In this document: in pieces, positions 1 through 64,000 of the stretch
Numbering within the stretch: position 1 is the stretch's first letter
How the letters are laid out: the number at the start of each line of letters is the position of its first letter
Assembly: GCA_964385285.1 (NCBI GenBank)
Contig: CAYLOJ010000005.1
Coordinates: 493-64,492, forward strand
Reading direction: 5' to 3'
DNA length: 64,000 nucleotides
Source of the DNA: an uncultured Gammaproteobacteria bacterium
GTDB lineage: Bacteria; Patescibacteriota; Patescibacteriia; UBA9570
The notes under the pieces: generated by a model
Seen by the model: the letters and a program-made list of their open reading frames with translations, nothing else
Told to the model about the DNA's origin: nothing
Databases searched by the model: none
Position numbers and translations under genes: made by a program

Positions 1-333
1 AATGACGAAGATTTCTATATTACCTCTATCCGCGTGCGCGGAGATTTAGTAGAACCTAAGTTTTCTTGCCCAGAGATTGTGCAGATAGCTCAAGCCACTG
101 ACAAGACGCTAGAAGGGAATGCTATGTTATTTAGAAACGAGGAGCAATACTTGAGACGTACTGCAGATTATACTCCTGATCAGAATGATATGGTGGTGAG
201 GTTTTACAGTGAGCGCAAACCTTGTGCAGAGAATGGGATGCTCAGTGAGAGCTATAATGCTGTTTATGTTAGTATCACCACGGGAGAAATTGTACGCCAG
301 AGTAAAGAAGGCTGTCAGTTGATGATGGATTAA
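1..333 (+). CDS. C-terminal fragment of a hypothetical protein (reading frame open at window start)
   Basis: Frame 1 is open from nt 1 to the TAA at 331-333; no recognisable domain; normal low-GC composition. Confidence 0.35.
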   Translation, partial: NDEDFYITSIRVRGDLVEPKFSCPEIVQIAQATDKTLEGNAMLFRNEEQYLRRTADYTPDQNDMVVRFYSERKPCAENGMLSESYNAVYVSITTGEIVRQSKEGCQLMMD

Positions 334-398
334 TAGTTTAGCCCCATTAAAATAGCACTTCAAAAAATGTTATGGACAATAATTAATCGATTACTACT

Positions 399-1763
399 AT
401 GGATACATCAAAATTAGGTTGGTTCGGCAAAGATAATTATCTGGTTATTAAATACATCGGTCTAGGCATTATCCTCTCGATGGGTATTGGATTTTTTAGT
501 TTAATCATGATGGCGGTTGCAGAGCGCCGCAGTGGTGTGACGTATAGTAATTACGAAGCGATTGGCTCTGTCTACAATGGCCCGCTCACGCAAAATTCAC
601 CGTCCTTAGCTGTACTAGATGAAGCTGAATCGATCTATCAAACGCGTAATCTTAACACTGCTAAAGCGCAAGAGTATCTACAAAATACCTCGCTCAGTTC
701 AACTTCTGGCCATGTGGAGATGACCGCAGAATTCGTGAAAAAAGGATTGACCTATCAGCCCACCTACCGCACTGCGTTTACTGCCGAATATGTGCTCAGC
801 AATGCGTTGGATGAATCAGCCGCTGTTTCATTCCGCTTTCCATTCCCGGCAGAAGCCAGTGGGAATGAAATTAGTAATGCGATTTTAACGGTAGATGGTG
901 TGGAAATTCCTGAGGCAAAAACGACAATTCCAGTAGAATCTGCCAACGTAGATAGTTATTATTATGATGACTACACTACTACGCCCGATGCCCTCGGTTT
1001 AGAATGGAATGGTGAGATTCCTGCTAAAGGCGATGTGACAGTAAAAGTAACTTACGACACAGTTGGTTTAGCGGTATTTACCTATGAAGGTATTGATAAT
1101 CCAAAAGGGGCACAGGATTTCTATTTCACAGCGCGTATTAATGGCATTCGTTCGTATGATGTTGCCCAAGGCTTATCGGTTGATCAACGGAAGTTTGGTG
1201 ATCATAATGTTGAACTTACTTGGGATAAGCCAGATCTCTATTCCAAACCAACGATCTCCGTTGCGATCGGGGATAAGGTCAATCCTTCGTTACAAGTGTC
1301 ACGGATCTACATCTTGATGTTGCCGATCTACATTGTCTTCATGGTTATTGTCTTATTCTTGGCATACAAGTTTGGACGTAAACCATTACCATTAATCGAC
1401 ATGTTCTTGTTTACCATCCTCTTTGTCTTGTTCTTCCCGTTACTGCATTATCTCTCTGGCTTTACCATTGATCCTACCATTGAGCTGTTTGCCAACATTG
1501 ATGCTGTGCCTTATTTCTCGATGCCGCTCTATGGAGCCTTTGCGATCGCTTGGTTGGTCATTGGTGGTTTACTGCTTTACCTGGTTGCACGCATTGAAGG
1601 GATGGCTTTCGCCGTTAAGTTTTTACTCCCTACCTTAGTGCTATTTTTAGGCTTCTTCCCATTAGTGGTCACTATTCCAGAATATTCTGTCTTGTTAGCA
1701 TTACTCGGTGTAGTGGCCCTCATGGTGATTATCATTCAAAGCCGTATTAAGCTAGCGCGCTAA
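399..1763 (+). CDS. CreD-like inner membrane protein (N-terminal TM, large extracytoplasmic domain, C-terminal cluster of 4-5 TM helices)
   Basis: 454 aa. N-terminal TM followed by 'VAERRSG'; C-terminal hydrophobic cluster. Size and topology match the CreD family. The family assignment is from memory of the architecture, not a motif search. Confidence 0.45.
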   Translation: MDTSKLGWFGKDNYLVIKYIGLGIILSMGIGFFSLIMMAVAERRSGVTYSNYEAIGSVYNGPLTQNSPSLAVLDEAESIYQTRNLNTAKAQEYLQNTSLSSTSGHVEMTAEFVKKGLTYQPTYRTAFTAEYVLSNALDESAAVSFRFPFPAEASGNEISNAILTVDGVEIPEAKTTIPVESANVDSYYYDDYTTTPDALGLEWNGEIPAKGDVTVKVTYDTVGLAVFTYEGIDNPKGAQDFYFTARINGIRSYDVAQGLSVDQRKFGDHNVELTWDKPDLYSKPTISVAIGDKVNPSLQVSRIYILMLPIYIVFMVIVLFLAYKFGRKPLPLIDMFLFTILFVLFFPLLHYLSGFTIDPTIELFANIDAVPYFSMPLYGAFAIAWLVIGGLLLYLVARIEGMAFAVKFLLPTLVLFLGFFPLVVTIPEYSVLLALLGVVALMVIIIQSRIKLAR

Positions 1764-1787
1764 CTAAATAATTGCTAGAATAGGGTT

Positions 1788-1910
1788 ATGAAAAGCGCAC
1801 TCAAAAACCAAGTAGGCATGAGCCTGACCAGCATGATTGCACTCGGCTTTGTAGCCGCAGTTGTACTCGTGTTCATCATTGGCTTAGTAGCTTACATGAT
1901 GAATCGTTAA
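1788..1910 (+). CDS. small (40 aa) single-TM membrane peptide
   Basis: ATG at 1788, TAA at 1908-1910. Hydrophobic core 'MIALGFVAAVVLVFIIGLVAYMM'. Immediately followed by an intrinsic terminator. Confidence 0.3.
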   Translation: MKSALKNQVGMSLTSMIALGFVAAVVLVFIIGLVAYMMNR

Positions 1911-1931
1911 ACACGATTACTATACAAAAAT

Positions 1932-1964
1932 AGCCGTTTCTATTGACGAGACGGCTATTTTTTG
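1932..1964 (+). terminator. rho-independent terminator
   Basis: AGCCGTTTC (1932-1940) and GAGACGGCT (1948-1956) form a 9-bp stem with one mismatch and a 7-nt loop, followed by a T6 run. Confidence 0.6.
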
Positions 1965-2023
1965 TTAAGATTAAGCTATCGCGTCGCAAAAAAAGTAAAA
2001 TAAAAATCAGTAACAAAAAAATT

Positions 2024-2407
2024 ATGAGCGAGCCTCGTAGTGAACATCGTCCAATACCACCTCGAACTGAGGTCCGAAAGTTGTTATCGGATTCCCTATG
2101 GGAGCGTCATCCAATGGCGCCAAAGCCTGATCCAGCACAATTAGAAGAGAAGCGTGATGCCTTACTCGCAGCGAGTACGCCAGATGGTAAGCGCGTTCAA
2201 TTAATTGTAGAGGTGATGCGCAGTAAAGAATCCACTGGCTTTACAGTCACAGTGGAGCCGACGGGTGGTGCGATGACGGCTAATCCAGATTTACACGTGC
2301 GTTTTGAAGTAGCCGGTGCGGCCACTGTTCGGGACGGACTAAAACAACTCTTTGATAAAATGCGTGCAGCTGAATACTCTCCAGAGGTCAGCGGATTAGA
2401 TTTATGA
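2024..2407 (+). CDS. hypothetical protein (127 aa)
   Basis: ATG at 2024. The ORF-track TTG start at 1943 lies inside the upstream terminator hairpin and A-rich spacer, so it is unlikely. Stop overlaps the start of the next gene. Confidence 0.5.
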   Translation: MSEPRSEHRPIPPRTEVRKLLSDSLWERHPMAPKPDPAQLEEKRDALLAASTPDGKRVQLIVEVMRSKESTGFTVTVEPTGGAMTANPDLHVRFEVAGAATVRDGLKQLFDKMRAAEYSPEVSGLDL

Positions 2408-3804
2408 ACAGACTAGGGGGAATAGTCGCGTGCGTGGCTAGTAGTTTTTTTGTCGCTTCGCAAGTGGCGGCGGCATCGTATCTGCACTCGCCAGAGGTAA
2501 AATTATTTACAGCTGAGGTTACAGATTTTTCTGAAGCGAAACATTTTTTTGCTTATGATCAAAGTTTCAACGGGGGAGGCAGCGTGGCCATTGCTGATTT
2601 AGGGAACGACAGTACAGCCGAAATTATTACGGCTGCTGGCTTGGGAGGGCGTGCGCAAATTCGCACGTTTCGCCTGGATGGTTCTTATATCCACCAGTTC
2701 TTTGCGTATGATCAATCAATGGCCGCTGGTGTTAATGTAGCCGCCGGTGATGTTGATGCCGATGGTAGTGCAGAGATTGTGACCGCTCCAAAAGCTGGCG
2801 CAGCTGCGCAAGTGCGGATATTTGATGGCGCTGGTCGGATTGATCAAACGGTTGGGTGGTTTCCCTTTGCTGAAGACTACAGTGGTGGAGTTAATGTGGC
2901 TGTGGGTGATGTTGATGCCGATGGCAAAGCAGAAATTATTGTGGGCAGTGGTGAGGGGATGGAGCCAACGGTCAAAGTGTTTAGTGCTACGGGTGAGCCT
3001 AAAGCCATTGATTTTTATCCATTTGCAAAGGATAGTCAGGGCGGGGTTTCCGTATCCGTCGGAAATGTTGACGCGGATGCAGCTATGGAGGTGATTACTG
3101 CTGTGCAACAATCTGGGGATGCTTGGGTAAAAATTTATGATTACAACGTAGAACGCACGATTGTAAAAGAGTTCAAAGTACTAGACGAAGGTTTTCAGGG
3201 AGGGGTCAATGTGGCTGCCGGTGATGTCGATGCCGACGGTGTCGCTGAAATTGTAGTAGCTGTGCATGGGAAGGGTGAGCCACAGGTCAAACTGTATGAG
3301 GCAGACGGCACAGAGATGAATCCGAGTTTTTTTGCTTACGATGAGACCTTTCAAGGTGGCGTGAATGTAGCGGTAGGGGCGGTGAATGCGGATGGTTATG
3401 CGGATATTGTGACCATGCCTAACCAGTTGAAACCCGAAGGCCGCACCACTGAACATCGCTATGTGCGCGTTGATCTGAGTGAACAACGTTTATATGCCTA
3501 TGAGGATGGTTATCTCATCAATACCTTTTTAATCTCCTCAGGCTTACCTGCCACACCTACGCCTCCAGGGGAGTACCATATTCAACGGAAGATTTATAAT
3601 AAACTATATTCAGGTCCGGATTATTACCTGCCAAACACCTTATATAATTTACAATTCCGGACGCACTACTATCTACACGGTGCCTATTGGCATCATAACT
3701 TTGGACACCCCATGAGCCATGGTTGTATTAACATTGCTTATGAAGATGCCGCCTGGATCTATGATTGGATGCAAGAGGGGGATTTAACCGTGATTGAAAT
3801 ATAG
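2404..3804 (+). CDS. secreted FG-GAP-repeat protein with C-terminal L,D-transpeptidase (YkuD) catalytic domain
   Basis: N-terminal signal peptide. Six or more repeats of the 'F(A/P)YD..F.GG..VA.GDVDADG.AEI' type (FG-GAP/VCBS-like). C-terminus 'HGAYWHHNFGHPMSHGCINI' matches the YkuD His/Cys motif. Confidence 0.75.
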   Translation: MNRLGGIVACVASSFFVASQVAAASYLHSPEVKLFTAEVTDFSEAKHFFAYDQSFNGGGSVAIADLGNDSTAEIITAAGLGGRAQIRTFRLDGSYIHQFFAYDQSMAAGVNVAAGDVDADGSAEIVTAPKAGAAAQVRIFDGAGRIDQTVGWFPFAEDYSGGVNVAVGDVDADGKAEIIVGSGEGMEPTVKVFSATGEPKAIDFYPFAKDSQGGVSVSVGNVDADAAMEVITAVQQSGDAWVKIYDYNVERTIVKEFKVLDEGFQGGVNVAAGDVDADGVAEIVVAVHGKGEPQVKLYEADGTEMNPSFFAYDETFQGGVNVAVGAVNADGYADIVTMPNQLKPEGRTTEHRYVRVDLSEQRLYAYEDGYLINTFLISSGLPATPTPPGEYHIQRKIYNKLYSGPDYYLPNTLYNLQFRTHYYLHGAYWHHNFGHPMSHGCINIAYEDAAWIYDWMQEGDLTVIEI

Positions 3805-3879
3805 CTTGAAGGATAAGCTATTTTTAGTTGCACATTATTTGATGTTTATGTAAATTATGCACGCACTTTGGAGGGATAG

Positions 3880-4776
3880 GTGCAGTACATTGTTCTCACG
3901 GTTGGTTCCTACTTGATCTTCAACCTCGGCGTCTGGTTCAGCACCCGAGGTGGAAGCGACTTTGCACTGCCGCTCGGCTACATGCTTGGGTGCACGTTCA
4001 TCCGCTTGCGGTTGGCCGGGCAAATCAAGCAGCAGGCGAATCACCCCATCCAGTGGTGGGTGGTCATCGGCAACACCGCTTCGATCCTGATCACGGCGAA
4101 CGCGCTGCGCTACGCCCATGCCCGCATCCCGCTCAGCCTCAGCATGGAGGCGGTCTACAACGGGCTGGCCATGGCGAGTTGGTTCGTTTTCCTGTTGCTG
4201 GGTCGCTACTGGCCGAGGCAGTTTAGCGATCAACCCAAGTGGTTCGATCTTGGCTGTCACGGTGTGATGTTCATGCTGGTGGTCACGCGCTTCAGCACCT
4301 ACGGTCAGTTCCACCTCACGGGTGATACCATCGTGGCACTGATCTGCGGCATCCTCGGCTACATCGGTGTCAACATCACCATCAAGCTGATGGCCGGGCA
4401 TCGCCTCAGCAGCGTTTACGGCATCCTCGGCGCGGCAGCTATCTTGCTAGGGGTGCAGATCACCAGTGGCCTTCATCACGAGTGGCATTGGAGTAGCGAT
4501 TCGATCATCAGCATACTGTTGGTGTCCATCGCCAGCTATGGTGTTCCAGTCTACCTGGCCGGTGCCTACGGGTACTTCAAGGGCCTCGCTTCGCTGGTAC
4601 CGCCTCTGGTCTACGATTCACTGCTGGTGGCCTCGCCGCTAGTGATGATCGTACGTCAGGAGTCCATCTCCTACTGGACGATCATCGTCGCCATCAACAT
4701 GCTGATCGTCACGGTGGTGCGCTACCTGTACCACACCGGCGGCTGGCGCAAGCTCAAGTCCAAGTTCCGAACGTGA
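3880..4776 (+). CDS. polytopic integral membrane protein, unknown function (high-GC island gene)
   Basis: GTG start with GGAGG 7 nt upstream; about 63% GC with strong GC3 bias; 7-8 predicted TM segments. The antisense ORFs here are typical high-GC shadow ORFs. Confidence 0.55.
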   Translation: MQYIVLTVGSYLIFNLGVWFSTRGGSDFALPLGYMLGCTFIRLRLAGQIKQQANHPIQWWVVIGNTASILITANALRYAHARIPLSLSMEAVYNGLAMASWFVFLLLGRYWPRQFSDQPKWFDLGCHGVMFMLVVTRFSTYGQFHLTGDTIVALICGILGYIGVNITIKLMAGHRLSSVYGILGAAAILLGVQITSGLHHEWHWSSDSIISILLVSIASYGVPVYLAGAYGYFKGLASLVPPLVYDSLLVASPLVMIVRQESISYWTIIVAINMLIVTVVRYLYHTGGWRKLKSKFRT

Positions 4777-4932
4777 GTGGCCCGGGGCGACCATCTTCGC
4801 CCCACCCCCCCCCTGAACCTAGCATTACGCTGGTAGGTTGAGGTGAGTTTTTCCCTGGACAATTTTTATAAATAGTTTACTCTGCTAGCGCTCAGTACGC
4901 TTAGGCGTTCACCCACTGAGTCGGAGTTTCCA

Positions 4933-5187
4933 ATGCTTCCTCCTGACACTAGTGTTTCTGCATACGACCCCGACGACGACTACACCACCGACTCCCAGGG
5001 CTGTGGCGCCGGCGGAACGCCGCCCCGCCTGCCCACCGTCGATCCGGACGACGAGTCCGACGACGTAGCGATCCCCGAACCCACGGTGATCGCTGCGGAT
5101 GGCGAGCCTGTCGACCCACCCGTCGTCGCTGAGGATGACGACGAGCCGGAGTCCGATGACCCCGCCTATTGGGGGCACCACGAGTAG
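4933..5187 (+). CDS. small acidic Pro/Asp-rich low-complexity ORF (doubtful)
   Basis: 84 aa, GC3-rich, but low-complexity sequence in a high-GC region with overlapping ORFs on both strands. Confidence 0.2.
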   Translation: MLPPDTSVSAYDPDDDYTTDSQGCGAGGTPPRLPTVDPDDESDDVAIPEPTVIAADGEPVDPPVVAEDDDEPESDDPAYWGHHE

Positions 5188-5489
5188 CTACTGAGCTACG
5201 GAGGATGGCCAGGGGAGCGCACACGTGCTCCCCACCACTCTTGAATGTAACCATGCGTTGCTTTGAAGAGTGGTCTAAACGATTTCTCGCTAAAGCGCAT
5301 GATGGTCATTGACTGGATGGCATTTTTTCAGTAATGTCTGAACGCTATATTGTTCTTTTGAGTTTAGAGAAAGATTATATTATGGATCATCAGCGGACAT
5401 GTGGTGAGCTAAGTGGAGATAATGACTATCTCTAGCTAGCTCACTACAGAGTTCGGATTCCACCGGACCTGTTTTCACATGGAGCGTTC

Positions 5490-6761
5490 ATGAGTCACCT
5501 GATCGGAGATCCTGCCATTGCTGCGTTGATCGCGGCGGAAGAAGAGCGCCAGCGCAACGACCTCGAGCTCATCGCTTCGGAGAACTACGTCTCTCCGGGC
5601 GTGCTCGCGGTCGTCGGCAGCATGCTCACCAACAAGTACGCTGAGGGTCTCCCCGGTAAGCGCTACTACGGCGGCTGCGAGGTCGTCGACAAGATCGAGG
5701 AGCTGGCCCGCGCCCGCGCCCTTCAGTTGTTCGGTCTGTCCGACACCAACTGGGGGGTAAACGTGCAGCCTCACTCCGGTGCCAACGCCAACCTGGCGCT
5801 GTACCTCGCCACCCTCCAGCCGGGCGACACGCTGATGGGGCTGAACCTCTCGAATGGGGGACACCTCACCCATGGATCCACCGCCAACAGCTCCGGCAAG
5901 CTCTACCGGGCCGTCTACTACGGCGTCAACGAGTCCGGCTACATCGACATGAACGAGGTCCGCGCGATCGCCCTGCGCGAGCGCCCGAAGCTCATCATGA
6001 CCGGTGCTTCCGCCTATCCGCGCACCTGGAACTTTGCCAGCTTCCGGGCCATTGCCGACGAGATCGGTGCCATCCTGGTCAACGACATGGCTCACATTGC
6101 GGGGCTGGTCGCCGCTGGGCTGCATCCGTCGCCGTTCGAGTACTGCGACTACGTCACGACCACCACACACAAGACCCTGCGGGGTCCGCGTGGTGGTCTC
6201 GGCTTCGCTCGCGGCAGCGAGAGGATCAAGGCCTACAACTCTGCGGTCTTCCCGGGTTCCCAAGGTGGTCCGCTCATGCACGTCATCGCCGGCAAGGCGG
6301 TGGCGTTCCACGAGGCGCTCCAGCCTGGATTCCAGATCTACCAGCAGCAGGTGCTCGCCAATGCCCAGGTGATGGCGCGCGTGCTCATGGATTGGGGCTT
6401 CGACCTCGTCTCCGGCGGCACCGACAACCACCTGATGCTGCTCGACCTCTCGAATCGCGACTACTCCGGCAAGGAGGCAGAAGCGATCCTCGGGCGGGCT
6501 GGTATTACCGTCAACAAGAACACCGTACCCAACGAGAAGCGCTCGCCCTTCGTCACCTCCGGGGTCCGCATCGGCACCCCGGCCATGACCACCCGCGGCT
6601 GCAACTCCACGGACGCGGTCGACGTGGCGAACTGGATCGCGGACGCTCTGGAGCATCGCACCGACGAGGCACTGCTCAGTCGTGTTCGTGACGAGGTCCA
6701 CAAGTTGATGGCCAATCGGCCGATTCCGGGCTTCAAAGGGCCGAAAGTCGACCACGAGTAA
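5490..6761 (+). CDS. glyA: serine hydroxymethyltransferase
   Basis: Motifs 'ELIASENY', '[17 protein letters not shown]', and PLP-lysine motif '[14 protein letters not shown]'. About 65% GC with extreme GC3 bias; GGAG SD upstream. Confidence 0.95.
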
Positions 6762-6934
6762 TTCCTGATCTTCTCTCTACTTCCACCCAGGAGGTGACCA
6801 TCATCTGATGGCCGCGAGGAGAGACCAGTACATCTCTCCTCAACGCCCTTGAGATAACCTAACTAGGTTGTTTGAAGGGCGTGATAGAACCGATTCAGGT
6901 TGAGTTCTATAAAGTAAGATGTTATCATTCTGTC

Positions 6935-8353
6935 ATGAAAACTTCTTCCCAAGTATATTTAATCGTTAGCTGTTTAGCCGTAGCTACCCTGGCCCTACCC
7001 GCAACCACTTTAGCCTATGATTCCATGGGTCCAGAAGTGAAGGTCTTTGATCGTAGTCTTGCTGAAACCAACAGTTTTAATGCCTTAAATGGCACCTTTG
7101 AAGGCGGCTTAGATGTGGCAGTTGGTGATGTGGATGGTGATGGCGTAGATGAAATTGTGGTGGGAGCGGGCCGTGATGGTGGTCCAATGGTGCAAGTATT
7201 TGAAGGTGATGGTAGCTTAAAAGCGCAGTGGTTTGCCTATGATAGTAATCTGCGGACTGGTATCAAAGTAGCAGTCGGGGATCTCAATGGAGATGGTAAA
7301 GCTGAGATCGTTACAGGTGTCAGTGCTGGAGGCGGTCCTCAAATACGGATTTTTGATGCCAATGGGAAGAGTAAATTTGGTACGGGTTTTTTTGCCTTTG
7401 ATAGCAGTTTCCGTGGCGGGTGTGATGTGACGGTGGGTGATTTTAATGGCGATGGCAAAGCAGAGATTGCGGCTGCAGCCGGCCCAGGAGGAGACCCTCA
7501 TGTGCGTGTCTTTTCCAGAAAAGGTCGTTTTCTAGGTACAGAATTTCGTCCATTTGCGTCCGATAATAAAGGTGGAGTAGCCTTAGCGACGGCCAATGTT
7601 GATGGTGGCAGTGACGATGAACTGGTCATGTCCATTTACTCAGCCGGTGAAGATTGGGTGAAAGTATATAAAAACAATGGAACAATCTTGGGCGAGTGGA
7701 AGAATTTTGCAGGTCTGTATACTGGAGCGGTTGTCGCTGGTGGTGATATTGATAAAGATGGCAAGGATGAGGTAGCAGTGACACCACGCCAAGGAGCCGG
7801 ACCACACATTCAATTTTATGAAGGTCACGGTGCCTATACCGGCAAAAGTTTTTTTCCGTATGATTCAGATTTTCGTGGGGGTGTAAATATGGCCATGGGC
7901 GATGTAACCGGCGATGGCAAACTGGATGTCGTTACTGTGCCTGGTAAAAATCGCTCGGCTGGTCGAGTAGATCTCGTGCGTTACATTGATACAGATATCT
8001 CTGAACAAACTACGCGCGTATATGAATATGGCGAGCTTGTGCGAGAATTTAAGATCTCCTCGGGTGTGTCCGGTCATGAGACTAACCTCGGCACCTACTC
8101 TGTGCTGCAAAAAATTTACATGAAAGATTACAAATGGGAGTATGGTGAAAATGATCCTGACAACTACGATATTAAAGATGTAAAGTGGAATCTACTCTTT
8201 AATCCAACTGAACGGGAATATTTACACTACGCCTATTGGCATAATAATTTTGGTCACCCCATGAGTCATGGTTGTGTGAATATCAATGCTGAAAATGCTG
8301 AGTGGTTATACAATTGGGCTCAAGTTGGAGATCCAGTGATTATTCACAGTTAA
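6935..8353 (+). CDS. secreted FG-GAP-repeat protein with C-terminal L,D-transpeptidase domain (paralog of 2404-3804)
   Basis: Signal peptide from the ATG at 6935; the track start at 6872 lies inside a hairpin. Repeats of the 'VAVGD.NGDGKAEI' type. C-terminus 'HYAYWHNNFGHPMSHGCVNI'. Confidence 0.75.
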   Translation: MKTSSQVYLIVSCLAVATLALPATTLAYDSMGPEVKVFDRSLAETNSFNALNGTFEGGLDVAVGDVDGDGVDEIVVGAGRDGGPMVQVFEGDGSLKAQWFAYDSNLRTGIKVAVGDLNGDGKAEIVTGVSAGGGPQIRIFDANGKSKFGTGFFAFDSSFRGGCDVTVGDFNGDGKAEIAAAAGPGGDPHVRVFSRKGRFLGTEFRPFASDNKGGVALATANVDGGSDDELVMSIYSAGEDWVKVYKNNGTILGEWKNFAGLYTGAVVAGGDIDKDGKDEVAVTPRQGAGPHIQFYEGHGAYTGKSFFPYDSDFRGGVNMAMGDVTGDGKLDVVTVPGKNRSAGRVDLVRYIDTDISEQTTRVYEYGELVREFKISSGVSGHETNLGTYSVLQKIYMKDYKWEYGENDPDNYDIKDVKWNLLFNPTEREYLHYAYWHNNFGHPMSHGCVNINAENAEWLYNWAQVGDPVIIHS

Positions 8354-8356
8354 GGT

Positions 8357-8902
8357 ATGATTTGGCTATTCATTTTGTTGCTTCCGTTGGTTGCCCAAGC
8401 TGCTAATTTACCTCAGCCATCTGATGTAGTGTTTGTGCATGATGGCGTCTCTGAGGATAAACAAGACAGTTACAACTATATCTTCACTGTAGATGGTGAT
8501 GACAGAATTCACACTTGTCAGGCCAATCGCTGCAGCTTACTACCCTTTCGAGAGCAGGCGAGCGTAGCAGCTACCTTTTACCAGTTGCCCGAGGGCTATC
8601 AACGCGTCGCGGGGGTGGTTGATCAAGGCGTATTACAAGAATATGTGGCAGCAGCAGCGGCCCAGTATCGATTGACCGATTTAGAGACTGAATTGTCTGC
8701 TACCACCACAACGCGTAGCTATCATACGGTCACTATTCACACTGATGGTTCCTATGATCGCGATGCTACTTCCCAAGAGAGGAATTTAAAACCGGAGGAT
8801 GCTGACAGCAAGAATCGGTCTGTTTGGCTATGGTGGTTAGCTGGAGTCATAGTGGTGATGGGTGGTGGAGCGGGTTGGATATTGTGGAAACGCCGGAATT
8901 AA
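8357..8902 (+). CDS. secreted protein with C-terminal membrane anchor, unknown function
   Basis: Signal peptide 'MIWLFILLLPLVAQA'; C-terminal TM 'VWLWWLAGVIVVMGGGAGWILW' followed by KRRN; 4 nt after the upstream stop. Confidence 0.5.
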   Translation: MIWLFILLLPLVAQAANLPQPSDVVFVHDGVSEDKQDSYNYIFTVDGDDRIHTCQANRCSLLPFREQASVAATFYQLPEGYQRVAGVVDQGVLQEYVAAAAAQYRLTDLETELSATTTTRSYHTVTIHTDGSYDRDATSQERNLKPEDADSKNRSVWLWWLAGVIVVMGGGAGWILWKRRN

Positions 8903-8918
8903 CCTATACTAGCGCGGT

Positions 8919-10583
8919 ATGACTGTCCGTAGTAAATTATGGCTTACCTTTAGTGGCATCATCTTGCTGGCGGCAGTGTCTGCAGTAGTGGTGTATCCTA
9001 ATGCTCCCGACCTTACTTGGAAAGGTAAGTTAGTACGGGAAATCAAGGTGCAATTGGGCTTGGATCTTCAAGGTGGTACAGCATTAGTTTATGAAGCTGA
9101 TCTATCTAAAATCACAGCCGGTGAAGAAGCTGAGGCATTAGCCGGTGTACGCGATGTCATTGAGCGACGCGTGAACGCTTTTGGTGTGTCTGAGCCTTTA
9201 GTACAAACTAGTCGTTCCGGTACGGCGTGGCGTGTCTTAGTAGAATTGCCAGGCATCACTGATGTGAATGCTGCGATTAAACAAATTGGTGAAACTCCAA
9301 CCTTAGAATTTAAGACGGAAGCCGCTGATCAATCCCTCAGCGACGAACAGGCAACCTTTATTACAAGCCTGAACGATCAAAACAAAGAGCAGGCCAATAC
9401 GTTATTGGATCAAGCAAAAGGTGGTTCTGATTTTGCCACGCTTTCGGCCGATTATTACACAGCGTTAGGTTATGTGGCACGTGCCACGCTAGACCCTGTG
9501 GTTGCCGATGCGGCCTTTGCAGCGAATAGTGGGGAAGTAGTGCCAACTGTCGTAGAAACCGCGGATGCGTATTATGTCTTGAAAGTGGAAGACAAAACTA
9601 CCGGTGTTTTGGATGTCTTAAATGGGATCAGTACTACTGCCCCAGAAGGTGCCGCTACCGTTGAGGCGGTCAAACTGAGTCAGATTGAGTTAGCAAAATA
9701 TCCCTTAGATGCCAGTTTGTTTGGTCCTCAATATGATGATACGCAGCTAACTGGGCAACAACTCGATCAAGCGACCGTTACTTTTGATCAAACGACTTCA
9801 GCGCCGATTGTTTCACTACAGTTTAACAGTGAAGGAGCTGATCTATTTGAACAGATCACCTCAAATAATATTGGAAAAACTATTGCCATCTATTTAGACG
9901 GTCAAGCGATTAGTACGCCGGTTGTGAATCAGGCTATCTCTGGTGGCCAAGCTGTCATTTCTGGAAACTTTACCTTGGACGAAGCCAAAACATTAGCACG
10001 TCGCTTAAATGAAGGAGCTCTACCAGTGCCTGTGACGTTGGTCAACCAGCGTAATATTGGCCCCAGTTTGGGGGCAGAGGCCTTAGAGCGTAGTGTATTT
10101 GCAGGTTTATTAGCCATGGTCTGTTTAGCAGTCTTCATGATTGGCTACTACCGTTATCCAGGTTTATTAGCCATGGCAGCACTTACCATCTACGGAGTAG
10201 TGTTGCTCGCGATCTTTAAACTTTGGCCGATCACATTAACCTTATCCGGAATCGCCGGCTTTATATTGTCGCTTGGGATGGCCGTAGATGCTAATGTGTT
10301 AATTTTTGAACGCACAAAAGAAGAATTGCGTAGCGGCAAAGATCTTCAAACTGCTATTAATGATGGCTTTAAACGGGCTTGGCTATCCATTCGTGATTCC
10401 AACGTCTCCTCGTTGATTACTTGTATTATTCTGAGTTGGTTTGGTACCTCAGTGATTAAAGGATTCGCGGTCACGCTAGCCATTGGTATCGTCCTCAGTA
10501 TGTTTACGGCTATTACGGTGACTCGGACATTCTTAAAAATCTTACCCGTCAAACATACCCGCTGGTACGGTGTAAAACAATAA
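8919..10583 (+). CDS. secD: protein translocase subunit SecD
   Basis: 'LGLDLQGGT', periplasmic domain, and a C-terminal 6-TM SSD-type domain 'NIGPSLG...'. Confidence 0.9.
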   Translation: MTVRSKLWLTFSGIILLAAVSAVVVYPNAPDLTWKGKLVREIKVQLGLDLQGGTALVYEADLSKITAGEEAEALAGVRDVIERRVNAFGVSEPLVQTSRSGTAWRVLVELPGITDVNAAIKQIGETPTLEFKTEAADQSLSDEQATFITSLNDQNKEQANTLLDQAKGGSDFATLSADYYTALGYVARATLDPVVADAAFAANSGEVVPTVVETADAYYVLKVEDKTTGVLDVLNGISTTAPEGAATVEAVKLSQIELAKYPLDASLFGPQYDDTQLTGQQLDQATVTFDQTTSAPIVSLQFNSEGADLFEQITSNNIGKTIAIYLDGQAISTPVVNQAISGGQAVISGNFTLDEAKTLARRLNEGALPVPVTLVNQRNIGPSLGAEALERSVFAGLLAMVCLAVFMIGYYRYPGLLAMAALTIYGVVLLAIFKLWPITLTLSGIAGFILSLGMAVDANVLIFERTKEELRSGKDLQTAINDGFKRAWLSIRDSNVSSLITCIILSWFGTSVIKGFAVTLAIGIVLSMFTAITVTRTFLKILPVKHTRWYGVKQ

Positions 10584-10587
10584 TTTT

Positions 10588-11472
10588 ATGGGCATTCTTC
10601 GTTTACGTTACATCTGGTACACCATCTCTGCTCTGCTTGTAAGTGCGAGCATCGTTGCCATGTTTGTGTATGGGTTCAAATTAGGGATTGATTTTACTGG
10701 TGGAACCTTACTACAAATACATTACACAGTTGAGCGCCCTACGATTACTGAACTTACTGAACAATTACAACCGTTAAATCTTGGTGAGACACTTATTGAA
10801 CCAGTGAATGCAGACGGCTACATTATTAAGACTCAGTTCATTAATGATGATCAGCGAGTGGCTATTCTGCAAGCGTTAGGGAGCAACGCGGTCGAAGATA
10901 GTTTTGAAACGGTTGGTCCGACCATTGGTCAAGAATTGCGTCAGAAAGCGGTGACCGCGATTGTGCTCGTGATGTTGGCTATTGTGATCTATATCGCCTG
11001 GGCCTTTCGAGGCGTTTCAAAAGGGCCGGTGCCATCCTGGGCCTTTGGCTTGTCCGCGATTATCGCCTTATTCCATGATGTTCTTATCCCGTTGGGTGTG
11101 TTTGCTGTATTAGGGGAGTGGCTCGGCGTGGAAGTGAATGTGATGTTTATTACGGCTTTGTTAACCATCCTGGGTTTTTCTATACATGATACGATTGTAG
11201 TGTTTGATCGTATTCGAGAAAATTTGCGTCGTAGTAGTCAAGTTACCTTTGCAGGCGTCATTGGTGAGAGTATTCAACAGACTTTAATGCGTTCATTAAA
11301 TACCTCAGTTACCGTAGTCATTGTGCTGGCAGTATTACTACTCTTTGGTGGGGAGTCGATTCGCTATTTCATCCTAGCCTTAATGATTGGCATTGGAGTT
11401 GGTACCTATTCTTCTATTTTTATTGCTTCGCCATCGCTATTGATTTGGCAAAAATTGTTACGCAAGCACTAG
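10588..11472 (+). CDS. secF: protein translocase subunit SecF
   Basis: 'GIDFTGGT' motif; 6 TM helices; immediately downstream of secD. Confidence 0.9.
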   Translation: MGILRLRYIWYTISALLVSASIVAMFVYGFKLGIDFTGGTLLQIHYTVERPTITELTEQLQPLNLGETLIEPVNADGYIIKTQFINDDQRVAILQALGSNAVEDSFETVGPTIGQELRQKAVTAIVLVMLAIVIYIAWAFRGVSKGPVPSWAFGLSAIIALFHDVLIPLGVFAVLGEWLGVEVNVMFITALLTILGFSIHDTIVVFDRIRENLRRSSQVTFAGVIGESIQQTLMRSLNTSVTVVIVLAVLLLFGGESIRYFILALMIGIGVGTYSSIFIASPSLLIWQKLLRKH

Positions 11473-11545
11473 TCTTGCGTTATGAAACATATTTGACAGT
11501 TTGTAAAAGAAATGATATACTATTAAATGTAGTTATCATTAGATT

Positions 11546-12673
11546 TTGATGTTTATGGATAATGCAGGTTCAATTTTGGATCGTATTATTGCCAGCAAAG
11601 AAGATCAAGAGAAGCAGGAATTTCAGCCTTTAGAGGTGATTCGTGGTTTGCTTAGTGTACTAAGTGAAAAAGAAGCCGATGTCTTACAGCGACGCTACGG
11701 ATTAAATGGAGTGGCCAAAGAAACGTTAGAGGCGATTGGTGCTTCATACCACGTGACACGTGAACGCATCCGTCAAATTGAAAACTTGGCGGTGAAGAAG
11801 ATTAAAGACGATTCCACATTTCTCTCAGTCATTAAACCCGTTGAGCATGTAATTATCAGCACCATCGAGGAGCATGGTGGAATTATGCAGGAAGAGCATC
11901 TACTCAATGAACTGATGCCAAGCAACCGTACAGCTGCCTTTGATCAAGCCTTAGTCTTCCTACTCACTGAATTATTAGATGATCGTGTTTCTAAGGTTGG
12001 ACCTGATAAGGTTTTCATGAAAGGTTGGCGTGTTAAAACTGCCGATCTCCATTTTATTGGAGATGCTTTAGAGATGTTAGCCAAAACGATTCGTGAAGCT
12101 AATCTGCCGCTAGATTTGGCTGCTTTACTAGAGCGTATTCAGACCGATAGTTTTTATCTGCAGCATGCGGAGCGGCTGAGTGAAAAAACCATCCTCGCTA
12201 TTTTGGAAGTCAGTGCGGTGATTGATCATAACCCGTTTGATGAATATGGTTTGCGTGAGTGGGGTAGTGTAGTGCCTAAACGCATGAACGATAAGATCTA
12301 TCTCATTTTAAAGAAAGTGGGCAAGCCGATGCATTTCATTGATATTGCTAAACAAATTAGTGAAGTGTTTGGCAAAGAAGCTTACCCTCCCACCGTGCAT
12401 AATGAGTTGATCTTAAATAGTCATTATGTGCTGGTCGGACGTGGCATTTATGCCTTGTCGGAGTGGGGGTATGAAAAAGGTGTTGTAGCTGATGTGATCT
12501 CCACAGTATTGCAAGTGAAAGGCAGTCCAATGACACGTGATCAAATTGTCCAAGCGGTGTTAGAACGTAGAATTGTCAAGAAAAACACTATTCATTTAGC
12601 GCTCACTAATAAGAAATTATTTAGTAAGTTGCCCGACGGCCGTTACACCTTAGCGCCGCAGGCAGCCGAATAG
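11546..12673 (+). CDS. protein with N-terminal sigma-70 region-4-like HTH, unknown C-terminal domain
   Basis: 'ADVLQRRYGLNGVAKETLEAIGASYHVTRERIRQIENLAVKKIK' closely matches the sigma-70 region 4.2 consensus. The remaining ~280 aa are unassigned. Confidence 0.5.
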   Translation: MMFMDNAGSILDRIIASKEDQEKQEFQPLEVIRGLLSVLSEKEADVLQRRYGLNGVAKETLEAIGASYHVTRERIRQIENLAVKKIKDDSTFLSVIKPVEHVIISTIEEHGGIMQEEHLLNELMPSNRTAAFDQALVFLLTELLDDRVSKVGPDKVFMKGWRVKTADLHFIGDALEMLAKTIREANLPLDLAALLERIQTDSFYLQHAERLSEKTILAILEVSAVIDHNPFDEYGLREWGSVVPKRMNDKIYLILKKVGKPMHFIDIAKQISEVFGKEAYPPTVHNELILNSHYVLVGRGIYALSEWGYEKGVVADVISTVLQVKGSPMTRDQIVQAVLERRIVKKNTIHLALTNKKLFSKLPDGRYTLAPQAAE

Positions 12674-12677
12674 CAAT

Positions 12678-14237
12678 ATGCCGATTTGGCTGGAGACGAT
12701 CATTACTGAATATGGCAGCAACCCGTTCAAGGCGTTGTGGTTTGTGTTGGGTCACGGCGGTGCCTTGATTTTCATTCCAATCATGATCAAGATGGCCACT
12801 ACTGGCTGGATCTTTTGGTTGCAGGAAGTGTACAAACACCATATGCCTCATACGATGTATCGAGTAGAGGTGCCGCAGAACAATGAACAGAGTATGAAGG
12901 CCGTTGAACAGATTTTTGTGCAGTTGTATGGTTCCTACAATGAACCAGACTGGTGGGAAAAATGGTGGCTTGGCTTTGTGCAGGAAGAGTTTTCGTTTGA
13001 GATTGTTAGTGATGGTGGCTATATTACTTTTTATGTTCGCACTCCCACTAAATACAAAGAAATTTTGCAGTCAGCTTTTTATTCGCATTATCCAGATGCT
13101 ATCTTAACTGAGGTGGAGGATTATACCAAAGAAATTACAGTAGACATGATTAATGACGGGAAGGTGAAAGTCTGGGGCTCGGAAATGAAATTAGAAAACG
13201 ATGACGTTCAGCCAATTAAACCGTATCCGGCATTTGAACATCAGCTAACCGGTAAGGCAGTGGATCCGATGGCTAATATGTTAGAGTTGATGAGCCGCAT
13301 GCAACCTGGAGAAAAATTGTGGTATCAAATTATGGCCCAACCTACCAGTTTGGCACACTTGAAGCATCGTTCAGAGGCAGCGATCACAGCAATTGTTGAT
13401 CCTGGTAAAGCGGCGCATCATGGTGGGCCAGATATCTTAGACCACGTGACCAAGTTTGTCTGGATGGTCTTGGGTGGTATCCATAAAATTCTTTTTGGTG
13501 GCGAGGATGATGGTGGTGGTCATGAAGAAAAACCGGCCGGCCGTGAACGTTTAACTGGGCCAGAAAAAGAGTTTGTGGAGGAAGTCGATAAGAAAGCTTC
13601 CCGCTGGCCGTATCATACCAAAATTCGCTTTATGTATTTTGCTGCTCCTAAAATTTATGATGCAACGAAGGCACGTCGTGGTATGTTGGGTGCGTTTCGA
13701 TTGTATCGTTTTATTAATGCCTTTGCTGAAGGAACATTAACGCGCACAGATTGGGGTTGTTTACCGTACCGCTATATTCGTCCTGAACCACGATTACTGG
13801 CTCGAGCGCGCCATATGTTTTGGGCATATCGTTCACGGGACATGGAGCGTGGCGAACATGAAGGGTTTATACTGAGTACCGAAGAGTTGACTGCGATCTA
13901 TCACTTCCCATCGATTGATGTACGTGCTCCGTATGTGGCCAAAGCCCAATCACGTGGTGTGGAGCCACCAACGCTATTACGCTATGACGAAGGTGAGGCG
14001 GAACCGGGTATGGGGGTACAGATGGAGAAGGGTAGTACAGACCGAGTAATGACATCTGGTAGTGGAGTACTCTTAGAGCCGCCTACCAGTGTACTAGGTA
14101 GTGAACCGCCGCTAGTAGCACGACCCCGCGTGACCTTAGCGCAACCTGAAGATGTCCCTACGGAAGGTAGCTCTGAAGACCGTGCTGGCGTTCCCGGAGC
14201 AGATAGTGACGCCCCATCTAATTTACCGTTTGTATAA
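12678..14237 (+). CDS. hypothetical membrane-anchored protein (N-terminal TM pair, large soluble domain), immediately upstream of the VirD4-like ATPase
   Basis: N-terminal hydrophobic pair 'FKALWFVLGHGGALIFIPIMI..TTGWIFWL'; acidic Gly-rich stretch; Pro/Glu-rich tail. 5-nt gap to the next gene. Confidence 0.5.
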   Translation: MPIWLETIITEYGSNPFKALWFVLGHGGALIFIPIMIKMATTGWIFWLQEVYKHHMPHTMYRVEVPQNNEQSMKAVEQIFVQLYGSYNEPDWWEKWWLGFVQEEFSFEIVSDGGYITFYVRTPTKYKEILQSAFYSHYPDAILTEVEDYTKEITVDMINDGKVKVWGSEMKLENDDVQPIKPYPAFEHQLTGKAVDPMANMLELMSRMQPGEKLWYQIMAQPTSLAHLKHRSEAAITAIVDPGKAAHHGGPDILDHVTKFVWMVLGGIHKILFGGEDDGGGHEEKPAGRERLTGPEKEFVEEVDKKASRWPYHTKIRFMYFAAPKIYDATKARRGMLGAFRLYRFINAFAEGTLTRTDWGCLPYRYIRPEPRLLARARHMFWAYRSRDMERGEHEGFILSTEELTAIYHFPSIDVRAPYVAKAQSRGVEPPTLLRYDEGEAEPGMGVQMEKGSTDRVMTSGSGVLLEPPTSVLGSEPPLVARPRVTLAQPEDVPTEGSSEDRAGVPGADSDAPSNLPFV

Positions 14238-14242
14238 TACTT

Positions 14243-16621
14243 ATGTCTGCAGATATTACAGTCTTTGCCGAAACTAATTTCCGTAACCAACGACGTAAGT
14301 TTGGTATTAAGCGCGATGACCGTCGTCGTCATATGTACGTGGTGGGTAAAACCGGTATGGGTAAATCGACCTTGCTGGAAAATATGATTATTGCCGATAT
14401 CCGCGCTGGTAATGGGTTGGCAGTCGTTGATCCGCACGGCGATCTGGCGGAAAAAATTCTAGAATATATTCCGAATAATCGGGTAAACGATGTAATCTAT
14501 TTTAATCCATCGGATACAAAATTTCCGATCGCCTTCAATATTTTGGAGAGCATTGGCGAAGATTACAAACATTTAGTGGCCTACGGCTTAGTCGGTGTGT
14601 TCAAGAAAATCTGGGCAGATTCGTGGGGTCCTCGTATGGAATATATTATGACCAACACTATCTTGGCGCTGTTGGAGTATCCCGGTAGTACGTTGTTAGG
14701 GTTAATGCGCATGTTGGTAGACAAAACCTATCGCAAAAAGGTTGTTTCCAAAATTCAGGATCCGGTCGTAAAAACCTTCTGGGCAGATGAGTACGCAAAT
14801 TATTCTGAAAAGTTCCGTACAGAGGCGATTGCTCCGATCCAAAACAAAGTCGGTCAATTTTTAGCTTCTGCCATTATTCGTAATATCGTTGGACAATCGA
14901 AAAGTACGATTGAGATGCGCGATATTATGGATAAGCAGAAGATTCTGATTATGAATCTAGCGAAAGGCCGTATTGGTGAAGAAAACTCCGCGTTGTTAGG
15001 CGCAATGATGATTACAAAATTGCAGATTGCCGCGATGAGTCGTGTGGATATTCCAGAACCAGATCGTAAGGATTTTTATCTCTATGTTGATGAGTTTCAG
15101 AACTTTGCCACCGATAGTTTTGCGGGAATTTTATCTGAAGCGCGTAAATATCGGTTGTGTTTAATTATGGCTCATCAGTACTTTGAGCAGCTGGGAGATG
15201 TGGTGAAAGCCGCTGTGTTCGGTAACGTTGGTACGATGATTGTATTTCGCGTAGGTGCGGCGGATGCTGCGGAATTAGAACTGGAATTTGCTCCGCAGTT
15301 CTTGCCAACGGATATTGTAAACCTGAAAAAGTATACTTTTTGCTTGCGTCTGATGGTGGATGGCGTTGCAACCGAACCTTTTTCTGGCATTGGTTTAGCG
15401 CCGGCGTCAGGTGCTACTAGTAACCGAGATAAAATTATTAAGGTGTCACGTGAACGCTATGCGCGTCCACAGGAGATGGTAGAAGATCGTATCATTCGGT
15501 GGAGTGGTGTAGAAATTACCAAACCCGGTGCTACTCCGGTTGATGGTGCACCAGTTGATGATAACAATGATGAAGGGGATGATATGAACTGGCCTGAACC
15601 CACTTGGAAAAATGATCTGCCAGATGATGAGTTAGCGGATATTAGTCCGATTGTGGCAGTGCCAGGCGGTGTGAATGTGGAAGCACCGGTAGCTAATACT
15701 AGCAGTGCCTTTGTAAATGCGGATGGATTTATTCCTGGTGATCACGCTCCTACAATCACAAAAACCCCTACTGAGATGCCAGTGGTCAAAGCTGAGCCTG
15801 TTGTGAAATTGGCTCCCGAGCCGATCAGTGAGGTGCCAGCCGCAGTAACAGCTAGTACAACAGAAGCCAATCGTCCGCGGATTAGCTTTATTAACCATCT
15901 ACCATCTTCTTTGGCGACTGAACCTGTGGAAGAACCTCAACCGGTTGTTGCTGTACCGGTAGTGGATACACCCACACCTACAGTTATGCCTGTTCAACCT
16001 ATTGCACCGACCAAACCACAGCCGCAGGTGAAACAGGCCGTTACTCCACCCACATCTGTTCCGGTAGCACCACAACCTAAAGTGCAACCGATTGCGTCAA
16101 TCAAACCCCCCGTGGTGGCTCCTGTGCAATCCGCCGCACCGATCAAGCCAGCCGCGCCACGTGTTGTACTTGAAACAGAGCCAGACGCTACGGATGATGA
16201 AGGCGATGAGGATACTGACGATGAGGATACTGAAGGTACTGACACTAGTGGTCCAAGTGTTTCTTTGCAGGCACTCAAACAGGGTAATGTCCAATCCGTA
16301 AAATTTTCTGGTGCTCAGAATACTAGTGGTAGTAATAATGGGGTAGGTAATAGTAATTCTGGTGGTGGCGATCCAGCAAAACGTAAACGGAAGCGTAAAC
16401 GGAAGCGTGGAAATGGCAGTGGTAATCCTAGTACCCCTGGTGTTAATCCCGTTGCTGCAACGAGCAACCCTCAACCTAAACAAACTTTTTCTGCGGAAGC
16501 CAGGCCGCGTGCTCAAACTCCTCAACCTAGCCCTGCAGCTAAGCCTGTGGCTCCAGCGCCAACTCCTAAACCAGCCGTCAGTGCTGATACCACTAAAGTA
16601 CAGTGGGGCGATCTATTATGA
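14243..16621 (+). CDS. VirD4/TraG/TraD-like type IV coupling-protein-type ATPase with long disordered Pro/Val/Ala/Thr-rich C-terminal tail
   Basis: Walker A 'VVGKTGMGKST' and Walker B 'LYVDEFQNF' in the TraD/T4SS-DNA-transfer arrangement. The last ~330 aa are low complexity with an acidic 'TDDEGDEDTDDEDTEGTDT' stretch and 'KRKRKRKRKRG'. Confidence 0.6.
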   Translation: MSADITVFAETNFRNQRRKFGIKRDDRRRHMYVVGKTGMGKSTLLENMIIADIRAGNGLAVVDPHGDLAEKILEYIPNNRVNDVIYFNPSDTKFPIAFNILESIGEDYKHLVAYGLVGVFKKIWADSWGPRMEYIMTNTILALLEYPGSTLLGLMRMLVDKTYRKKVVSKIQDPVVKTFWADEYANYSEKFRTEAIAPIQNKVGQFLASAIIRNIVGQSKSTIEMRDIMDKQKILIMNLAKGRIGEENSALLGAMMITKLQIAAMSRVDIPEPDRKDFYLYVDEFQNFATDSFAGILSEARKYRLCLIMAHQYFEQLGDVVKAAVFGNVGTMIVFRVGAADAAELELEFAPQFLPTDIVNLKKYTFCLRLMVDGVATEPFSGIGLAPASGATSNRDKIIKVSRERYARPQEMVEDRIIRWSGVEITKPGATPVDGAPVDDNNDEGDDMNWPEPTWKNDLPDDELADISPIVAVPGGVNVEAPVANTSSAFVNADGFIPGDHAPTITKTPTEMPVVKAEPVVKLAPEPISEVPAAVTASTTEANRPRISFINHLPSSLATEPVEEPQPVVAVPVVDTPTPTVMPVQPIAPTKPQPQVKQAVTPPTSVPVAPQPKVQPIASIKPPVVAPVQSAAPIKPAAPRVVLETEPDATDDEGDEDTDDEDTEGTDTSGPSVSLQALKQGNVQSVKFSGAQNTSGSNNGVGNSNSGGGDPAKRKRKRKRKRGNGSGNPSTPGVNPVAATSNPQPKQTFSAEARPRAQTPQPSPAAKPVAPAPTPKPAVSADTTKVQWGDLL

Positions 16622-18210
16622 TCTTGGCGACTTGTTCGCAGTGCCAACAAGCGTTTTCCATTTTTGAGCAAGATCAGACCTTTTACAAGCGTCTTGGAGT
16701 GCCAAATCCTGTACGCTGTCCGCAATGTCGATTTCAGTTGCGCATGTCATTTCGGAATGAACGGTTTCTCTACCAGCGGAATTGTGCGTTGTGCCATAAG
16801 GTCACTTTGTCACAATATTCACCAGATAAACCCTATGTCATTTATTGTCGTGCCTGTTGGTGGAGCGATCAATGGGATCCACTATCATTCGGACAGCCTA
16901 TCGATTGGTCTAGACCTTTTTTTGAGCAGCTGGCGGAGCTAAAGTTGCACACGCCGCGACTTGCATTACTGAACGATGGTGATAGTGAAAATAGTGAATA
17001 TTGTAACCGTGTGAATAAGCTGAAAAATTGCTACATGATCTTTGATGCTGTGGGGAATGAAAATTGTAGTTACGGTGCTGGCTTATACGGCAATCGAGAC
17101 AGCGTAGATTGTGATTATTGTGATCGCGTTGAGTTATGTTATGACTGTAGTTATTGCACAGAATGCTATAACCTAAAATTCAGCCGGGAGAGTGTGAATT
17201 GTCGAGACAGTGAGTACTTACTCGATTGCGTTGGTGTCTCTAATTCATTGATGTGTGTTGGTTTGCGGAATGTAGAGTATCATTATAAAAATAAACCGGT
17301 CACACCAGCGGAACTGAACCGACTACGACAGATGCCCCACAGCAGTGCTGAGTTTGAGCAATTTGCTTTAAACATGCCACGGCGCTACTACAATGGTGTA
17401 AATAACGCTGATAGTAGTGGTGATCATTTGGTAAATACACACGCTGTCCAAAACTCCTTTCAAGTGCGAGATTCTGAAAACTGTAGCTACTGTTATGGCG
17501 TGCATCACAGTAAGGATTCTTACGATTATACGATTTGGGGCGAACAAGCCGAACTGATGTATGAAGCGCATGCCTGTGGTGGACAGACAACACGCACCTT
17601 ATTTGGCAATGTGGTTTGGTACGGACACGATACCTATTATTGCGACCACTGCTTGAATGGAGCTGTAGATTGTTTTGGCTGCATTGGTTTAAAGAATCAA
17701 TCAAACTGTATTCTGAATAGATCATATTCTCCCGAAGTGTACCAAGCCACCAAAGATAAATTAATTGAACACATGAAAGCGACGGGTGAGTGGGGTCAAT
17801 TTTTTCCGGAGCGTTTGAGCGATTTTGCATATAATGAAACGATGGCTCAAGAATTCTTTCCGCTGACCAAAGCACAAGCTCTAACCCGAGGTTGGCAGTG
17901 GCAGGATCACTTACCCGGTATCTATGGTAAGGCTGATGCGGGTAAGCAGATCTATGATTGCATCGATTGTAGGAAGAATTTTAAATTGGTGACAGCAGAG
18001 CTAGAGTTCTATCAAAAACAGGGTATTCCTGCACCATCGCGCTGTCCGGATTGTCGGCACGCTGCCAGAATGCGATACAGGCCACCCTACCAACTATGGG
18101 AGCGCAGCTGCATGAACACGGGCTGCACGAATCGTTTCCAAACCGCTTATAGTCCAGAACGTAAAGAGATCATCTATTGTGATAGCTGCTATAAACAGTT
18201 AGTCTATTAA
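16618..18210 (+). CDS. Cys-rich tandem-family protein A (N- and C-terminal zinc-ribbon-like modules, Cys-rich repeats)
   Basis: ATG at 16618 overlaps the TGA of the upstream ATPase (ATGA). About 10% Cys. N-terminal 'CSQCQQ..FY..LGVPNPVRCPQCR..LRMSFRNERFLYQRNCALC..VIYCRACWWSD'. C-terminal 'FYQKQGIPAPSRCPDCRHAARMRYRPPYQLWERSC...IIYCDSCY'. Confidence 0.7.
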   Translation: MILATCSQCQQAFSIFEQDQTFYKRLGVPNPVRCPQCRFQLRMSFRNERFLYQRNCALCHKVTLSQYSPDKPYVIYCRACWWSDQWDPLSFGQPIDWSRPFFEQLAELKLHTPRLALLNDGDSENSEYCNRVNKLKNCYMIFDAVGNENCSYGAGLYGNRDSVDCDYCDRVELCYDCSYCTECYNLKFSRESVNCRDSEYLLDCVGVSNSLMCVGLRNVEYHYKNKPVTPAELNRLRQMPHSSAEFEQFALNMPRRYYNGVNNADSSGDHLVNTHAVQNSFQVRDSENCSYCYGVHHSKDSYDYTIWGEQAELMYEAHACGGQTTRTLFGNVVWYGHDTYYCDHCLNGAVDCFGCIGLKNQSNCILNRSYSPEVYQATKDKLIEHMKATGEWGQFFPERLSDFAYNETMAQEFFPLTKAQALTRGWQWQDHLPGIYGKADAGKQIYDCIDCRKNFKLVTAELEFYQKQGIPAPSRCPDCRHAARMRYRPPYQLWERSCMNTGCTNRFQTAYSPERKEIIYCDSCYKQLVY

Positions 18211-18211
18211 T

Positions 18212-19867
18212 ATGTCGTCGAACTGTCGACACTGTCAGTCTGCATTTGTAATCACGAGCAGTGACCAAGCTTATTATGATCGCATCGCCGTACCGGCACC
18301 AACCCTATGCCCGCGTTGTCGTTTGCAGCGTCGCCTAAACATGCGCAATGAACGTGTCTTGTATCGACGCTCATGCGATTTGACCAGTGAATCAATCGTG
18401 ACCATTTTTTCACCGGATAGCCCATATACGGTGTATAGCCAAAGCGCTTGGTGGAGCGATCGTTGGGATCAACTAAAATTTGGCCGGGAGATGGATTTTA
18501 CTCAGCCCTTCTTCGCGCAGTTAAAAGCTTTGCAACTACAGCAGCCGCGCATGGCCTTACTCGCCAAAGATAGCGAGAATTCTGAATATACTAATCATTC
18601 TGCTTACAACAAAAATTGTTATTTAGGTTTTTCTGTGGTGAATTGTGAAGACGTAGCGTACGGATTCATGAATTTTAAATGTCAAAATTTAGTGGATTGC
18701 AGTTACATGTATGATCATAGCGAGCTGTGTTATGAATCTTTCTATGGACACGGAAATTATCGCTGTGCTTACACCACGCTTTGTCGGAATTGCACGAATG
18801 TTTGGTTTAGTTTTGATCTAAGTGGTTGTAAGGATTGCTTCTTGTCATATAACCTGCGCAATAAGCAATATTGTTTTTTAAATCAGCAATTAACTGCCGT
18901 TGAATATCAGCAGCGCGTGGCTGAGTATCAAACCATGACCTATGAGCAACAGCAGGGTCTTATTCAACAATGGCGGATGCTAATGGCTACGCAAGCCGTG
19001 CATCAAGCAACTCATCAAATTCATTGTTCAGACACCACGGGTAATTATCTGGCGCGGTGTCATCAAGTGCACGAAGGATATTATGTATCCGAGGCAGAAA
19101 ATTGTAGTTATGTAGCGCAAGCGGAAAATATTAAAGATTGTGTTGATGTAACCAATGTAGCACCGGCCGAAGCCTGTTATGAGGTTGCGGCTATTATTAA
19201 TGATAATCATTGCAAGTTTACCAACTACTCATATGATGATAGTTTCTTAGAATATTGCGATCACGTATTTAATTCACAACATCTCTTTGGTTGTGTTGGT
19301 CTAAATCGCCAGAAGTATTGTATTTTGAATCGGCAATATACGGAACCAGAATACGAGCGATTAAAAGCCAAATTAATCGCTTACATGAAAACGACGGGGG
19401 AGTACGGTGAGTTTTTCCCCTTAGGATATTCACCCTTTGCGTATAACGAAACGGTTGCCCAGGATTTTTTCCCTCTCACCAAAGCGCAAGCCCTAGCCTT
19501 GGGTGCTCAGTGGAATGATGCACTCGATCTCTTATCGCCAATTACCAATGGAGTAGATGCAAGTACATTGCCAGATACGATTGCTGGTGTTGAGGATGAT
19601 ATCCTGACTAAAACGTTGATATGCATTGTCTCTAAACGTGCCTATAAAATTCAACCCACTGAACTGTACCTGTATCGACAGCTGGGAATACCGTTGCCAC
19701 GTAAACATCCCGAAGTTCGGTTGAAGGAGCGCATGACCCAACGGGTCACCCCCGGTTTATTTGAACGCCAGTGCAACAAATGTTTACGGTCAGTGGCATC
19801 CAGTTTTGCAGCCGATCGTTCAGAGCGGATCTATTGTGCAAGCTGTTATCGCGAGGCCGTTTATTAG
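18212..19867 (+). CDS. Cys-rich tandem-family protein B (partly degenerate zinc ligands)
   Basis: Starts 1 nt after A's stop. N-terminal 'CRHCQ...YYDRIAVPAPTLCPRCRLQRRLNMRNERVLYRRSC', but the second knuckle is lost ('VYSQSAWWSD'). The C-terminal module has 'RKHPEVR' in place of CPxCR. Confidence 0.7.
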   Translation: MSSNCRHCQSAFVITSSDQAYYDRIAVPAPTLCPRCRLQRRLNMRNERVLYRRSCDLTSESIVTIFSPDSPYTVYSQSAWWSDRWDQLKFGREMDFTQPFFAQLKALQLQQPRMALLAKDSENSEYTNHSAYNKNCYLGFSVVNCEDVAYGFMNFKCQNLVDCSYMYDHSELCYESFYGHGNYRCAYTTLCRNCTNVWFSFDLSGCKDCFLSYNLRNKQYCFLNQQLTAVEYQQRVAEYQTMTYEQQQGLIQQWRMLMATQAVHQATHQIHCSDTTGNYLARCHQVHEGYYVSEAENCSYVAQAENIKDCVDVTNVAPAEACYEVAAIINDNHCKFTNYSYDDSFLEYCDHVFNSQHLFGCVGLNRQKYCILNRQYTEPEYERLKAKLIAYMKTTGEYGEFFPLGYSPFAYNETVAQDFFPLTKAQALALGAQWNDALDLLSPITNGVDASTLPDTIAGVEDDILTKTLICIVSKRAYKIQPTELYLYRQLGIPLPRKHPEVRLKERMTQRVTPGLFERQCNKCLRSVASSFAADRSERIYCASCYREAVY

Positions 19868-19989
19868 CGTATACTATTAATTGACATGTGACTGAATAAT
19901 TTATACTAAGGTTAGGTGAAAATAAATATTCGAACGCTAAAAATCTAATTCCATTTGACCACGTTAAGCCATTCCATTACGCTTCTGTT
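19868..19989 (+). repeat. duplicated intergenic block, copy 1 (after family gene B)
   Basis: Shares 'TAGCGTATA..T..ATTGACAT' and 'AAAwATCTAAwTmCAwTTGACCACGyTTAGC' with 23258-23395. Confidence 0.55.
19881..19909 (+). promoter_or_regulatory. sigma70-type promoter for family genes C-D
   Basis: TTGACA (19881-19886), 17-nt spacer, TATACT (19904-19909); lies in the intergenic block duplicated at 23258-23395. Confidence 0.5.
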
Positions 19990-21567
19990 ATGCCAACTCG
20001 TACATGTACCAATTGCTCCGGACAATTTAATCTCTCATCTGCAGATGAAAAATTTTATCAGTCCATCAGTGCACCACTACCCAAACAGTGTCCGCGTTGT
20101 CGCCAGCAGCGGCGCTTAGCGTATCGTAACGAACGCGCATTATTTGCTGATCAGTGTGCGAAATGTCAAACAAAGATTTTGTCATTGTATCAACCCACGG
20201 ATGGTTTGACGGTCTATTGCCAGACGTGTTGGTGGAGTGATGATTGGGATGCAGCCGATTATGGACAGGAGATCGATTGGAATCGTTCATTGTTGGAGCA
20301 ATATCAGGAAGTACGCAAACGTGTACCGCGCCTAGCCATTGTCAATTTGAATAGTGAAAATTCAGATTACACCAACATGTCAGCGGACAACAAAAATTGT
20401 TATCTATTGTTCGCATCAGAAAACTGTGAGAACTGTTCCTATGGAAAATTAGTTCAACACTGCAAAGACTGCTTTGATAATGCTTTTCTGTATGATTCTG
20501 AATTGTGTTATGAATGCATTAATTGTCGCAATTGTTTTCAGTGTACATATTTGCAGGATTCCCAAGACTCACGAGATTGTCATTACTCGTTAGGCTTAAA
20601 AGGTTGCAGTAATGTTTTTTTAAGCAATGATTTGCATAATAAAGAGTATTATATTCGTAACCAACCCGTTGCCCCGCAGGAATATGCAGCCAAGGTAGCA
20701 GAGTTATTAAAGGATCAACCGCAATGTCAGCGAGAATGGGATGCGTTATCACAAAAACGGATTGTAAAATACGCCGGAATTTTGAATAGCCCAGATTGCA
20801 CTGGTGACGCACTGACCAATTGTAAACGTGTGTTTGACTCGTATGATATTACCGATGGTCAAGATATCCGTTATTGCAGTGATGCCCTCACTCCGAAAGA
20901 TAGTTATGATTGTTCATTCTTCTATTACAATCCAGAATTGTGTTACGACTCACTCAGCATGCTGGAAACATACAACGTGCATTATTCAACCTTTATTTTT
21001 TATAGTCGTGATGTTGAATATGGTGATCAGATCCACAATAGTCATGACGTCTTATTATCTTCTTGCCTCCGTAAAAAAGAGTACACCATATTAAATAAAG
21101 TTTACTCTCCTACGGAATACGCAGACTTACGGAAGCGAGTGATTGCTAAAATGACCGAAGATGGTGAATACGGAGCCTTGCCGCCACTGAAGTATAGTTT
21201 GTTTGCCTATAATGATACTGTCGCTAACGAATACTTTCCATTGACCGCTGATCAAGCCAAACAAAGACATCTACGTTGGAACCAATCCGCAGATGCTGTA
21301 ACTACTAAGCCCTTTAACCTGACAGCGGCCGAAAAAGCCTTTTACGCTCAATTACATTTAACCGAACCTACTGTACATCCCGAACTGCGTCATCGTCGTC
21401 GCATGGCTAAACGTAATCCACGCAAATTATGGGAGCGCCAGTGTATGTGCGTGGAGGCAGATCATCAGCACGCCGTACAGTGTCCTAAGAAGTTTCACAC
21501 TACGTATATGCCTGATCGTTCAGAAAGTGTCTATTGTGCCGAGTGTTATCAAAAACGTTTTTACTAA
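19990..21567 (+). CDS. Cys-rich tandem-family protein C
   Basis: N-terminal 'CTNCSG..FYQSISAPLPKQCPRCRQQRRLAYRNERALFADQCAKC..VYCQTCWWSD'. C-terminal '...VHPELRHRRRMAKRNPRKLWERQCMC..DHQH..VYCAECY'. Confidence 0.7.
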   Translation: MPTRTCTNCSGQFNLSSADEKFYQSISAPLPKQCPRCRQQRRLAYRNERALFADQCAKCQTKILSLYQPTDGLTVYCQTCWWSDDWDAADYGQEIDWNRSLLEQYQEVRKRVPRLAIVNLNSENSDYTNMSADNKNCYLLFASENCENCSYGKLVQHCKDCFDNAFLYDSELCYECINCRNCFQCTYLQDSQDSRDCHYSLGLKGCSNVFLSNDLHNKEYYIRNQPVAPQEYAAKVAELLKDQPQCQREWDALSQKRIVKYAGILNSPDCTGDALTNCKRVFDSYDITDGQDIRYCSDALTPKDSYDCSFFYYNPELCYDSLSMLETYNVHYSTFIFYSRDVEYGDQIHNSHDVLLSSCLRKKEYTILNKVYSPTEYADLRKRVIAKMTEDGEYGALPPLKYSLFAYNDTVANEYFPLTADQAKQRHLRWNQSADAVTTKPFNLTAAEKAFYAQLHLTEPTVHPELRHRRRMAKRNPRKLWERQCMCVEADHQHAVQCPKKFHTTYMPDRSESVYCAECYQKRFY

Positions 21568-21586
21568 CTTCTGAGCTGGTTGAAGT

Positions 21587-23257
21587 ATGAATATCCAATG
21601 CCAACAGTGTCACAAAACGTTTCAGGTCACGCCCGATGACCAGTCGTTTTACGAACGGATCAAAGTACCTGCACCGACACTATGTCCAGATTGTCGCTAT
21701 CAGCGGCGCATTGTGTGGAGGAATGAGCGAACGTTATATAGTCGCCAGTGTGATCTTTGCCATAAAGGTATTATCTCGCTCTATCATCCGGCAAGTCCCT
21801 ACACGGTCTATTGCTATGAGTGCTGGTACTCTGATCAATGGAATCCATTAGATTACGGGCAGGAGATCGATTTTAGTCGTCCATTTTTTGAGCAGTTCAA
21901 AGCGTTGCAGCTAAAAGTCCCTCGGTTGTATGCCTTGATGGTTAACAATGAAAATTGTGAATATACCAATGGTACTCAGCAATGCAAAGATTGTTACATG
22001 ATTTTTGCTAGTGATCATGACGAACAGTGTATGTATTCCTATGGCACCTTTAATTCTGTGCAATCATTAGATCTAATGAGTAGTACTAAATGTGAGCTGT
22101 GTTATGAATGTGTTGGTTGCAGCAATTGTTATGATCTGCAGTATTCTGAGGATTGCAGTAATTGTCACTCCTCACTATTTCTGATTGACTGCAAGGGGAG
22201 TAGTGATTGCTTCATGTCGTATGGATTGCGAAATAAACAATATGTTTGGCAAAATCAGCAATTAACAGCTGAACAGTATCAGACAAAGCTGGCAAATTTA
22301 AAACGCAGTAGCTATCAAACGATTGCTCGGCTAAAAACAGAGTTTGCTAATCTGAAAAAGAAACACATCTTCAAATATTATCATGGCCAGAATAATGAGA
22401 ATTGTTCTGGTGACTACCTGGAGCGGTGTGTCAATAGTACTCACTGCTTTGAAAGTTTTGGGATTCAAAATTGCAAGTATATTACACATGGTAACCAAAT
22501 TAAAGATACCTATGATGGTTATATGAATGTGGATGGAGTGGAGCTCGGTTATGAATTAGTGGGGGCGATTGGTTCCTATAATGTGAAGTATGCGATTGCC
22601 TATTATGGTGGCCGAGATTGTGACTATATGGATACGGCCAAACAGGTGAATAACAGTTTTGGTTGTGTGGGATTGCAGCACCAGCAGTATTGTATTCTGA
22701 ACAAACGCTACAGCCCAGAAGACTATGCCCAGTTGAAGAGTCGTCTGATTGAACATATGAAAACTACGGGTGAGTATGGTCAGAATTTTCCAGTGACCTG
22801 TTCACCATTCGCGTATAATGAAACAGCAGCTCAGGACATGTATCCTTTGACCAAAGCTGAAGTGGAGGGTCGGGGATGGCAATGGCGTGATCCAATCGTC
22901 AAAGAGGCGCGCTATAGTACTTATCGTGTAACGGATGACATCGCTAAAACTAATGATGATGTCTTGCAAACATTTTTGACCTGTGCGCAATGCCATAAGC
23001 CTTATAGAGTTGTAGCAGCAGAATTGGCGTTTTACCGTACGCAACAGATTCCGTTGCCACGCTGCTGTTTTGAATGTCGTCATCGCCAGCGCTTAGATCA
23101 CCGCAACCCGAGAGCTCTCTGGCATAGGCAGTGCATGTGCACTCAACCAGATCATGGCCACGCTGCAGTTTGTGCCAACACCTTTGAAACGGCTTATCCA
23201 GAGAGTAATGCGGCAATTGTCTACTGTGAACGCTGCTACGATCAAACCATTGCTTAA
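21587..23257 (+). CDS. Cys-rich tandem-family protein D
   Basis: N-terminal 'CQQCHKTF..FYERIKVPAPTLCPDCRYQRRIVWRNERTLYSRQCDLC..VYCYECWYSD'. C-terminal 'FYRTQQIPLPRCCFECRHRQRLDHRNPRALWHRQCMC..DHGH..VYCERCY'. 19 nt after C. Confidence 0.7.
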   Translation: MNIQCQQCHKTFQVTPDDQSFYERIKVPAPTLCPDCRYQRRIVWRNERTLYSRQCDLCHKGIISLYHPASPYTVYCYECWYSDQWNPLDYGQEIDFSRPFFEQFKALQLKVPRLYALMVNNENCEYTNGTQQCKDCYMIFASDHDEQCMYSYGTFNSVQSLDLMSSTKCELCYECVGCSNCYDLQYSEDCSNCHSSLFLIDCKGSSDCFMSYGLRNKQYVWQNQQLTAEQYQTKLANLKRSSYQTIARLKTEFANLKKKHIFKYYHGQNNENCSGDYLERCVNSTHCFESFGIQNCKYITHGNQIKDTYDGYMNVDGVELGYELVGAIGSYNVKYAIAYYGGRDCDYMDTAKQVNNSFGCVGLQHQQYCILNKRYSPEDYAQLKSRLIEHMKTTGEYGQNFPVTCSPFAYNETAAQDMYPLTKAEVEGRGWQWRDPIVKEARYSTYRVTDDIAKTNDDVLQTFLTCAQCHKPYRVVAAELAFYRTQQIPLPRCCFECRHRQRLDHRNPRALWHRQCMCTQPDHGHAAVCANTFETAYPESNAAIVYCERCYDQTIA

Positions 23258-23395
23258 TAGCGTATAAGTTCAATTGACATTCACGTATTTTTTGCTAACC
23301 TAAAATTAGGTATTTTTTGAATTTTCCCCAGCTAAATATCTAAATACAATTGACCACGCTTAGCACTAATATTACCGTAAGATCATTGCACCACT
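23258..23395 (+). repeat. duplicated intergenic block, copy 2 (after family gene D)
   Basis: See copy 1: same conserved ends, internal indels. Confidence 0.55.
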
Positions 23396-24172
23396 ATGAT
23401 TACTAGCAAAGTTAAGAAAGATCTTTCCCAACTAGGTTTAACCGACAACGAGATCAAATTCTATGTGGCCGGATTGGAGTTAGGCTTGGCGACGATTCCA
23501 CAAATTGCTGAACGCGCCGGTTTATCCCGCATGACTGGTTATAACATTTTTAAAGTGTTGAGCCAGAAAGGGATGGCCGATATGGATGTACGTAGTTATG
23601 GTCAGAAATGTAAAGTGGCGAAACCAGCAAAATTACTCACTTTGTTTGAGCAGGAACGCAAAAGCTTAGATAAATTGGCCACCGACATGCCCAATTTAAT
23701 TGGGGAGTTGAATGTGTTGTATTCCTCAGTACCAGAGGATTTAGAGATCCATTACTTTCGCGCGAAAGAAGCGATCACTAAAATTTGGGACGAGGCCTTA
23801 ACCAACACAAAAAAAGGGGATGATCTATTAGTGCTATCCGCTGTAGATCTAGCGCCTACTCTGGGTGAACACTATCTGGAATTCATGGAAGAGCAACTGT
23901 TGCGTAGTACAGAGAAAGGGATTCACCTGAAAATGATTTTGGAAAAAACAGGTACCTATACCATCGCGCGAAGTGAGCTACAGCAACTTATTCCAGAATC
24001 AATGCAAATGAAATTAGGCGCTACATGTGATCAATTGATTTATGCTGATCACGTGGCCTACATATTTCCAGGCCGTGAATTGTTTGGCATCACTATTCAC
24101 AATAAAGAATTGGCTAATCACCATTCCAGAATTTTCTACACGTTGTGGAATAAAACCTATTCGTTAAATTAA
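23396..24172 (+). CDS. TrmB-family HTH transcriptional regulator
   Basis: N-terminal 'LSQLGLTDNEIKFYVAGLELGLATIPQIAERAGLSRMTGYNIFKVLSQKGM' fits the TrmB wHTH pattern (GL..E.KVY..LL..G..T..EIA...G..R..VY..L..L..KG). Embedded between family genes D and E. Confidence 0.6.
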   Translation: MITSKVKKDLSQLGLTDNEIKFYVAGLELGLATIPQIAERAGLSRMTGYNIFKVLSQKGMADMDVRSYGQKCKVAKPAKLLTLFEQERKSLDKLATDMPNLIGELNVLYSSVPEDLEIHYFRAKEAITKIWDEALTNTKKGDDLLVLSAVDLAPTLGEHYLEFMEEQLLRSTEKGIHLKMILEKTGTYTIARSELQQLIPESMQMKLGATCDQLIYADHVAYIFPGRELFGITIHNKELANHHSRIFYTLWNKTYSLN

Positions 24173-24258
24173 TTACCGTTTAGTAATGGGCATAAAGCCC
24201 ATCCCTCTCAATTATTTCTGGAGACCCCGGGTTTATCCTGGTGGTCAAACGATTATTT

Positions 24259-25887
24259 ATGCAAACTTCCCAATGTCAAAATTGTAGTAAAACCTTCCGT
24301 ATCACTGATACTGATTTAGCATTTTACAAAACGATCGATGTTCCATCACCCACACATTGTCCAGATTGTCGACAACGTCGGCGGTTAGCCTGGCGCAATG
24401 AGCATACGTTATATAACCGGCAGTGCGATCTCTGTAAAAAAGCCATTGTCTCGATTTATCCGGCCAACTCCACGTTTACAATTTATTGCCATGACTGCTG
24501 GTGGAGTGATCAGTGGAACGCTTTAGATTATGGACAGGCGATTGATTGGGAAAGACCATTTTTTGCGCAGTGGAATGAACTGCAGCAAAAAGTGCCCAAG
24601 ATTGCCTTGTACGCAGCTGACAATGAACAATCGGATTATGTGAATATGACCGGATACAGCAAAGGTTGCTATTTAGTATTCGCCGGCGATTACGATGAGG
24701 ATTGCATGTATTCCACGCAAGCCATTAAATCGATTAGTTGTGTGGATACGTTGAATTGCACCGAAAGTGAGGATTGTTACGAAGTGGTCGATGTGGAGCG
24801 GTGTTACCGATTGTTTTGGTCACAGAATTGCAAGCATTGCACGGATAGTATGTTTTTATTTGATTGTCGTGGTTGTACAGATTGTTTATTTTCTACTAAC
24901 TTACGCAACCAACGCTATTACATTTTTAATAAGGAATATACACCAGAACAATATCAACAAAAAAAAGCTGAGTTAATTGCCGAAATCCGTTCTGGTAAGT
25001 TGCCGAGCCTGTTAAGACAGTTTCAAGACTTATGCATTAAAGCCATCCATCGTCCCTTGGAACAAGCCAATAGTGAAGCGATCTCCGGTGACTTTATCTT
25101 TAATTCTCAGGATGCGCAGCAATGTTATGACGTAAATGGTATTGAACATTGCCGCTATGTGTACACAGGATTTCATGTGAAGGACCTTATGGATGTCTGT
25201 CATACCACTGATATCGAATTAGGCTATGAGGCCACCAGCATTGGCTATAACGCATATAATTGTCAGTTTGTGATGACCGCTTGGACTGTACGAGATTGTT
25301 ATTACAGCACTGAGATTTTTCATAGTCATGATCTCTTTGGCTGTGTTGGCTTATCCAAGCAACAATTCTGTATATTAAATACACAGTACACCGAAGAGGA
25401 GTATCATCAGCTCAAGAAAAAATTGGTGGATCAGATGCGTGCAACAGGTGAGTATGGCGAGTTTTTTCCTATGTCACTCAGCCCGTTTGCCTATAACGCT
25501 AGCATGGCACAGGTGTGGTATCCGTTAACACGCGAGCAAGTTCAGGCTGAACAATTGCAATGGTATGAAGAGCCGGCCAAACTGAACACCAGCGGTACAG
25601 ATGTGCTGAGGTGCACCAAGACTGGTAGGTCATATCGTGTTATTCCACAGGAGCGTGCTTGGTATCAGCGAATGGGATTACCGATTCCAGTAGTGTGCCC
25701 TGATGAACGTCGCCGTCTCCGTTTTATTCAACGCAATCCACGCCAATTATGGCAACGGCAGTGCATGTGTACACAAACTGATCATCAACATCATGGACGT
25801 TGTAGCGAAGAGTTTGCCACTACCTATGCTCCAGATCGGAAAGAGCTAGTATATTGTGAGCACTGCTACCAGAAAGAGGTGCTTTAA
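24259..25887 (+). CDS. Cys-rich tandem-family protein E
   Basis: The ATG at 24259 ('MQTSQCQNC') aligns with the paralog starts; the track GTG at 24241 is an alternative. C-terminal 'GLPIPVVCPDERRRLRFIQRNPRQLWQRQCMC..DHQHH..VYCEHCY'. Confidence 0.7.
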   Translation: MQTSQCQNCSKTFRITDTDLAFYKTIDVPSPTHCPDCRQRRRLAWRNEHTLYNRQCDLCKKAIVSIYPANSTFTIYCHDCWWSDQWNALDYGQAIDWERPFFAQWNELQQKVPKIALYAADNEQSDYVNMTGYSKGCYLVFAGDYDEDCMYSTQAIKSISCVDTLNCTESEDCYEVVDVERCYRLFWSQNCKHCTDSMFLFDCRGCTDCLFSTNLRNQRYYIFNKEYTPEQYQQKKAELIAEIRSGKLPSLLRQFQDLCIKAIHRPLEQANSEAISGDFIFNSQDAQQCYDVNGIEHCRYVYTGFHVKDLMDVCHTTDIELGYEATSIGYNAYNCQFVMTAWTVRDCYYSTEIFHSHDLFGCVGLSKQQFCILNTQYTEEEYHQLKKKLVDQMRATGEYGEFFPMSLSPFAYNASMAQVWYPLTREQVQAEQLQWYEEPAKLNTSGTDVLRCTKTGRSYRVIPQERAWYQRMGLPIPVVCPDERRRLRFIQRNPRQLWQRQCMCTQTDHQHHGRCSEEFATTYAPDRKELVYCEHCYQKEVL

Positions 25888-26450
25888 CGTTTGTCCAAGT
25901 ACCGCTTGATCTGTTCAAGTAGCAATGGAAAAGTTTGATAACCCGCAGCAGAGTTTAAGTGTCCACCAGCTGGAATCATCGTAACTGGTACTTGCAAACC
26001 CTGACTGATTTGTTCTGCACATTGCTGTGACACATACGGATCATTATCGCCGTGGTATAGCCTAATTACTGAGCAATGTTCCTTAATAGCTGGCCAGTTA
26101 AATGCGTGATCTACAAATGTAGCATTGATTAGATCAAACTTTGGATTATTGAGGCGGGTGGCAAAACCGGCTACTAAGTAGGCCGCCCCTACAGTGTATT
26201 GCTCCAGGAGATGAAGTACGAAGGTTGCTCCCAAACTGTGTCCAATTAAAATGCTGTCGGGTTGAATTTGTTTTTTGTAAGGCGTTAGTACTTTTAACCA
26301 AGTGTCCAAAGATTGTTCATTCGGGGTCGGAAAAGTGGGAGTAATCACTGAACAGCCAAGATGTTCTAATTCCTGTTTTAACCACGGTATCCAGTTTTCG
26401 TTTGCATTTCCGTAGGCTCCATGTAAGATAAAGACAGTCATAGGTTTCAT
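25884..26450 (-). CDS. alpha/beta-hydrolase-fold serine hydrolase, YdeN/RBBP9-like
   Basis: 188 aa; 'ILHG' N-terminus; nucleophile elbow 'GHSLG'; size typical of the family. Confidence 0.65.
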   Translation of the reverse strand: MKPMTVFILHGAYGNANENWIPWLKQELEHLGCSVITPTFPTPNEQSLDTWLKVLTPYKKQIQPDSILIGHSLGATFVLHLLEQYTVGAAYLVAGFATRLNNPKFDLINATFVDHAFNWPAIKEHCSVIRLYHGDNDPYVSQQCAEQISQGLQVPVTMIPAGGHLNSAAGYQTFPLLLEQIKRYLDKR

Positions 26451-26561
26451 GATTGATGAAGTTAACTGACCATTAAAAGCAATACAAATAGTTAAAGTGG
26501 TAGTTAGTAGAGATTGTATAGTGCTTTTATAAATTTTACTAGTTAGTGATATAACTCCATC

Positions 26562-27584
26562 ATGAAAAAACGGGTTCAGCGTAAAAAGGAATCGTTAGTG
26601 CTCGGCAAGATGCTCAAAAAGATTGCACCGCAAATCGGTGCTAGTGTTGTGATAGAACCAGAGTGGGGGATGACCGGACGTATTACGTTTAAGAGCGGTC
26701 GTCATTCCTACTTTCGCTATAACACGCTTGATCTGAATCCGGTGGGTAGTTCCGATATTGCTAAAGATAAAAACTTTGCTGATTATTTCATGCGCTCACT
26801 CGGCTACCAAACTGTGCCCGACAGCAAAACGTTTTTTTCGCAGGCCTGGGCAGAGACGATCGGTCTGCCTAGTCGAACCATCGATGCCGCTTATCGTTAT
26901 GCGTGCGGATTAGGTTTCCCCGTGGTCGTCAAACCGAATAGCGGTAGCCAAGGTTCCGGTGTAGCATTGGTCTATAATCAACGTGAATTTTACACCGCTA
27001 TGCGAGCCATTTTTAAAGCGGATCGCGTCGCTTTAGTGCAACGCCCTGTACGCGGTAATGATTATCGCTGCGTCGTACTCGACAATCGTGTAATCTCTAC
27101 TTACTTGCGCAAACCGTTAGAAGTGGTTGGCGATGGCCGTTCTTCGATTCGTCAATTATTGAATCGGAAGCAACTTGAGTTTCGTGCAGCCAAACGCGAT
27201 ACCCAGATTAATGCCGCTGATCCTAGAATTGCTCGCAAACTTAAGCATTTACGACTAACGTGGAGAACCGTACTGGCGAAAGGTCAGCAGCTGTCTTTGC
27301 TCGATAATGCCAACTTATCTACCGGTGGCGAGGCAATCGACGTGACCGCAAACGTGCATCCTGCTTTCAAAAAACTCGTCATTCAACTGACACGTGATAT
27401 GGGACTGCGGTTATGTGGTGTTGATTTAATGGTCGATGGAGAAATTAGTAGTCAGCCGGACAAATATACAATTTTGGAAATCAATGCTGCACCGGGTTTA
27501 GACCACTATGTCAAAATGGGCAAACAACAAGAGCGAATTGTGGAGCAGCTCTATTTAGAAGTATTGAAACATTTGGAGCGCTAA
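26562..27584 (+). CDS. ATP-grasp fold ligase (RimK/cyanophycin-synthetase-like)
   Basis: 'VVKPNSGSQGSGV', 'NLSTGGEAIDVT', 'GVDLMVDG....ILEINAAPGL'. Confidence 0.55.
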   Translation: MKKRVQRKKESLVLGKMLKKIAPQIGASVVIEPEWGMTGRITFKSGRHSYFRYNTLDLNPVGSSDIAKDKNFADYFMRSLGYQTVPDSKTFFSQAWAETIGLPSRTIDAAYRYACGLGFPVVVKPNSGSQGSGVALVYNQREFYTAMRAIFKADRVALVQRPVRGNDYRCVVLDNRVISTYLRKPLEVVGDGRSSIRQLLNRKQLEFRAAKRDTQINAADPRIARKLKHLRLTWRTVLAKGQQLSLLDNANLSTGGEAIDVTANVHPAFKKLVIQLTRDMGLRLCGVDLMVDGEISSQPDKYTILEINAAPGLDHYVKMGKQQERIVEQLYLEVLKHLER

Positions 27585-28390
27585 CGTGCACTGCTACGCG
27601 CGCGGATAGCCATGAACAGAGGAAACTCTTGGCGCGATCGGTTTTCAGCTTTGGCACGGGCACCGGGCAAACTGGCTCGATCTGATGTCCATTCTTCGAG
27701 TGCATCAATCATGAAGCCTGCTTTGGCTAAGCCTTGAATATAATCTTGCAAAGGATGATGAAATGAAATCGTACTTTCAGATTCACGTTTACCTGGATGC
27801 GCGGATAACGCCACGTGATAGGGTGACAGGTAAGTATCAATACGACGGTATTGTAATTTGCGTTGCTCATCAAAGCCCCAACCACTTTGTTTGGGTGGTC
27901 GAAAGGCAGGATGATTGAGCACAATCACGAATGAGGCACCGGGTTTGAGCACTTCTGCGGCTTGATCAAATACAGCTTGATAATCGGCAATGTTCTGCAT
28001 TGCCAGGATGCAGGTAGCACCATCAAATCGCAATTTCATAATTTCACGAGGAAAGTGGGTTGCATCGCCGACGAAGAATTCAGCTCCACGGGCATGTTTT
28101 TGTCTGGCTTGGGCAATCAGATCACGCGCTAAATCAAATCCCGTGACTAAGGCTTTGTGCCGTTGGGTTAATTTTAAAGCAAACGAACCCTCGCCACAGG
28201 CAATATCCAAATAATGTTTCCCAGCTTTCGGTTGTAATAGGGCCAGGGTTTTTGGGAAAATCAAAGTACTTTGGTAAGTGCCTTTATCTTGCAGATGTTT
28301 CCCGTACCAACCAGCCACAGAGTTCCAATCCGTCCGTTTTGGGCGATCTTCTACATGACGACGATTATTTTTGGGATAACGCGGGCGCAT
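27581..28390 (-). CDS. class I SAM-dependent methyltransferase
   Basis: Motif I 'YLDIACGEGSFALKL'; motif post-I 'VTGFDLA'. Confidence 0.65.
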   Translation of the reverse strand: MRPRYPKNNRRHVEDRPKRTDWNSVAGWYGKHLQDKGTYQSTLIFPKTLALLQPKAGKHYLDIACGEGSFALKLTQRHKALVTGFDLARDLIAQARQKHARGAEFFVGDATHFPREIMKLRFDGATCILAMQNIADYQAVFDQAAEVLKPGASFVIVLNHPAFRPPKQSGWGFDEQRKLQYRRIDTYLSPYHVALSAHPGKRESESTISFHHPLQDYIQGLAKAGFMIDALEEWTSDRASLPGARAKAENRSRQEFPLFMAIRARSSAR

Positions 28391-28394
28391 AAGG

Positions 28395-29369
28395 TTATTG
28401 CGGTAAAGTAACTTTAGACTGTCGATAAGATACTAACCCATCTTTGGCCATTGTGGCAATGACTGCTGTTAGCCAGGGCAACCGTTCCGCTTTCCAGTCA
28501 GGCTGAATGGCTTTGCCAATTTGCGTTAGGGTAGCTACTTGGTGCGTCTGTAAATACTGCAGAATCTTGCCGCGCCAGATGCGTCTTGGTTGCCCGAAGT
28601 AGAGTGGTTCTGTCCGTTTGGTTTTTACCCGTAGCTGCTCAGGGTTGGCTTTGAGAATGGACGGATACGATTTACAGATAGTTTGCATCGGGCAAACTGC
28701 ACACTTTGGACGCTTGGCAATGCAGATGGTTGCTCCGAAATCCATCATCCCTTGATTGAAATCGTAAGGTGATTTAGCCCGTTCAATGATCATCCGGCTC
28801 AGTGTCCAGAAGAGACCGTGCTCATCACGCAGCTGTTCTAATTTTTTGAAGCCAAAAAAAATTCTCCCTAAGACGCGTTTAATATTTGTATCTACTAATG
28901 GAGCGCGCTGTTTAAAAGCAAAGCTAGCAATCGCGTGAGCGGTATATTCACCAATTCCTTTAAAGGTTTGCAGTTCGGCAATGTCGGTGGGGAACTGACC
29001 CGCATAATCTCGTAGTACTCGTTGGGCAATCTGATGCAATGCTAAGGCGCGACGGTTGTAACCTAGGCCTGCCCATTCTTGTAGTACTGCGGCGGTTGGA
29101 GCTGCAGCTAAACTTTGCACCGTTGGAAACCGTTTGAGCCAGCGTTCGTAACGCTCAATCACTGTGATCACCTGAGTTTGTTGTAGCATCACTTCAGAGA
29201 TCAGAATGCGATACGGATCGTGCGTATTACGCCATGGCAAATCGCGTCCGGACTTTTGATACCAGCTAATCAGTTTACGTGGAAATTGTGCCAATTGCGC
29301 TGAATCGACTGTAAAACTTTGCAAGTGAGTTGACACCTTAATTCTTGGCATGGTTGGATAATACCACAT
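28395..29369 (-). CDS. mutY: A/G-specific adenine DNA glycosylase MutY
   Basis: HhH-GPD region 'LPWRNTHDPYRILISEVMLQQTQV'; 4Fe-4S loop 'CIAKRPKCAVCPMQTIC'; the absence of an Asp-Lys pair is consistent with MutY rather than Nth. An alternative start is at Met-7 (29351). Confidence 0.75.
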   Translation of the reverse strand: MWYYPTMPRIKVSTHLQSFTVDSAQLAQFPRKLISWYQKSGRDLPWRNTHDPYRILISEVMLQQTQVITVIERYERWLKRFPTVQSLAAAPTAAVLQEWAGLGYNRRALALHQIAQRVLRDYAGQFPTDIAELQTFKGIGEYTAHAIASFAFKQRAPLVDTNIKRVLGRIFFGFKKLEQLRDEHGLFWTLSRMIIERAKSPYDFNQGMMDFGATICIAKRPKCAVCPMQTICKSYPSILKANPEQLRVKTKRTEPLYFGQPRRIWRGKILQYLQTHQVATLTQIGKAIQPDWKAERLPWLTAVIATMAKDGLVSYRQSKVTLPQ

Positions 29370-30429
29370 GTCCCAACATCTCAGTGAACAGCTTATCCAC
29401 TACGCTCAGGATCATCTTGGGTTTACGCGTGTTGGAATTGTGCCTGCAAGTGCAGCTACTACTTTCCCACAGTTTAGTGACTGGCTAGATCATCGCTATC
29501 AGGGTGAGATGGCATGGTTAGAAACCGAGGGGCGCAAGGAGAAGCGAGCGGATGTACGGACAATCTTACCGGGTGCGCAGAGTGTCATTACTTTGGCTTA
29601 TACCTATCGTACCGAAGATCTTCCGTTAGAGATTCGCAACGATCCATCCCGAGGTCTATTTTCACGCTATACCTGGGGTCGTGATTATCACACTGTGCTA
29701 AAGAAGCGTTTACAAGCCTTATTGGATTATCTGGAAGAGCAGCTGGGCGTAGAGGTGCAGGGCAGAGCTTATGTTGATACTGGTCCAATCTTAGAACGTG
29801 AGTTAGCTGAACGCGCAGGAATCGGTTTTGTGGGAAATAATAGTATGTTGATTAGCCCGATGTTTGGCTCCTATCTTTTTTTAAGTGAAGTGATTGTGAA
29901 TATTCCGTTAGAGCCCGTGACGTACAAAAAAGTAGGTGGTTGTCGTACGTGTCATAAATGTGTAAAACGTTGTCCGACCAAAGCCATTGTAGATAATAAA
30001 GTTATCGATGCACGGAAGTGTATTTCGTATCTGACTATTGAAAGCAAAGGGAGCATCCCAGTGGAATTAAGACCACTGATGACTAATCGTATTTACGGTT
30101 GTGATATTTGTCAGGAAGTCTGCCCATGGAACGGTACACCTAAGGCTAAACAGACCCAGAATGATTGGTTAGCAGCTGCTTTGGATCGCCAAGCACCCCA
30201 TTTAGTCGAGCTGGCACAATTAACGGATGAAACGTTCTTGCAACGTTTTCAAGGGACGCCGATTATGCGCGCTAAGCGGGTTGGTTTACTGCGTAACGTA
30301 GCCGTTGCGCTAGGAAATTGGGGGAGTGACGAAGCGATGATTGCGTTGGAACAGTTAGCTCAGGATTCTTCCGCATTGATTCGGGAGCATGCTTATTGGG
30401 GTTTGAGTCGCAAGCAGGCCTTGCAATAA
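29368..30429 (+). CDS. queG: tRNA epoxyqueuosine reductase QueG
   Basis: Ferredoxin-type clusters 'CRTCHKCVKRCP' and 'CDICQEVCPWN'; HEAT-like C-terminus; typical length. Confidence 0.8.
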   Translation: MSQHLSEQLIHYAQDHLGFTRVGIVPASAATTFPQFSDWLDHRYQGEMAWLETEGRKEKRADVRTILPGAQSVITLAYTYRTEDLPLEIRNDPSRGLFSRYTWGRDYHTVLKKRLQALLDYLEEQLGVEVQGRAYVDTGPILERELAERAGIGFVGNNSMLISPMFGSYLFLSEVIVNIPLEPVTYKKVGGCRTCHKCVKRCPTKAIVDNKVIDARKCISYLTIESKGSIPVELRPLMTNRIYGCDICQEVCPWNGTPKAKQTQNDWLAAALDRQAPHLVELAQLTDETFLQRFQGTPIMRAKRVGLLRNVAVALGNWGSDEAMIALEQLAQDSSALIREHAYWGLSRKQALQ

Positions 30430-30809
30430 CCATACACTGTCACCACGTGCATCGTAGGGACGAAATCTTTGAATTTGGGTAGGGTTAACTCACAATCAAT
30501 ATCGGTCATTTTTCCACAAGCCTGACAGATTGAATGGTGGTGATGATGGTGGTAAGGAGAAGCCAATTCAAAATACTGTTCTTTTCGGTCATGCATTAAT
30601 CGTTCGACGATGCCATCCTGTTCTAGATGCTCGAGCATGCGGTACAAGGTGACGATATTAATCTTGGGTAGGGCGTGTTCGATCTGTTTTACACTCACCG
30701 GGCGTTGTTGTTTGCAGAGGAATTCTAGCACCGCTAACCGATTCTTAGTTAAACGATCTCCGTGGTTTTGTAATTTCTTCACCACTGCAGTGAGGTGAGC
30801 ATGAGCCAT
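30393..30809 (-). CDS. Fur-family metalloregulator (Fur/Zur/PerR)
   Basis: N-terminal wHTH 'RLTKNRLAVLEFL....PVSVKQIEHAL.....TLYRMLEHLEQDGIV'; metal sites 'HHHHHHSICQACGK' and 'DIDCE'. Start is 1 nt after the stop of the upstream ferric-reductase gene. Confidence 0.8.
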   Translation of the reverse strand: MAHAHLTAVVKKLQNHGDRLTKNRLAVLEFLCKQQRPVSVKQIEHALPKINIVTLYRMLEHLEQDGIVERLMHDRKEQYFELASPYHHHHHHSICQACGKMTDIDCELTLPKFKDFVPTMHVVTVYGYCKACLRLKPQ

Positions 30810-30810
30810 A

Positions 30811-32115
30811 CTAATTTAGAGCGAACTCTTCAAAGTGAATATGATCAGCAGTTACACCCATCGTAGCTAATAATTGACGCATGCCACGCATCATTGGTTT
30901 AGGGCCGCAGATGAAATAATGTTGCTGTAGTGGTTCTGGAATAGCCGCTTCATAGTTCTGACGTGTTAATCGTTCAGTAGTGTAGACGACTTTAAAATTA
31001 GCATGGGTACGCGCCAATTGATCAAACGTTTCTTTGAAAGCAAAATCTTGTTCACTTCTAGCACTGTACAATAGTGTTAATGGTCGTTTAGTATCTGTTG
31101 CTAACAGAGCGGTGATCATGGCGTGTAGTGGTGTAATACCGATACCACCAGCTACAAACACATAACCCATATCATCGTGTGGTAGGCGTTGGTAGCTGAA
31201 TTGACCATAGGGTCCTTCTACTTTAGCAATCGTGTCTACCTGTACGCTGTTCAATTGTTTGGTCCAATCACCAGACTCTTTCATGGTTAGTGTTAGTACG
31301 GAGCTATTCGGTCGGCTAGAAATAGTGAAGGGATGCCATTCACGACTAATGCCTGTAGATTTAAATTGTACAAAAACGAACTGCCCAGGTTGATAGTCTA
31401 ATACCTTTCCGTGGACGGGAACTAACTCTACATGGTGCACATTTTGTGCAATTACTTGGTGGGCTTGTACGCGATACGAGCGAGCCATCAGCGGCACTAG
31501 CATCCGACGGTGCAGTAAGGATAATCCGGCAATCGCTCCCAAGATTGTCCAATACCATCGCAATGTGCCGCTGACCAAGTGTGAACCGAGATACAAACTG
31601 TGCAGGAATCCGCCTAGAATGGCAACGTACATAAAAAAGTGCACACGCTTCCACCAGTGATACGGAAGATGTAATCGGCGATAAATCAGTGTTAGTAATA
31701 CGATCAACACCATGGTATCGAACGAAAGCATACCTAATGTTTCCCAACGCCAACCGGGTTGAATGAACGCCCACAGTGTTGCGAAGCCAAAATCAAAGTA
31801 GTACAAGCTAATGCCCAGGGCATGTAAGGCGATGCAAGTTAATCCGATTATGCCGGCCCATTTATGGACACGTGTTAAACGATCAAAGCCAATCATGCGA
31901 TCTAACCAAGTCCAGCGAGTGGCCAATACTAACTCCATTAATAATAAACTTGCACCAGTAAAGCCAAATAATTGCGCGGTGGTATAGCGCCAATCAAACC
32001 AAGTGGCGGGTTCAAAGAAAATCAGCCAGCAACTGGGGAAGAGGATAATGGCGGCATAAGGTAGTAGTAACCAATAACGTTTGAAATAGTACATACGAGA
32101 ACGATTAAGCTTCAT
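30811..32115 (-). CDS. NOX-like ferric reductase family protein (6-TM bis-heme domain fused to FAD- and NAD-binding domains)
   Basis: Heme-ligand His pairs 'HKWAGIIGLTCIALH' and 'HFFMYVAILGGFLHSLY'; FAD motif 'HPFTISS'; NAD motif 'GGIGITP'; 'CGP' near the C-terminus. Confidence 0.75.
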   Translation of the reverse strand: MKLNRSRMYYFKRYWLLLPYAAIILFPSCWLIFFEPATWFDWRYTTAQLFGFTGASLLLMELVLATRWTWLDRMIGFDRLTRVHKWAGIIGLTCIALHALGISLYYFDFGFATLWAFIQPGWRWETLGMLSFDTMVLIVLLTLIYRRLHLPYHWWKRVHFFMYVAILGGFLHSLYLGSHLVSGTLRWYWTILGAIAGLSLLHRRMLVPLMARSYRVQAHQVIAQNVHHVELVPVHGKVLDYQPGQFVFVQFKSTGISREWHPFTISSRPNSSVLTLTMKESGDWTKQLNSVQVDTIAKVEGPYGQFSYQRLPHDDMGYVFVAGGIGITPLHAMITALLATDTKRPLTLLYSARSEQDFAFKETFDQLARTHANFKVVYTTERLTRQNYEAAIPEPLQQHYFICGPKPMMRGMRQLLATMGVTADHIHFEEFALN

Positions 32116-33115
32116 TTAATTGATCAGTTGCTAGTCGCACTGCACCCCATACTGGAGGATGACTTGGTTTGATGACGGTCGCATGCGGTGCAATGTTTTT
32201 AATGCGTGCGGTAAAGCGCTTGAGAAAAGGGATGGTTGAAATTTCAAAGACACCGCCAGCCACAACAAGATCAAACGGCATTTTTTTCATTTGTAAACGT
32301 TGTACAACTGCGGCGACGTGCATAGTGAGTTCTTCTAAGGTTTCATTAATAATTTCTTTAGCACGCCAATCTCCCGCCGCTGCCAACGGATCCACTAATT
32401 TTCCTAGCTTGGCAATTTTGGATTTATCAAGACGTTGACCATAAATTTGCCCGTGATAGGTCAGTGGTTCCAATGAGCGAATGGAGGCAATTTTGAAATG
32501 TGCAAGTACGGCTGACTGCAGTTTAGTAGGCTTCGTGCGGCCATCACCACTACGGACAGCTGCTCGCAAGACTTTTAACCCCATATCATAACCACTGCCC
32601 TCATCGGAGAGAATGAATTCTAAGCCACCAGCATGCGCCATTTCGCCTTTGTGGTTAATGCCAAAACAATGTGAACCCGTGCCGGCAATCAAGGCGATAC
32701 CGTAGGGGTCATCGCTACCGCTGCGACGTACCAAATGAATATCATTGAGCACCTCTAAATGACTTTGATGATTTAACCACGGGGTTAAAGCTTTTTTTAC
32801 GATGCGCTCCGCTCGTAATTGATCATTCGGCGAATCGATTCCGGCCATTCCAACTACGACGGAACGGAAGGCTAACCGACTGCGCGTTTTAACGTGCTGG
32901 ACAGCTTGTTCTGTTGCAGTTCGAAGATTGTGAATAATCTCCTCGGCTTTGACCGTGTGCAAATTACCAGGACCACCCTTGCCAACCCCATAGATTTTTT
33001 GATCATCACCAACTGCCGCGGCCGTTTTGGTGGCGCCAGAATCAATGCCTAAGACAAACTTAGCTTGCTTGAGCAGTAGGGCTTGCGGTTGAGTTTGTGT
33101 AGCGATACGGGCCAT
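32105..33115 (-). CDS. BadF/BadG/BcrA/BcrD-type ATPase (N-acetylglucosamine-kinase-like)
   Basis: 'VLGIDSGATKTAAAV' phosphate-1 motif; 'IAGTGS'; ASKHA fold length. Confidence 0.65.
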   Translation of the reverse strand: MARIATQTQPQALLLKQAKFVLGIDSGATKTAAAVGDDQKIYGVGKGGPGNLHTVKAEEIIHNLRTATEQAVQHVKTRSRLAFRSVVVGMAGIDSPNDQLRAERIVKKALTPWLNHQSHLEVLNDIHLVRRSGSDDPYGIALIAGTGSHCFGINHKGEMAHAGGLEFILSDEGSGYDMGLKVLRAAVRSGDGRTKPTKLQSAVLAHFKIASIRSLEPLTYHGQIYGQRLDKSKIAKLGKLVDPLAAAGDWRAKEIINETLEELTMHVAAVVQRLQMKKMPFDLVVAGGVFEISTIPFLKRFTARIKNIAPHATVIKPSHPPVWGAVRLATDQLNEA

Positions 33116-33118
33116 AGA

Positions 33119-33640
33119 TTAGTGCCAACTGACCTCAACGGTATCGGTTTTGATATTAATGTAGCGAGCCAAAGTAAATAACCAATCAGATAGCCGATTC
33201 ATATATTGAATGACTAATGCATCGACATGATCTGTTGTGGTAAGACTAATAATCAAACGTTCTGCACGTCGACAAATTGTGCGGGCAATATGGGCTTGGC
33301 ATGCGGCCGCGTGGCCACCGGGTAAAATGAATTTACGCAACTCAGGAAGTGCCACCGTCATTTCATCAATCGATCGTTCCAGCTGTAGAATCATAGCTAT
33401 CGCCAGGCCACTATCTGTCTGCTGTGGGGTGGCCAAATGAGAACCGATCGTAAAGAGCATGCGTTGAATCTCCATTAGTTGGTCTGCAGCTTGGGGCCAT
33501 TGAGTTGCTAACAAACCAATTTGACTATTGAGTTCATCAATTGTGCCGTAGGCTTCCAAGCGGGGATGATTCTTAGCGACGCGTTCACCGCCAAATAATC
33601 CAGAGGAGCCTTTGTCGCCGGTTTTTGTATAGATCTTCAT
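33119..33640 (-). CDS. PduO-type ATP:cob(I)alamin adenosyltransferase
   Basis: 'MKIYTKTGDKGSSGLFGGERVAKNHPRLEAYGTIDELNSQIG' is the hallmark N-terminus of the PduO/MMAB family. Confidence 0.8.
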   Translation of the reverse strand: MKIYTKTGDKGSSGLFGGERVAKNHPRLEAYGTIDELNSQIGLLATQWPQAADQLMEIQRMLFTIGSHLATPQQTDSGLAIAMILQLERSIDEMTVALPELRKFILPGGHAAACQAHIARTICRRAERLIISLTTTDHVDALVIQYMNRLSDWLFTLARYINIKTDTVEVSWH

Positions 33641-33652
33641 ATGAACACTATA

Positions 33653-34894
33653 CTACTCGTAGCGCAGAGCTTCAATCGGATGCAACTTAGCGGCTTTTAA
33701 CGCAGGATAAAGACCAAAGATAAACCCAGTCGTCATTGAAACTGCGCATGCTAAGAACACAGCTGATGGCACGAAGACAAATTGGATATCCCAGGTGGGT
33801 TGTACTAGATTCACGACAATGACCGCAGCATAGGCCAATCCTAATCCAACTCCGATACCGATCAAACCACCGAGCGTAGTGAGAACAGCAGCTTCAATTA
33901 AAAATTGAACTAGAATAGAACTATTTTTGGCACCAACCGCTTTACGCAAACCAATTTCTTTAGTCCGTTCTTTCACTGTTACTAACATGATATTCATGAT
34001 ACCAATTCCACCAACGAAGAGTGAGATTGCAGCAATGGCCGCAACGAACATCTGAATACCTACTAGAACGGTGTCAAAAATACTTAAGGCCTGCTCACGA
34101 CTTTGAATAAAAAGACGCTTAGCTTGCTCCTCGTCTAAATTTTTAATCCGTTTAATTTCAAACGCGATGCGATCTTTAAATTGATCCACATCCGCAGTGG
34201 GGTCAATCGCTACTAAGAGTAGTGTAACTTTATTATAATCTTCAGCTGGAGCGAGATACGCATAGACAGTGGTGATAGGAATATAGACGTAGCCACCACC
34301 AAACGCACCGCTTAATGGGGGATCATTCACTACACCAATCACAAGCAAGGATCGTCCTTTAATCGTAATCGTATTGCCAACTGCAGCACCGGCAGCACCA
34401 AACACATCGTTAGCCACACTTTCTGATAACACAATTACGTTATCTGCCCGGTTCACTTCTGCGTCGGAAAAGCCACGACCTGCCAAAAACTTCAAATTAT
34501 TCACATTAAATACTCCGGTGCGATCTCCCCAGACAGATACCTGATAGGTTTCACTATCATATTCTAAATTACCAGACAGCGTATAAGCCGTAGAGATATC
34601 CTCTAAATCAGAAAGTAGGCTAGAAGAACGGAGCTCATCAGCATCGCTCAGTGTAAAGGTAATGGGTTCGGAATCGGCAAATGGACCGAACGAACCTTGA
34701 TCGGCTACCTCGATTACGTTGGTGCCAAATTGGCTGATTTGACCAAGCAAAAACTGTTTGGCGATTTCGCCGAGCGTCATAATCAGAATCACAGATCCAA
34801 TTCCGATAATAATCCCTAACATCGTCAAGAACGATTTGCCTTTATTGGCCAGCAATTGGCGGACTGAAGTTTGAACGTGCGTAAGTAATAGCAT
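33653..34894 (-). CDS. ABC transporter permease, MacB/FtsX-like
   Basis: N-terminal TM, large periplasmic domain, and C-terminal FtsX 3-TM bundle 'ERTKEIGLRKAVGA'. Confidence 0.8.
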   Translation of the reverse strand: MLLLTHVQTSVRQLLANKGKSFLTMLGIIIGIGSVILIMTLGEIAKQFLLGQISQFGTNVIEVADQGSFGPFADSEPITFTLSDADELRSSSLLSDLEDISTAYTLSGNLEYDSETYQVSVWGDRTGVFNVNNLKFLAGRGFSDAEVNRADNVIVLSESVANDVFGAAGAAVGNTITIKGRSLLVIGVVNDPPLSGAFGGGYVYIPITTVYAYLAPAEDYNKVTLLLVAIDPTADVDQFKDRIAFEIKRIKNLDEEQAKRLFIQSREQALSIFDTVLVGIQMFVAAIAAISLFVGGIGIMNIMLVTVKERTKEIGLRKAVGAKNSSILVQFLIEAAVLTTLGGLIGIGVGLGLAYAAVIVVNLVQPTWDIQFVFVPSAVFLACAVSMTTGFIFGLYPALKAAKLHPIEALRYE

Positions 34895-34896
34895 AG

Positions 34897-35589
34897 TTAT
34901 TTCTGGATTTTACCATCACGCATAATAATTTGACGGGAAGCGTAGGCAGCCACTTCATCTGAGTGGGTCACCATAATGACTGTCTTGCCTTCGTCATGCA
35001 GTGCACTAATTAATTCCATGATCTCATGTGATGTTTTGGTATCCAGATTACCAGTCGGTTCATCGCAGAAGAGAACGGTGGGATTATTAACCAATGCTCG
35101 AGCGATGGAGACGCGTTGTTGCTGTCCACCGGAAAGTTCATTGGGCTTATGATAAATGCGGTTAGACAAGCCGACGCGCTTTAACAATTGATAGGCGCGT
35201 TCCCGGGCCGCCTTTTTTTTGACACCAGCATAGAGGAGGGGAAGTGCAACATTATCTAAGGCTGAGGTACGAGATAAGAGGTGAAACTGTTGAAACACAA
35301 ATCCCAGCACTGCATTGCGTAGTTCTGCTAGGTAATTATCACTGAAGGAGGTAATGTTTTGACCAGCAAACCAGTACTCGCCACTGGTGGGGGCGTCTAG
35401 AAATGCCAGTACATTCATTAATGTTGACTTGCCTGATCCGGATGGCCCCATTAAGGCTAAGAATTCTCCTTCATGGACTGTCAGGTTGATACCACGCAAC
35501 GCTGGTACTTCCAAAGTACCATTCCAGTACGTTTTAACAATATCCACTATGCGGATGACTTCGTTCGTTGATTTTTTCATTGAGTCCAA
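34897..35589 (-). CDS. ABC transporter ATP-binding protein (MacB/LolD-type)
   Basis: Walker A 'GPSGSGKST'; signature 'LSGGQQQRVSIARAL'; Walker B 'LFCDEPTGNLD'. Confidence 0.9.
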   Translation of the reverse strand: MDSMKKSTNEVIRIVDIVKTYWNGTLEVPALRGINLTVHEGEFLALMGPSGSGKSTLMNVLAFLDAPTSGEYWFAGQNITSFSDNYLAELRNAVLGFVFQQFHLLSRTSALDNVALPLLYAGVKKKAARERAYQLLKRVGLSNRIYHKPNELSGGQQQRVSIARALVNNPTVLFCDEPTGNLDTKTSHEIMELISALHDEGKTVIMVTHSDEVAAYASRQIIMRDGKIQK

Positions 35590-35597
35590 AGCTAGAG

Positions 35598-36572
35598 TTA
35601 AAAGATGGAGGCACTGCTAGACTTTGGGATATTGAGAATCACGGTAGCGCCATCGGTTAATCCAGAGGTAATTTCAATATAGTCGTCACCGTCGAATCCT
35701 GTAGTCACGGTTTGTTCAATCGGTGCAGCATCTGTTGTGGCACCTGGCAGCCATACAAAGGCAGTGCCATCATCGTGATACTGAATAGCAGCACGCTCTA
35801 ATGACAGCACTTGATCACGCTGATCCACAAGTACTTTAATATTAACCGTCAATCCAACTAAATTACCAATCTCTTCTGGTAAATCTGATGGTCGAATGCG
35901 GGTAAGATAACCACTTTCCGTGCCACCGGATTGAGCTAGCTGACTACCGGATGTGCTTTTCTGTGTATCAACGGATTCCACGGTACCATGATAGGTATCA
36001 CTACCATTACGATAAGTGGGTATGGTTAATTCAACAGCCTGATCTTTACTGAGATCAAATACTTCAGATTCAGTAGCAACAAAATCGACAAAATTCGAGC
36101 GATAGCCAACTTCGAAGACGGGGTTACCGGCTAGGGCTGTACTGCCTACAAAGGTGTTTACGGCTAATACTCGACCATCAAATGGGGCTTTTAATTGTTG
36201 ACTGCCAATTTTTGCCAAGACATCATCCTTATCGACTAAATCACCAATAGCCACATTCACTTCAGTGACCTTGCCACCAAAACTGAAGGCTAGCTGTTCG
36301 GTATGCTCAGGGGCAATTTTCCCATTAGTGCTGATAGCTTTATTCAGATCACGCACATCTGCTACCACAGTTTGATTCGTATCAAGCGTTGTGGCACTCA
36401 TGGATGAGGAGACCATTTGTATGACTATTCCTACACCCGCAAGCACTACACATACGATGATCAACCAGATCCACCAACGTTTATACCAACTGACGCGCGG
36501 AGGTTTGGGAAGCATGGCCATAGCAATAGAATAAAAGTTAAGACGATTATTTAGAATGGAAAACGGATACAA
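35598..36572 (-). CDS. periplasmic adaptor (HlyD/MacA-like membrane-fusion protein)
   Basis: N-terminal TM then a beta-barrel/lipoyl-like region; operon position upstream of the ABC ATPase and permease. Confidence 0.6.
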   Translation of the reverse strand: MYPFSILNNRLNFYSIAMAMLPKPPRVSWYKRWWIWLIIVCVVLAGVGIVIQMVSSSMSATTLDTNQTVVADVRDLNKAISTNGKIAPEHTEQLAFSFGGKVTEVNVAIGDLVDKDDVLAKIGSQQLKAPFDGRVLAVNTFVGSTALAGNPVFEVGYRSNFVDFVATESEVFDLSKDQAVELTIPTYRNGSDTYHGTVESVDTQKSTSGSQLAQSGGTESGYLTRIRPSDLPEEIGNLVGLTVNIKVLVDQRDQVLSLERAAIQYHDDGTAFVWLPGATTDAAPIEQTVTTGFDGDDYIEITSGLTDGATVILNIPKSSSASIF

Positions 36573-36593
36573 CTATATCACAGTTGCCAGTCA

Positions 36594-36622
36594 TTGACAA
36601 TTTGCTAAACTTAAGTTATATT
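36594..36622 (+). promoter_or_regulatory. sigma70-type promoter for the small-ORF and giant-protein operon
   Basis: TTGACA (36594-36599), 17-nt spacer, TATATT (36617-36622), in the divergent intergenic region. Confidence 0.5.
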
Positions 36623-36666
36623 TAGTCGTTCAATCAATTTTTTCTCTAACAAAAAACATTAAAACT

Positions 36667-36975
36667 ATGGCATCACCAACATTACCGCTCGACACGAAAA
36701 CTGCGGAACGCTTAGCATGGTTGTTGGCTCAGTCAGTGATGCCGGAAGAGCAAAAGTCAGCTTGGTTAAATTTGTTGCCGTTAATGTCTGTGGAACAGGT
36801 GCAGCGCCTAATGCAAGTGTTGGAGCAGGAACAGGCGGCCTATCAAGCGGTTAGTGCTAGTTTTTTCTCTGACTTGGATGCAGTGGTGAAAGAGATGAAT
36901 ACGAGCTTAGAACGATTGCAAGCCAAAGAACGCAAGGAGATCGAACGTTATATCCAAAAACTACTCCATGAATAG
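36667..36975 (+). CDS. small all-helical hypothetical protein, translationally coupled to the giant gene
   Basis: 102 aa; its stop overlaps the giant gene's start (ATGAATAG). Confidence 0.5.
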   Translation: MASPTLPLDTKTAERLAWLLAQSVMPEEQKSAWLNLLPLMSVEQVQRLMQVLEQEQAAYQAVSASFFSDLDAVVKEMNTSLERLQAKERKEIERYIQKLLHE

Positions 36976-39900
36976 TATTGATCGTCAATGGATTGATCTC
37001 CCTGATGCATTACCTCAGGTCGATCTCAAGGCTGAACGTGTCGTTCCAGATGCTGCCGAAGTGAACGCTCCTGAATTAGGTTTGCGTAAACGTTGGACAA
37101 CCTTAGTACAAGGTGTCCGTGAGCAGTATAAAGGTTGGAAGGAGCGATTAATGGATCGTACTGATGAAACCTTAACTGAGATCGCTGACCAATATGTTGG
37201 TGATTGGCGTGAGACACAGCCGACGACCATGTGGCAATCGGCCAAGCGTGCGGTGGAAGCAACGCGTAAATCGCTGACTTTACGCAAAGCCATGGATTTA
37301 TCTGTGCGAGGTGCATTGGTTGGAATTGAGTTTAATGCCCAAATGGCCGCCAAACAATTTTTAGTGGACATTGCGATTCGTCAGGCCGATTGTGATACCT
37401 TAGCAGAAAAATATGCTGGCCACGGTGGGGTTGCCGCAGTGGAAGCGGAAGCGATGAAATTTGCGGATCAAGTACGTCAACATTTTGCAGAGCTACAACG
37501 CGTTTCAGAGCGCATGATGCCAGCAGAGGGTGGTGACCGTGAAGCCTACCGGCAGCAGCACATTGAACGTGGCATGAAGTATGCGCACGAATTATTACAA
37601 GGAGTAACCATCATTCCGGAGCAACGTCGCCAGGCGATTTTGGGAGATATCCATCGGCATCTAGATACAGTAGTGTTTGATGGTGAGAAATCTTCATTGA
37701 TGCGCGGTTATGAAAAATTATCTGGGCAATGGAGCAATGCTATACAGGGTATTGTCGAGCGCCACGTGGATATTTATCAAGCACGTAAAGCACGCAATAC
37801 GGCGGTGTTAACGACCGGTGCGCGCTGGCTAACGCTCGGCGTAGAAAGTTTCGTCATTGGCAAGGCGATGTCTACTTACAGCACTGTATCAGTAAATTAT
37901 GAGAAAGCATTGCAACAGCGTCCCGCGCACGAACGGACCACTGGAAAACGACTAGAAGCGTTGGCCGAAAGCGTGCGTACTAGTCTGCGTCAATTCGCGC
38001 TCCATGACAGATTTGAATTAGCTTTACGAAATAATAAAACTGTGAGTGCGAGTGTTGAGCGTTTGATTACTCCCGAACAACAAGCTGCCGACTTTGAAAG
38101 TTTTGCTGTGGATCAAATTGCGATTAGCTTATGGACGGAGTATGGTGAGCAGCTCAAAGCGCGTGGAATCTCTGAAGATGATTTGTATGCACGTGTGGAG
38201 GATATAGCCGCCTTTCAAGGTGATCGTCGCCAAGCCCTAGAGCGGCTGTTGAAGCATAAGTTGCTGGGAATGCATCGGGAAGTAGTGAAGGCAAGTGCCA
38301 AACAGTATGAGCATCTGTTTAATCAGTTTAATGCTACGGTTACTACCTTGGGAATGTTAGAACACCTCGATACCACTTTAGAGGCTAAATATGTTCCGGC
38401 CGTTGATGCCACAGCGGCTAATATTGAAACCGTATTAACACATCTGCAGGATGCCGTGCAGGAAATTACAGTCACGCGGGTGACCTCGACGGATTCGGCT
38501 AGTGCGGTTGTTACGATACCCGATTCTTATGATTATTCCTATGATGCTTTGCATCAATCGGTTGATCCTGAAGCTTTTGCCGCTGGTGAAGAGGTTCCGC
38601 CGGAGAATACCGTTGCCAATGTACATTATGTAGTGGAGTCTGGCGAAACTACCTGGAAGATTGCCAGTGATCATTTGGAGTGGTACCGCCAACGCGAGGG
38701 TAATGATCACTTAACCGTTCCACAGGCAGTGGAATTATTAGCACGAGATAATCATCTCACAAACGCGGCGCGTATCGAAGTAGGTCAAACATTAGTCTTA
38801 CCAACGGAGCTACCGCCTGCAGTGGATGACAGCGATGATCCTTATGGCGAATCTGTAGAAGAAGCGCCACGACTGCCAGAAGGGATGTGGGAACAAGATC
38901 GCGTCATGTCACATGAGCAAGCGGTGATGGCAGCCAAAGGAGTGGATCATCATTTAGCGAACGACCATTATGTCTCCGGCGCTACGCGTGAAGATCTGAA
39001 TAAATTGCCACCGGGTGATTATGTGACGATCTTTGGTGAGCGTATGGGTAAGCGGAACAATACGATGGGTGTATTTTATGATCAAGTGTATGACTTACAT
39101 GTGGACGCCACTGGTGCAGTAACCGCCAAAGAGCATGGCGTGGCCGATACCACGCCGATGGATTTGAGTGAGTTACTGAGCACGGAACAAGCTCCAATTG
39201 TGCGAGTATTTAGTTTGGAGGCGACGGATTTGACGATCGATCATGGACGTCTCAATTCAGCGGAATGGTCTGACTATAATTTAGCCATGATTGAATCGTT
39301 AAAACATGAGGCGGTCCGTGTTGAAGATAAAGATGGCGCCTATTGTGCGAAGGATATGGCTGGTCGTTTTAATCTAATGGCAGAACAGCTGGCTGCAAAA
39401 ATTGGTGTAAACATTATTGATGGTCGAGGTGAATTATCTGGCGTGACTGTGCATGCCCCGATGGTGGCAGAAGCGATTATTACGAATGGTGGTCAAGAAC
39501 TAGCCACACTGAAAACATATTTTACTGTGGATGCTGGCGGTGCACACCCACAAGAGAACTTAAACAGTGACAATGCCGTGTATCGCTACGGTGTGGATCA
39601 GTGGATTAAAGCTGCAGCCGCTAATCCGTTAGAAATTGGAACATTTTATTTTACCGGTACCCATATTAACGATATCATCGCTGCCAATCGCGAGATTGGT
39701 GGTGAGCCCAATTCACATGTGGTTACATTGTTGGGTGAGCAGAATCATGAATTGACCGTTCCCAAAGACACAACGATGGCGGCTTTGTTGCATAACCGTT
39801 TTGGCCTGAGTAAGACTGATTTGGCAGAACGTGGCTATTTGTTTGAAAGTTTAGGCATCGAAGTGAATGGTCAAGTCATTACCAATCAGGCGGAATGGTT

Positions 39901-41839
39901 GCAGCAACCGGTGCAAGCTGGTGATGAAATTGTGATTCATGATGTAGCCTTGAATCATCGCTTTAATGGTGATCATGCCGATACGTTAGTCACTATGTTG
40001 GTGAATGATGAGCGTCTGATACCCGTTAGTATCTTAGAGCCGAATGCTGAAATCATGAATGCAGCGTTGCGTGGTGATCCGACGATCGACAATGCGGTCA
40101 TGGTGGATCAATTTATGCAAGTCAAAGCTGGTCAGGGGTTAGCGGAGTTAATGGGTGAAGCTGGATTATCATCAGACTTATGGAAGGCGGCAGAGTTTGT
40201 ATTAGCTGAACGTGGTATTAACCCAGAAACGGTACGCACGGGTGATTTAGTGCCAATCTACAATGAGGAGGCATTACGGGCGCAACTCGATACGATCTAT
40301 GAACGTGCGGAACAGCGCATGGAGGCAGCTGATGGCAGTGGTGTGCAGGTACATATTGTGCGTCCGCATGAAAGCATGGATGATCTTGCAGCCGGGTTCT
40401 TTGACCGCGAGCGTTACTCCGCTGCAGAGTGGGCACAGATCCGTGATCAGATTGCTTACAAGGCTCAGATTCCTAATGGGGAAAAAGCGATGCCAGGGGA
40501 TTTACATACCATGCCGTATACGATCAAAGAGTATCATTTGCAAGCCGATGCAGTGATTAAGCTAGACGATAATACTTTAGCAGATTTCGAGAAACACATT
40601 TGGCAGCAGCGCGCTGATGAACGTGCCTACTTGCCTGATACACTACCCATTGCTGTCGAGGACGGTATCGTTGAGCAAGCCATTCCAGATGAGATTAGTC
40701 GTTTGATTGATACCGTTGTGGATAGTAATCCAGAATATGGAGAGCAGGTACGGATAGCGTTAGCATTGGTTTACGCCAATGAAGGGATGCGCGAAACCGC
40801 TGATCAAAATTGGTTGACTGAACAACTTGCCTGGGTGAATGCACATTTAGTTGATCGCTCAGCGACGTTAGAGCAGGCGATGATCTGGTCGGAATATCTC
40901 ACTAGTCGCCAAGCTCAGAAAGATGTAGCTTGGGCCATCCAAGATCAGCCCATGGCCAAAGCTGTACTAGACAGTGTGATTGCCCAAGCCAAAGTAGGTT
41001 CTGCAGAACGACGGGCACTCGTTGAAGCTTATCCTACGGCATTATGGTTACCAGGAGAGTTTGGAGATAGTATTGTTGATCCGATCATTGGCCAAATGGA
41101 AAAAGTAGCGGGTGTTTCTTCCGCTGGTTTGTTTCAAGTCCGGGCTAATAACTTCTTCGAGAAAACGGATCCCGCGCATGATCAACTGGAAGTAGACTTG
41201 CGTGCTGACCCGTTGTTGAACACTCACGCTGCTGCTGAAATTTTACATCGCAATGAGGCGGCTATAGATACCTATGTTGCAGCCTTTGGTGATCCGCAAG
41301 CGAAGAGTGAAACTGCTCATGTACTGGCACTGGTGAACTCTTACAATGGCGGGCCTTACAAAACCATGTTAGGTAGTCTACAAGAACGCATTCTATATTT
41401 TGCGGATCATGAACACGTACAGATCCCGTTAGAGCAAGCTAGCGGCCGCAACACCGAAGCTACCCAAGCAGCCTTGCTGGCAATGTGTGATCAATTACGC
41501 AGTGAAGGTAAACTAATGGTTCCACAGGATCAGGTTGAGCGTGATGTGGCGTTGTTGGGGAAGGAAACGATTGGTTTCTTGCGTAGTGATACTATGCAGC
41601 AATTAAAAGGTGCATACGAAGAAAGTACTGGTCAGTCACTTAGCATTTTACCTACCGCTGATCGTTTAACGGACGCTAAGGTTTCCTATGCTAATTATGC
41701 ATTACTATCCACTCGTGGTGGTAGCTTAGATGCAATTATTGAGCACTCTCAAAATGTTCGGATTGCTCAAGGCAACGCGGTTGTGAAGGGTTATGCACGT
41801 AACCTTGCGATTCCTTATTCCAGTGTTACTCCAAGCTAA
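36968..41839 (+). CDS. giant hypothetical protein (1623 aa) with an internal LysM-like segment
   Basis: Uninterrupted ORF with uniform host-like composition. Residues ~546-606 '[23 protein letters not shown]...[10 protein letters not shown]' fit LysM. No signal peptide recognised. Confidence 0.7.
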
Positions 41840-42477
41840 AGTTTGCGACCAGCGTCTTGCAAAAATTTAGCCAGGCCACTTTCTGTTAGTGGATGCTGAA
41901 ATAGTTGTTCGAATACTTTATAAGGAATCGTGGCAACATCAGCACCTACTTCTGCTGCTTGCTTTACATGTTGAGGGTGTCGGACAGATGCTACTAACAC
42001 TTGAGTAGAGAATGCATAGTTGCGTAGTACGTGTAGTATATCTGAGACCACTGCCATTCCATCTTGGCCGATATCATCTAGGCGACCAACAAATGGTGAG
42101 ATAAACGTGGCGCCGGCTTTTGCAGCCAATAATGCCTGGTTAGGAGTGAATACTAATGTGACATTGGTCATGATCCCTTTGGCAGATAAAGCCTGTACAA
42201 CCGGCATGGCGGCTTTAATCATGGGCAGTTTGACCGTAATATTTTTGTGTAATTTGGCTAACGCTAACCCTTCGACGAGCATTTCCTCAGTCGTCGTCGA
42301 TAACACTTCAGCGGAAATTGGGCCATCTACATATTGGCAGATCTCTTGAATGACTTCTTCGCGATTACGCCCCGCTTGTGCTACTAATGTGGGGTTTGTG
42401 GTAATGCCGTCGATTAAACCCGTACTAGCTGCGAGTTTGATCTCCTCGATGGAAGCAGTATCTAAAAATAGTTTCAT
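41836..42477 (-). CDS. transaldolase-family protein (fructose-6-phosphate aldolase/TalC type)
   Basis: '[14 protein letters not shown].....[12 protein letters not shown]' and the Schiff-base Lys region 'ITVKLP'; 213 aa. Confidence 0.85.
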
Positions 42478-42514
42478 AGACCAAAAGCATAGCGCTAAAT
42501 AGGGTGTTTGTAAA

Positions 42515-42814
42515 TTAAGATTGCTGCGCGTACATTACCCAACGTATGATGCGTTCTAATTCGGCAACTACTACTGGTGAGCGATAATCACCGGCGTGAC
42601 GTTTCAGACCCGCTAGTTTGATCGTGCTTTGCTTTTGATCAAGATGTAATGATAAATCCAAGCTAGAGGTATCGTCTCGCAAGTAGAGATGAAAGCGGGG
42701 ATAGAAGGCATTGCTCAGTTGACGCACCCAAGCATCTTGCAATGGGTGATAACCAGCCTGGCGCAGTACATTTGCTACGTTGATTTGGCGTTGCAGAGTT
42801 ACTGTTTTGTCCAT
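42515..42814 (-). CDS. hypothetical protein
   Basis: 99-aa ORF with host-like composition. Confidence 0.35.
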
Positions 42815-43413
42815 AGTTGTTGCAAAATGACTAGAACGCTGCCGGATCGCACTGTAATTAAGAGTGGCTCTTCTGTAGTTTCGTTCGAAATGCCGGAAGA
42901 TTGACCATCTAAGACTAAATCATTGCCGTTCCAGCAACAACCAGTAATCGCCACAGTAGCCGTTGTGCCTGCGACTGGCACGATTGAGAATGGGAGATCC
43001 GCTGGTAGGTCTAGTGCTAATTGATCACGGACAATTTGGAGTCGTTGGTACGGCGTATAGAGATAACGGATCTCAGGATGGAGGCTAGCAAGTTGGATAG
43101 CACTTAAGGTGTGATCTAATCGCTCAGCACTCGTGACCGATAATAGATCGACCGTATAGGGTTGGGCATAATGTTCTGCTAACCAGGCTAATCCCTTTTG
43201 TAAATCCGTCGTGGTTTGATCGGGAATCGATAGGTAGGCAGTGTCATTCGCAATTGAATCGCCATCACCCAAGGTAATGAGCGGAGTGATGCCTAGTTGA
43301 GTGCAGTGTTTGTAGCCACCGTCCAGTGCAACTACGCCAGTGTAATCGTTCATCAATGCGAAGGCTGGCACGAATGGGCCATTGCCGATGAGAGCAAACT
43401 GTTGAGCAGACAT
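42799..43413 (-). CDS. thiamine pyrophosphokinase-like protein
   Basis: 'VALDGG..........PLITLGDGDS' and 'DQTTTDLQKGLAWL' resemble TPK catalytic motifs. Start taken at Met-25 to avoid an antisense overlap. Confidence 0.45.
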   Translation of the reverse strand: MSAQQFALIGNGPFVPAFALMNDYTGVVALDGGYKHCTQLGITPLITLGDGDSIANDTAYLSIPDQTTTDLQKGLAWLAEHYAQPYTVDLLSVTSAERLDHTLSAIQLASLHPEIRYLYTPYQRLQIVRDQLALDLPADLPFSIVPVAGTTATVAITGCCWNGNDLVLDGQSSGISNETTEEPLLITVRSGSVLVILQQLWTKQ

Positions 43414-43467
43414 ATGGCCACGATAGGCTATCTTTTGCTGCTTGGCAAGGTGTGGTAAGCTAAACGC

Positions 43468-43884
43468 ATGGGAGAATTGCTTCACCGTTATGAGTATCCA
43501 AGTCAGGAGGATGTGATTGAATTATTCGCACCTAACTTAGTGCGCGTTAAATTTGGAACTATTACCGTTGCAGAAGAGGATAATACACGCGAAACCCAGT
43601 GGGTGCTACAGTGCCTACAGGATATGAAGCAACGTAGTGGTGGTCAAAAACTGAAGGTATTAATTGATCTCACTTCTATTGATTCCGGAGAATATAATAG
43701 TAAAGAATCGAATCGGCTCTATCGAGAGATGTTAAAAGATGAGGCGATTGAGCGAGTAGCTGCATTTGGTTTACATACAGGCTGGCAAATGTTAATCGAT
43801 TTGCTGCGGGTATTTGTGCCGAATAAATTGAAAACCTTTAGCACAGAACAGCAAGCCAGGAAGTGGTTAGAGGTGAACAACTAG
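43468..43884 (+). CDS. hypothetical protein
   Basis: 138-aa ORF directly upstream of truB. Confidence 0.4.
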   Translation: MGELLHRYEYPSQEDVIELFAPNLVRVKFGTITVAEEDNTRETQWVLQCLQDMKQRSGGQKLKVLIDLTSIDSGEYNSKESNRLYREMLKDEAIERVAAFGLHTGWQMLIDLLRVFVPNKLKTFSTEQQARKWLEVNN

Positions 43885-43887
43885 TCC

Positions 43888-44553
43888 ATGTTATTAGTAG
43901 ATAAAGCGGTTGGCTGGTCTTCGTTCGATGTTGTTGCAAAAGCACGCAAGGCGTTACAAGTTAAACGCATTGGTCATGCTGGTACATTAGATCCAGCCGC
44001 TACGGGTTTGTTGATTGTTCTGGTGGGTCGAGAGGAAACAAAGCAGCAGGATCGCTTCATGAAGCTAGAGAAAGAATATGAGGTGACATTTGAGTTGGGA
44101 AAGGTCAGCACTACGGATGATGCTGAAGGAGAAATTACTGTCCGAGAGATGGATCATGTGATTACTCGCTCTGAGTTTGAAGCTGTGCTGCAGCGGTTCA
44201 TTGGACCGATTCAACAACAACCCCCGATCTATTCTGCGATCCATATTAACGGGGAACGTGCCTATAAATTAGCTCGACAAGGCAAAGCGGCAGATGTAGT
44301 CATCCCGTTTCGAACCGTCATGATTCACGCAATCCAAATCATCGCCATGCAACTGCCGTTCATTACTTTGAGAGTGAGCTGCTCACACGGAACCTACATC
44401 CGTTCATTAGTGCGCGATATCGGTGAAGCGCTAAACTGCGGTGCTTATGTGACCGCCTTACGTCGCACTAAAATTGGTAGTTACCGTGTGGAGAACGCTA
44501 TGAGCGTCGACCAAATAACGACAGCACAAAACCAACCGTTGACACTAGAATAA
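43888..44553 (+). CDS. truB: tRNA pseudouridine(55) synthase TruB (short form)
   Basis: 'GHAGTLDPAATGLL' catalytic-Asp motif and 'KxY' region. Confidence 0.85.
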   Translation: MLLVDKAVGWSSFDVVAKARKALQVKRIGHAGTLDPAATGLLIVLVGREETKQQDRFMKLEKEYEVTFELGKVSTTDDAEGEITVREMDHVITRSEFEAVLQRFIGPIQQQPPIYSAIHINGERAYKLARQGKAADVVIPFRTVMIHAIQIIAMQLPFITLRVSCSHGTYIRSLVRDIGEALNCGAYVTALRRTKIGSYRVENAMSVDQITTAQNQPLTLE

Positions 44554-45310
44554 TCGTCGGTCCAGCCGGAAGATCCAAAACAAAGGATAAGATCAAGCCA
44601 ACTACGGTTGAGATGATGCTGACTAGAATGGATAGCCAGACTAATTGTCGAAACGATCCAGCTATGTTCTTAGCGATGGCAGCTGGTAGGATCAATAAAC
44701 CTGTAACTAGAATAATCCCAACCACTTTAATGCTGACTGCAATCGTCAACGCCGTCACGACGAAGAATGCATAATCTAACCATTCGCCATGGATGCCTCG
44801 CACATACGCAAAGTCCGGTGAGAAGGTAATCAATAACAGGCGCTTGCTAGTAACGAGTAGAAAACTAATGACGCCAACGGCTACGACAATACTAGCTAAC
44901 ACATCAACCCATCCTAAGGTTAAGATATCGCCAAATAATATACTAAAAAGTTCAGAGCGATAGGTAGGAAGTAGGCTCATTAATACCACACCTAGTGACA
45001 GGCCGGAGGAGAAGATCACGCCTACCACGGTGTCGAGGCCAATCCGTGATCGATTTTTGATATACACCGTGACCACTCCAATGGCAATACAAAATACAAT
45101 AGCAGCAATGGTGGGCGAGATCTGCAGTAATAACCCAAGTGCAATACCGGCTAGCGCTGAGTGTGCGATGGTGTCTGCATAAAATGACAAGTTACGGAGC
45201 GTGACAAATACTCCTAAGAACGCTGCCGTTACACCAATACATAATCCTGCAACCAGCGCGCGTTGCATGAAGGGGAGAGAAAACATTTGTTGAATGAGAT
45301 CAAACGTCAT
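44498..45310 (-). CDS. metal (Zn/Mn) ABC transporter permease, ZnuB/MntB family
   Basis: 8-TM ABC-3 family architecture; adjacent to the ATPase. Confidence 0.75.
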   Translation of the reverse strand: MTFDLIQQMFSLPFMQRALVAGLCIGVTAAFLGVFVTLRNLSFYADTIAHSALAGIALGLLLQISPTIAAIVFCIAIGVVTVYIKNRSRIGLDTVVGVIFSSGLSLGVVLMSLLPTYRSELFSILFGDILTLGWVDVLASIVVAVGVISFLLVTSKRLLLITFSPDFAYVRGIHGEWLDYAFFVVTALTIAVSIKVVGIILVTGLLILPAAIAKNIAGSFRQLVWLSILVSIISTVVGLILSFVLDLPAGPTIILVSTVGFVLSLFGRRS

Positions 45311-45312
45311 AT

Positions 45313-46023
45313 CTAATCGTGGTGATGTTGATCAATTTTGGTCAATGGAATTCCGTACATTTTCTGAAAGTTTTCTTGCGTGAAGACATCTTGCGGCCGC
45401 CCTGTGCAAACCAGTTCTTTATTCAAGCAGAGTACTTCGTCAGCATATTGAGCAGTCACATCAATATCATGTGACACCATTACAATCGTCGTACCATCTT
45501 TTTCATTCAGCTTATGCAGGTAATGGTATAACTCAGCTTGTCCACGTGGATCAATACCGCTCGAAAATTCATCTAGGAACAATACCTTAGGTTTCGTACT
45601 AAGGACACCAGCTAATAACACCCGTTGCAATTGCCCTCCAGATAATTTCCCAACCCGTTGTTTCAGTAATCCGCTGACTGCAAACAGATCATCCAATTTA
45701 GGTAAGGTGTTATGCGTCCACCAACCATTGGCGTGGAGATACATATGTAAAAATTCTTCAACTGTAATCGGGAAACTAGTATCCACGGCTAAGCGTTGAG
45801 GTACATACCCGACTTCATCGACAGCAAAGTGGCGCGTAATCGTCCCGGCGCTCGGATTAAGCAAACCGACCATAATGCGGAGCAGTTGAGTCTTTCCCGC
45901 TCCATTTGGTCCAAGAATCGAGACAAATGCTCCTTCTGGAATCACAAAGCCAACATCACTCAACACAGTAATATCACCGAAGCGGAGTTGTAGATTGTCG
46001 GCGTGTATTAAATCACCATGCAT
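45313..46023 (-). CDS. metal ABC transporter ATP-binding protein (ZnuC-like)
   Basis: Walker A 'GPNGAGKT'; 'LSGGQLQRV'; Walker B 'LFLDEF'. Start set at Met-36 to remove the overlap with the VIT gene. Confidence 0.8.
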   Translation of the reverse strand: MHGDLIHADNLQLRFGDITVLSDVGFVIPEGAFVSILGPNGAGKTQLLRIMVGLLNPSAGTITRHFAVDEVGYVPQRLAVDTSFPITVEEFLHMYLHANGWWTHNTLPKLDDLFAVSGLLKQRVGKLSGGQLQRVLLAGVLSTKPKVLFLDEFSSGIDPRGQAELYHYLHKLNEKDGTTIVMVSHDIDVTAQYADEVLCLNKELVCTGRPQDVFTQENFQKMYGIPLTKIDQHHHD

Positions 46024-46087
46024 GCGATGACTGTACTGATTAATTAGTGATTTGTCAATACTATCGGAAGGTGTATACTCACTACGT

Positions 46088-46798
46088 ATGGCAAAGAAAA
46101 ATAACTTGATTAAAGAGTCCAAATACATTTGGGTAGCCGATTTTGTCTACGGAGGCATTGATGGCTCCGTCACTACATTTGCGGTCGTGGCCGGTGTGGC
46201 TGGTGCTCAATTGCCAGTTTCAATCGTCTTAATTATGGGATTCGCCAACTTAATTGCTGATGGAATTTCCATGGCAGTGAGTAAATATTCTGGAGACAAG
46301 GCAGAAAAAGAACGCATCCAACGCATTCGGCGCATGGAATACAAATCTATTCGTGAAAATCCTGCCGAAGAACGTAGTGAGATTGAAGAAATTTTATACG
46401 ATCATGGTTTTCGGGGTAAAGCGCTAGACAGTGCTGTTCATGTGATTACGAAAGATAAAGATGTTTGGGTGGAAACGATGATGAAGTACGAATTTAATGT
46501 GGCTGAAGAGGCTATTTATCCATTAAAGGGTGCGCGTACTACCTTTATTGCGTTTAATGTCATCGGTGTTATTCCGCTGATCAGCTATCTCTTTCAGCCA
46601 GTGTTGCAGTTGAATGAATTTAACGTGTTTGCTTTAGCCTCTGCCTTTACTATGTTGGCACTGTTTATTGTTGGTGCTGTAAAATCGAAGTTTACGGACG
46701 AAGCGTGGTGGAAATCTGGATTCAAAACAGTCTTAGTAGGCGGCATTGCAGCGACATCTGCATACTTAGTAGGTTATTTCCTTCAAGGCATTGCGTAA
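46088..46798 (+). CDS. VIT1/CCC1-family iron/manganese transporter
   Basis: 'FVYGGIDGSVTTFAVVAGVAGAQL' hallmark; 5 TM helices. Confidence 0.7.
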   Translation: MAKKNNLIKESKYIWVADFVYGGIDGSVTTFAVVAGVAGAQLPVSIVLIMGFANLIADGISMAVSKYSGDKAEKERIQRIRRMEYKSIRENPAEERSEIEEILYDHGFRGKALDSAVHVITKDKDVWVETMMKYEFNVAEEAIYPLKGARTTFIAFNVIGVIPLISYLFQPVLQLNEFNVFALASAFTMLALFIVGAVKSKFTDEAWWKSGFKTVLVGGIAATSAYLVGYFLQGIA

Positions 46799-47480
46799 CC
46801 ACATACACTTATTTTGGTTGGGTATAGTGCCAGCTCTCGGCTGGCAATTTGCATTAGCGTTAGTTTATTTAGTCTGGGTTCCCAGTGATCAAACTCAATT
46901 CGCCTACGCTCTAGCTAAACTATGGTTGGTGCTCTGGCCATTACTGTGGTGGCGAAGCTTAACACACATTATCCCAAAACTACAGCCACAACGTTCATTG
47001 AGCATCCGGTATGGCTTGGGTCTGGCAGCAATGATCATGTTCTGTTTAGGCATAGTAGGGTGGTTACTGCAACCAGTACTATTAGCATTACAACCAGAGA
47101 TTAGTACAAGATTATCAGAGATTGGTTTAACTCAAACCAGTTATCTCATTTTTGCTCTCGGATTATCACTGGTGCATTCTGCCTTTGAAGAATGGTACTG
47201 GCGGGGGTTTGTATTTCGAGGATTGCGCACAAAACTAAATTGGACTGCGGCTGCTGTCATTAGCAGTGTGGCGTTCTCCGCACATCATGCGATTGTTCTG
47301 TATCAATTTGCACCACTCTGGCTGACTATCCTCGGGACGAGTGCGATTGCCGTTGTAGGGTATCTGTGGTGCAGCATGTATCAGCGGTCAGGTAGTTTAC
47401 TTGGCAGCTGGTTGAGTCACGTCGTAGCTGATCTAGCAGTGATGGCGATAGGGTATTGGATCTGTTTTTTGGCAGCTTGA
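46791..47480 (+). CDS. CPBP-family intramembrane metalloprotease (CAAX protease-like)
   Basis: 'EEWYWRGF' (EExxxR motif), conserved His 'FSAHH', and 'H..AD'. Confidence 0.7.
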   Translation: MRNHIHLFWLGIVPALGWQFALALVYLVWVPSDQTQFAYALAKLWLVLWPLLWWRSLTHIIPKLQPQRSLSIRYGLGLAAMIMFCLGIVGWLLQPVLLALQPEISTRLSEIGLTQTSYLIFALGLSLVHSAFEEWYWRGFVFRGLRTKLNWTAAAVISSVAFSAHHAIVLYQFAPLWLTILGTSAIAVVGYLWCSMYQRSGSLLGSWLSHVVADLAVMAIGYWICFLAA

Positions 47481-49061
47481 TTAGCGAGCTAAAATCGGGG
47501 TAGAGGTTAGGGTTAACGTGTCACCAGCTTCAACAGATTGCCAACTATATTCACCGGAACTGTTTGGCACTACACTGGTATATTCTGTTACACCTGTTGG
47601 CACGGTCCAATCAGCAGTCGTGCCAGACCAGGCAACGTAACGCAGCGAGCCATCTGTTTTAGTAATCGTGTAGCTGTAGGTTCCAGTCGTGGTGATGCTG
47701 GCGAGTGGTAATAGTTCACTAGTCAGTAATTGGATGCCGTAATAGGCGAGTTTAGGAGCAGTATTACTATCTACAATACCATAATATCGGAAATCATTGT
47801 CGGCATCATCATTGCCAGTGTAGGTGTGCCAGATGACTAGGGCGTCATCTGCTGCATAGGATTGTACCACTCGACGAAAGACATCACTGGCTTGAGTTGA
47901 ATCGCTATTGGGATAGTTGGTGCGGATCGTCAGGGTTGGATCTGAAGTGGTGCCTGTTTCTGTATTCCAGACAGTTTTATCGCTGATCCCTAACGCTTCC
48001 ATGGTCGTTTGCAGGTCGGCACGGGAATTGGCATAGTGTCGCCAGTCTTCATAATAGTGATAGTTCACAACATCAAACCAGTCCGTGCCACCACCGGCTA
48101 CCACTCCAGTAAGCCAGTCATCTAAGGTATTACTATTCAGACCGCCCATCCCTGGCATAATCACCACTGCATCGGGATCGTGTGCTCTGATGAGGGCAGA
48201 CACCTCAGCTAAAAAGACTCCTTGCTCTTCAGAAGTAAAGGTCTCTCCTTCGGCATAGGCAGGAATATCATCGGCGGATGAATCAGATGATAAGGCAATC
48301 CAGTGATCCATTTCATTACCAATCTCCCAATACTTTACATCATCTTTATAACGATCCACTACAGTGGTAATGTAATCTTCCGCTTCGGTGCCTACCGTTT
48401 TTTGGAATGTACTACTGGCTGTTGCCCACGGTGGTGTACCTGAGGCATATTGTGGCCGGAAGAGCGTGACGATCGGTTCAAACGGCATGCTGGGAATGGC
48501 TGCATCTGCATCGGCAAAATTCCAGTTATCATCAGTTGGCTCTACATTCGACCACAGTAAATCCACTGTAGTGATTTGGCGCAGAGTTTGTGCACCCAGG
48601 TTAGTGAGATCAGTGTAGTAATCTGTATTATCCCCATCGGCGCCATCGAGCGTAATAAAATTAAGCCCGAACTGCACAGGCACAGTTTCAGCATCGGTAG
48701 TAAAGCTCACTTTCTTTGAATAGCGTGAATGTTGTCCATCGGTATAGTATGCCTTGAGGCGGACGGCGTAGGTAGTATCCGCTGAGAGTTCCTTCACGAC
48801 TTTCTTATGTTTGCTGCCATCAATGGTATACTTTTTAACTAAGTGTTTACCTTGGGCACCAGACAATAATTTTAAAGAGAAGTGATCAACATGCTTAGCA
48901 CTGTCCCACTTGATTTTTGCACGATGTAGTTTAATTTTTGAGGTCGGCACTGTCGGTTGCGTGTAGCGACCAGTCGTTTGATTTGCTTGTGGTTGAGTCA
49001 GAGCAGTGACGGGACTAACCGTTGCACCGATGAGTAGTAGTAAGCCAAATAATAATTTCAT
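47481..49061 (-). CDS. secreted clan GH-A glycoside hydrolase with N-terminal Fn3-like domain
   Basis: Signal peptide; Fn3-like beta-sandwich; acid/base 'WEIGNEMD' and nucleophile 'VWNTETG' motifs characteristic of GH clan A (GH5/39-like). Confidence 0.5.
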   Translation of the reverse strand: MKLLFGLLLLIGATVSPVTALTQPQANQTTGRYTQPTVPTSKIKLHRAKIKWDSAKHVDHFSLKLLSGAQGKHLVKKYTIDGSKHKKVVKELSADTTYAVRLKAYYTDGQHSRYSKKVSFTTDAETVPVQFGLNFITLDGADGDNTDYYTDLTNLGAQTLRQITTVDLLWSNVEPTDDNWNFADADAAIPSMPFEPIVTLFRPQYASGTPPWATASSTFQKTVGTEAEDYITTVVDRYKDDVKYWEIGNEMDHWIALSSDSSADDIPAYAEGETFTSEEQGVFLAEVSALIRAHDPDAVVIMPGMGGLNSNTLDDWLTGVVAGGGTDWFDVVNYHYYEDWRHYANSRADLQTTMEALGISDKTVWNTETGTTSDPTLTIRTNYPNSDSTQASDVFRRVVQSYAADDALVIWHTYTGNDDADNDFRYYGIVDSNTAPKLAYYGIQLLTSELLPLASITTTGTYSYTITKTDGSLRYVAWSGTTADWTVPTGVTEYTSVVPNSSGEYSWQSVEAGDTLTLTSTPILAR

Positions 49062-49148
49062 GATTGTAGTATAACATTATTTTATGATGCCCTTGTGGGA
49101 AACTCAATAATCTGGTAAAACTGCAGCACTTCGCACGGAGGTATTGCG

Positions 49149-49811
49149 ATGACGTCCAACACTTCGGTTCCTTCCAATTCGTTCCACTGGACCGCCAACT
49201 GGATCACGATCGCACGTGTGCTGTTCGTGATCCCGATGATCTACTTCTACTTGCAGGGTGACTTGCAATGGGGAGGTATCTGTTTCATCGCCAGCATCGT
49301 GCCTGACTGGTTCGACGGCCCGTTCGCGCGTTGGCAGTCTCGTCGATACGGGACCATGCTGACTCCTGAAGACGAACACCGCCTGTCCTACTGGCAGCGC
49401 ATCAACTACCCTGGGCAAACAACTCTGGGAGCGATGCTTGATCCGCTGTTCGATAAGGTGACCAACGGTCTCGGTCTGCTACTGGCGGGCTGGAACTTCA
49501 TACCGTTGTGGCTGGTCGGCTGCGTCATCGGCATCGACCTGGTGCTGCAGTTCGTGGTGCGACCGCTCAAGTCGCACTACAAGATCGGCAGCATTAAAGC
49601 CACGGACTGGGGTAAGTACAAAACTCAGTGCCAAGGCTGGTGCGCCGGTTTCATGCCGTTTTGGCAGATCTGGCACTGGCCCTACGCGGATCTCGTGTTC
49701 ACGCTCTGGCTGACGTTCTGCATCGGCTTCGGTCTGATGTCTCTGCGCAGCCACCTGATCCCAATGCTGCGGTGGTGGCGCAACGGCACTGGAATGACGA
49801 TCGACCGGTGA
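49149..49811 (+). CDS. CDP-alcohol phosphatidyltransferase-family protein (high-GC island gene)
   Basis: 'DWFDGPFARWQ...........GAMLDPLFDKV' fits D(x)2DG(x)2AR...G(x)3D(x)3D. About 62% GC with GC3 bias; GGAGG SD; hairpin terminator downstream. Confidence 0.7.
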   Translation: MTSNTSVPSNSFHWTANWITIARVLFVIPMIYFYLQGDLQWGGICFIASIVPDWFDGPFARWQSRRYGTMLTPEDEHRLSYWQRINYPGQTTLGAMLDPLFDKVTNGLGLLLAGWNFIPLWLVGCVIGIDLVLQFVVRPLKSHYKIGSIKATDWGKYKTQCQGWCAGFMPFWQIWHWPYADLVFTLWLTFCIGFGLMSLRSHLIPMLRWWRNGTGMTIDR

Positions 49812-49886
49812 TGGGCGGCGGCGTTTCTCACGATTCGCCGCATCCCCAAACTATTATGCGTTTTAATTCATCATTAAGACACGATC

Positions 49887-50231
49887 ATGATTCAACTACA
49901 GCCTAACGAAACAATCATCAAGCAAGATCGCATCATTCAAATTCATAGTGCAATCTCTTCCACTTTTGGTACGTTGTATCTAACTAATCAACGCGTGGTG
50001 GTGGAGAAAAACAAATGGGCCATGGTGCTTGGTTTGGTTGGTTGGTTATTGGCAAAGTTTTTCCCTGGTTCTATTCAAGCCTACCCGCGCACAGAGATTG
50101 TGAGCCGTGAACAAACTAAACATGGGTTTAACACCAATGTGTTGCTACTAAAGTTTAAAGACGGCAAAACCTGGAAGTTAGGTCTGACCGCTGCCTATAC
50201 CGAATGGGACGAAGCCTTTAAATCTGCTTAG
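49887..50231 (+). CDS. PH/GRAM-like small protein
   Basis: 'GTLYLTNQRVVVEK' is a bacterial-PH-like core; 114 aa. Confidence 0.35.
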   Translation: MIQLQPNETIIKQDRIIQIHSAISSTFGTLYLTNQRVVVEKNKWAMVLGLVGWLLAKFFPGSIQAYPRTEIVSREQTKHGFNTNVLLLKFKDGKTWKLGLTAAYTEWDEAFKSA

Positions 50232-50802
50232 GCAGTTTTTTTCGGTAGACCAATAAAACCATCACTAATAGCACATCCATAGTGAGAATAACGGTAGGAT
50301 AAAACCAGGTAGTAAATTGGTAGCGTTCAAGTGCCAATAAAATAATTCCGTACTTAATCGCACTAATTAAGTACATGCTGACGCTTTCTTCCCAGGGGTT
50401 ATGGAAGCTTTTTCTAAACGTTGGGATGAATCCACAAAGATCAGCGCACACTACTAGTAGTACTGCAATCTCTGGCTGACCCGTTTGCCACCACAATACA
50501 ATTGCAATCAGTGCTAAACTAAGAGCAACTTTATCTGTGAGAGTATAGAGTTGAACTTTTTGCTTCAATCCAATTATTGCCACTACTAAACACAACAGTC
50601 CAGAGACGCCGTTAATCCATGAGGCGGCACCGGCTCCAGCCGAGAATAAAATAGCCGAATTTGTTAACTCTAAAATCGCCCAGACAAACCAAGAAAACGC
50701 ATGTGGTTTAGTATGGCCGCGCAAGATATCACGGAAATAGATTACGTAACTGATAACGGCCAGTCCAATTCCGATACTGCTCAGGATAAGTTTATAGTCC
50801 AT
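50218..50802 (-). CDS. integral membrane protein (6 TM), unknown
   Basis: Hydrophobicity pattern only. Confidence 0.45.
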   Translation of the reverse strand: MDYKLILSSIGIGLAVISYVIYFRDILRGHTKPHAFSWFVWAILELTNSAILFSAGAGAASWINGVSGLLCLVVAIIGLKQKVQLYTLTDKVALSLALIAIVLWWQTGQPEIAVLLVVCADLCGFIPTFRKSFHNPWEESVSMYLISAIKYGIILLALERYQFTTWFYPTVILTMDVLLVMVLLVYRKKLPKQI

Positions 50803-50871
50803 TACCCGTAGCTTACTGAAATTTGGTGGAATTTACCATGGGTTGCAGGTAGCGATCCCGCGGCAGGCTCT

Positions 50872-51639
50872 TTAGAATTTAAACAGCAAGGCAGGATCCG
50901 GACAAAGCGTGGTGTAGTAATTCCGTTCACTGGGTCTGGCTACGCCTGGAAAATCACCGACGTTGCCTAGCAGGTCACAGATAATTTCAGCGTGCACATG
51001 CGGTGCCCACTGACCGTTTTCATGTGTGTCGCCGACCCAAGCAAACGCCGTTCCAGCTGGAATAGTCTGGCCGATTATTTTGTCTGTTAAGGAAGTTGTC
51101 GACAGGTGACCATACAAACTATAAAAAGTAATGCCAGCAAGTTCGTGTTCTAGAATAATTGTCGCGCCGTAATCTAAGAATTGATTGTTGCATTGAGCGC
51201 CGCGAATGATTCCTGATAACGGCGCGTAGAGCGGTGTATTGACCGGCAGCCATAGATCATATGCTAAATGCACAGAGCGAGCTTCGGTTTGGTCACCGCG
51301 AAATAGATCGCTTTGATAAAGCACGCGATCCTCGTTATAGCGTCCCACGCCAAACCGTTTACCTGCCACTTGTAACGTAGTGGCAATATAGTTCTGCAAT
51401 TGTTCTGGATGAGCCATATCAATTGTTGCCAGAGCAGAATTACGACTACCAAAATCAAACCAGATCGGTTCGGTACCAAAAAACGGAGTAGCAAGAATCG
51501 GTTGAATGGCTGTTTGGTTCTGTTGTAAGGCTTGGACTACGGCCGCACAGTGTTTTTGCTGTGCTGGAGTTAATGTAGGCATAAAGTAAATGAATAATAA
51601 TTGATTACAACTGAGCGGGGAAGAGATGGTGTGTTTCAT
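50872..51639 (-). CDS. M23-family metallopeptidase-like protein
   Basis: 'HLAYD' (HxxxD), 'YGHLS', and 'PHVHAEI' (HxH) are spaced as in LytM/M23. An alternative start is at Met-20 (51582). Confidence 0.55.
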   Translation of the reverse strand: MKHTISSPLSCNQLLFIYFMPTLTPAQQKHCAAVVQALQQNQTAIQPILATPFFGTEPIWFDFGSRNSALATIDMAHPEQLQNYIATTLQVAGKRFGVGRYNEDRVLYQSDLFRGDQTEARSVHLAYDLWLPVNTPLYAPLSGIIRGAQCNNQFLDYGATIILEHELAGITFYSLYGHLSTTSLTDKIIGQTIPAGTAFAWVGDTHENGQWAPHVHAEIICDLLGNVGDFPGVARPSERNYYTTLCPDPALLFKF

Positions 51640-51694
51640 GACATCATCTCTTCCCAGTCCTCCTCAGTTCACTGGTCGCTCTGGAACGACTGCC

Positions 51695-52609
51695 TTAGCC
51701 AGCAGTCACCAGCCGACGATAGTGCTGCAGTCCAGTGATGAACAGCGGCAACTTGGCCGTCTGGTAGTTCCGGTAGCGCAACGCTTGTGGATCATCGTCT
51801 GCGTGGACAGGCGTGCCTTCGCTGAATGCCAGAATCGGCCCGTCGTCGATGACGTCATTCACCAAGTGCAGCGTCGCACCGGTCTGCATCGGTTCGCTCT
51901 GAGCGCGACGGATCGCATCCGCAGTCGGCGTAGGCCCGCGCAGGCAGTAGCGATGACCGAGTTGGGTGATGGCCGGATGGATGTTCAGTACCAGTCCGTA
52001 CAGTCCAAACGACGTGATCAGGAACTCGATGCGCGCCATGTAGTGATCAGAAACGATGATGTCCGCCTCCAGCTTTTGGAACAGACGGTAGACCTCCGTT
52101 TCGAACGCCAGCTTGCCAGCAGCGCGCGCCTCCAGTTGATCTCGACCTAATCCGCGGAACTCCGACGGGATGTTCCAGGTCGGCAGATCCAGATTGGTGG
52201 GCCACAGCCAGTCCGAACGACCATCCGGCAGCGGGCGGTAGCCATGCAGGTCCTTCGGACGATCATCGGTGATGACGCCGGCGATATGGAACTGCCCATG
52301 CAGGTCGCCGCCCGGCGCAGCGGCCAAGGCAGTGTGTTCGATCAGTCCCTGCATGTAGCGCGCACCGTCACGCGTGGCGATCATCTCACCATTGTGATCG
52401 CACAACGCCACGTCGCGCAGCGAGGTGAGGAACAGGATCCGGAGTGGACGATTACTCGGCAGGCTGGTGCCAGCGAGATTCGGGTGCAGCAGACGAGTTT
52501 GCATGGCATGGCCTCGGGTAGAAGTTGAACGCGGCATGATGTCGCGTGTCAGCTGGTTGAGTTGTAGTGAACAAGCAAGGTTGTGTAGATGTGTGGGGAG
52601 TTCATCCAC
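51695..52609 (-). CDS. formyltransferase-family protein (PurN/Fmt-like fold; high-GC island gene)
   Basis: 'ADIIVSDHYMARIEF.....LVLNIHPA' and 'GATLHLVNDVIDDGPILAFSEGTPV' align to PurN 'VVVLAGFMRIL....LLNIHPSLLP' and 'GTSVHFVTDELDGGPVILQAKVPV'. About 63% GC. The start may be Met-25 (52537). Confidence 0.55.
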   Translation of the reverse strand: MDELPTHLHNLACSLQLNQLTRDIMPRSTSTRGHAMQTRLLHPNLAGTSLPSNRPLRILFLTSLRDVALCDHNGEMIATRDGARYMQGLIEHTALAAAPGGDLHGQFHIAGVITDDRPKDLHGYRPLPDGRSDWLWPTNLDLPTWNIPSEFRGLGRDQLEARAAGKLAFETEVYRLFQKLEADIIVSDHYMARIEFLITSFGLYGLVLNIHPAITQLGHRYCLRGPTPTADAIRRAQSEPMQTGATLHLVNDVIDDGPILAFSEGTPVHADDDPQALRYRNYQTAKLPLFITGLQHYRRLVTAG

Positions 52610-52639
52610 TCAGCCCTGCAGAATAGCTACAATATGTAG

Positions 52640-52671
52640 AAATAAACAAAACAGCTGCCTTACGAGGCAGC
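52640..52671 (-). terminator. rho-independent terminator of the msrB-rhodanese operon
   Basis: On the minus strand, GCTGCCT-cgta-AGGCAGC is a 7-bp stem with a 4-nt loop, followed by 'TGTTTTGTTTATTT'. Confidence 0.6.
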
Positions 52672-52801
52672 CTAGGAACTAGGAGTGGGATAGAAAAACT
52701 ACCTCGTGTGCAGCGATGTCTTCTTACCCTTCTTATTCAATTGTGATCGAAACTGGGAAATCATGTGATGATCTTAATTGATTATAAATATTTGTCAATA
52801 G

Positions 52802-53092
52802 TTACGCCGTCCAAGCCATCATGCCGCCCGTGACACTATACAAATTATTAATGCCAGCTGCTCCCAATGTTAGCGTGACTAATCGACTACGACTACCCGA
52901 GTGACAGATAATGTAGGTTGGTTGGTCTGATTTTAATTCTGCCATACGTTGCTGCACCTCTTGCGTCGGAATATTGATCGCACCAGGAATTGCTCCTGTT
53001 TTAAACTCTTCTGGTGTGCGCACATCAATGATTCGTAGGTGTGGGTTGGCGTTGAGTAATTCGCGCAGTGCTTGAGTGGTGATTTCTAACAT
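52802..53092 (-). CDS. single-domain rhodanese-like sulfurtransferase
   Basis: Active-site loop 'ICHSGSRS'; 96 aa. Confidence 0.8.
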   Translation of the reverse strand: MLEITTQALRELLNANPHLRIIDVRTPEEFKTGAIPGAINIPTQEVQQRMAELKSDQPTYIICHSGSRSRLVTLTLGAAGINNLYSVTGGMMAWTA

Positions 53093-53098
53093 AGAGGA

Positions 53099-53458
53099 TT
53101 ATTTTTGAATAAATTTCATGGAGAGTGAATTTACGCAATGACGTGTATTTTTGGCGGTAAAACCTTCACCTTCAAACACATGCCCCAAATGACCACCGCA
53201 ATGCGCGCAGGTGATCTCGGTGCGACGTCCATCAGAATCGACGGTGCGCTTGACTGCGCCAGGAATTTCTTGATCAAAACTCGGCCAGCCACAACCGGAG
53301 TGAAATTTTGCATCAGAGGTGTAGAGCGGGGTATTGCAGCGTCGACAAATATAGGTACCTTCTTCAAAAAAGTCATCGTATTCACCCGTGCCAGGTGCCT
53401 CGGTGCCTTTATGAACTAAGATATTTTCCTCTTCGGAGGTCAGATGATTATAGGGCAT
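53099..53458 (-). CDS. msrB: peptide-methionine (R)-S-oxide reductase MsrB
   Basis: 'CRRCNTPLY', 'CGWPSF', '[17 protein letters not shown]'. Confidence 0.9.
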
Positions 53459-53473
53459 AGTCCTAGTATAGCA

Positions 53474-53941
53474 TTAATTATTCTCAATAAAAATCTGTGT
53501 GAGATAATAATAGTGGCCAGATTTCCCAACGCCCATTCCACTGACTGTATAATCAGTACCTTCAATATTCTCGCGGTGGCCCTCACTATTCAGCCATAGA
53601 TCAACAATTTGCCGGGCGACGCCAGAACTACTCGTAGTGTAGGCAACATTTTCTCCGGCTGAACGTAACTGAGGAAAGTAGGATTGGATGGCAGTGATGC
53701 GATCTGCAAAACCGTCATGACCAAAGGCAGTACGACCATGGGCCATATCCTTACTATGTTGCCGCGCTTCGTAGGCAACGTGTGTATTCCAGGTTAGTTT
53801 CTCTAACCCCGTCGCCGTTCGATGTTGATTCACTAATTTAAACGTACGTCGTTCTAAACTATGCTTAGAAATAGGTGCAGCTTGAGCAGTGACCGCAGAT
53901 AAGCTGAATAAGAGGGCACAAGTAATAGCGAGGTGTCGCAT
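53474..53941 (-). CDS. secreted CAP (SCP/PR-1-like) domain protein
   Basis: Signal peptide; 'HRENI', 'GENVAY', and 'YTVSGMGV' CAP motifs. Confidence 0.65.
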   Translation of the reverse strand: MRHLAITCALLFSLSAVTAQAAPISKHSLERRTFKLVNQHRTATGLEKLTWNTHVAYEARQHSKDMAHGRTAFGHDGFADRITAIQSYFPQLRSAGENVAYTTSSSGVARQIVDLWLNSEGHRENIEGTDYTVSGMGVGKSGHYYYLTQIFIENN

Positions 53942-53953
53942 GGGATGAATCTG

Positions 53954-54334
53954 TTACTGTTGACGCAACTCTTGATCTGCTTCTACGCTCGTGACAGGTT
54001 TACTCATTGCCAGTAGCTTCACAATGCCAGCACCAATTAATGTGTAAATCAGGATTGCGAGGAGTGTGCCCCATTCAATGACTGAATTATTAACGACTGC
54101 TAAATTGAACACATAGACAAAGGGATACGCGAATGGTGTTGAGATAAGATAGATGAACTGTGTGAAACCGGCTGCGTCATTTGCGGCAAGCGCTTTTAAG
54201 ATGAAGCGCAGTAATAAAATAATATCTACTACAGCAACCATAGCCCAAATGATTTGGATGCCACGATAGAGAGGCTTAACGCGTTGCACTTCGGACTGAG
54301 TCGGCGTTGCAGTCGAGGGCGTTGATGGGATCAT
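53954..54334 (-). CDS. YggT-like small membrane protein
   Basis: Topology and the 'ILLLRFIL' pattern; weak call. Confidence 0.3.
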   Translation of the reverse strand: MIPSTPSTATPTQSEVQRVKPLYRGIQIIWAMVAVVDIILLLRFILKALAANDAAGFTQFIYLISTPFAYPFVYVFNLAVVNNSVIEWGTLLAILIYTLIGAGIVKLLAMSKPVTSVEADQELRQQ

Positions 54335-54400
54335 AGAATGATCTTTAAAGTTAAGCTGTCTACAGTATAGACTGCGCAGCGTAAAGGCGATATAGCAAGC

Positions 54401-54784
54401 TTACCAAGCTTGGCCGGTTTGGTATCCCCAAACGATCATCATGGTAGCTAGTAGAACGATCCAAATCATTTCACCGAGACCAGCCAACATTCCAGTAATC
54501 ATCCGAAGACCATTATTACTCGTGCGCCAACCCACGAGTTGTGTACCGCCATCGATCAGTGCCGGCAGTAACAGGGGAATGGCCCAATACCAAGCTGGTT
54601 GCAGCAACAACACGAGTGGCAAACCGAACAGATATCCGATCCATATTCCGGTGCAGCGTGCACAGACAGGGAATTGCCGGCCATGATAAAACAAGGATCG
54701 TTCTGGTAAACGATGACAGTACCAAAGGTACTTAAGCATTATCCAAAATGGCACCAGCCAAGCCGATGGCAAAGAAGATGCCAA
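54401..54784 (-). CDS. DUF2085-family membrane protein
   Basis: 'CHRLPERSLFYHGRQFPVCARCTGIWIG' hallmark. Confidence 0.55.
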   Translation of the reverse strand: MASSLPSAWLVPFWIMLKYLWYCHRLPERSLFYHGRQFPVCARCTGIWIGYLFGLPLVLLLQPAWYWAIPLLLPALIDGGTQLVGWRTSNNGLRMITGMLAGLGEMIWIVLLATMMIVWGYQTGQAW

Positions 54785-55115
54785 AGATCGCTAAGCCAAT
54801 GATACCGGTGATCACTGTGACCATTAAGATATTCTTGGCGGTTTGTGGTTTTTCCTTTTTCCAAACGAAGTACAAGACAACGCCAACGATCGAACTTACA
54901 ACTGTTGGACAGGCATAACAGGTTGGCCCACAGCAGATGTTACCCACACCAATCGCTGCGCCAATCCCAGCTTGCGCGGCGCCATTCAGCTCTCCGGATG
55001 GATTGGTTGTTGAGACAGGTTGTCCAACTGTATTCACAACATTAATCACTTGTGGAGCAGGAGTTGGGGTTGAAGTAGGTTGTGCGTTGGATTGGTCCAT
55101 AACGGTAGTTATCAA
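54732..55115 (-). CDS. small membrane protein with 'CCGPTCYACP' Cys cluster
   Basis: Thr/Pro-rich N-terminus, Cys cluster, then two TM segments. Confidence 0.35.
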   Translation of the reverse strand: MITTVMDQSNAQPTSTPTPAPQVINVVNTVGQPVSTTNPSGELNGAAQAGIGAAIGVGNICCGPTCYACPTVVSSIVGVVLYFVWKKEKPQTAKNILMVTVITGIIGLAIFGIFFAIGLAGAILDNA

Positions 55116-55163
55116 AATAAGTTGTCAATAATGTACTGGATTTTGCTGAAATCGTCAACTCGT

Positions 55164-56804
55164 TTACACTGCCCAGAAACTCTCCATGGTGTATCCTAAC
55201 AGATCAATCTTTTTTCGTATTTCTGCCGCTGTCATGATGCGACTATCCTCATGACTGTTGTATAGACGCACTGGCAGATTTGATGGTCCAATAAAGTGTG
55301 GATGATCGCCGCGCTTCGTGAGCAATTTGGCACCAAGCCGAATAATTTTTTGTTTGACGCGTTTAACAGATAATTTTGTACGTTCTTCTGGTCTAGCTTT
55401 CTGTTCAGATTGAATAGGCGAAGATAGAGTGGTGATGACCGGCTCTGGAGTAACAACTGGCTCGGATTCTATGGTATTGGTAGATGTTACATCTATTTCG
55501 GTGGTTGGAGCCAACACAATCGGATCAGAAGTTTGTGTTGTTTCGAGTGGCATCTTACTGTGTGTTACCGCACTATCCGGGTTAATGGAGAGTAGTTCTC
55601 GCAGTGTGGCATGGTCTTTGAGTGGCACTTGCTCACGTTCATACTTGCGATAGACGGCCCTTAATACTTCATGCCGTATGGCATCGTACAGCGGCTTATT
55701 ATTCACGCGTTCAAACATGGATGACATTGGGACAAAATAGGTCAGGTTTACAGTCAGATCACTGCTGATACGAGAAACTTCACCTGCCAGCACCGGACCA
55801 ACTCCAGCTACGATTAACTCGAAACCAGCCAAAAAGAACGGAGATCGCTTCCGATCTGCATTATGCAAAACACCAGTGACTCGTCTACCACTAATCGTGA
55901 AGCTTGGACATTCGAACGGTTCTGTGGCACCGTCAGTTTCAAAATCAACAGTCTGTAACCACTGATAAATAGCCTCGTTGTGTAAATCTGCAGCAATCTT
56001 TTCTTTATGGATTAACGCATCATAAGCAGATAAATGCGCAAAGCTGCTAGCCCTAAAATATTGTGCATGGATACTGTCATTGTTATCTAAACCCGGAGTA
56101 TGCTCTCGCATCGCTTGTAATGTCTCAGCAGTAGTTTGTCTCCGCATCATCATCTGCTCACCGAGTGGAGTGTTATAACGTTTTTCAATATTTGCACTGA
56201 GACGTTGATCAATTTGTGCATCAATTTGTAGCGCCATGGCGGCATAGTGCGCTTCCTCAAGAATCATGGTGAGTAGCGGACGTTGAGCATCAATCGCAGT
56301 TTGACCAATCATCTGAATCACTTGTCGGTATCGTCCCATAAAACGTTCAACTTTGCCGTTAATAGTCTCCGCTAATTGACGATCCTCACGACTGCCTAGT
56401 GCCGGTGGGGAGCCATGGCTATCAATGTAACTTTGTACAGTGCGATTTTCGATAGCTAAAATTTGGTCACTATACCATTTGGCTAGTGCCTCATAATAGT
56501 TTTTTACTAGCAGATTGAGTTCGCGTGAAAATACGCCATACACTTGTAATGTTTCCACAAGATCATCAGAATCATCAGCACTACTTTCTGCAACGAACGA
56601 TTCGTATTCAGTAAAATGTTCGGCAATTCTCCCCAACAATTTTAAGACCTTTTCAGGGAATTCCAGGTTGCGGTCAATACGGTTAATAATGGTTTCGAGC
56701 AAACGTTTAGATGAACGCTGTTTGCCACGTTCTTGCAGTAGACCAGTTTCAGTAGGCGCATTGCGCGGTCCTGTAGGAACTTTAGGTTCGTATTTTTTAC
56801 CCAT
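55164..56804 (-). CDS. hypothetical protein (546 aa)
   Basis: Long ORF with host composition; no motif recognised. Confidence 0.5.
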   Translation of the reverse strand: MGKKYEPKVPTGPRNAPTETGLLQERGKQRSSKRLLETIINRIDRNLEFPEKVLKLLGRIAEHFTEYESFVAESSADDSDDLVETLQVYGVFSRELNLLVKNYYEALAKWYSDQILAIENRTVQSYIDSHGSPPALGSREDRQLAETINGKVERFMGRYRQVIQMIGQTAIDAQRPLLTMILEEAHYAAMALQIDAQIDQRLSANIEKRYNTPLGEQMMMRRQTTAETLQAMREHTPGLDNNDSIHAQYFRASSFAHLSAYDALIHKEKIAADLHNEAIYQWLQTVDFETDGATEPFECPSFTISGRRVTGVLHNADRKRSPFFLAGFELIVAGVGPVLAGEVSRISSDLTVNLTYFVPMSSMFERVNNKPLYDAIRHEVLRAVYRKYEREQVPLKDHATLRELLSINPDSAVTHSKMPLETTQTSDPIVLAPTTEIDVTSTNTIESEPVVTPEPVITTLSSPIQSEQKARPEERTKLSVKRVKQKIIRLGAKLLTKRGDHPHFIGPSNLPVRLYNSHEDSRIMTAAEIRKKIDLLGYTMESFWAV

Positions 56805-56920
56805 AGTTTATTCAATAGTATCTCAAAAAAAATGTGCTTTGTCAATCATTACAGCAGTATGGTCTAGCGACAAAGATAGCTGATTCGATCGACGTGTGAG
56901 CCAATATTGTGTAGAATGCG

Positions 56921-58198
56921 GTGATGAAAAAACTTGGTTCAACATTTGGCGTATTACTGATTATCTTATCGTATCTGCCGATTCTCTTTCGCTTAACCTA
57001 CGAGTATCCTGCGTGGTACATCTATCTCCTGAAGATGACCGTAGATACGTCTTATATTAGTTTTGGGTGGCTGATCTTAAGTGGTTTTCGTCAAGGTATT
57101 TTTCGGAAGATCTTATCACAATCGCTACATGGAAAATTCCATAATTATTTGGGATACACAGTTACTCTCGGCGTGTTAATACATCCCATTGCCTACATTT
57201 TTCTGTGGAGTGATTGGAAGATCATTGTGCCATTTCTACATTCGTATGGGTGGCTCGTCTCCTTGGGTGGAGTAGCGGTAATCCTACTACTGGTGACAGG
57301 GCTTAGCTCCTACTTTATTCGCAAGCGCTATTATGATTACTGGAATATTCTGCATTACTTGAACTACATTTTTTTTATCATCCTCTTTATTCATGTTTGG
57401 CAATCCCTGCCGCTTGGTTCACCAACTAGTGTTTACTACATCATCATTTTTGCCATCGCGTTAGGGAGCATGATCTACAAATGGATGTTTGATTTAAAGA
57501 TGCTGTCGTTCCATACGACCGTGCAATCCATTACGCTAGTAGCGAAAGATACCTATAATGTGCGCTTCAAAGTACCGGATCATGTAGAAACATGGGAGCC
57601 TGGTCAGTATGTTATGATTACAATTGATGCGATGGATGACCATCATCCGTTTTCTGTCTCCAAAATTAATACGGATCAAACCGTTGAGATCACCTTTAAA
57701 GTATTTGGAAACTTCACTAAGAAATTTTCCCAGGTCGTGGCTGGTCAGAAATTGTATTTTGCTGGTCCGTATGGCACTGCCAATAAAATGGTGCAGTACC
57801 ATAAGCAGGAGGATCTCGTATTGGTAGCTGGTGGAATCGGGATTACGCCATTCCGTTGCATTATTCATCACTTGTTAGCAAACAATGATCAACGCAATAT
57901 CTATTTATTCTATTGCGTCAGTCAACCAGATTTTTTTGCGTTTGATGATGAGTTTACCAAGTTAGCCAAACAGCATGCTAACTTTCACTATATTAAAATT
58001 TGTTCTAAACCCATGAATGATCCTTCGGTGATTCAAGGTTATATCTCTGATTTAATCATCAAAGATCAGATTGGTGATCTGCCGTCACATTCATATGTGG
58101 TATGTGGCCCTGATGCGATGTTGGCAGCAGTGAATGTGTTATTGCGCAGTCATGGAGTGCCGCGTTATCAAATCCATAAGGAGGAGTTTAGTTACTAG
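56921..58198 (+). CDS. NOX-like ferric reductase family protein (paralog of 30811-32115)
   Basis: 6 TM with His pairs; 'HPFSVSK' FAD motif; 'AGGIGITPF' NAD motif; 'CGP' at the C-terminus. Confidence 0.75.
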   Translation: MMKKLGSTFGVLLIILSYLPILFRLTYEYPAWYIYLLKMTVDTSYISFGWLILSGFRQGIFRKILSQSLHGKFHNYLGYTVTLGVLIHPIAYIFLWSDWKIIVPFLHSYGWLVSLGGVAVILLLVTGLSSYFIRKRYYDYWNILHYLNYIFFIILFIHVWQSLPLGSPTSVYYIIIFAIALGSMIYKWMFDLKMLSFHTTVQSITLVAKDTYNVRFKVPDHVETWEPGQYVMITIDAMDDHHPFSVSKINTDQTVEITFKVFGNFTKKFSQVVAGQKLYFAGPYGTANKMVQYHKQEDLVLVAGGIGITPFRCIIHHLLANNDQRNIYLFYCVSQPDFFAFDDEFTKLAKQHANFHYIKICSKPMNDPSVIQGYISDLIIKDQIGDLPSHSYVVCGPDAMLAAVNVLLRSHGVPRYQIHKEEFSY

Positions 58199-58267
58199 AC
58201 AATCCACGCCGAAAGTGATACATTCGTCTTCCTCCGCAACAGGAAACTCTTTTACAATCGGTGCGCC

Positions 58268-58864
58268 ATGCCTTCTCAACGCGTCTCCTACATCTTCTAC
58301 TACACCAACCCCGACTGTGCAGTCGCTGTGCTGCTAGAACTGCCGCAGATCGAGTTCTGCATTCTGCACTCCACTGAGCAAGTCCGTGATCTCGAACGAC
58401 GACACGGAATCTTCAAACCGGTCGGGTCCGCTACGCTTCCGTCGGTCAGCGATGAGCCGCTCCAGCGACTGTCTGGCCCTGCCGCACTACCTCTGCTAAA
58501 GGCAATCACGACCCTCCAGGCGGCGCGTCAGCTGGTTCCGCTGCTGCCTCCGCATCGTTTTCTGAGGCAGGGGGTGGTGTGGACTGAAATCCATACCGCC
58601 TTCTGCCACTGCGCGATCGTGGTGACTCATCAGCAGAATCTGTCTCAGCTGGCCATGGTCTTCTCCGTCAGCCAGTTGTTGGAACTGATCCACGTGAGTT
58701 ATAAAGCTGAACGCAAAGTGTTTGAAGCAATTCAAGCCACTGCGAGGCTACCACAGCGTCCCCGCAACGGAGAGCAGATCTTCGTGGTCTCCGGGCCACT
58801 GGCAGCGGACCTGATCCAGGGACTGATCATGGCAAAGGAGTTGCCCCTGCCCGCAGGAGTCTAG
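58268..58864 (+). CDS. hypothetical protein (elevated-GC island gene)
   Basis: 198 aa; GC about 57% versus about 45% in the flanks; GC3-rich; no SD recognised; followed by a bidirectional terminator. Confidence 0.4.
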   Translation: MPSQRVSYIFYYTNPDCAVAVLLELPQIEFCILHSTEQVRDLERRHGIFKPVGSATLPSVSDEPLQRLSGPAALPLLKAITTLQAARQLVPLLPPHRFLRQGVVWTEIHTAFCHCAIVVTHQQNLSQLAMVFSVSQLLELIHVSYKAERKVFEAIQATARLPQRPRNGEQIFVVSGPLAADLIQGLIMAKELPLPAGV

Positions 58865-58899
58865 GAGGAAGCCGGGAACATCACTGTTCACGGCAACCC

Positions 58900-58931
58900 A
58901 AAAAACCGTTTCTTAACCGATGCGGTTTTTT
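58900..58931. terminator. bidirectional intrinsic terminator between convergent genes
   Basis: AAAAAACCG...CGGTTTTTT are perfect complementary arms, with an A-run and a T-run on either side. Confidence 0.55.
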
Positions 58932-58932
58932 G

Positions 58933-59478
58933 TTAGGTTAATGTTTGCATCAGATGGAATAGTTTTTGCGTGGTATTCAGGTTACGCACGGTCATCTCTT
59001 TGTAGAGGGGGTCACCAGCTAATTTGATCATAGCACTACGGGTGAGATCGCTAGTTTTGGCGGACCAAAATAAGACACCCGGTTTATAACTGACCGTTTC
59101 AATCTCTGGCTTGGGTTTGAACTCTTTCAAAATAGTTTTGTGATCAATCACATCTCGCAAAAAGATCACATTATATTTACGCGTTGCGTCCGTAAACCAA
59201 TGATTTGGGATAGCTTTAAAAATTTGCGCTAGTTCGGCTTTAGTCCGGATCACTACTTTGGAGGGATAACGAAACTGCTTAGTTAGAGCCTGTTCAATGA
59301 TCTGTTCTAATGTTCTTGGGGATTGTGTTTTAGTATTAAAGATCACATTACCACTTTGAATATAGGTACGGACATCTGAAAATCCCAGTTGCTCGAAGGC
59401 GGCCTTCAATTTGGCCATCGGAATAATATTATTCCCACCCACATTAATGCCGCGTAATAAACAGAGGTAAGTAGTCAT
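58933..59478 (-). CDS. DUF1697-family protein
   Basis: 'YLCLLRGINVGGNNIIPMAKLKAAFEQLGFSDVRTYIQSGNVIF' is the family signature N-terminus. Confidence 0.7.
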   Translation of the reverse strand: MTTYLCLLRGINVGGNNIIPMAKLKAAFEQLGFSDVRTYIQSGNVIFNTKTQSPRTLEQIIEQALTKQFRYPSKVVIRTKAELAQIFKAIPNHWFTDATRKYNVIFLRDVIDHKTILKEFKPKPEIETVSYKPGVLFWSAKTSDLTRSAMIKLAGDPLYKEMTVRNLNTTQKLFHLMQTLT

Positions 59479-59482
59479 AAAT

Positions 59483-60748
59483 TTATTCAGCTGCCAGCTC
59501 GCCCAAACCAGCTAAAGCAGCCTGTAATTCTGGTTGATTAAAGTACTCATCACCGGCGCTGATTGCGTCAGTGGTGTCATACCACAGCTCATCACCATCA
59601 TATTCCCACATTAAGAACATCTGAACATCTGGCATGGCCAGTAATGCCTCACCATATTCTGTAATTTCTTCAGCTGACATCGCATACTTACCAGTGGACC
59701 AACCGGTTTGACCACTGGAGCCATCTCCGCCGTTAGCAATATTCAAGCCGTTGATCACGCCTAATCCTAAGCTATCTGCCGCCGCTTTTTGGGCCATGAC
59801 GTAATCTGCAATTGGACCATCTGAATAACCAGGATAATTCGTATATTGATTTACGCAGTTATCTACATAAATATATTGTCCATCATTGATGCTTGGTGTC
59901 GGCATCCGGTTACATTTCTGCCGAACAAAGGTCATTAAGCCCGGAAATTTCTCTTCGCTATAACGTGCCATCTCATCTAATTCGGCTGCAGTTGGATCGC
60001 TGCCACTGAAGGTATCGATATCATCTAGTAACATGTGGCCCACTAACGTGCCATTATCAATGTAGCTTTGAATGTTATAGCTATCCCAAGCATCTAGCTC
60101 GGTTTTCCATTTGGCCAAATCAAAATTACCACTGGTGGTGTAGTAACTATGATCACGGGTCAAGCGCAAGGTCAGTTTCATCCCCGAAGCTTCAACTAAC
60201 GGCAGTAGGGTATTAGCGGTGTAGTTCGAAGCAGAGCCAGCTACTTGAAAAACTGTAGCGTTGAAGCGCGTTTGGACATCAGCCAGTCCCTCAGTAGTGT
60301 GATAACCATTTAAGCCCCAAAAGCCAAATAGTATTGGCGTGGCTGGTTCATGAGTATCACCGGTCTCTGTCGTTTCATCTGTTTCAGTGGGAGCTGCTTT
60401 GGTGCGTGTCTCGACAGTTTTAGAATAAGCTCCAAACTGCTTGTTGTTGCCGCTGCCAGTCTGGGCTCGGACTTTAAACTGATAGATCTTATCAGCTTTA
60501 AGATCAGTCATTTCTAATGATCGTTTTTTAGTGAACTGTTTGTAGACTAAATCACCATTCTTGTTCATGACACGCACTTGATAGCGCTTGGCATGGGGCT
60601 GATCTTTCCATTTCAGGGTAACACTATAATCAGTTTTCGATTCGACACGTAAATTAGTAACTTTTTTTAACTGAGCCGCCGCCTGCACGGATTGTATACC
60701 GAACATTAAGAGAATGCTGAGTAGCATAATGTGGCGAAACAACTTCAT
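59483..60748 (-). CDS. secreted protein with N-terminal Fn3-like domain, unknown C-terminal domain
   Basis: Signal peptide; 'VTNLRVESKTDYSVTLKWK...YQFKVRA' Fn3-like; remainder unassigned. Confidence 0.5.
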   Translation of the reverse strand: MKLFRHIMLLSILLMFGIQSVQAAAQLKKVTNLRVESKTDYSVTLKWKDQPHAKRYQVRVMNKNGDLVYKQFTKKRSLEMTDLKADKIYQFKVRAQTGSGNNKQFGAYSKTVETRTKAAPTETDETTETGDTHEPATPILFGFWGLNGYHTTEGLADVQTRFNATVFQVAGSASNYTANTLLPLVEASGMKLTLRLTRDHSYYTTSGNFDLAKWKTELDAWDSYNIQSYIDNGTLVGHMLLDDIDTFSGSDPTAAELDEMARYSEEKFPGLMTFVRQKCNRMPTPSINDGQYIYVDNCVNQYTNYPGYSDGPIADYVMAQKAAADSLGLGVINGLNIANGGDGSSGQTGWSTGKYAMSAEEITEYGEALLAMPDVQMFLMWEYDGDELWYDTTDAISAGDEYFNQPELQAALAGLGELAAE

Positions 60749-60843
60749 ATGAACACGATAACATACCTAGAATTGATTGCACACCGTATGCTATGATGTA
60801 TTCATGGATACCTGTCTCAGATGCGCTACCTATTTTAGTGGTT

Positions 60844-61049
60844 GGAGAAGTCATGGACCTGACTTTCCATATCACGATTGGACCATTATCGAAAAAACCG
60901 ATATCCAGGTGGGTACACAGGCTGCAGTCGATGTAATAGAAGGTAAAGCTGCTTGTAAAGCTTGTGGCTATGTGGGTAATTTTTCCTGTCTCTATGGTGA
61001 TGGCTACTACTTTACTGATCCTGACCCTAGCCATACCATATTTGCTTAA
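60844..61049 (+). CDS. possible small zinc-ribbon-like protein (~68 aa from the internal ATG at 60844 of the 60777..61049 ORF)
   Basis: Contains a 'CKAC' pair and additional Cys; weak. Confidence 0.2.
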
Positions 61050-61074
61050 CTCGTTATGATAAGCACATACCAGT

Positions 61075-61788
61075 ATGTCTGAACGATCAAGATTTGGAAC
61101 ACTGCGCCAGTACCGTAGAGACGCACAGTCGATACAGGCCAAAGAAAAGCGAGAGGGTAAAACGCACTGGGGGCAGTATGATGTTTCATTAGAGCGTTAT
61201 CAGAGTGCATTCCGGGCCGTGTTAGATGGCAAAAATATTACGGACATTGTGCATGAACTGCGGGAAGAACAAAGACCGATCTACATTTTAGATGTCATGG
61301 GCACTGGTAGTGTTATTCATGATATTGATCAAATCAGCAAGGTAGATGGGGGAGCTGCGATTACACTGACTGATTTGCGCAGTCCAGAGCGCATTCAGCA
61401 AGATGCAGAGCGTCATATTGAATTGATTGAAGGAGAGGTCCTGAGTCCACAGACTTGGCGATTGGCAGAGGCATGGTTGCGTAAGGCTGAACATTTAGCC
61501 GAAGGCTTTAATTTAGTCTTAGCCAGACCTGAAGGAGGAATGTCTGCAATTACAAATGACCCTGCTGTACATCTGGTATTGTTACAGCATTTGTATCAAC
61601 TTACGCATCCCGATGGTGGAGTATTACTGACACAATTGCCACGGGCAGATCGACATATGGTTGCAGATCAATTCATGCCACACTGGCAGCAGTTGCCAGG
61701 CATTAGCGTGCGATTCCATAGTGGAATCAATCCAGTGATGGCGATTCGTCGGCAACGTGGTTCGCCCGAAATGTTGCCAGTGGCTTAA
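61075..61788 (+). CDS. hypothetical protein, possible methyltransferase-like fold
   Basis: 'ILDVMGTGSV' resembles SAM motif I; otherwise unassigned. Confidence 0.4.
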   Translation: MSERSRFGTLRQYRRDAQSIQAKEKREGKTHWGQYDVSLERYQSAFRAVLDGKNITDIVHELREEQRPIYILDVMGTGSVIHDIDQISKVDGGAAITLTDLRSPERIQQDAERHIELIEGEVLSPQTWRLAEAWLRKAEHLAEGFNLVLARPEGGMSAITNDPAVHLVLLQHLYQLTHPDGGVLLTQLPRADRHMVADQFMPHWQQLPGISVRFHSGINPVMAIRRQRGSPEMLPVA

Positions 61789-61811
61789 ACGCGCTTGCTT
61801 TGTATTCTAAT

Positions 61812-62558
61812 TTAATTGCGCGTATACGCTTGTACGATGGTGCGTGAATGTGTGTTGTGCGGACTACCATCGTATAATCCGCGCGAGCCTGTAATGACTG
61901 TCTCGCCAGTGGAATGGTCTGGGGTTGTTAATTTATGACAAGTAAATCCAGAGTCGGCCGGTAAATACCAATCAGCACCAAAGCCGGCGGTACGGAAGGC
62001 ATCACCGATTAAGAGATATTCAAATACTTGAGGCGCGCGTCGAAAATCCGCAGTCCATTCACCAAAGCAGGTCATCCAGCACGATATGACGATCGTGGGT
62101 TGGCCAGCAGCTAGGGTGAGGGCAGTCAGGTAGTCTAGTTTTTCTACCTCAGAAGAGACATTGGTTTGCTTGTTTTCTTCCCATTCTTTGGTATCGACCG
62201 CTCGACAAACGAGTTGATCGGCAGCAATCAGTTCAGCTAATTTAGGTTTTAAAAAATGAGTTAAACGACCATCACCAGCGCCAACTTCTAAGAGTAGTAC
62301 CGTTTGACTAGTGGTGTCGTAGGTCACCTTAATGCGTTCCGCTAAGTAAATGGCTAATGAGGCAATAAACTCTTGCGTGTAGACTTGAAAGTTGTGTAGC
62401 TCAGTTTGAAATTTACCGTAACTGGGAGTTATCCAAGGAAATTCGACGCTATCAGTTGGGTAGCTTTCCGACAAAGGAAAGGCAATTTTGAGTTCAGCTA
62501 GGGTAGGTAAGTAGAGTGGATCACTCATACTCGCTAACAGAGTTTCTTGTGGCGTCAT
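61812..62558 (-). CDS. putative SAM-dependent methyltransferase
   Basis: 'LLLEVGAGDGRLTHFL' motif I. Confidence 0.5.
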   Translation of the reverse strand: MTPQETLLASMSDPLYLPTLAELKIAFPLSESYPTDSVEFPWITPSYGKFQTELHNFQVYTQEFIASLAIYLAERIKVTYDTTSQTVLLLEVGAGDGRLTHFLKPKLAELIAADQLVCRAVDTKEWEENKQTNVSSEVEKLDYLTALTLAAGQPTIVISCWMTCFGEWTADFRRAPQVFEYLLIGDAFRTAGFGADWYLPADSGFTCHKLTTPDHSTGETVITGSRGLYDGSPHNTHSRTIVQAYTRN

Positions 62559-62675
62559 ACGATAGGTAGCTTAGAGATTAAGAGAACAAGCAGACCAGGT
62601 GTATGACGAGTTCAAAGAACATGATGTTTACCATGAAAGGCGGCTCTGGTCAATGTATTCAAGATCTGGTGTATA

Positions 62676-62906
62676 ATGATCATAGCTATGGCTAAAGAGT
62701 TATTAGAACAAGAAACTTGGTTTTATACCTTAGAGCGCGATGGCACCCAGTATACCCTAGATGTCATCTGTGGTTCGGTTGGCTTATTTAATCGCGTCAT
62801 CACCTTAACTTCGGAAGAGGTACAGCAATATGAAATGCGCGGTAAGCCATTTATTACAGAACTCGCACAACGCATTAGTGACCAAGCAGTCTCACATCCA
62901 AACTAG
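62676..62906 (+). CDS. hypothetical small protein
   Basis: 76-aa ORF with its own upstream region. Confidence 0.3.
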   Translation: MIIAMAKELLEQETWFYTLERDGTQYTLDVICGSVGLFNRVITLTSEEVQQYEMRGKPFITELAQRISDQAVSHPN

Positions 62907-63000
62907 ATCATTCTGCATGATACTAGGTTCTGGTCAAACCTTTGTCCCACAGAGTCGATCACATGCTCAGTACGCGCAAGATTGACAAAGTGCCTTAACA

Positions 63001-63495
63001 ATGATAAAAAAGTGCACTATGCCAAAGTTTGTTGCCCAGGCTTTACTGATCGCATCATCCGCAGGTTTCACTGTTGTCTATCTCATTATAGTGGTGTACA
63101 TGATCTCAATACAGTTTGCGGCTCCAGTAATCCCTGATGGCAAAGGCGGCTCTCATGGGGCTCGTGAAAATTATAGTTTGATTTGCTTAGGTAGAAGTAG
63201 TTCTATTTATCCAAATACACCAGAGGCCTGTACATTAGCGGCTGTGCTGCGGCAAACCCTATTTTTTTTAACGATCGGTGTGATGGGATTCATTGCTGTG
63301 CTCATCATTCCAAATGTTGGCATGGTCTTATTCTATGGCTGGGTGATTATGCTGAGTATAGGGCTTCGGAAACGCGCTACTACCGATGGAGAGATGTTTT
63401 ACCTGAGGTCTTGGGGCTACTCACTTTTGGTAGCGATTGGCTGTTTAGTCCTTGCTGTCTGCAGTGTATTCATAAAAAACGGATTATGGAAATAA
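63001..63495 (+). CDS. integral membrane protein (4 TM), unknown
   Basis: Hydrophobicity pattern. Confidence 0.4.
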   Translation: MIKKCTMPKFVAQALLIASSAGFTVVYLIIVVYMISIQFAAPVIPDGKGGSHGARENYSLICLGRSSSIYPNTPEACTLAAVLRQTLFFLTIGVMGFIAVLIIPNVGMVLFYGWVIMLSIGLRKRATTDGEMFYLRSWGYSLLVAIGCLVLAVCSVFIKNGLWK

Positions 63496-63635
63496 TTCCA
63501 GAATTTAAAACTCAGCCCATAACTAAGGCTCCTCAACCCCTGTCGAATCGAAAGGTTTGGATTATCATTGCTTCGCCGGTAGTCTTCGCTGGCATTTTAT
63601 TAATCATCGGCTTGGTAACAGTACTGATGATGTAG
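63487..63635 (+). CDS. small single-TM peptide (49 aa)
   Basis: ATG at 63487 overlaps the upstream stop (ATGGAAATAA); TM 'VWIIIASPVVFAGILLIIGLVTVLMM'. Confidence 0.3.
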
Positions 63636-63638
63636 TCC

Positions 63639-63992
63639 TTACCATGCATCACGAGCAGAGTGAGCGTCGTGAGAAGTTTGATGGGTATGCATGCTATGAA
63701 TTACAAGGCTGATGAGCACTCCCGTTGCATACATCACGATATCCATCCAATCAAAACTTGTCCCTGCCAGAGTGGCGGCCACCGAATTGTGTGAGGTTAG
63801 GACTCCCCACCACAACTGGTTCCCTTCAATTAAGCAGGCAATGGAAAAGGCCATCACGGCTGTTTTCCAGCTGGATAACTTTGTAACTAATTGGATCGGG
63901 AAATAGACAAACACTGCAGCCACAATGTCACCGCCGTAATTGCGTATCCATCGCGCGGCAGGCCAATTGAGGTAGCGATAGAGCAATATCAT
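63639..63992 (-). CDS. VanZ-like family membrane protein
   Basis: 'LIEGNQLWW.........GTSFDWMDIVMYATGVL' resembles the VanZ-family motif. Confidence 0.5.
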   Translation of the reverse strand: MILLYRYLNWPAARWIRNYGGDIVAAVFVYFPIQLVTKLSSWKTAVMAFSIACLIEGNQLWWGVLTSHNSVAATLAGTSFDWMDIVMYATGVLISLVIHSMHTHQTSHDAHSARDAW

Positions 63993-64000
63993 TAAGCCAA

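Follow-up and report, generated by a model that had tools for sequence, protein, structure and literature searches.

Atypical GC content and codon usage are the standard first-line signal of recent horizontal gene transfer (HGT), whose events are dated with an amelioration clock. The amelioration model of these compositional ('alien gene') islands reportedly goes back to Lawrence and Ochman in 1997, a paper cited as reference 27 in PMC12455944. The locus analysed here resembles classical islands of this kind in that its genes are sharply bounded GC, GC3 and tetranucleotide outliers and that its glyA has affinity to a high-GC donor lineage. Unlike classical islands, its composition does not decay, with orthologues at GC3 0.77-0.92 despite saturated synonymous divergence; amino-acid composition has drifted while GC3 has not; integrase, tRNA and repeat boundaries are absent; and two of three gene families lack a high-GC source. 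Within the Patescibacteria, PMC12455944 lists GlyA among the functions transferred exclusively among members of this group. In line with such exchange, related genomes here differ in whether they carry glyA, and the gene is accompanied by a probable relic of a second copy; that study treats GC and tetranucleotide anomalies as fading with age, and its passages on GC content, amelioration and codons do not describe conserved GC3-rich orthologues.

The window, a stretch of 64,000 nt, belongs to a Kerfeldbacteria-like CPR (Patescibacteria) genome whose source is a tiny low-GC groundwater bacterium. Along it, GC climbs from a level of about 0.42-0.48 and reaches 0.58-0.66 over positions ~3900-6800. 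The original prediction had described two high-GC islands, a membrane-protein gene and glyA, between paralogous FG-GAP/L,D-transpeptidase genes. Such flanks were indeed found: both proteins, FG1 and FG2, combine FG-GAP repeats with a C-terminal YkuD domain in Pfam and are 41% identical over 467 aa. The GC jump and extreme GC3 were likewise borne out (0.81 and 0.84 for the two genes versus 0.36-0.46 for the window's 47 ordinary ORFs and ~0.42 for the rest of the genome), and the composition check that had been proposed, GC, GC3 and tetranucleotides along the window, identified the island windows as the strongest tetranucleotide outliers in the whole 64 kb. Island edges are sharp, with a GC excess that lies almost wholly at third codon positions and ends at the start codon; the GC3 distribution of the window ORFs is bimodal and intergenic DNA is AT-rich. 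Several details had to be corrected. The first island has ~59% rather than 63-65% GC and is not a single-gene island, as it also holds a third GC-rich ORF of 84 aa (ORF84), and the supposedly AT-rich spacer between the islands is at backbone level, not markedly AT-rich. No tRNA was found within the window, no integrase among the genes neighbouring the islands, and no flanking direct repeats apart from the paralogous FG-GAP/YkuD genes themselves. The 426-aa minus-strand ORF and other antisense ORFs were rejected as real genes; as anticipated, they are shadows of the GC3-rich genes, the 426-aa ORF being the shadow of glyA.

Table 1. Features of the islands, their flanks and further GC3-rich single genes in the window.
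Feature	Position	Strand	GC	GC3	Remarks
FG1, FG-GAP repeat/YkuD L,D-transpeptidase paralogue 1	2404-3804	+		0.42	Left flank; backbone-like composition; Pfam YkuD, FG-GAP, FG-GAP_3
Upstream region of transporter gene	3805-3879	+	0.33		SD GGAGG 3870-3874
Probable transporter, 298 aa	3880-4776	+	0.588	0.81	10 helices, DMT-superfamily fold, rare family
Hairpin GGGGCGA/TCGCCCC (4784-4803), then A-C9 tract	4784-4813	+			Directly 3' of transporter stop
ORF84, 84 aa	4933-5187	+	0.667	0.75	Acidic, Pro-rich; own GGAG
Two-hairpin module after ORF84	5212-5274	+			Diverged duplicate of post-glyA module; fold z = -5.6
Spacer	5251-5489		0.42		
Upstream region of glyA	5309-5489	+	backbone level		Conserved block 5327-5384; SD GGAG 5481-5484
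glyA, canonical serine hydroxymethyltransferase, 423 aa	5490-6761	+	0.642	0.84	
Three consecutive GC-rich hairpins after glyA	6794-6882	+			6794-6815, 6816-6841, 6843-6882
Downstream region	6891-6934		0.34		
FG2, FG-GAP/YkuD paralogue 2	6935-8353	+			Right flank; Pfam
CDP-alcohol phosphatidyltransferase	49149-49811	+		0.78	Followed by GC-rich hairpin; window copy alone
Formyltransferase-family protein, ~270 aa	51695-52507	-		~0.70	Pfam PF00551
198-aa protein	58268-58864	+		0.67	Without family match; window copy alone

Genes, promoter/SD regions, 3' hairpins and GC3-richness of the islands are conserved in diverged relatives, a handful of genomes represented mostly by short contigs. The gene order is FG1-transporter-...-FG2-SecDF in L003, FG1-transporter-glyA in L005, whose contig ends just after glyA, and glyA-...-FG2-SecDF in the Kerfeldbacteria MAG L001, whose contig starts inside glyA. 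FG1 shares 76-78% identity with its counterparts in L003 and L005, which likewise lie 5' of the transporter gene, and FG2, which has a promoter-like site upstream (6900-6928), is 73-74% identical to FG2 of L001, L003 and L007. The probable start codon of FG2 is ATG 6935 rather than TTG 6872 and gives the protein a signal-peptide-like N-terminus. A scan of genome collections with SecD found Kerfeldbacteria-like relatives with contigs that stop just upstream of FG2 and offer no empty-site comparison. Judged by identity to the relatives, the divergence of the island proteins (GlyA 68-74%, transporter 64-67%) is similar to that of backbone proteins (SecD 77%, FG2 74%), and backbone 4-fold sites are almost saturated between genomes, with 2-14% surviving identity. 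The relatives' island copies have GC3 values of 0.77-0.92 within backbones of 0.36-0.50, and an F81-type neutral model predicts an island GC4 of 0.44-0.70 versus the observed 0.75-0.92. Since the relatives carry the same genes equally GC-rich, the odd composition appears to be old and maintained, and we consider it fairly probable that extreme GC3 is a gene-specific, persistent state rather than the imprint of a recent transfer.

This bears directly on the explanation originally proposed, a recent transfer from a high-GC donor, for example Actinobacteria and possibly the organism's host, that left both genes unameliorated. Such a transfer is favoured by the strikingly atypical composition and by the fact that GlyA has its closest non-CPR relatives in high-GC bacteria. 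It is nevertheless highly improbable: equally diverged relatives with almost saturated backbone 4-fold sites have retained GC-rich orthologues together with homologous flanks, no GlyA match anywhere exceeds 73-74% identity, the named GlyA relatives are of Myxococcota rather than actinobacterial type, the transporter has no high-GC homologues, and integrase, tRNA and flanking direct repeats are lacking. An assembly or binning chimera, with high-GC fragments of foreign origin spliced into a CPR contig, might be suspected because the relatives' contigs often break off at these genes or close to them. The same junctions between GC-rich genes and low-GC flanks, with conserved junction sequence, recur in at least eight independent assemblies (NCBI, Logan, JGI), and CPR-type SDs and promoter regions abut the start codons. 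We therefore exclude this explanation but for a negligible residual chance.

The synonymous sites of the islands have not been static. Orthologues show C<->G differences at 20-33% of island 4-fold sites, implying that these sites turned over while staying G or C. Island 4-fold sites keep 12-34% identity, more than backbone sites, so later exchange or stronger constraint at these sites is possible. Moreover, the amino acids of GlyA have shifted toward low-GC usage (FYMINK rank 1 of 118, z = 3.6-3.8 for the window copy and P0061) and its GC3 has not moved. The shift runs counter to neutral amelioration, and it argues against non-adaptive GC-biased gene conversion (gBGC), in which the genes would be recombination hot spots exchanged among strains and biased repair would raise their GC content. 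Gene conversion could account for genes that behave as discrete units at different loci in different genomes, for gains and losses between relatives, and for the enrichment of both G-ending and C-ending codons. Besides the opposite movement of GlyA amino-acid composition, it is contradicted by a GC excess nearly confined to third codon positions and stopping at the start codon, by the backbone-like GC1 and GC2 of the window transporter gene, and by the size of the effect, +0.4 in GC3. To our knowledge, this is far above any gBGC effect reported in bacteria, and we regard gene conversion as very unlikely.

Bacterial SHMTs are defined as a family by their PLP-binding lysine motif. The window GlyA shares this motif, readable in its translation, and a full-length match with the known bacterial enzymes (PF00464/NF000586; structures 1dfo and 6ymd), scoring 544 bits against PF00464 (E = 2e-163, profile positions 5-399 of 399) and 576 bits against NF000586 (cut-off 335); the product had rightly been called a canonical SHMT. 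It would supply glycine and 5,10-methylene-THF. In contrast to known bacterial SHMTs, the CPR copies are extended by an acidic C-terminal stretch and have Met, a derived residue, at position 407 of the window protein. The nearest non-CPR relatives (72-73% identity) are from high-GC Myxococcota/Deltaproteobacteria-type MAGs, and the clade of CPR copies nests among such Myxococcota-type sequences. The genomes that carry these relatives are genuinely high in GC and show native rpiB-glyA synteny, which supports a foreign high-GC origin of glyA; the window glyA stands alone, in contrast to the rpiB-glyA(-nrdR-ribD) arrangement of donor-type genomes. Actinobacteria, previously suggested as donor, are not among the named closest relatives, and 3h7f, which we take to be the Mycobacterium tuberculosis SHMT, scores below E. 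coli-type SHMTs. The likely source of CPR glyA is corrected to a Myxococcota-type lineage. The proposed homology search for a donor lineage pointed to a high-GC lineage for glyA and to none for the 3880-4776 product.

In NJ trees the CPR GlyA copies cluster in 64 of 100 replicates when all four are included, a moderate support for monophyly from NJ only, and in 88 of 100 for the three without the window copy. This clustering, a common C-terminal extension and two derived residues imply that the CPR copies share ancestry, and the topology matches that of FG1. The GlyA tree is nearly star-like, with CPR-CPR distances about as large as CPR-donor distances, so separate acquisitions by CPR lineages are possible. 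Furthermore, glyA is missing from the FG1-FG2 slot in L003 and present in L001, although the two genomes have 78.5% nucleotide identity, which implies that gain, loss or relocation of the gene takes place over shorter times.

A probable relic of an earlier glyA copy lies in the window itself. ORF84 matched no Pfam or NCBIfam profile; it aligns to the C-terminal tail of L001 GlyA (score 47), and its last stretch, ...CACCACGAGTAG, corresponds to that of glyA, ...GACCACGAGTAA. From these matches, ORF84 probably represents, as a relic or a derivative, the acidic C-terminal tail that an earlier copy of glyA encoded. L005 lacks this ORF. Window positions 5204-5278, at the hairpin module after ORF84, are 73% identical to L005 3811-3894, downstream of L005 glyA.

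Such observations favour recurrent replacement, in which an unsampled high-GC pool, such as a host or a high-GC CPR lineage, would comparatively recently have resupplied the slot with a copy in each lineage, so that GC-richness was repeatedly renewed rather than kept in place. The star-like GlyA tree with CPR copies as distant from each other as from Myxococcota, the presence of glyA in L001 and its absence from the same slot in L003, the relic of a second glyA 3' end, a variable FG1-FG2 gap, which holds a PemK toxin-antitoxin pair in L003, and the listing of GlyA among genes exchanged within Patescibacteria in PMC12455944 all fit this explanation. We nevertheless judge it rather unlikely. No high-GC source was found for the transporter, with 28 representatives in 1.84e9 proteins and all contexts low-GC, or for the formyltransferase, whose named homologues are all CPR or unclassified MAGs; the flanks travelling with the genes are AT-rich, of CPR type and homologous among relatives; formyltransferase divergence tracks its M23 neighbour and GlyA topology matches FG1; and GlyA amino acids have already drifted to low-GC usage. 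Under the preferred reading of an old and persistent state, a single capture from a high-GC, Myxococcota-type donor would have founded the glyA lineage, followed by inheritance, and perhaps exchange, within the CPR clade.

The 3880-4776 product belongs to a previously unannotated family, to which a DMT fold and, with probability, a transporter role are assigned; it would move a small metabolite. Its ten transmembrane helices are those of a DMT fold. No EamA or other DMT profile in Pfam or NCBIfam matched it, and a DUF2062 match in Pfam was sub-threshold (19 bits, cut-off 27.4). Identity to the DMT proteins LicB (7b0k) and YddG (5i20), the triose-phosphate translocator (5y78) and SLC35 nucleotide(-sugar) transporters is 6-14%. 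Unlike these named proteins, the family lies outside the DMT profiles and is extremely small, with the above 28 representatives; a metagenome scan with a transporter profile contributed no more than two short contigs. Wherever it was found, in eight contexts, the gene is a GC3-rich single gene (0.59-0.87) in a backbone of 40-51% GC, at no fewer than four different loci. Its neighbours vary by genome (glyA; thyA-folA-tmk/gatB/arg genes; ilvA-like; carA) and therefore give no consistent clue to the substrate. Every recovered context was low-GC and CPR-like, with neither a high-GC donor nor a high-GC homologue among them, so the high-GC donor assumed for the membrane gene was not found. Scans of viral contigs for the transporter and the formyltransferase returned nothing usable, leaving a phage-borne origin without support.

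The persistent GC3-rich pattern is repeated by the formyltransferase in L030 and L031. Syntenic orthologues beside an M23 peptidase have GC3 values of 0.73 (L030) and 0.69 (L031) in backbones of 0.18-0.49, and divergence across the three genomes tracks that of the M23 neighbour. Among its 75 matches the named homologues were all from CPR or unclassified MAGs, with one NCBI protein (P0155) 100% identical, and none indicated a high-GC source. Exact-sequence look-ups with P0155 and with the window GlyA yielded no match.

Homologous flanks among the relatives comprise the SD block, the glyA upstream block and 3' hairpin modules with compensatory changes. The GGAGG lies 5 nt before the GTG start of the transporter gene, and the upstream block ...tcGGAGGgAtaGTG is conserved in L003, L005 and L027. 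The hairpin behind the transporter gene is kept in the same three genomes, with a compensatory stem GGAGTGA/TCACTCC in L027. Upstream of glyA, a conserved block, a putative promoter or 5'-UTR element, spans 5327-5384; with 85% identity it matches 60 nt ahead of L005 glyA (L005 2298-2357), and a promoter-like site follows at 5394-5423. Rfam searches at the gathering threshold and at E<=1 detected no riboswitch or known RNA, the sole match being a spurious mir-486. The post-glyA hairpin module (MFE -54 kcal/mol, z = -8.3) is homologous to the module 3' of L005 glyA; MAFFT gave no reliable alignment of the variable loops of the 3' modules. The host-like expression signals that had been reported before both genes thus hold, the SDs and CPR-type promoter regions being of recipient type. 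The hairpins reported after the genes as terminators are present (4784-4803, 6816-6841 and 6843-6882); they are stable but followed by C-rich or mixed sequence, a consensus terminator scan called 0, and without a U-tract none is a canonical intrinsic terminator. A descriptor for GGG...CCC hairpins found 12 instances versus 13.5 in shuffled sequence and is therefore unusable as a marker of 3' elements.

On this evidence the region would comprise two self-contained, singly transcribed genes, the transporter gene and glyA, of a Kerfeldbacteria-like CPR genome. Selection on synonymous sites, or on the structure, stability or decoding regime of the mRNA, is our best guess for what maintains this state; it would amount to a kind of gene-specific expression control. 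In a synonymous-codon shuffle test for extra mRNA structure, z values lay between -1.1 and -4.1 and one control reached -2.6, a consistent but weak and no more than suggestive signal. Two other causes were rejected. Optimal codons of highly expressed genes do not explain the pattern, as secDF, sigma-factor genes and the L004 ribosomal-protein genes are at backbone GC3, and GC-ward mutation bias combined with selection for an AT-rich backbone conflicts with the AT-rich intergenic DNA and bimodal GC3.

We tentatively propose, as a conjecture held at somewhat less than even confidence, that a few monocistronic genes in deeply diverged Patescibacteria are marked by a selectively kept GC3-rich codon/mRNA regime that includes a characteristic G-arm/C-arm 3' hairpin. 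The set would contain the SHMT, the formyltransferase and the DMT-fold transporter, and perhaps the CDP-alcohol phosphatidyltransferase and the 198-aa protein. If so, composition would be a heritable form of expression control, by mRNA stability, tRNA-subset decoding or coupling to nucleotide supply, and not a scar of transfer, and composition-based HGT calls in such genomes would be systematically misleading. Three unrelated families break the rule behind such calls, with GC3 of 0.7-0.9 in genomes of 36-51% GC and saturated synonymous divergence. If this is general, composition-based detection and dating of HGT in CPR mislabels old resident genes as recent imports, and a gene-specific force acts on synonymous sites in organisms thought to be small in effective population and poor in regulators. 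The affected genes, encoding one-carbon/folate enzymes, a transporter and a lipid enzyme, may then form a functionally linked set.

GC content climbs from about 0.42-0.48 to 0.58-0.66 between ~3900 and ~6800 of the window, and the 1-kb-scale profile of the rest of the 64 kb shows no comparable rise, only small bumps near 49, 52 and 58 kb. The excess is carried by third codon positions: the three island ORFs, encoding a predicted transporter, an 84-aa product and GlyA, have GC3 values of 0.75-0.84 compared to 0.36-0.46 in 47 ordinary ORFs, and their GC1 and GC2 are close to those of the low-GC backbone genes. In tetranucleotide usage the island windows rank as top outliers of the 64 kb. This confirms the GC and GC3 jump that the original prediction had placed across ~3880-6790, except that the first island, given there as 63-65% GC, measures about 59% and contains the additional GC-rich 84-aa ORF. 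The flanking genes FG1 and FG2 (start probably ATG 6935) both encode FG-GAP and YkuD proteins sharing 41% identity, in agreement with the predicted paralogy. Codon usage of the GC3-rich genes is uncorrelated with that of the backbone, correlates with that of genes on two Myxococcota-type contigs (r = 0.4-0.9) and is of a generic high-GC kind.

Features of the islands and of other regions of the window
Feature	Position	Strand	GC	GC3	Remark
Upstream region of transporter	3805-3879		0.33
SD GGAGG	3870-3874				before transporter
Transporter ORF	3880-4776	+	0.588	0.81
Hairpin	4784-4803
84-aa ORF	4933-5187	+	0.667	0.75
Spacer	5251-5489		0.42
SD GGAG	5481-5484				before glyA
glyA	5490-6761	+	0.642	0.84
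Hairpin	6816-6841
Hairpin	6843-6882
Downstream region	6891-6934		0.34
TrwB/TraG-like coupling-protein ATPase	14243-16621				precedes PF13451 ORF run
PF13451 ORF run	16603-25887				five consecutive 525-556-aa ORFs
TrmB-like regulator	23396-24172				interrupts PF13451 ORF run
Ferric-reductase-like protein	30811-32115	-
1623-aa ORF	36968-41839	+			backbone composition
CDP-alcohol phosphatidyltransferase	49149-49811	+		0.78	single-gene outlier; GC-rich hairpin after
Formyltransferase-family gene	51695-52507	-		about 0.70	single-gene outlier; GC-rich hairpin after
Ferric-reductase-like protein	56921-58198	+
198-aa protein, no family match	58268-58864	+		0.67	single-gene outlier; GC-rich hairpin after
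Bidirectional terminator	58865-58932				between convergent genes 58268-58864 and 58933-59478

When species-representative genomes were scanned with SecD, the closest relatives, at 77-81% identity, came from MAGs that bear the title Candidatus Kerfeldbacteria, farther matches being Parcubacteria and Patescibacteria. Contig L001 (GCA_016207285.1, a Candidatus Kerfeldbacteria MAG) carries glyA-586aa(-)-FG2-p181-SecD-SecF-sigma70 in the gene order of the window, and two Logan assemblies carry FG1-transporter-antitoxin-PemK-374aa-585aa(-)-FG2-SecDF (L003) and FG1-transporter-glyA (L005). Since the junctions of GC-rich genes with low-GC flanks recur across these independent assemblies with conserved junction sequence, we exclude an assembly chimera with near certainty, reads not being needed for this.

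The islands had been interpreted as a recent, unameliorated acquisition. Relative to L001 and L003, the protein-level difference of the window is 20-37% for backbone genes and 26-36% for island genes. At backbone 4-fold sites of conserved residues the identity is 0.33-0.36 versus a random expectation of 0.26, so that just 9-14% survives and these sites are close to saturation; between the window and L005, and between the window and L030, the surviving identity is only 2-3%. An F81-type neutral amelioration model, in which the gene was assumed to have GC4 (GC at 4-fold sites) of 0.90 at the split, predicts present-day island GC4 of about 0.57-0.64 for the window and 0.44-0.70 for its relatives, whereas the measured values, 0.75-0.81 and 0.77-0.92, are higher in both. 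Orthologues differ by C<->G at 20-33% of island 4-fold sites compared to 9-13% in the backbone, which implies that the island sites turned over yet stayed G or C. A recent import is therefore very improbable, being contradicted by equally GC-rich orthologues in diverged relatives.

Window GlyA and P0061, the GlyA of L005, have the highest content of FYMINK (low-GC) amino acids among 121 aligned SHMTs (z = 3.6-3.8), and their GC3 is still 0.84-0.91. This indicates that the protein came under AT pressure and GC3 nevertheless held, opposite to what neutral amelioration would do. GC-biased gene conversion would be expected to raise GC at every position, so the same result speaks against it; with an excess restricted to third positions and a protein that drifted the opposite way, we consider this process an improbable cause of the islands.

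In agreement with the canonical SHMT of the original prediction, the glyA product matches SHMT over its full length and contains the PLP-lysine motif, and its best 120 homologues are 64-74% identical. The named entries among these are Myxococcota, Myxococcales and 'Deltaproteobacteria' MAGs, two 'Pseudomonadota' MAGs and one Kerfeldbacteria MAG, and none is actinobacterial, so that this homologue search, which had been proposed to identify the donor, speaks against the suggested example of Actinobacteria. Two non-CPR relatives that were inspected lie on contigs of 66% and 73% GC with rpiB-glyA(-nrdR-ribD-ribE) synteny, which implies that glyA is native there. The four GlyA copies in CPR context (window, P0068 of L001, P0061 and P0063) cluster in 64/100 of neighbor-joining trees, the only type of phylogeny used; the three without the window copy do so in 88/100. 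Their topology equals that of FG1, and they have in common an acidic C-terminal extension and two derived residues, while random quartets share none. Sequence comparison thus gives moderate support to a gain of glyA from a high-GC, Myxococcota-type lineage followed by inheritance within the CPR clade. Exchange of GlyA among Patescibacteria has been reported (PMC12455944), and gain, loss or replacement of glyA in the clade fits this.

A search of 5.8 billion proteins gave seven homologues of the transporter, and a profile search of 1.84 billion representative proteins gave 28 matches. DMT sequence profiles did not match the transporter; it is a small new family with a DMT fold. Each of the eight recovered contexts shows it as a lone GC-rich gene within a CPR-like backbone of low GC, and the loci differ: L003 and L005 share the locus of the window, the gene adjoins ilvA/leuA-like genes in L027, a radical-SAM gene and carA in L028, and gatB and arg genes 2-5 kb downstream of thyA-folA-tmk in L004, and L025 and L026 are short contigs. 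Seven of these copies have GC3 of 0.72-0.87, and that of L004 (backbone about 0.40) has 0.59. The amino-acid composition of the family and GC1/GC2 of the window copy look low-GC, and neither the protein searches nor the eight contexts revealed a high-GC source.

The formyltransferase-family gene, the one of the three further single-gene outliers that was traced into relatives, has 75 homologues, every named one from CPR or an unclassified MAG. Orthologues 57% and 53% identical to that of the window stand in synteny beside an M23 peptidase gene, with which their divergence is in step, and have GC3 of 0.73 in GCA_016207285.1 (L030) and 0.69 in GCA_043821615.1 (L031, 39% GC overall) compared to 0.18-0.49 in neighbouring genes. 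The region around SecD, taken as a control in other CPR genomes, contained no GC3 outliers of this kind. In L031, a Patescibacteria MAG, a second gene has raised GC3 (1741-2859, minus strand, 372 aa, no Pfam match; 0.60 versus 0.18-0.49).

Repeated replacement out of a hidden high-GC pool is doubtful, as two of the three gene families yielded no pool of this sort, the flanks are CPR-type and divergence is congruent. From the small number of genomes examined, we favour, as the probable reading, that these are long-resident genes whose high GC3 is specific to them and is maintained. The most likely force behind this would be selection acting on synonymous sites or mRNA; an mRNA structure test for it was suggestive only.

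Every GC3-rich ORF is preceded by an AT-rich region with an SD, conserved among relatives, and the SDs predicted before both island genes are present. Directly 3' of each such ORF stands a GC-rich hairpin whose 5' arm is rich in G and whose 3' arm is rich in C; CCCC/ACCCC and an A-rich stretch come next. Folding energies of the 70 nt immediately downstream are -18 to -30 kcal/mol, compared to about -6 to -19 for nearly all other genes. The hairpin after the transporter has a compensatory stem in L027, and a three-hairpin module 3' of glyA is common to the window and L005. The predicted GC-rich hairpins exist at all three sites, but they lack U-tracts and are not canonical terminators. Canonical terminators with a U-tract are used elsewhere in this genome, as indicated by the bidirectional AAAAAACCG...CGGTTTTTT.

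The gap between FG1 and FG2 is variable among relatives (L003 2965-6533 versus window 4777-6934 versus L001 1-3239). In L003 it holds genes for an antitoxin/PemK pair and for a 374-aa protein that looks secreted, plus a minus-strand gene of 585 aa, and glyA is absent; in L001 glyA adjoins the 586-aa gene. The two contigs are collinear (78.5% nucleotide identity) as far as exactly the 3' end of the 585/586-aa gene, past which L001 has glyA and L003 the 374-aa gene, implying that glyA was gained, lost or replaced within the clade. The stop context of the 84-aa ORF matches that of glyA, two hairpins after it are homologous to the glyA downstream module, and the ORF aligns weakly with the acidic tail of L001 GlyA. 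Region 4933-5274 therefore resembles a duplicated and since diverged glyA 3' end with its downstream module, perhaps left over from an earlier or tandem glyA copy that had a long acidic tail as in L001.

Elsewhere in the window, four of the five ORFs at 16603-25887 have an N-terminal treble-clef zinc-finger domain (PF13451), and these four may be mutual paralogues. The two ferric-reductase-like paralogues (transmembrane, FAD and NAD domains) are unusual redox equipment for a CPR genome. Window 27581-33640 (methyltransferase, HhH-GPD glycosylase, QueG at 29368-30429, ferric-reductase-like, BadF-type ATPase and cobalamin adenosyltransferase genes) shares synteny with L030 1443-9642; the formyltransferase-M23 pair directly follows this block in GCA_016207285.1 and lies about 17 kb away in the window, so rearrangement has occurred.

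Contigs of related MAGs tend to break in or beside GC-rich genes or just upstream of FG2 (L001 position 1, both ends of L005, 5' ends of L007, L008 and L010), for which coverage or GC bias, or FG-GAP paralogy, may be the cause. Such genes may consequently be under-represented in binned CPR genomes. A literature search including the most relevant paper found no description of non-ameliorating compositional islands. As genes, glyA and the transporter are of ordinary kinds, an SHMT xenologue and a member of a small new DMT-fold family; the unusual feature is the existence of compositional islands without amelioration in three families and several lineages.

Follow-up and report, generated by a model that had tools for sequence, protein, structure and literature searches.

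The window analyzed here, a 64-kb stretch of Patescibacteria DNA, carries five intact open reading frames (ORFs) in tandem on the + strand, which we call paralogs A to E (525 to 556 aa), with a TrmB-type gene separating D from E. The features of the locus are listed below.

12678 to 14237, + strand: DUF8128-like membrane protein, 519 aa, separate anchor of the T4CP-like ATPase
14243 to 16621, + strand: VirD4/TrwB-like (T4CP-family) ATPase, soluble domain (residues 1 to 420) plus a 372-aa low-complexity tail
16618 to 18210, + strand: paralog A, 530 aa, from the ATG start called by NCBI
18212 to 19867, + strand: paralog B, 551 aa
19868 to 19989, unstranded: B-C intergenic region, with boxes AATTGACAT (19879 to 19887) and TTTGACCACGTTAAGC (19954 to 19969)
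19990 to 21567, + strand: paralog C, 525 aa
21587 to 23257, + strand: paralog D, 556 aa, chosen for the structure model
23258 to 23395, unstranded: D-TrmB intergenic region, with the same two boxes (23272 to 23280 and 23349 to 23364)
23396 to 24172, + strand: TrmB-like winged-helix regulator, 258 aa, inside the array
24259 to 25887, + strand: paralog E, 542 aa

Alternative upstream GTG starts exist for A (at 16603, giving 535 aa) and for E (at 24241, giving 548 aa). The paralogs are separated by 1 nt (A-B), 122 nt (B-C), 19 nt (C-D), and 983 nt (D-E), and a tblastn search found exactly five copies of the family in the window. Pairwise identity is 35.1 to 44.1%, end to end, over 512 to 543 aligned columns. 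The original prediction of five co-directional genes of this size, alignable over their full length at about 35 to 45% identity, with 1 nt between A and B, 19 nt between C and D, and a TrmB-type gene between D and E, was borne out by the ORF calls and measurements. Its figure of about 50 cysteines per protein was too high; the actual counts are only 36, 30, 32, 39, and 34 in A to E (5.4 to 7.0% of residues). As predicted, A to E contain no transmembrane segment (maximum Kyte-Doolittle 19-residue mean, ≤1.13) and no signal peptide, each N-terminus being a CxxC zinc knuckle. All five ORFs are intact, and we rejected the reading of A to E as pseudogenes.

Both termini of the paralogs are double zinc modules that match the Pfam families zf_Tbcl (PF13451) and zf_Tbcl_2 (PF23477). 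Against the N-terminal module, PF13451 scores above its threshold of 24 bits in A (39.0 bits; E = 7.8e-10), B (28.5 bits), and D (27.2 bits); C (17.9 bits) and E (19.7 bits) fall below it, yet align column for column with the other paralogs. The second finger of the window proteins matches PF23477 weakly (10.7 to 15.3 bits; gathering threshold, 27). Among 64 family members, 35 match PF13451 and 29 match PF23477 at an E value of ≤1 (best E for PF23477, 1.9e-5). The central ~340 aa have no match in Pfam, NCBIfam, or the PDB. The earlier statement that these proteins contain no characterized domain thus holds for the core and fails for the small terminal fingers, which have a confident hit to Pfam families of no known function. 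Those families, described as "probable treble clef" and, at NCBI, as "zinc-ribbon domain containing protein," are defined by the small finger alone, whereas here finger pairs flank a large core in a fixed plan of ~550 aa.

Of the four predicted Cys4 sites (N1, N2, C1, and C2), A and D keep all; B has lost the inner sites N2 and C1, C has lost C1 through a deletion, and C1 is degenerate in E. Site N1 (C5, C8, C33, and C36 in D) is CCCC in all five paralogs, and the outermost sites, N1 and C2, are each retained by 98 to 100% of the 64 aligned members (inner sites, 83 to 100%). We infer that the modules of A to E bind zinc. In each module, a pair of invariant arginines with i/i+4 spacing comes after the second knuckle (R41 and R45; R498 and R502). 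The N-terminal module is homologous to the C-terminal one (hhalign, 99.7%; E = 1.6e-26), and the pI of the modules is 6.8 to 9.7, with 7 of the 10 at 8.4 to 9.7; the net charge of the C-terminal modules is +3 to +9. Eukaryotic LIM domains likewise consist of two consecutive Cys4-type fingers, but their ligand spacing differs, and the similarity is below significance: LIM (PF00412) matches 4 of the 64 members (best E = 1e-3), and the C-terminal finger matches the CRP LIM profile from the PDB at an E value of 0.067. A LIM identity was rejected on these grounds.

The core models as an acidic (pI of the halves, 4.6 to 6.2), Cys/Ser-rich, internally duplicated β-solenoid (AF2 model of D; pLDDT = 86, pTM = 0.84), whose two halves are homologous to each other (hhalign, 99.8%; E = 1.4e-30). 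The first half has a pLDDT of ~60 and is mainly coil in the model, so the rod picture is uncertain in that half. Cysteine recurs at every third residue across positions 124 to 220; the second half has few cysteines and the same small-residue pattern as the first. In the 64-member alignment, only five central cysteines are >90% conserved, the others being swapped mostly for serine with no coordinated loss. This free exchange, together with the lack of paired Cys covariation (maximum phi, 0.38), makes obligate disulfide ladders unlikely. The family also conserves a GEYG...SPFAYNET...FPLT motif, and the first solenoid half weakly matches a phage protein of pure CxxC repeats (E = 8e-4). No significant match was found to insect antifreeze proteins, left-handed hexapeptide enzymes, CsgA, or bactofilin (Foldseek E ≥ 0.012; TM ≤ 0.19), and the Cys spacing of 3 residues contrasts with 6 or 12 in these β-solenoids. 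Two specific identities were set aside: left-handed β-helix transferases and γ-carbonic anhydrases (no hexapeptide Pfam match and an insignificant fold match) and the insect-type Cys-ladder antifreeze β-helix (no signal peptide or paired Cys covariation).

The family was found solely in Patescibacteria (CPR), where it occurs throughout the phylum (3,792 clusters at 50% identity); phage and IMG/VR collections contain no member apart from a single 28-residue fragment, and we found no literature on the family. In a set of 81 family-anchored loci (mean length, 17 kb; phylogenetically non-independent), tandem arrays are the rule, with 2 to 10 copies in 60. In some Patescibacteria, a 22-kb segment holds as many as 10 or more copies, in keeping with the original view of the array as a large investment. 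Genomes differ in copy number, from a single copy to at least 10, and even close relatives differ in the content of their arrays. The paralogs are old rather than recent duplicates, as had been proposed: for 246 family genes, median identity is 41% within an array and 39% between genomes, and only 14 of these genes have their closest relative within their own array. Family members form within-class orthogroups. Orthologs of A (67 to 74% identity; loci L018 and L043), C (60 to 67%; L001, L018, and L043), and D (62 to 75%) evolve about as slowly as SecF (60 to 75% versus 64 to 68%). E has no 1:1 ortholog (best, 54 to 55% in L013), and none was found for B in related Kerfeldbacteria-type loci (best, 40%). 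With pN at 0.16 to 0.31 against a saturated pS of 0.83 to 0.88, the family is under purifying selection. In several classes, the arrays share conserved chromosomal synteny with housekeeping genes, and only two gene families recur beside them: TrmB-like regulators and the DUF8128-like protein with the VirD4-like ATPase.

The TrmB-like protein matches PF01978 (36.1 bits; cutoff, 25.6; E = 5.7e-9). Past residue 63 no Pfam domain was found, including the C-terminal sugar-binding domain of characterized TrmB proteins; its scores against NCBIfam TrmB equivalogs are far below cutoff, and sequence searches found no PDB relative. Orthologs with 72 to 82% identity occupy the same position in syntenic loci. 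Overall, 28 TrmB-like genes are embedded in 19 of the 81 family loci (up to four per locus), compared with none in 80 ATPase-anchored loci, and the linkage is therefore specific to the arrays. The B-C intergenic region, probably a promoter or operator, is homologous along its whole length to the region upstream of the TrmB-like gene. The 16-mer box occurs twice in the window (0.16 expected). Its core, TTGACCACG, precedes the TrmB orthologs of L001, L016, and L043, and L018 has a version at this position that differs at one base (TTGACCACA). In L013 and L016, the core also precedes family genes. These shared elements suggest that the TrmB-like protein regulates the array.

Upstream of the array, the DUF8128-like protein has one transmembrane segment (residues 19 to 37; KD19 = 1.99) and resembles the N-terminal half (24 to 365) of phrog_5156, the C-terminal half of which resembles the ATPase; its ortholog in L001 faintly matches PF26449. 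The ATPase matches TrwB_AAD_bind (PF10412; 49.3 bits; cutoff, 20.5), its best solved relative is TrwB (E = 7.5e-9), and it qualifies as a type IV coupling protein (T4CP) whose anchor is supplied by the upstream gene. Its long, disordered tail, with a high content of P, V, A, and T, contains a (KR)5 run and an acidic D/E patch; the patch was counted in favor of the model proposed below. Orphan VirD4-like ATPases occur in almost every Patescibacterium, encoded at a distance from its type IV secretion system (T4SS). Among the annotated ORFs of the window we found neither T4SS genes, such as virB4 and other channel genes, nor a relaxase gene, and we rejected the reading of the locus as a T4SS locus; consistent with this, only 148 of 5,713 T4CP genes lie near virB4 (PMC12102498).

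The TGA stop of the ATPase gene overlaps the ATG of paralog A (ATGA). Of the 81 family loci, 22 have a VirD4-like gene no more than 10 kb away, and in 20 of these it shares the strand of the family genes. With ~2 T4CP genes per Patescibacteria genome (PMC12102498), an assumed genome of ~1 Mb, and the 17-kb mean locus, the expected number is about 3 loci. Both gene orders were seen, in at least three classes, and the ATPases beside the family are split, short (~490 aa), or ~747 aa long, the last, in Peri- and Gracilibacteria, being an apparent DUF8128 fusion judged from length and clustering. No ATPase was seen within reach in the other 59 loci. Reciprocally, the family is present in only 5 of 80 ATPase-anchored loci (4 of the 24 that extend for at least 4 kb to each side), most of which show SecF-SigHARE-DUF8128-VirD4 synteny. 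Adjacency is thus recurrent yet facultative: the earlier idea that the paralogs are partners or substrates of the ATPase, for which a co-occurrence survey had been suggested, is favored by the overlap and the family-anchored count and weakened by the reciprocal one.

We tentatively propose (probability, about 0.3) that A to E, with a basic zinc module at each end, are bivalent binders of nucleic acid or of an acidic partner, that the TrmB-like protein regulates them, and that they work in part with the T4CP-like ATPase. They would be cytoplasmic, zinc-binding, and rod-like, with the two invariant basic end modules as constant binding heads and the more variable solenoid body giving each ancient paralog its own specificity. 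The ligand of the heads would be nucleic acid, most likely DNA, or an acidic protein segment; basic zinc modules with invariant arginines make a nucleic-acid-binding zinc protein plausible. The TrmB-like protein would control both the array and itself via the shared upstream element. A and B, produced together with the membrane-anchored DUF8128-like protein and the ATPase in this genome at least, may act as accessory or adaptor proteins of the ATPase. In conjugation, DNA-binding accessory proteins dock on coupling-protein tails (TraM on TraD and TrwA on TrwB). Like the genes of such partners or of T4SS substrates, gene A adjoins, and is translationally coupled to, the gene of a long-tailed ATPase of the TrwB/VirD4 family; however, TraM and TrwA have no sequence or fold kinship with the paralogs, and here no relaxase or virB4 accompanies a facultative adjacency. 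That facultative link counts against the proposed model, as does the fact that LIM-like double fingers usually bind proteins rather than DNA.

It is less likely that the paralogs are instead cargo of the ATPase, exported by it alone or via a T4SS encoded elsewhere and delivered to the cell surface or the host bacterium as effectors or as surface or fiber subunits, with the basic, Arg-rich C-terminal module as recognition signal. T4SS signals typically lie at the C-terminus and carry positive charge, as these strongly basic modules do, and the recurrent adjacency, the ATGA translational coupling, and the existence of Patescibacteria T4CPs without an assigned role also fit. Type VII secretion, in which EccC/EssC accompanies Esx, PE/PPE, or LXG proteins, offers a precedent for uniform paralog arrays beside an FtsK/VirD4-type ATPase, and VirB2 pilin arrays in Patescibacteria (PMC12102498), also counted for export, follow the same logic of a membrane-anchored ATPase and a row of paralogs. 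The likeness is one of gene organization only, the paralogs here being large, old, conservative zinc proteins without secretion motifs. Up to four Cys4 sites point to a stable cytoplasmic fold and a poor substrate for an unfolding translocase, and obligate disulfide ladders are unlikely; SecF-like slow evolution with almost no recent duplication differs from what host-interaction repertoires typically show, adjacency to the ATPase is facultative, and the annotated ORFs of the window lack T4SS genes. Unlikely, too, is a scaffold or cytoskeleton unrelated to the ATPase, an intracellular hetero-oligomer of the divergent paralogs in which LIM-like fingers contact proteins and solenoids stack or bridge. 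The weak LIM similarity agrees with it, and stably kept ancient paralog sets with within-class orthogroups fit subunits of one assembly; yet a variable copy number and the lack of 1:1 orthologs of B and E ill suit a complex of fixed composition, and the structural similarities are all weak.

We consider it improbable that the 30 to 39 cysteines serve in metal storage or trafficking (Zn or Fe-S) or as an oxidant buffer, a reading in which the first solenoid half would be a CxxC-repeat metal-binding region rather than a β-helix. The regular Cys spacing, the weak match to the phage CxxC-repeat protein, and the low-confidence coil in that half, as expected without cofactors, speak for such a buffer. 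Against it, few central cysteines are conserved and their replacement by serine is uncoordinated, the Cys-poor second half keeps the small-residue pattern and so fits a structural ladder better than ligand sets, and a buffer would need neither the invariant arginines nor the conserved motif. A diversifying anti-phage defense or immunity family, also put forward in the original prediction, is very improbable, and we rejected it: although the multi-copy arrays of divergent paralogs and weak matches of the ATPase to HerA and mad8 defense models recall such systems, the five paralogs and the TrmB-like protein have no PADLOC match at an E value of ≤0.1, pN is far below pS, and the family is nearly absent from phage and IMG/VR collections. 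Its paralogs are ancient with almost no recent duplication, its position amid housekeeping genes is conserved, and no defense genes recur among its neighbors.

A broader and more speculative reading is that the arrays are the missing functional partners of the orphan VirD4-like ATPases and form with them, the DUF8128-like protein, and the TrmB-like protein an unrecognized, phylum-specific machine. Such a machine would either export a zinc/β-solenoid repertoire to the host or process DNA entering or leaving the cell, and in both cases it would be central to life as an episymbiont.

The original prediction described five co-directional genes, A to E, coding for mutually alignable cysteine-rich proteins, with an embedded TrmB-type regulator. 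We found that this array observation is real apart from the cysteine count: the proteins contain 36, 30, 32, 39, and 34 cysteines in order, rather than about 50 each. The genes at 16618-25887 are as follows.

16618-18210, paralog A, intact ORF, co-directional with the other paralogs (start per the public gene call)
18212-19867, paralog B, intact co-directional ORF
19990-21567, paralog C, intact co-directional ORF
21587-23257, paralog D, intact co-directional ORF
23396-24172, TrmB-like gene (258 aa), between D and E
24259-25887, paralog E, intact co-directional ORF (start per the public gene call)

The successive gaps between paralogs are 1, 122, 19, and 983 nt, including the predicted 1 nt for A-B and 19 nt for C-D, and A to E align end to end at 35 to 44% identity, where about 35 to 45% had been expected. 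The predicted regulator carries a PF01978 winged-helix domain (36 bits), and no hydrophobic segment is present in A to E (highest 19-residue Kyte-Doolittle mean, 1.13), in keeping with the claimed absence of transmembrane segments. No sixth copy was found in the 64-kb window by tblastn, no RNA family was found in the window by Rfam, and an exact look-up of protein D on contigs returned no record. The array is surrounded by housekeeping genes (SecDF, SHMT, QueG, and a MutY/EndoIII-type glycosylase). The source belongs to the Patescibacteria; the closest relatives are 74 to 78% identical and include proteins named Candidatus Kerfeldbacteria.

A word-indexed search returned 2,742 relatives, annotated as hypothetical or as "zinc-ribbon domain containing protein"; all named ones are from Patescibacteria. 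A profile of the central region matched 3,792 clusters (50% identity) at E ≤ 1e-3 and 1,690 at E ≤ 1e-30, and GTDB species genomes hold at least 594 confirmed stretches with the family. The lineages among the matches listed, taken from record titles, are Kerfeld- and Falkowbacteria, the Paceibacterota group (including Staskawicz-, Giovannoni-, Nomura-, and Harrisonbacteria), Gracili-, Peregrini-, and Peribacteria, and Abawacabacteria. The Gammaproteobacteria label of two records probably reflects mis-binning, and one of these records has the same TrmB-in-array layout as the window. The relatives share a uniform architecture, with a core at about residues 100 to 440 of about 550 aa. Literature searches (PF13451, zf_Tbcl, DUF8128, CPR cysteine-rich, and zinc ribbon plus Patescibacteria) gave no description of the family, which spans the phylum, is abundant, and has gone undescribed in the literature searched. 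The family was absent from phage records and represented in IMG/VR by a single 28-residue fragment, and an origin from a mobile element or phage was therefore rejected.

Among 81 loci fetched with family members as anchors, 21 hold one copy and 60 hold 2 to 10 copies within at most 22 kb, nearly all on one strand. Median identity is 41% within an array and 39% between genomes (246 genes), which bears out the view that these are old paralogs. The nearest relative lies in the same array for only 14 of the 246 genes, and recent duplication and concerted evolution were rejected. Clusters at about 42% identity track class boundaries, suggesting that the expansions are old and occurred at class level. 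Within Kerfeldbacteria-type genomes, the orthologs of A, C, and D are 60 to 75% identical, about the same divergence as SecF (64 to 68%); B and E lack 1:1 orthologs there, so array content turns over. Nonsynonymous differences (0.16 to 0.31 per site) are far below synonymous ones (0.83 to 0.88, saturated), indicating that the genes are functional. Together with the intact ORFs, this rules out pseudogenes, an outcome that the original prediction had allowed for.

The family had been called unplaced, and this stood for its function and core fold. The ends, by contrast, were placed by Pfam: PF13451 (zf_Tbcl) covers the N-terminal finger and passes its threshold in A, B, and D, and the following finger weakly matches PF23477 (zf_Tbcl_2). 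Scans of the five paralogs against Pfam, NCBIfam, PADLOC, and PHROGs placed nothing beyond the terminal fingers, apart from a weak match of the solenoid to phrog_15341, whose function is unassigned. A structural model of D built from 64 homologs (pLDDT 86, pTM 0.84) has the following parts.

D residues 1-99, double zinc module
D residues ~100-240, first Cys-rich repeat region, then helices (130-210 at pLDDT ~60 only and mostly coil)
D residues ~260-375, second beta-rich region
after the second beta-rich region, helices and a highly conserved GEYG..FP...SPFAYNET.AQ..FPLT motif, then a variable linker
D residues 463-556, second double zinc module

Profile-profile comparison found the N- and C-terminal zinc modules to be homologous (99.7%, E 1.6e-26), as are the two central halves (99.8%, E 1.4e-30), pointing to two internal duplications. 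Each protein is planned around four Cys4 sites, of which the outer pair reads CCCC in each of the five paralogs and hardly varies across the family; the inner sites are both lost in B, and one is lost in C and one in E, with such loss in about 15% of relatives. The zinc modules at the ends are basic, with pI values reaching 9.7, and each has two invariant arginines (R41/R45 at the N-terminus, R498/R502 at the C-terminus); the centre is acidic (pI 4.6 to 6.2). Fold searches against the PDB gave generic beta-solenoid neighbours only (Foldseek best E, 0.012), and a PDB sequence search with the 64-sequence profile gave nothing below E 0.067. The longest relatives contained a single, uninformative domain fusion: a 731-aa protein with a GNAT acetyltransferase domain N-terminal to the first zinc module, which may be a gene-call artefact.

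In the central region, Cys recurs at every third position across 43 columns and is mostly exchanged for Ser. Only five Cys positions are more than 90% conserved in the 64-member alignment, and presence or absence of Cys is barely correlated between positions (maximum phi, 0.38). This covariation test thus revealed no obligate Cys-Cys pairs of the disulfide or metal-cluster kind. We interpret the pattern as a small-residue ladder, in preference to disulfides or metal clusters of defined composition; the first half is poorly modelled, and metal binding may still apply there. The Cys-rich first half has a weak tblastn match (E 8e-4) to a CxxC-repeat protein of Vibrio phage 1.238.B (MG592604.1, positions 2914-3288 of the fetched record), the sole non-Patescibacteria sequence with any similarity to it. 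The phage protein, of 124 aa and annotated "insect antifreeze protein", consists almost wholly of CxxC triplet/hexapeptide repeats, including CEDCKDCADCWDCKGCKEC.

We clustered all ORFs of the 81 family-anchored loci and found two recurrent neighbours besides the family, TrmB-like genes and DUF8128/VirD4-like genes; any other cluster occurred in at most nine loci. TrmB-like genes number 28 in 19 loci, with up to four in one array. DUF8128/VirD4-like genes occurred in 20 loci in this clustering, and a VirD4-like ATPase lies within reach in 22 of the 81 overall (14 of 31 arrays with at least four copies), in 20 of these on the same strand, and in most cases as an immediate neighbour. Chance alone would give about 3 loci, on an estimate from about two T4CP genes per genome (PMC12102498), an assumed ~1-Mb genome, and a mean locus length of 17 kb. 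The window has the order SecD-SecF, a 375-aa sigma-70 region 4/HARE-HTH protein, a DUF8128-like membrane protein, and the VirD4-like ATPase (8919-16621), followed by A and B, with junctions of 4 to 5 nt upstream of A and the ATPase stop overlapping the A start as ATGA. Just before the sigma/HARE gene, at 11493-11521, is a site that resembles a strong promoter (TTGACA-17-TATACT, preceded by a TG). The order from SecDF to A and B is repeated in other Kerfeldbacteria-type loci and in one Staskawiczbacterium. Peri-, Gracili-, and Abawacabacteria carry, downstream of the array, a ~747-aa VirD4-like protein in which DUF8128 and VirD4 appear to be fused, and in some Paceibacteria loci a short VirD4-like gene (~490 aa) adjoins the array. 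An 824-aa uncharacterised phage family, phrog_5156, spans both DUF8128 and the ATPase (E 8e-63).

As a reciprocal control, we took 80 metagenome loci anchored on ATPases 58 to 71% identical to that of the window. In most, the VirD4-like gene is preceded by SecF, SigHARE, or DUF8128; the block from SecD to the ATPase recurs in most of these loci and also in three others (L001, L043, and L069), whether or not zinc-finger arrays accompany it. The zinc-finger family was present in 5 of the 80 (4 of the 24 in which each flank spans 4 kb or more), and TrmB-like genes in none. The ATPase is thus part of a conserved gene block that is widespread in its own right, beside which the arrays are placed often, in several classes and in varied arrangements, though not in every case. 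The TrmB-like genes accompany the arrays, not the ATPase, and the embedded one is an integral component that recurs in arrays of this kind. A 2025 survey of type IV secretion in Patescibacteria counted 5,713 VirD4-like genes, nearly all far from virB4, left their role open, and did not mention the zinc-finger family (PMC12102498).

The B-C and D-TrmB intergenic regions can be aligned lengthwise and have two boxes in common, AATTGACAT and TTGACCACGYTWAGC. As a 16-mer, the second has two copies in the window, where 0.16 would be expected. Its core, TTGACCACG, lies 20 to 35 nt upstream of start codons. Three related genomes have this core upstream of their TrmB orthologs, a fourth has it there with one mismatch, and it precedes family genes at two further places. 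The boxes would fit a shared promoter or operator for C-D and for the TrmB-like gene, and we infer that the TrmB-like protein may bind them. A promoter and terminator scan did no better than shuffles. No copy of the boxes is present between the TrmB-like gene and E (24173-24258), so E may depend on read-through from the putative promoter of the TrmB-like gene. This stretch has two small hairpins, ATGGGC-ATAA-GCCCAT at ~24186-24201 and a terminator-like stem at 24217-24231.

What is constant in the family is a pair of invariant basic zinc heads on an acidic spacer, and what varies is the linker, the inner zinc sites, and the surface of the solenoid. This suggests that the heads share a ligand and that the bodies are paralog-specific. 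We tentatively favor, at a probability of about 0.3, adaptor proteins that bind nucleic acid or acidic partners, are under TrmB-like control, and work partly with the T4CP-like ATPase. The VirD4-partner idea of the original prediction has partial comparative support, with the ATPase at 22 of 81 family loci set against the family at 5 of 80 ATPase loci. The C-terminal 372 aa of the ATPase (15503-16621) form a long low-complexity tail in which P, V, A, and T abound, with one acidic stretch, DDEGDEDTDDEDTEGTD, and one basic stretch, KRKRKRKRKR; this tail may be a docking region. The same two figures for family and ATPase loci bear on export of the paralogs as ATPase cargo, which we consider doubtful.

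An intracellular scaffold is somewhat less probable than cargo. A metal or redox buffer is unlikely: the exchange of central Cys for Ser speaks for a ladder. The defence role proposed in the original prediction has no such comparative support; the family has no PADLOC match, and we regard this role as very improbable.

Several other features of the window were recorded.

2404-3804 and 6872-8353, two paralogous secreted-type proteins with FG-GAP repeats and a YkuD L,D-transpeptidase domain, flanking the GC-rich island
4000-6800, GC-rich island (55-65% GC versus ~45% background), which looks horizontally acquired
3880-4776 and 5490-6761, DUF2062-like membrane protein and serine hydroxymethyltransferase, held by the island
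30811-32115 (-) and 56921-58198 (+), two NOX-like membrane ferric reductase paralogs (Ferric_reduct, FAD, and NAD domains), an unusual kit for a small fermentative genome
36968-41839, 1,623-aa protein with LysM and SLT lytic-transglycosylase domains, a candidate for attack on cell walls or for interaction with a host
44498-46128 (-), ABC-3 (Znu/Mnt-type) metal permease and ATPase, ~20 kb from the array

The permease is of interest because of the predicted zinc demand of the array; no linkage between the two was seen in other loci.

Patescibacteria account for a large share of bacterial diversity, with genomes of about 1 Mb in which most lineage-specific genes are unexplained, and to our knowledge almost no protein functions have been established in them. 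The zinc-finger family can alone fill 1 to 2% of such a genome, and it was found in Patescibacteria only, with a fixed and unusual architecture, regulators of its own, and no characterised relative. Its members are the first concrete candidate partners for orphan coupling-protein ATPases and supply defined experimental targets (metal content, DNA binding, ATPase interaction, and localisation). Even if they prove to be merely structural or metal-buffering, they would still constitute a new fold family of sizeable abundance.

Follow-up and report, generated by a model that had tools for sequence, protein, structure and literature searches.

The closest described relatives of the proteins studied here are stand-alone small proteins of 92–155 aa that pair a zf_Tbcl with a zf_Tbcl_2 domain and fall into at least 7941 clusters. 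In Pfam, the corresponding models are labelled 'probable treble clef', and in Clostridia the gene for this cassette lies directly 3' of a small sigma-70 gene. Our search returned no publication on the function of the cassette or of the family described below. For a shared spacing motif, CxxC-x17-CxxC, zinc binding has been demonstrated by ICP-MS in two small proteins of Methanosarcina mazei, A00184 and A01980 (PMC12704099). Further points of comparison are the LIM domain, as in CRP1 (PDB 1b8t), and the classical zinc ribbon of the TFIIB/TFIIS type. Here we analyzed a stretch of 64,000 nucleotides (the window) from an uncultured Patescibacteria (CPR) bacterium, in which comparison of the ORFs delineated five neighbouring paralogous genes, A to E, at 16618–25887 (Table 1). 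The family was found only in Patescibacteria-type genomes, where tandem arrays reach up to 11 copies. In the window, the paralogs are overall only 35–40% identical to one another, and the whole protein is mildly acidic, with a pI of ~6.1. Paralog D served as reference for residue numbering and for AlphaFold2 (AF2) models; paralog E probably starts at ATG 24259 rather than at GTG 24241.

Table 1. Positions of the array genes, their terminal modules and adjacent genes in the window.
Feature	Position	Strand	Remarks
DUF8128-like protein	12678..14237	+	N-terminal hydrophobic segment; fused to ATPase in other lineages
VirD4/TrwB/HerA-like P-loop ATPase	14243..16621	+	directly upstream of array
Paralog A	16618..18210	+	530 aa; 4 Cys in all four fingers; no CxC..HxH insert
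A N-terminal module	16618..16875	+	aa 1-86; PF13451 at 39 bits
A C-terminal module	17959..18207	+	aa 448-530
Paralog B	18212..19867	+	551 aa; full Cys sets only in the outer fingers, inner two zinc-less
B N-terminal module	18212..18466	+	
B C-terminal module	19622..19864	+	
Paralog C	19990..21567	+	525 aa; C-terminal finger 1 with 0 of four Cys left (ADAV...HPEL); insert present
C N-terminal module	19990..20247	+	
C C-terminal module	21292..21564	+	
Paralog D	21587..23257	+	556 aa; every finger intact; CxC-x4-HxH insert present
D N-terminal module	21587..21841	+	aa 1-85; Cys 5/8/33/36 + 55/58/76/79
D C-terminal module	22982..23254	+	aa 466-556; Cys 466/469/494/497 + 516/529/547/550
TrmB-like HTH protein	23396..24172	+	interleaved in array; recurs in 20/80 loci
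Paralog E	24241..25887	+	548 aa from GTG 24241; C-terminal finger 1 half-degenerate (CTKT...CPDE); insert present
E N-terminal module	24259..24516	+	
E C-terminal module	25612..25884	+	

An earlier note on this DNA had proposed that every protein of the array starts and ends with the same zinc-ribbon-like module of ~70 residues and that its Cys positions are conserved. The repetition is borne out in A to E, where the ten termini form a single alignment block whose Cys columns coincide, and these columns are conserved family-wide. The module is larger than proposed, however, measuring ~85 aa at the N-terminus and 81–91 aa at the C-terminus. N- and C-termini share 24–35% identity over 74–85 aa (BLASTP), a profile built from the N-terminal copies recovers all five C-terminal ones (E 1e-8 to 1e-13), and hhalign aligns the N- and C-terminal sub-alignments of 149 diverse homologs with a probability of 99.9% (E 1.8e-32, 77 columns). 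In all six frames of the complete window, exactly ten copies of the module were detected, the next best match having an E-value of 0.5. Judged by these sequence comparisons, the two terminal modules are descendants of an ancient duplication of one module.

Each module contains two fingers of different type, the first belonging to PF13451 (zf_Tbcl) and the second showing a CxxC-x17-CxxC pattern like PF23477/TIGR04272. In the N-terminal module of A, the order is finger 1 (CxxC...CPxC), an Arg-rich helix, finger 2 (CxxC-x17-CxxC) and a WWSDxW motif. The spacing of finger 2 is exactly CxxC-x17-CxxC in the N-terminal modules of A, C, D and E and in the C-terminal module of B; in the C-terminal module of A, its first knuckle is C-x4-C, and in those of C, D and E this knuckle holds a 10-residue insert. 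These three copies carry the CxC-x4-HxH insert (C518/H523/H525 in D). Against a gathering cut-off of 24 bits, PF13451 recognizes the N-termini of A (39 bits), B (28.5 bits) and D (27.2 bits, or 31.4 bits for the module alone), those of C (17.9 bits) and E (19.7 bits) falling below it. At E ≤ 1, zf_Tbcl matches six of the ten isolated modules, as does zf_Tbcl_2 (best E 8e-4). Finger 2 stays under both of its model cut-offs, with best scores of 15.3 bits for PF23477 (cut-off 27 bits) and 11.8 bits for TIGR04272 (cut-off 36 bits).

Structure prediction corrects the assignment as a zinc ribbon. According to DSSP analysis of the AF2 models, strands 2–4 and 11–13 flank C5/C8 in the N-terminal finger 1 of D, and C33/C36 open helix 34–44; this layout recurs in the C-terminal copy, with strands near 464–473 and a helix at 495–505. 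Because the second Cys pair of each finger is modelled at a helix N-terminus and not in a second β-knuckle, the topology is that of a treble clef. A classical zinc ribbon also has two CxxC pairs, the first in a β-hairpin knuckle as in the module, but requires the second pair to sit in such a knuckle as well; moreover, Zn_ribbon models gave only short, sub-threshold, partial matches to the ten modules. The module is likewise not a tandem duplicate of a single finger, since fingers 1 and 2 show no detectable kinship (hhalign probability 7–16%). Model confidence was 84.6 (pLDDT) for full-length D and 90 for the module alone, and a Foldseek search against the PDB returned no significant structural neighbour (E > 0.09).

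Among the known relatives, the LIM domain shares with the module a tandem arrangement of zinc fingers of the treble-clef class, and its second finger (W/YH..C..C......(x17)..YC..CY) resembles finger 2 (E 1.4e-4 in a profile search of PDB sequences). We nevertheless rejected a LIM assignment: the fingers of the module are joined by an 18-residue helix as opposed to a 2-residue spacer, the first fingers of the two are unrelated, the LIM model of Pfam reaches only E 0.099 and only in two of the ten modules, and no structural match was found. The likeness of finger 2 to LIM is thus a resemblance only. The archaeal proteins A00184 and A01980 have the spacing of finger 2 and one finger per protein, whereas the module has two. 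In contrast, the stand-alone cassette matches the module in full. Compared by hhalign with a 93-aa zf_Tbcl+zf_Tbcl_2/TIGR04272 protein (PF13451 88.7, PF23477 72 and TIGR04272 72 bits), the ten modules aligned over 82 columns covering both fingers (probability 98.5%, E 1.8e-15). Both have their fingers in identical order and spacing, and share the signatures E/D..FY, P.P..C..CR..R and VYC..C. By this measure, the whole module is homologous to the abundant small protein with the same domain pair. The array family differs in carrying two cassettes per protein, at both ends of ~550 aa, in a finger 2 that has diverged below the model cut-offs, in the frequent CxC-x4-HxH insert of the C-terminal copy, and in inner fingers that often lack all zinc ligands. 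Taken together, the module is very probably a duplicated double treble-clef zinc cassette.

The pattern of ligand loss sheds further light on the cassette. The replacement motifs reported earlier (RKHPEVR in B, VHPELR in C and VYSQSAWWSD in B) are all present, and the C-terminal CPxCR of B and C has indeed been replaced; the description was incomplete in that the first knuckle is gone too (CIVS in B, ADAV in C). Similarly, B has lost the N-terminal YCxxC knuckle, as noted, but the loss is larger, with three of the four finger-2 Cys missing. The ligand states of the inner fingers of B are C-T-S-A (N finger 2) and C-S-H-V (C finger 1), and the C-terminal first finger of E is likewise degenerate (CTKT...CPDE), which had been missed. 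Of 208 diverse homologs, all have CCCC in C finger 2 and 191 have it in N finger 1, whereas N finger 2 has four Cys in 150 and one in 50, and C finger 1 four in 141 and one in 41. Losses are thus concerted per finger, leaving usually four Cys or one, and mostly affect the two inner fingers; the pattern is repeated in 259 copies encoded in the window and in 79 further loci that were fetched. Core Cys, unlike those of the modules, are swapped singly for S/V/L. The degenerate states recur in orthologs at 66–82% identity, and degenerate fingers are no less conserved than the remaining protein: zinc-less C-terminal first fingers keep E479, P491 and R498 in 67/67 cases and R502 in 66/67. To speak of relaxed selection on metal binding, as had been proposed, is therefore misleading. 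Given that the loss is concerted, inherited by orthologs and accompanied by retention of the other signature residues, it is, as far as sequence conservation can tell, a stable zinc-free remodelling, not decay.

We assign a probability of about 60% to an explanation in which a bipartite zinc cassette at each terminus provides the protein with braced binding or docking ends. In the ancestor of the family, a pre-existing stand-alone cassette would have been placed at both ends of a protein with a core that is itself an internal duplication of a Cys/Ser-laddered, β-solenoid-like domain. In finger 1, a CxxC knuckle in a β-hairpin would be followed by a short helix and then by the CPxC that opens the Arg-rich helix. 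Each intact finger should hold one structural Zn(Cys4), giving predicted totals of four zinc ions in A and D, three in C and E and two in B, and the CxC..HxH insert of C, D and E possibly adds one metal site. Zinc would brace the end modules, which are small and basic, on an acidic core, and the conserved helix (R37/R41/R45, R498/R502) would offer a surface for binding. Of the four fingers, the outermost two (N finger 1, C finger 2) would be indispensable, while in the two inner fingers zinc could be exchanged for polar side chains with fold and function retained. Most likely, the two modules would serve as equivalent handles that dock onto or clamp a partner, either a polyanion (nucleic acid, for instance) or a protein encoded in the co-located ATPase/TrmB/sigma-like set. 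For the role as a pair of docking handles, taken by itself, our confidence is tentative and falls short of even odds.

The charge distribution bears on the nature of such a partner. The modules have median net charges of +3 and +4 and the core of −14, and R37, R41 and R45, spaced i, i+4, i+8 on helix 34–44 of the N-terminal module, are nearly invariant and retained even in zinc-less fingers. Together with neighbouring genes for the HTH regulator, a sigma-r4/HARE-HTH protein and the TrwB-like ATPase, which bears a 'DNA-binding domain' Pfam model, this might point to nucleic-acid contact by the RRL..RNER helix, as the earlier note had suggested, in the form of a clamp in which the Arg ladders of the basic ends touch DNA or RNA, with the acidic solenoid core as the spacer between them. 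We consider this unlikely, though it is the best placed of the alternatives. The whole protein is acidic, the 93-aa comparison cassette is about neutral (+1 by hand count), the CR..R signature goes back to the ancestral stand-alone cassette and is not particular to the array family, and the modules gave zero significant matches to known nucleic-acid-binding families. Furthermore, R37 and R498 stand in register with D18 and E479, both invariant, which points to a probable internal salt bridge, so that the role of these Arg may be structural. A structural role could extend to the entire module if it merely shielded and stabilized the open ends of the β-solenoid-like core and had no ligand of its own. 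The full-length AF2 model (pTM 0.85, pLDDT > 90 in both modules and adjoining segments) suggests that the modules pack on the core, and the inner fingers lose zinc with nothing else altered. Such caps nevertheless appear improbable, as the many invariant polar residues (R41, R45, N46, E47, R502 and R514), shared by paralogs of such low overall identity, exceed the needs of capping alone, a helical linker of ~70 residues is modelled between core and C-terminal module, and the cassette exists as a stand-alone small protein, which argues for a function of its own.

Genomic context offers a protein partner. Across 80 loci (the window and the 79 fetched), many of them incomplete, a VirD4/TrwB-like ATPase gene lies directly beside the array in 23, in the same orientation and 3–100 nt away, and in several candidate phyla; it is multi-copy in some arrays, and the DUF8128 part is fused to it in some lineages. 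Patescibacteria have 5713 VirD4-like genes, only 148 of them near virB4, for which exaptation has been suggested (PMC12102498). The array proteins could accordingly be clients or substrates of this orphan ATPase and its DUF8128 membrane part, docking through the terminal fingers by analogy with the conserved C-terminal domains of type IV secretion substrates; the invariance of C finger 2 (208/208) would fit such a signal. Yet the adjacency holds in under a third of the loci, incomplete as many are, folded zinc-stabilized domains are poor secretion substrates, and conservation covers the whole protein and not the termini alone, making this specific version about as improbable as the structural caps. 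Least credible by far is that the Cys4 sites bind iron or act as thiol redox switches: their geometry is common to rubredoxins, and weak sub-threshold matches to rubredoxin-like and cytochrome-c-type models were seen, but the CxxC-x17-CxxC proteins were purified with zinc (PMC12704099), entire sites are dispensable in many paralogs, and the neighbourhood contains no redox partner genes.

Since the module is already catalogued as a zinc-finger cassette, the observation taken by itself is a neat result on domain architecture; here the cassette occurs twice per protein in a large, CPR-only family. With up to 11 tandem copies, the family takes up ~20 kb of coding DNA in genomes that are generally described as small and streamlined. 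The family constitutes a natural experiment in which zinc sites have been repeatedly exchanged wholesale while the finger was retained. It also gives the orphan VirD4-like ATPases of these epibiotic bacteria concrete candidate partners. As a decidedly speculative extension, one undescribed, co-amplified Patescibacteria-specific system might comprise the zinc-capped proteins, the TrmB-like protein and the orphan VirD4/TrwB-like ATPase together with its DUF8128 membrane part. In it, the invariant outer fingers would serve the ATPase as handles on up to about ten diversified paralogs, the purpose being translocation to the host or the handling of nucleic acid. If true, this single system would explain the purpose of thousands of 'orphan' Patescibacteria T4CP genes.

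The five co-directional paralogs A to E carry the same module at both protein ends, as the earlier note had proposed, and each motif string it listed was found, together with the RKHPEVR, VHPELR and VYSQSAWWSD segments. When the N-terminal ~85 and C-terminal 81–91 residues of all five proteins were placed in one alignment block, the Cys columns fell in register, bearing out the claimed conservation of the Cys positions but exceeding the ~70 residues previously given for the module. An HMM built from the five N-terminal segments only matched each C-terminus with i-E values from 8e-13 to 2.8e-8, and the reverse search with the C-terminal HMM recovered the N-termini at 2.8e-14 to 1.5e-8 (both scaled to a million-sequence database), with no other scoring region within the five proteins. 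Likewise, the N- and C-terminal sub-alignments of 149 diverse homologs matched each other with an hhalign probability of 99.9% (E 1.8e-32), and six-frame scanning of the full 64 kb returned exactly ten module copies, the next match having an E of 0.5. Mean identity was 47% among N copies, 38% among C copies and 29% between the two sets. Because both copies are present in 208/208 diverse relatives, the module duplication is older than the radiation of the family.

Positions of the features discussed, counted along the window or along the fetched comparison loci (L numbers)
Feature	Sequence	Position	Remarks
High-G+C stretch	window	4001–8000	G+C 0.54–0.59 vs 0.42–0.47 elsewhere
Serine hydroxymethyltransferase gene	window	5490–6761	inside the high-G+C stretch; Pfam SHMT E 2e-163
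Sigma-70 region 4 (N-terminal) + HARE-HTH (C-terminal) protein	window	11546–12673	375 aa
DUF8128-like protein	window	12678–14237	hydrophobic N-terminus
VirD4/TrwB/HerA-like ATPase	window	14243–16621	soluble; directly after DUF8128-like gene
ATPase C-terminal ~400 residues	window	~15500–16621	low-complexity, Pro/Thr/Ala/Val-rich, with KRKRKRKRKR run
Paralog A	window	16618–18210	alternative GTG start at 16603 overlaps 3' end of ATPase gene
Core region of A	window	16900–17950	equivalents in B–E
Paralog B	window	18212–19867	
Paralog C	window	19990–21567	
Paralog D	window	21587–23257	
CxC-x4-HxH insert of D	window	~23132–23173	D residues 516–529
TrmB-like HTH gene	window	23396–24172	between D and E
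Paralog E	window	24241–25887	likely start ATG 24259
LysM + SLT transglycosylase ORF	window	36968–41839	1623 aa
Split copy at paralog-B position	L038	7792–9291	related Kerfeldbacteria contig; ORFs of 161, 285 and 85 aa
Sigma-70/stand-alone cassette pair	L080	799–1758	
Sigma-70/stand-alone cassette pair	L081–L085	3324–4294	
Sigma-70/stand-alone cassette pair	L088–L090	2346–3282	

By Pfam, the first half of the module is PF13451 zf_Tbcl ('probable treble clef domain'), with A, B and D scoring above the gathering threshold, and the second half weakly matches PF23477 zf_Tbcl_2. AF2 models were obtained for full-length D (pLDDT 84.6, pTM 0.85), our reference for residue numbering, and for the module alone (pLDDT 90). 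In the N-terminal module of D, finger 1 comprises a strand (2–4), the C5/C8 knuckle, a strand (11–13), a helix (16–24) and C33/C36 opening the helix 34–44, and finger 2 comprises a strand (51–54), the C55/C58 knuckle, a strand (61–64) and C76/C79 opening the helix 77–80; the modelled C-terminal module has the same layout. Since the second Cys pairs open helices, the module is predicted to form a treble-clef topology twice in series, and not the zinc-ribbon-like fold suggested in the earlier note. Comparing the individual fingers with hhalign, we found that finger 1 matches finger 1 across the termini (E 2.8e-25) and finger 2 matches finger 2 (E 6e-15), whereas no relationship between fingers 1 and 2 was detected (probability 7–16%), so that we rejected their being duplicates of one finger; thus, the duplicated unit is a two-finger cassette. 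Foldseek searches of the PDB with the full D model and the module model yielded no significant neighbour, the module model giving generic C2H2, XPA and PHD matches, and in BFVD finger 1 alone had short local matches to phage 'zinc-ribbon domain' proteins (rmsd 0.5–0.7 Å over 36–39 residues). Full-length D had no match among PDB sequences; in a profile search of PDB sequences finger 2 resembled LIM finger 2 (E 1.4e-4), which we treat as a lead only, and neither kind of search found a solved structure of the cassette.

The cassette also occurs as a protein of its own. A tblastn search of phage records with the N-terminal module of A gave a marginal match spanning both fingers (E 9e-3), a 93-aa ORF on a contig labelled 'UNVERIFIED'. 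This protein scores 88.7 bits against PF13451, 72 bits against PF23477 and 72 bits against NCBIfam TIGR04272 'CxxC-x17-CxxC', which is exactly the spacing of N finger 2, and it aligns with the ten window modules over 82 columns (hhalign probability 98.5%, E 1.8e-15). Stand-alone proteins of this kind (92–155 aa) are abundant: they fall into at least 7941 clusters, Clostridia being a frequent source, and carry the label 'zinc-ribbon domain containing protein'. On Clostridia-type contigs, a small sigma-70 gene (r2 + r4_2, 182–206 aa) precedes the stand-alone zf_Tbcl+zf_Tbcl_2 gene by 57–110 nt, with both on one strand, in three neighbourhoods that otherwise differ. A sigma gene followed by a small gene on the same strand is the arrangement typical of sigma/anti-sigma pairs, and the adjacency hints, as a lead only, at a protein partner in transcription. 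Two small CxxC-x17-CxxC proteins of Methanosarcina mazei were shown by ICP-MS to bind zinc (PMC12704099); beyond this work we found no functional literature on the cassette, and no papers on PF13451, zf-trcl/zf_Tbcl or treble clefs in Patescibacteria. The two-finger cassette is hence already catalogued but uncharacterised, and its double-ended use is a variant of a known cassette type.

The four fingers differ in how strictly their metal ligands are kept. Among the 208 diverse homologs, C finger 2 has four Cys in all 208, with no other state, and N finger 1 in 191, with other states in 17. N finger 2 retains four Cys in 150 proteins, two in 1, one in 50 and none in 7, and C finger 1 four in 141, three in 7, two in 16, one in 41 and none in 3. 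N finger 2 is likewise bimodal among the 259 copies that occur in the 79 fetched loci and the window, and intermediate states are commoner in C finger 1. The quartets are thus mostly lost all-or-none, as metal sites predict, and losses in the two inner fingers (N finger 2 and C finger 1) are correlated (odds ratio 6.3, p 4e-8, ignoring phylogeny). Each intact finger is predicted to bind one Zn. Within the window, the ligand losses described previously for B and C were recovered, but the list was incomplete: the first knuckle of C-terminal finger 1 is gone in B and C too, a single Cys is left in N-terminal finger 2 of B, C-terminal finger 1 of E is also degenerate (CTKT...CPDE), and a CxC-x4-HxH insert is present in C, D and E. 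Among the 208 relatives this insert is all-or-nothing (102 with, 101 without) and co-varies with intact inner fingers and with E532 and E534; its coupling to these two Glu makes a fifth metal site possible. H499, considered as a fourth ligand, is uncoupled from the insert, unlike E532 and E534.

The zinc-less fingers had been read as evidence of relaxed selection, which in its usual sense does not fit the data: the degenerate states are inherited by orthologs and signature residues are retained. In a B ortholog (66% identity), the two degenerate fingers are likewise C-T-S-A and C-T-H-V, and E orthologs (68–82% identity) all have C-T-C-E. Degenerate fingers are conserved between orthologs to the same degree as the whole protein, those of B showing 76% and 69% identity vs 66% overall. 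In the 67 proteins lacking a full Cys quartet in C finger 1, E479, P491 and R498 are present in 67/67, R502 in 66/67 and R514 in 65/67. Intact and zinc-less copies are mixed in 42/43 arrays having at least three copies, and some lineages carry only the '+--+' form, with outer fingers intact and inner fingers zinc-less. Parsimony on an NJ tree gave ~35–37 state changes per inner finger vs 50–56 at random, which, as the tree is poorly resolved, is a rough sign of recurrence only. Degenerate inner fingers are therefore best read as a stable zinc-free remodelling, in which the zinc brace is replaceable and the fingers themselves are retained.

The acidic core between the modules is itself internally duplicated (D residues ~100–240 vs ~258–395; hhalign probability 99.95%, E 1e-37), and both halves terminate in GC(V/I)GLRNxxYCILNKQYxxEEY. 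The first half has a Cys at every third residue, frequently replaced by Ser, Val or Leu. Unlike the module quartets, these Cys, which recur with period 3, are substituted singly; we thus rejected them as Fe-S or Zn ligands, the pattern being that of packing residues. A Pfam scan of the central domain returned nothing even at E<=10, and Foldseek against the PDB only a weak left-handed beta-helix resemblance. Some relatives have a single core half (P0216, 391 aa; P0251, 444 aa), and P0204 (199 aa) has two modules and no core, and resembles a fragment or the product of an internal deletion.

The module profile retrieves 4067 representatives at 50% clustering, of which the best 150 have at least two module matches each, nearly all being 444–597 aa long. 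Scanning a single genome per species gave at least 591 loci; the best 78 come from Patescibacteria lineages or unclassified bacterial MAGs, with the exception of three Gammaproteobacteria-labelled MAGs. D is 100% identical to an NCBI metagenome protein and has its closest named relatives in Candidatus Kerfeldbacteria, which places the window in a Patescibacteria (CPR) genome. Copy number is 1–11 per ~22-kb locus. Either pseudogene formation or faulty assembly accounts for the split copy in L038. PADLOC, tblastn searches of phages and plasmids with D, and the Southlakia epibionticum ML1 annotation tables gave no match to the family, and nothing relevant was found in Patescibacteria reviews and a metatranscriptome paper; neither the family nor its genomic surroundings appear to have been described.

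Of the 80 loci compared (79 fetched ones and the window), 23 encode a VirD4/TrwB/HerA-like ATPase, often immediately next to the array and co-directional with it, and 16 encode a DUF8128-like protein whose N-terminus is hydrophobic. The two are fused in nine proteins; in loci of Peribacteria, Gracilibacteria and Abawacabacteria (e.g. L009, L024, L039), the fusion is a single protein of ~747 aa. We found no papers on DUF8128. The order SecD, SecF, sigma-r4/HARE-HTH, DUF8128, ATPase and array is common to the window and to Kerfeldbacteria- and Staskawiczbacteria-labelled loci. A TrmB-like HTH gene (~250–280 aa, with an unassigned C-terminal domain) is present in 20/80 loci, often interleaved with array genes and multi-copy (two to four copies in L017, L028 and L039), which would fit joint amplification with the zinc-capped genes. 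Patescibacteria have 5713 VirD4-like genes with just 148 near virB4, for which exaptation was suggested (PMC12102498), and the DUF8128/ATPase of the window may be one of these 'orphan T4CP' genes. Elsewhere in the window, the serine hydroxymethyltransferase gene of the high-G+C stretch was possibly horizontally acquired, and a 426-aa antisense ORF in that stretch is probably a shadow ORF; Rfam had no match over the window. The LysM/SLT ORF encodes a large cell-wall-acting protein, of a type that has been discussed in connection with epibiont attachment.

The identification of both termini as two-finger zinc modules of a known cassette type is well supported. The modules are basic (net charge +3 and +4) whereas the core is acidic (−14), and the Arg ladder on the treble-clef helix is nearly invariant, being retained even where zinc is lost. 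The outermost fingers, judging from the homologs, are never dispensable. A purely structural role for the modules is possible; the charge distribution, the retained Arg ladder and the indispensable outer fingers together favour docking. As docking elements, the modules would provide a pair of equivalent surfaces, one per protein end, for which nucleic acid (suggested in the earlier note), the adjoining ATPase or a transcription protein are candidate partners.
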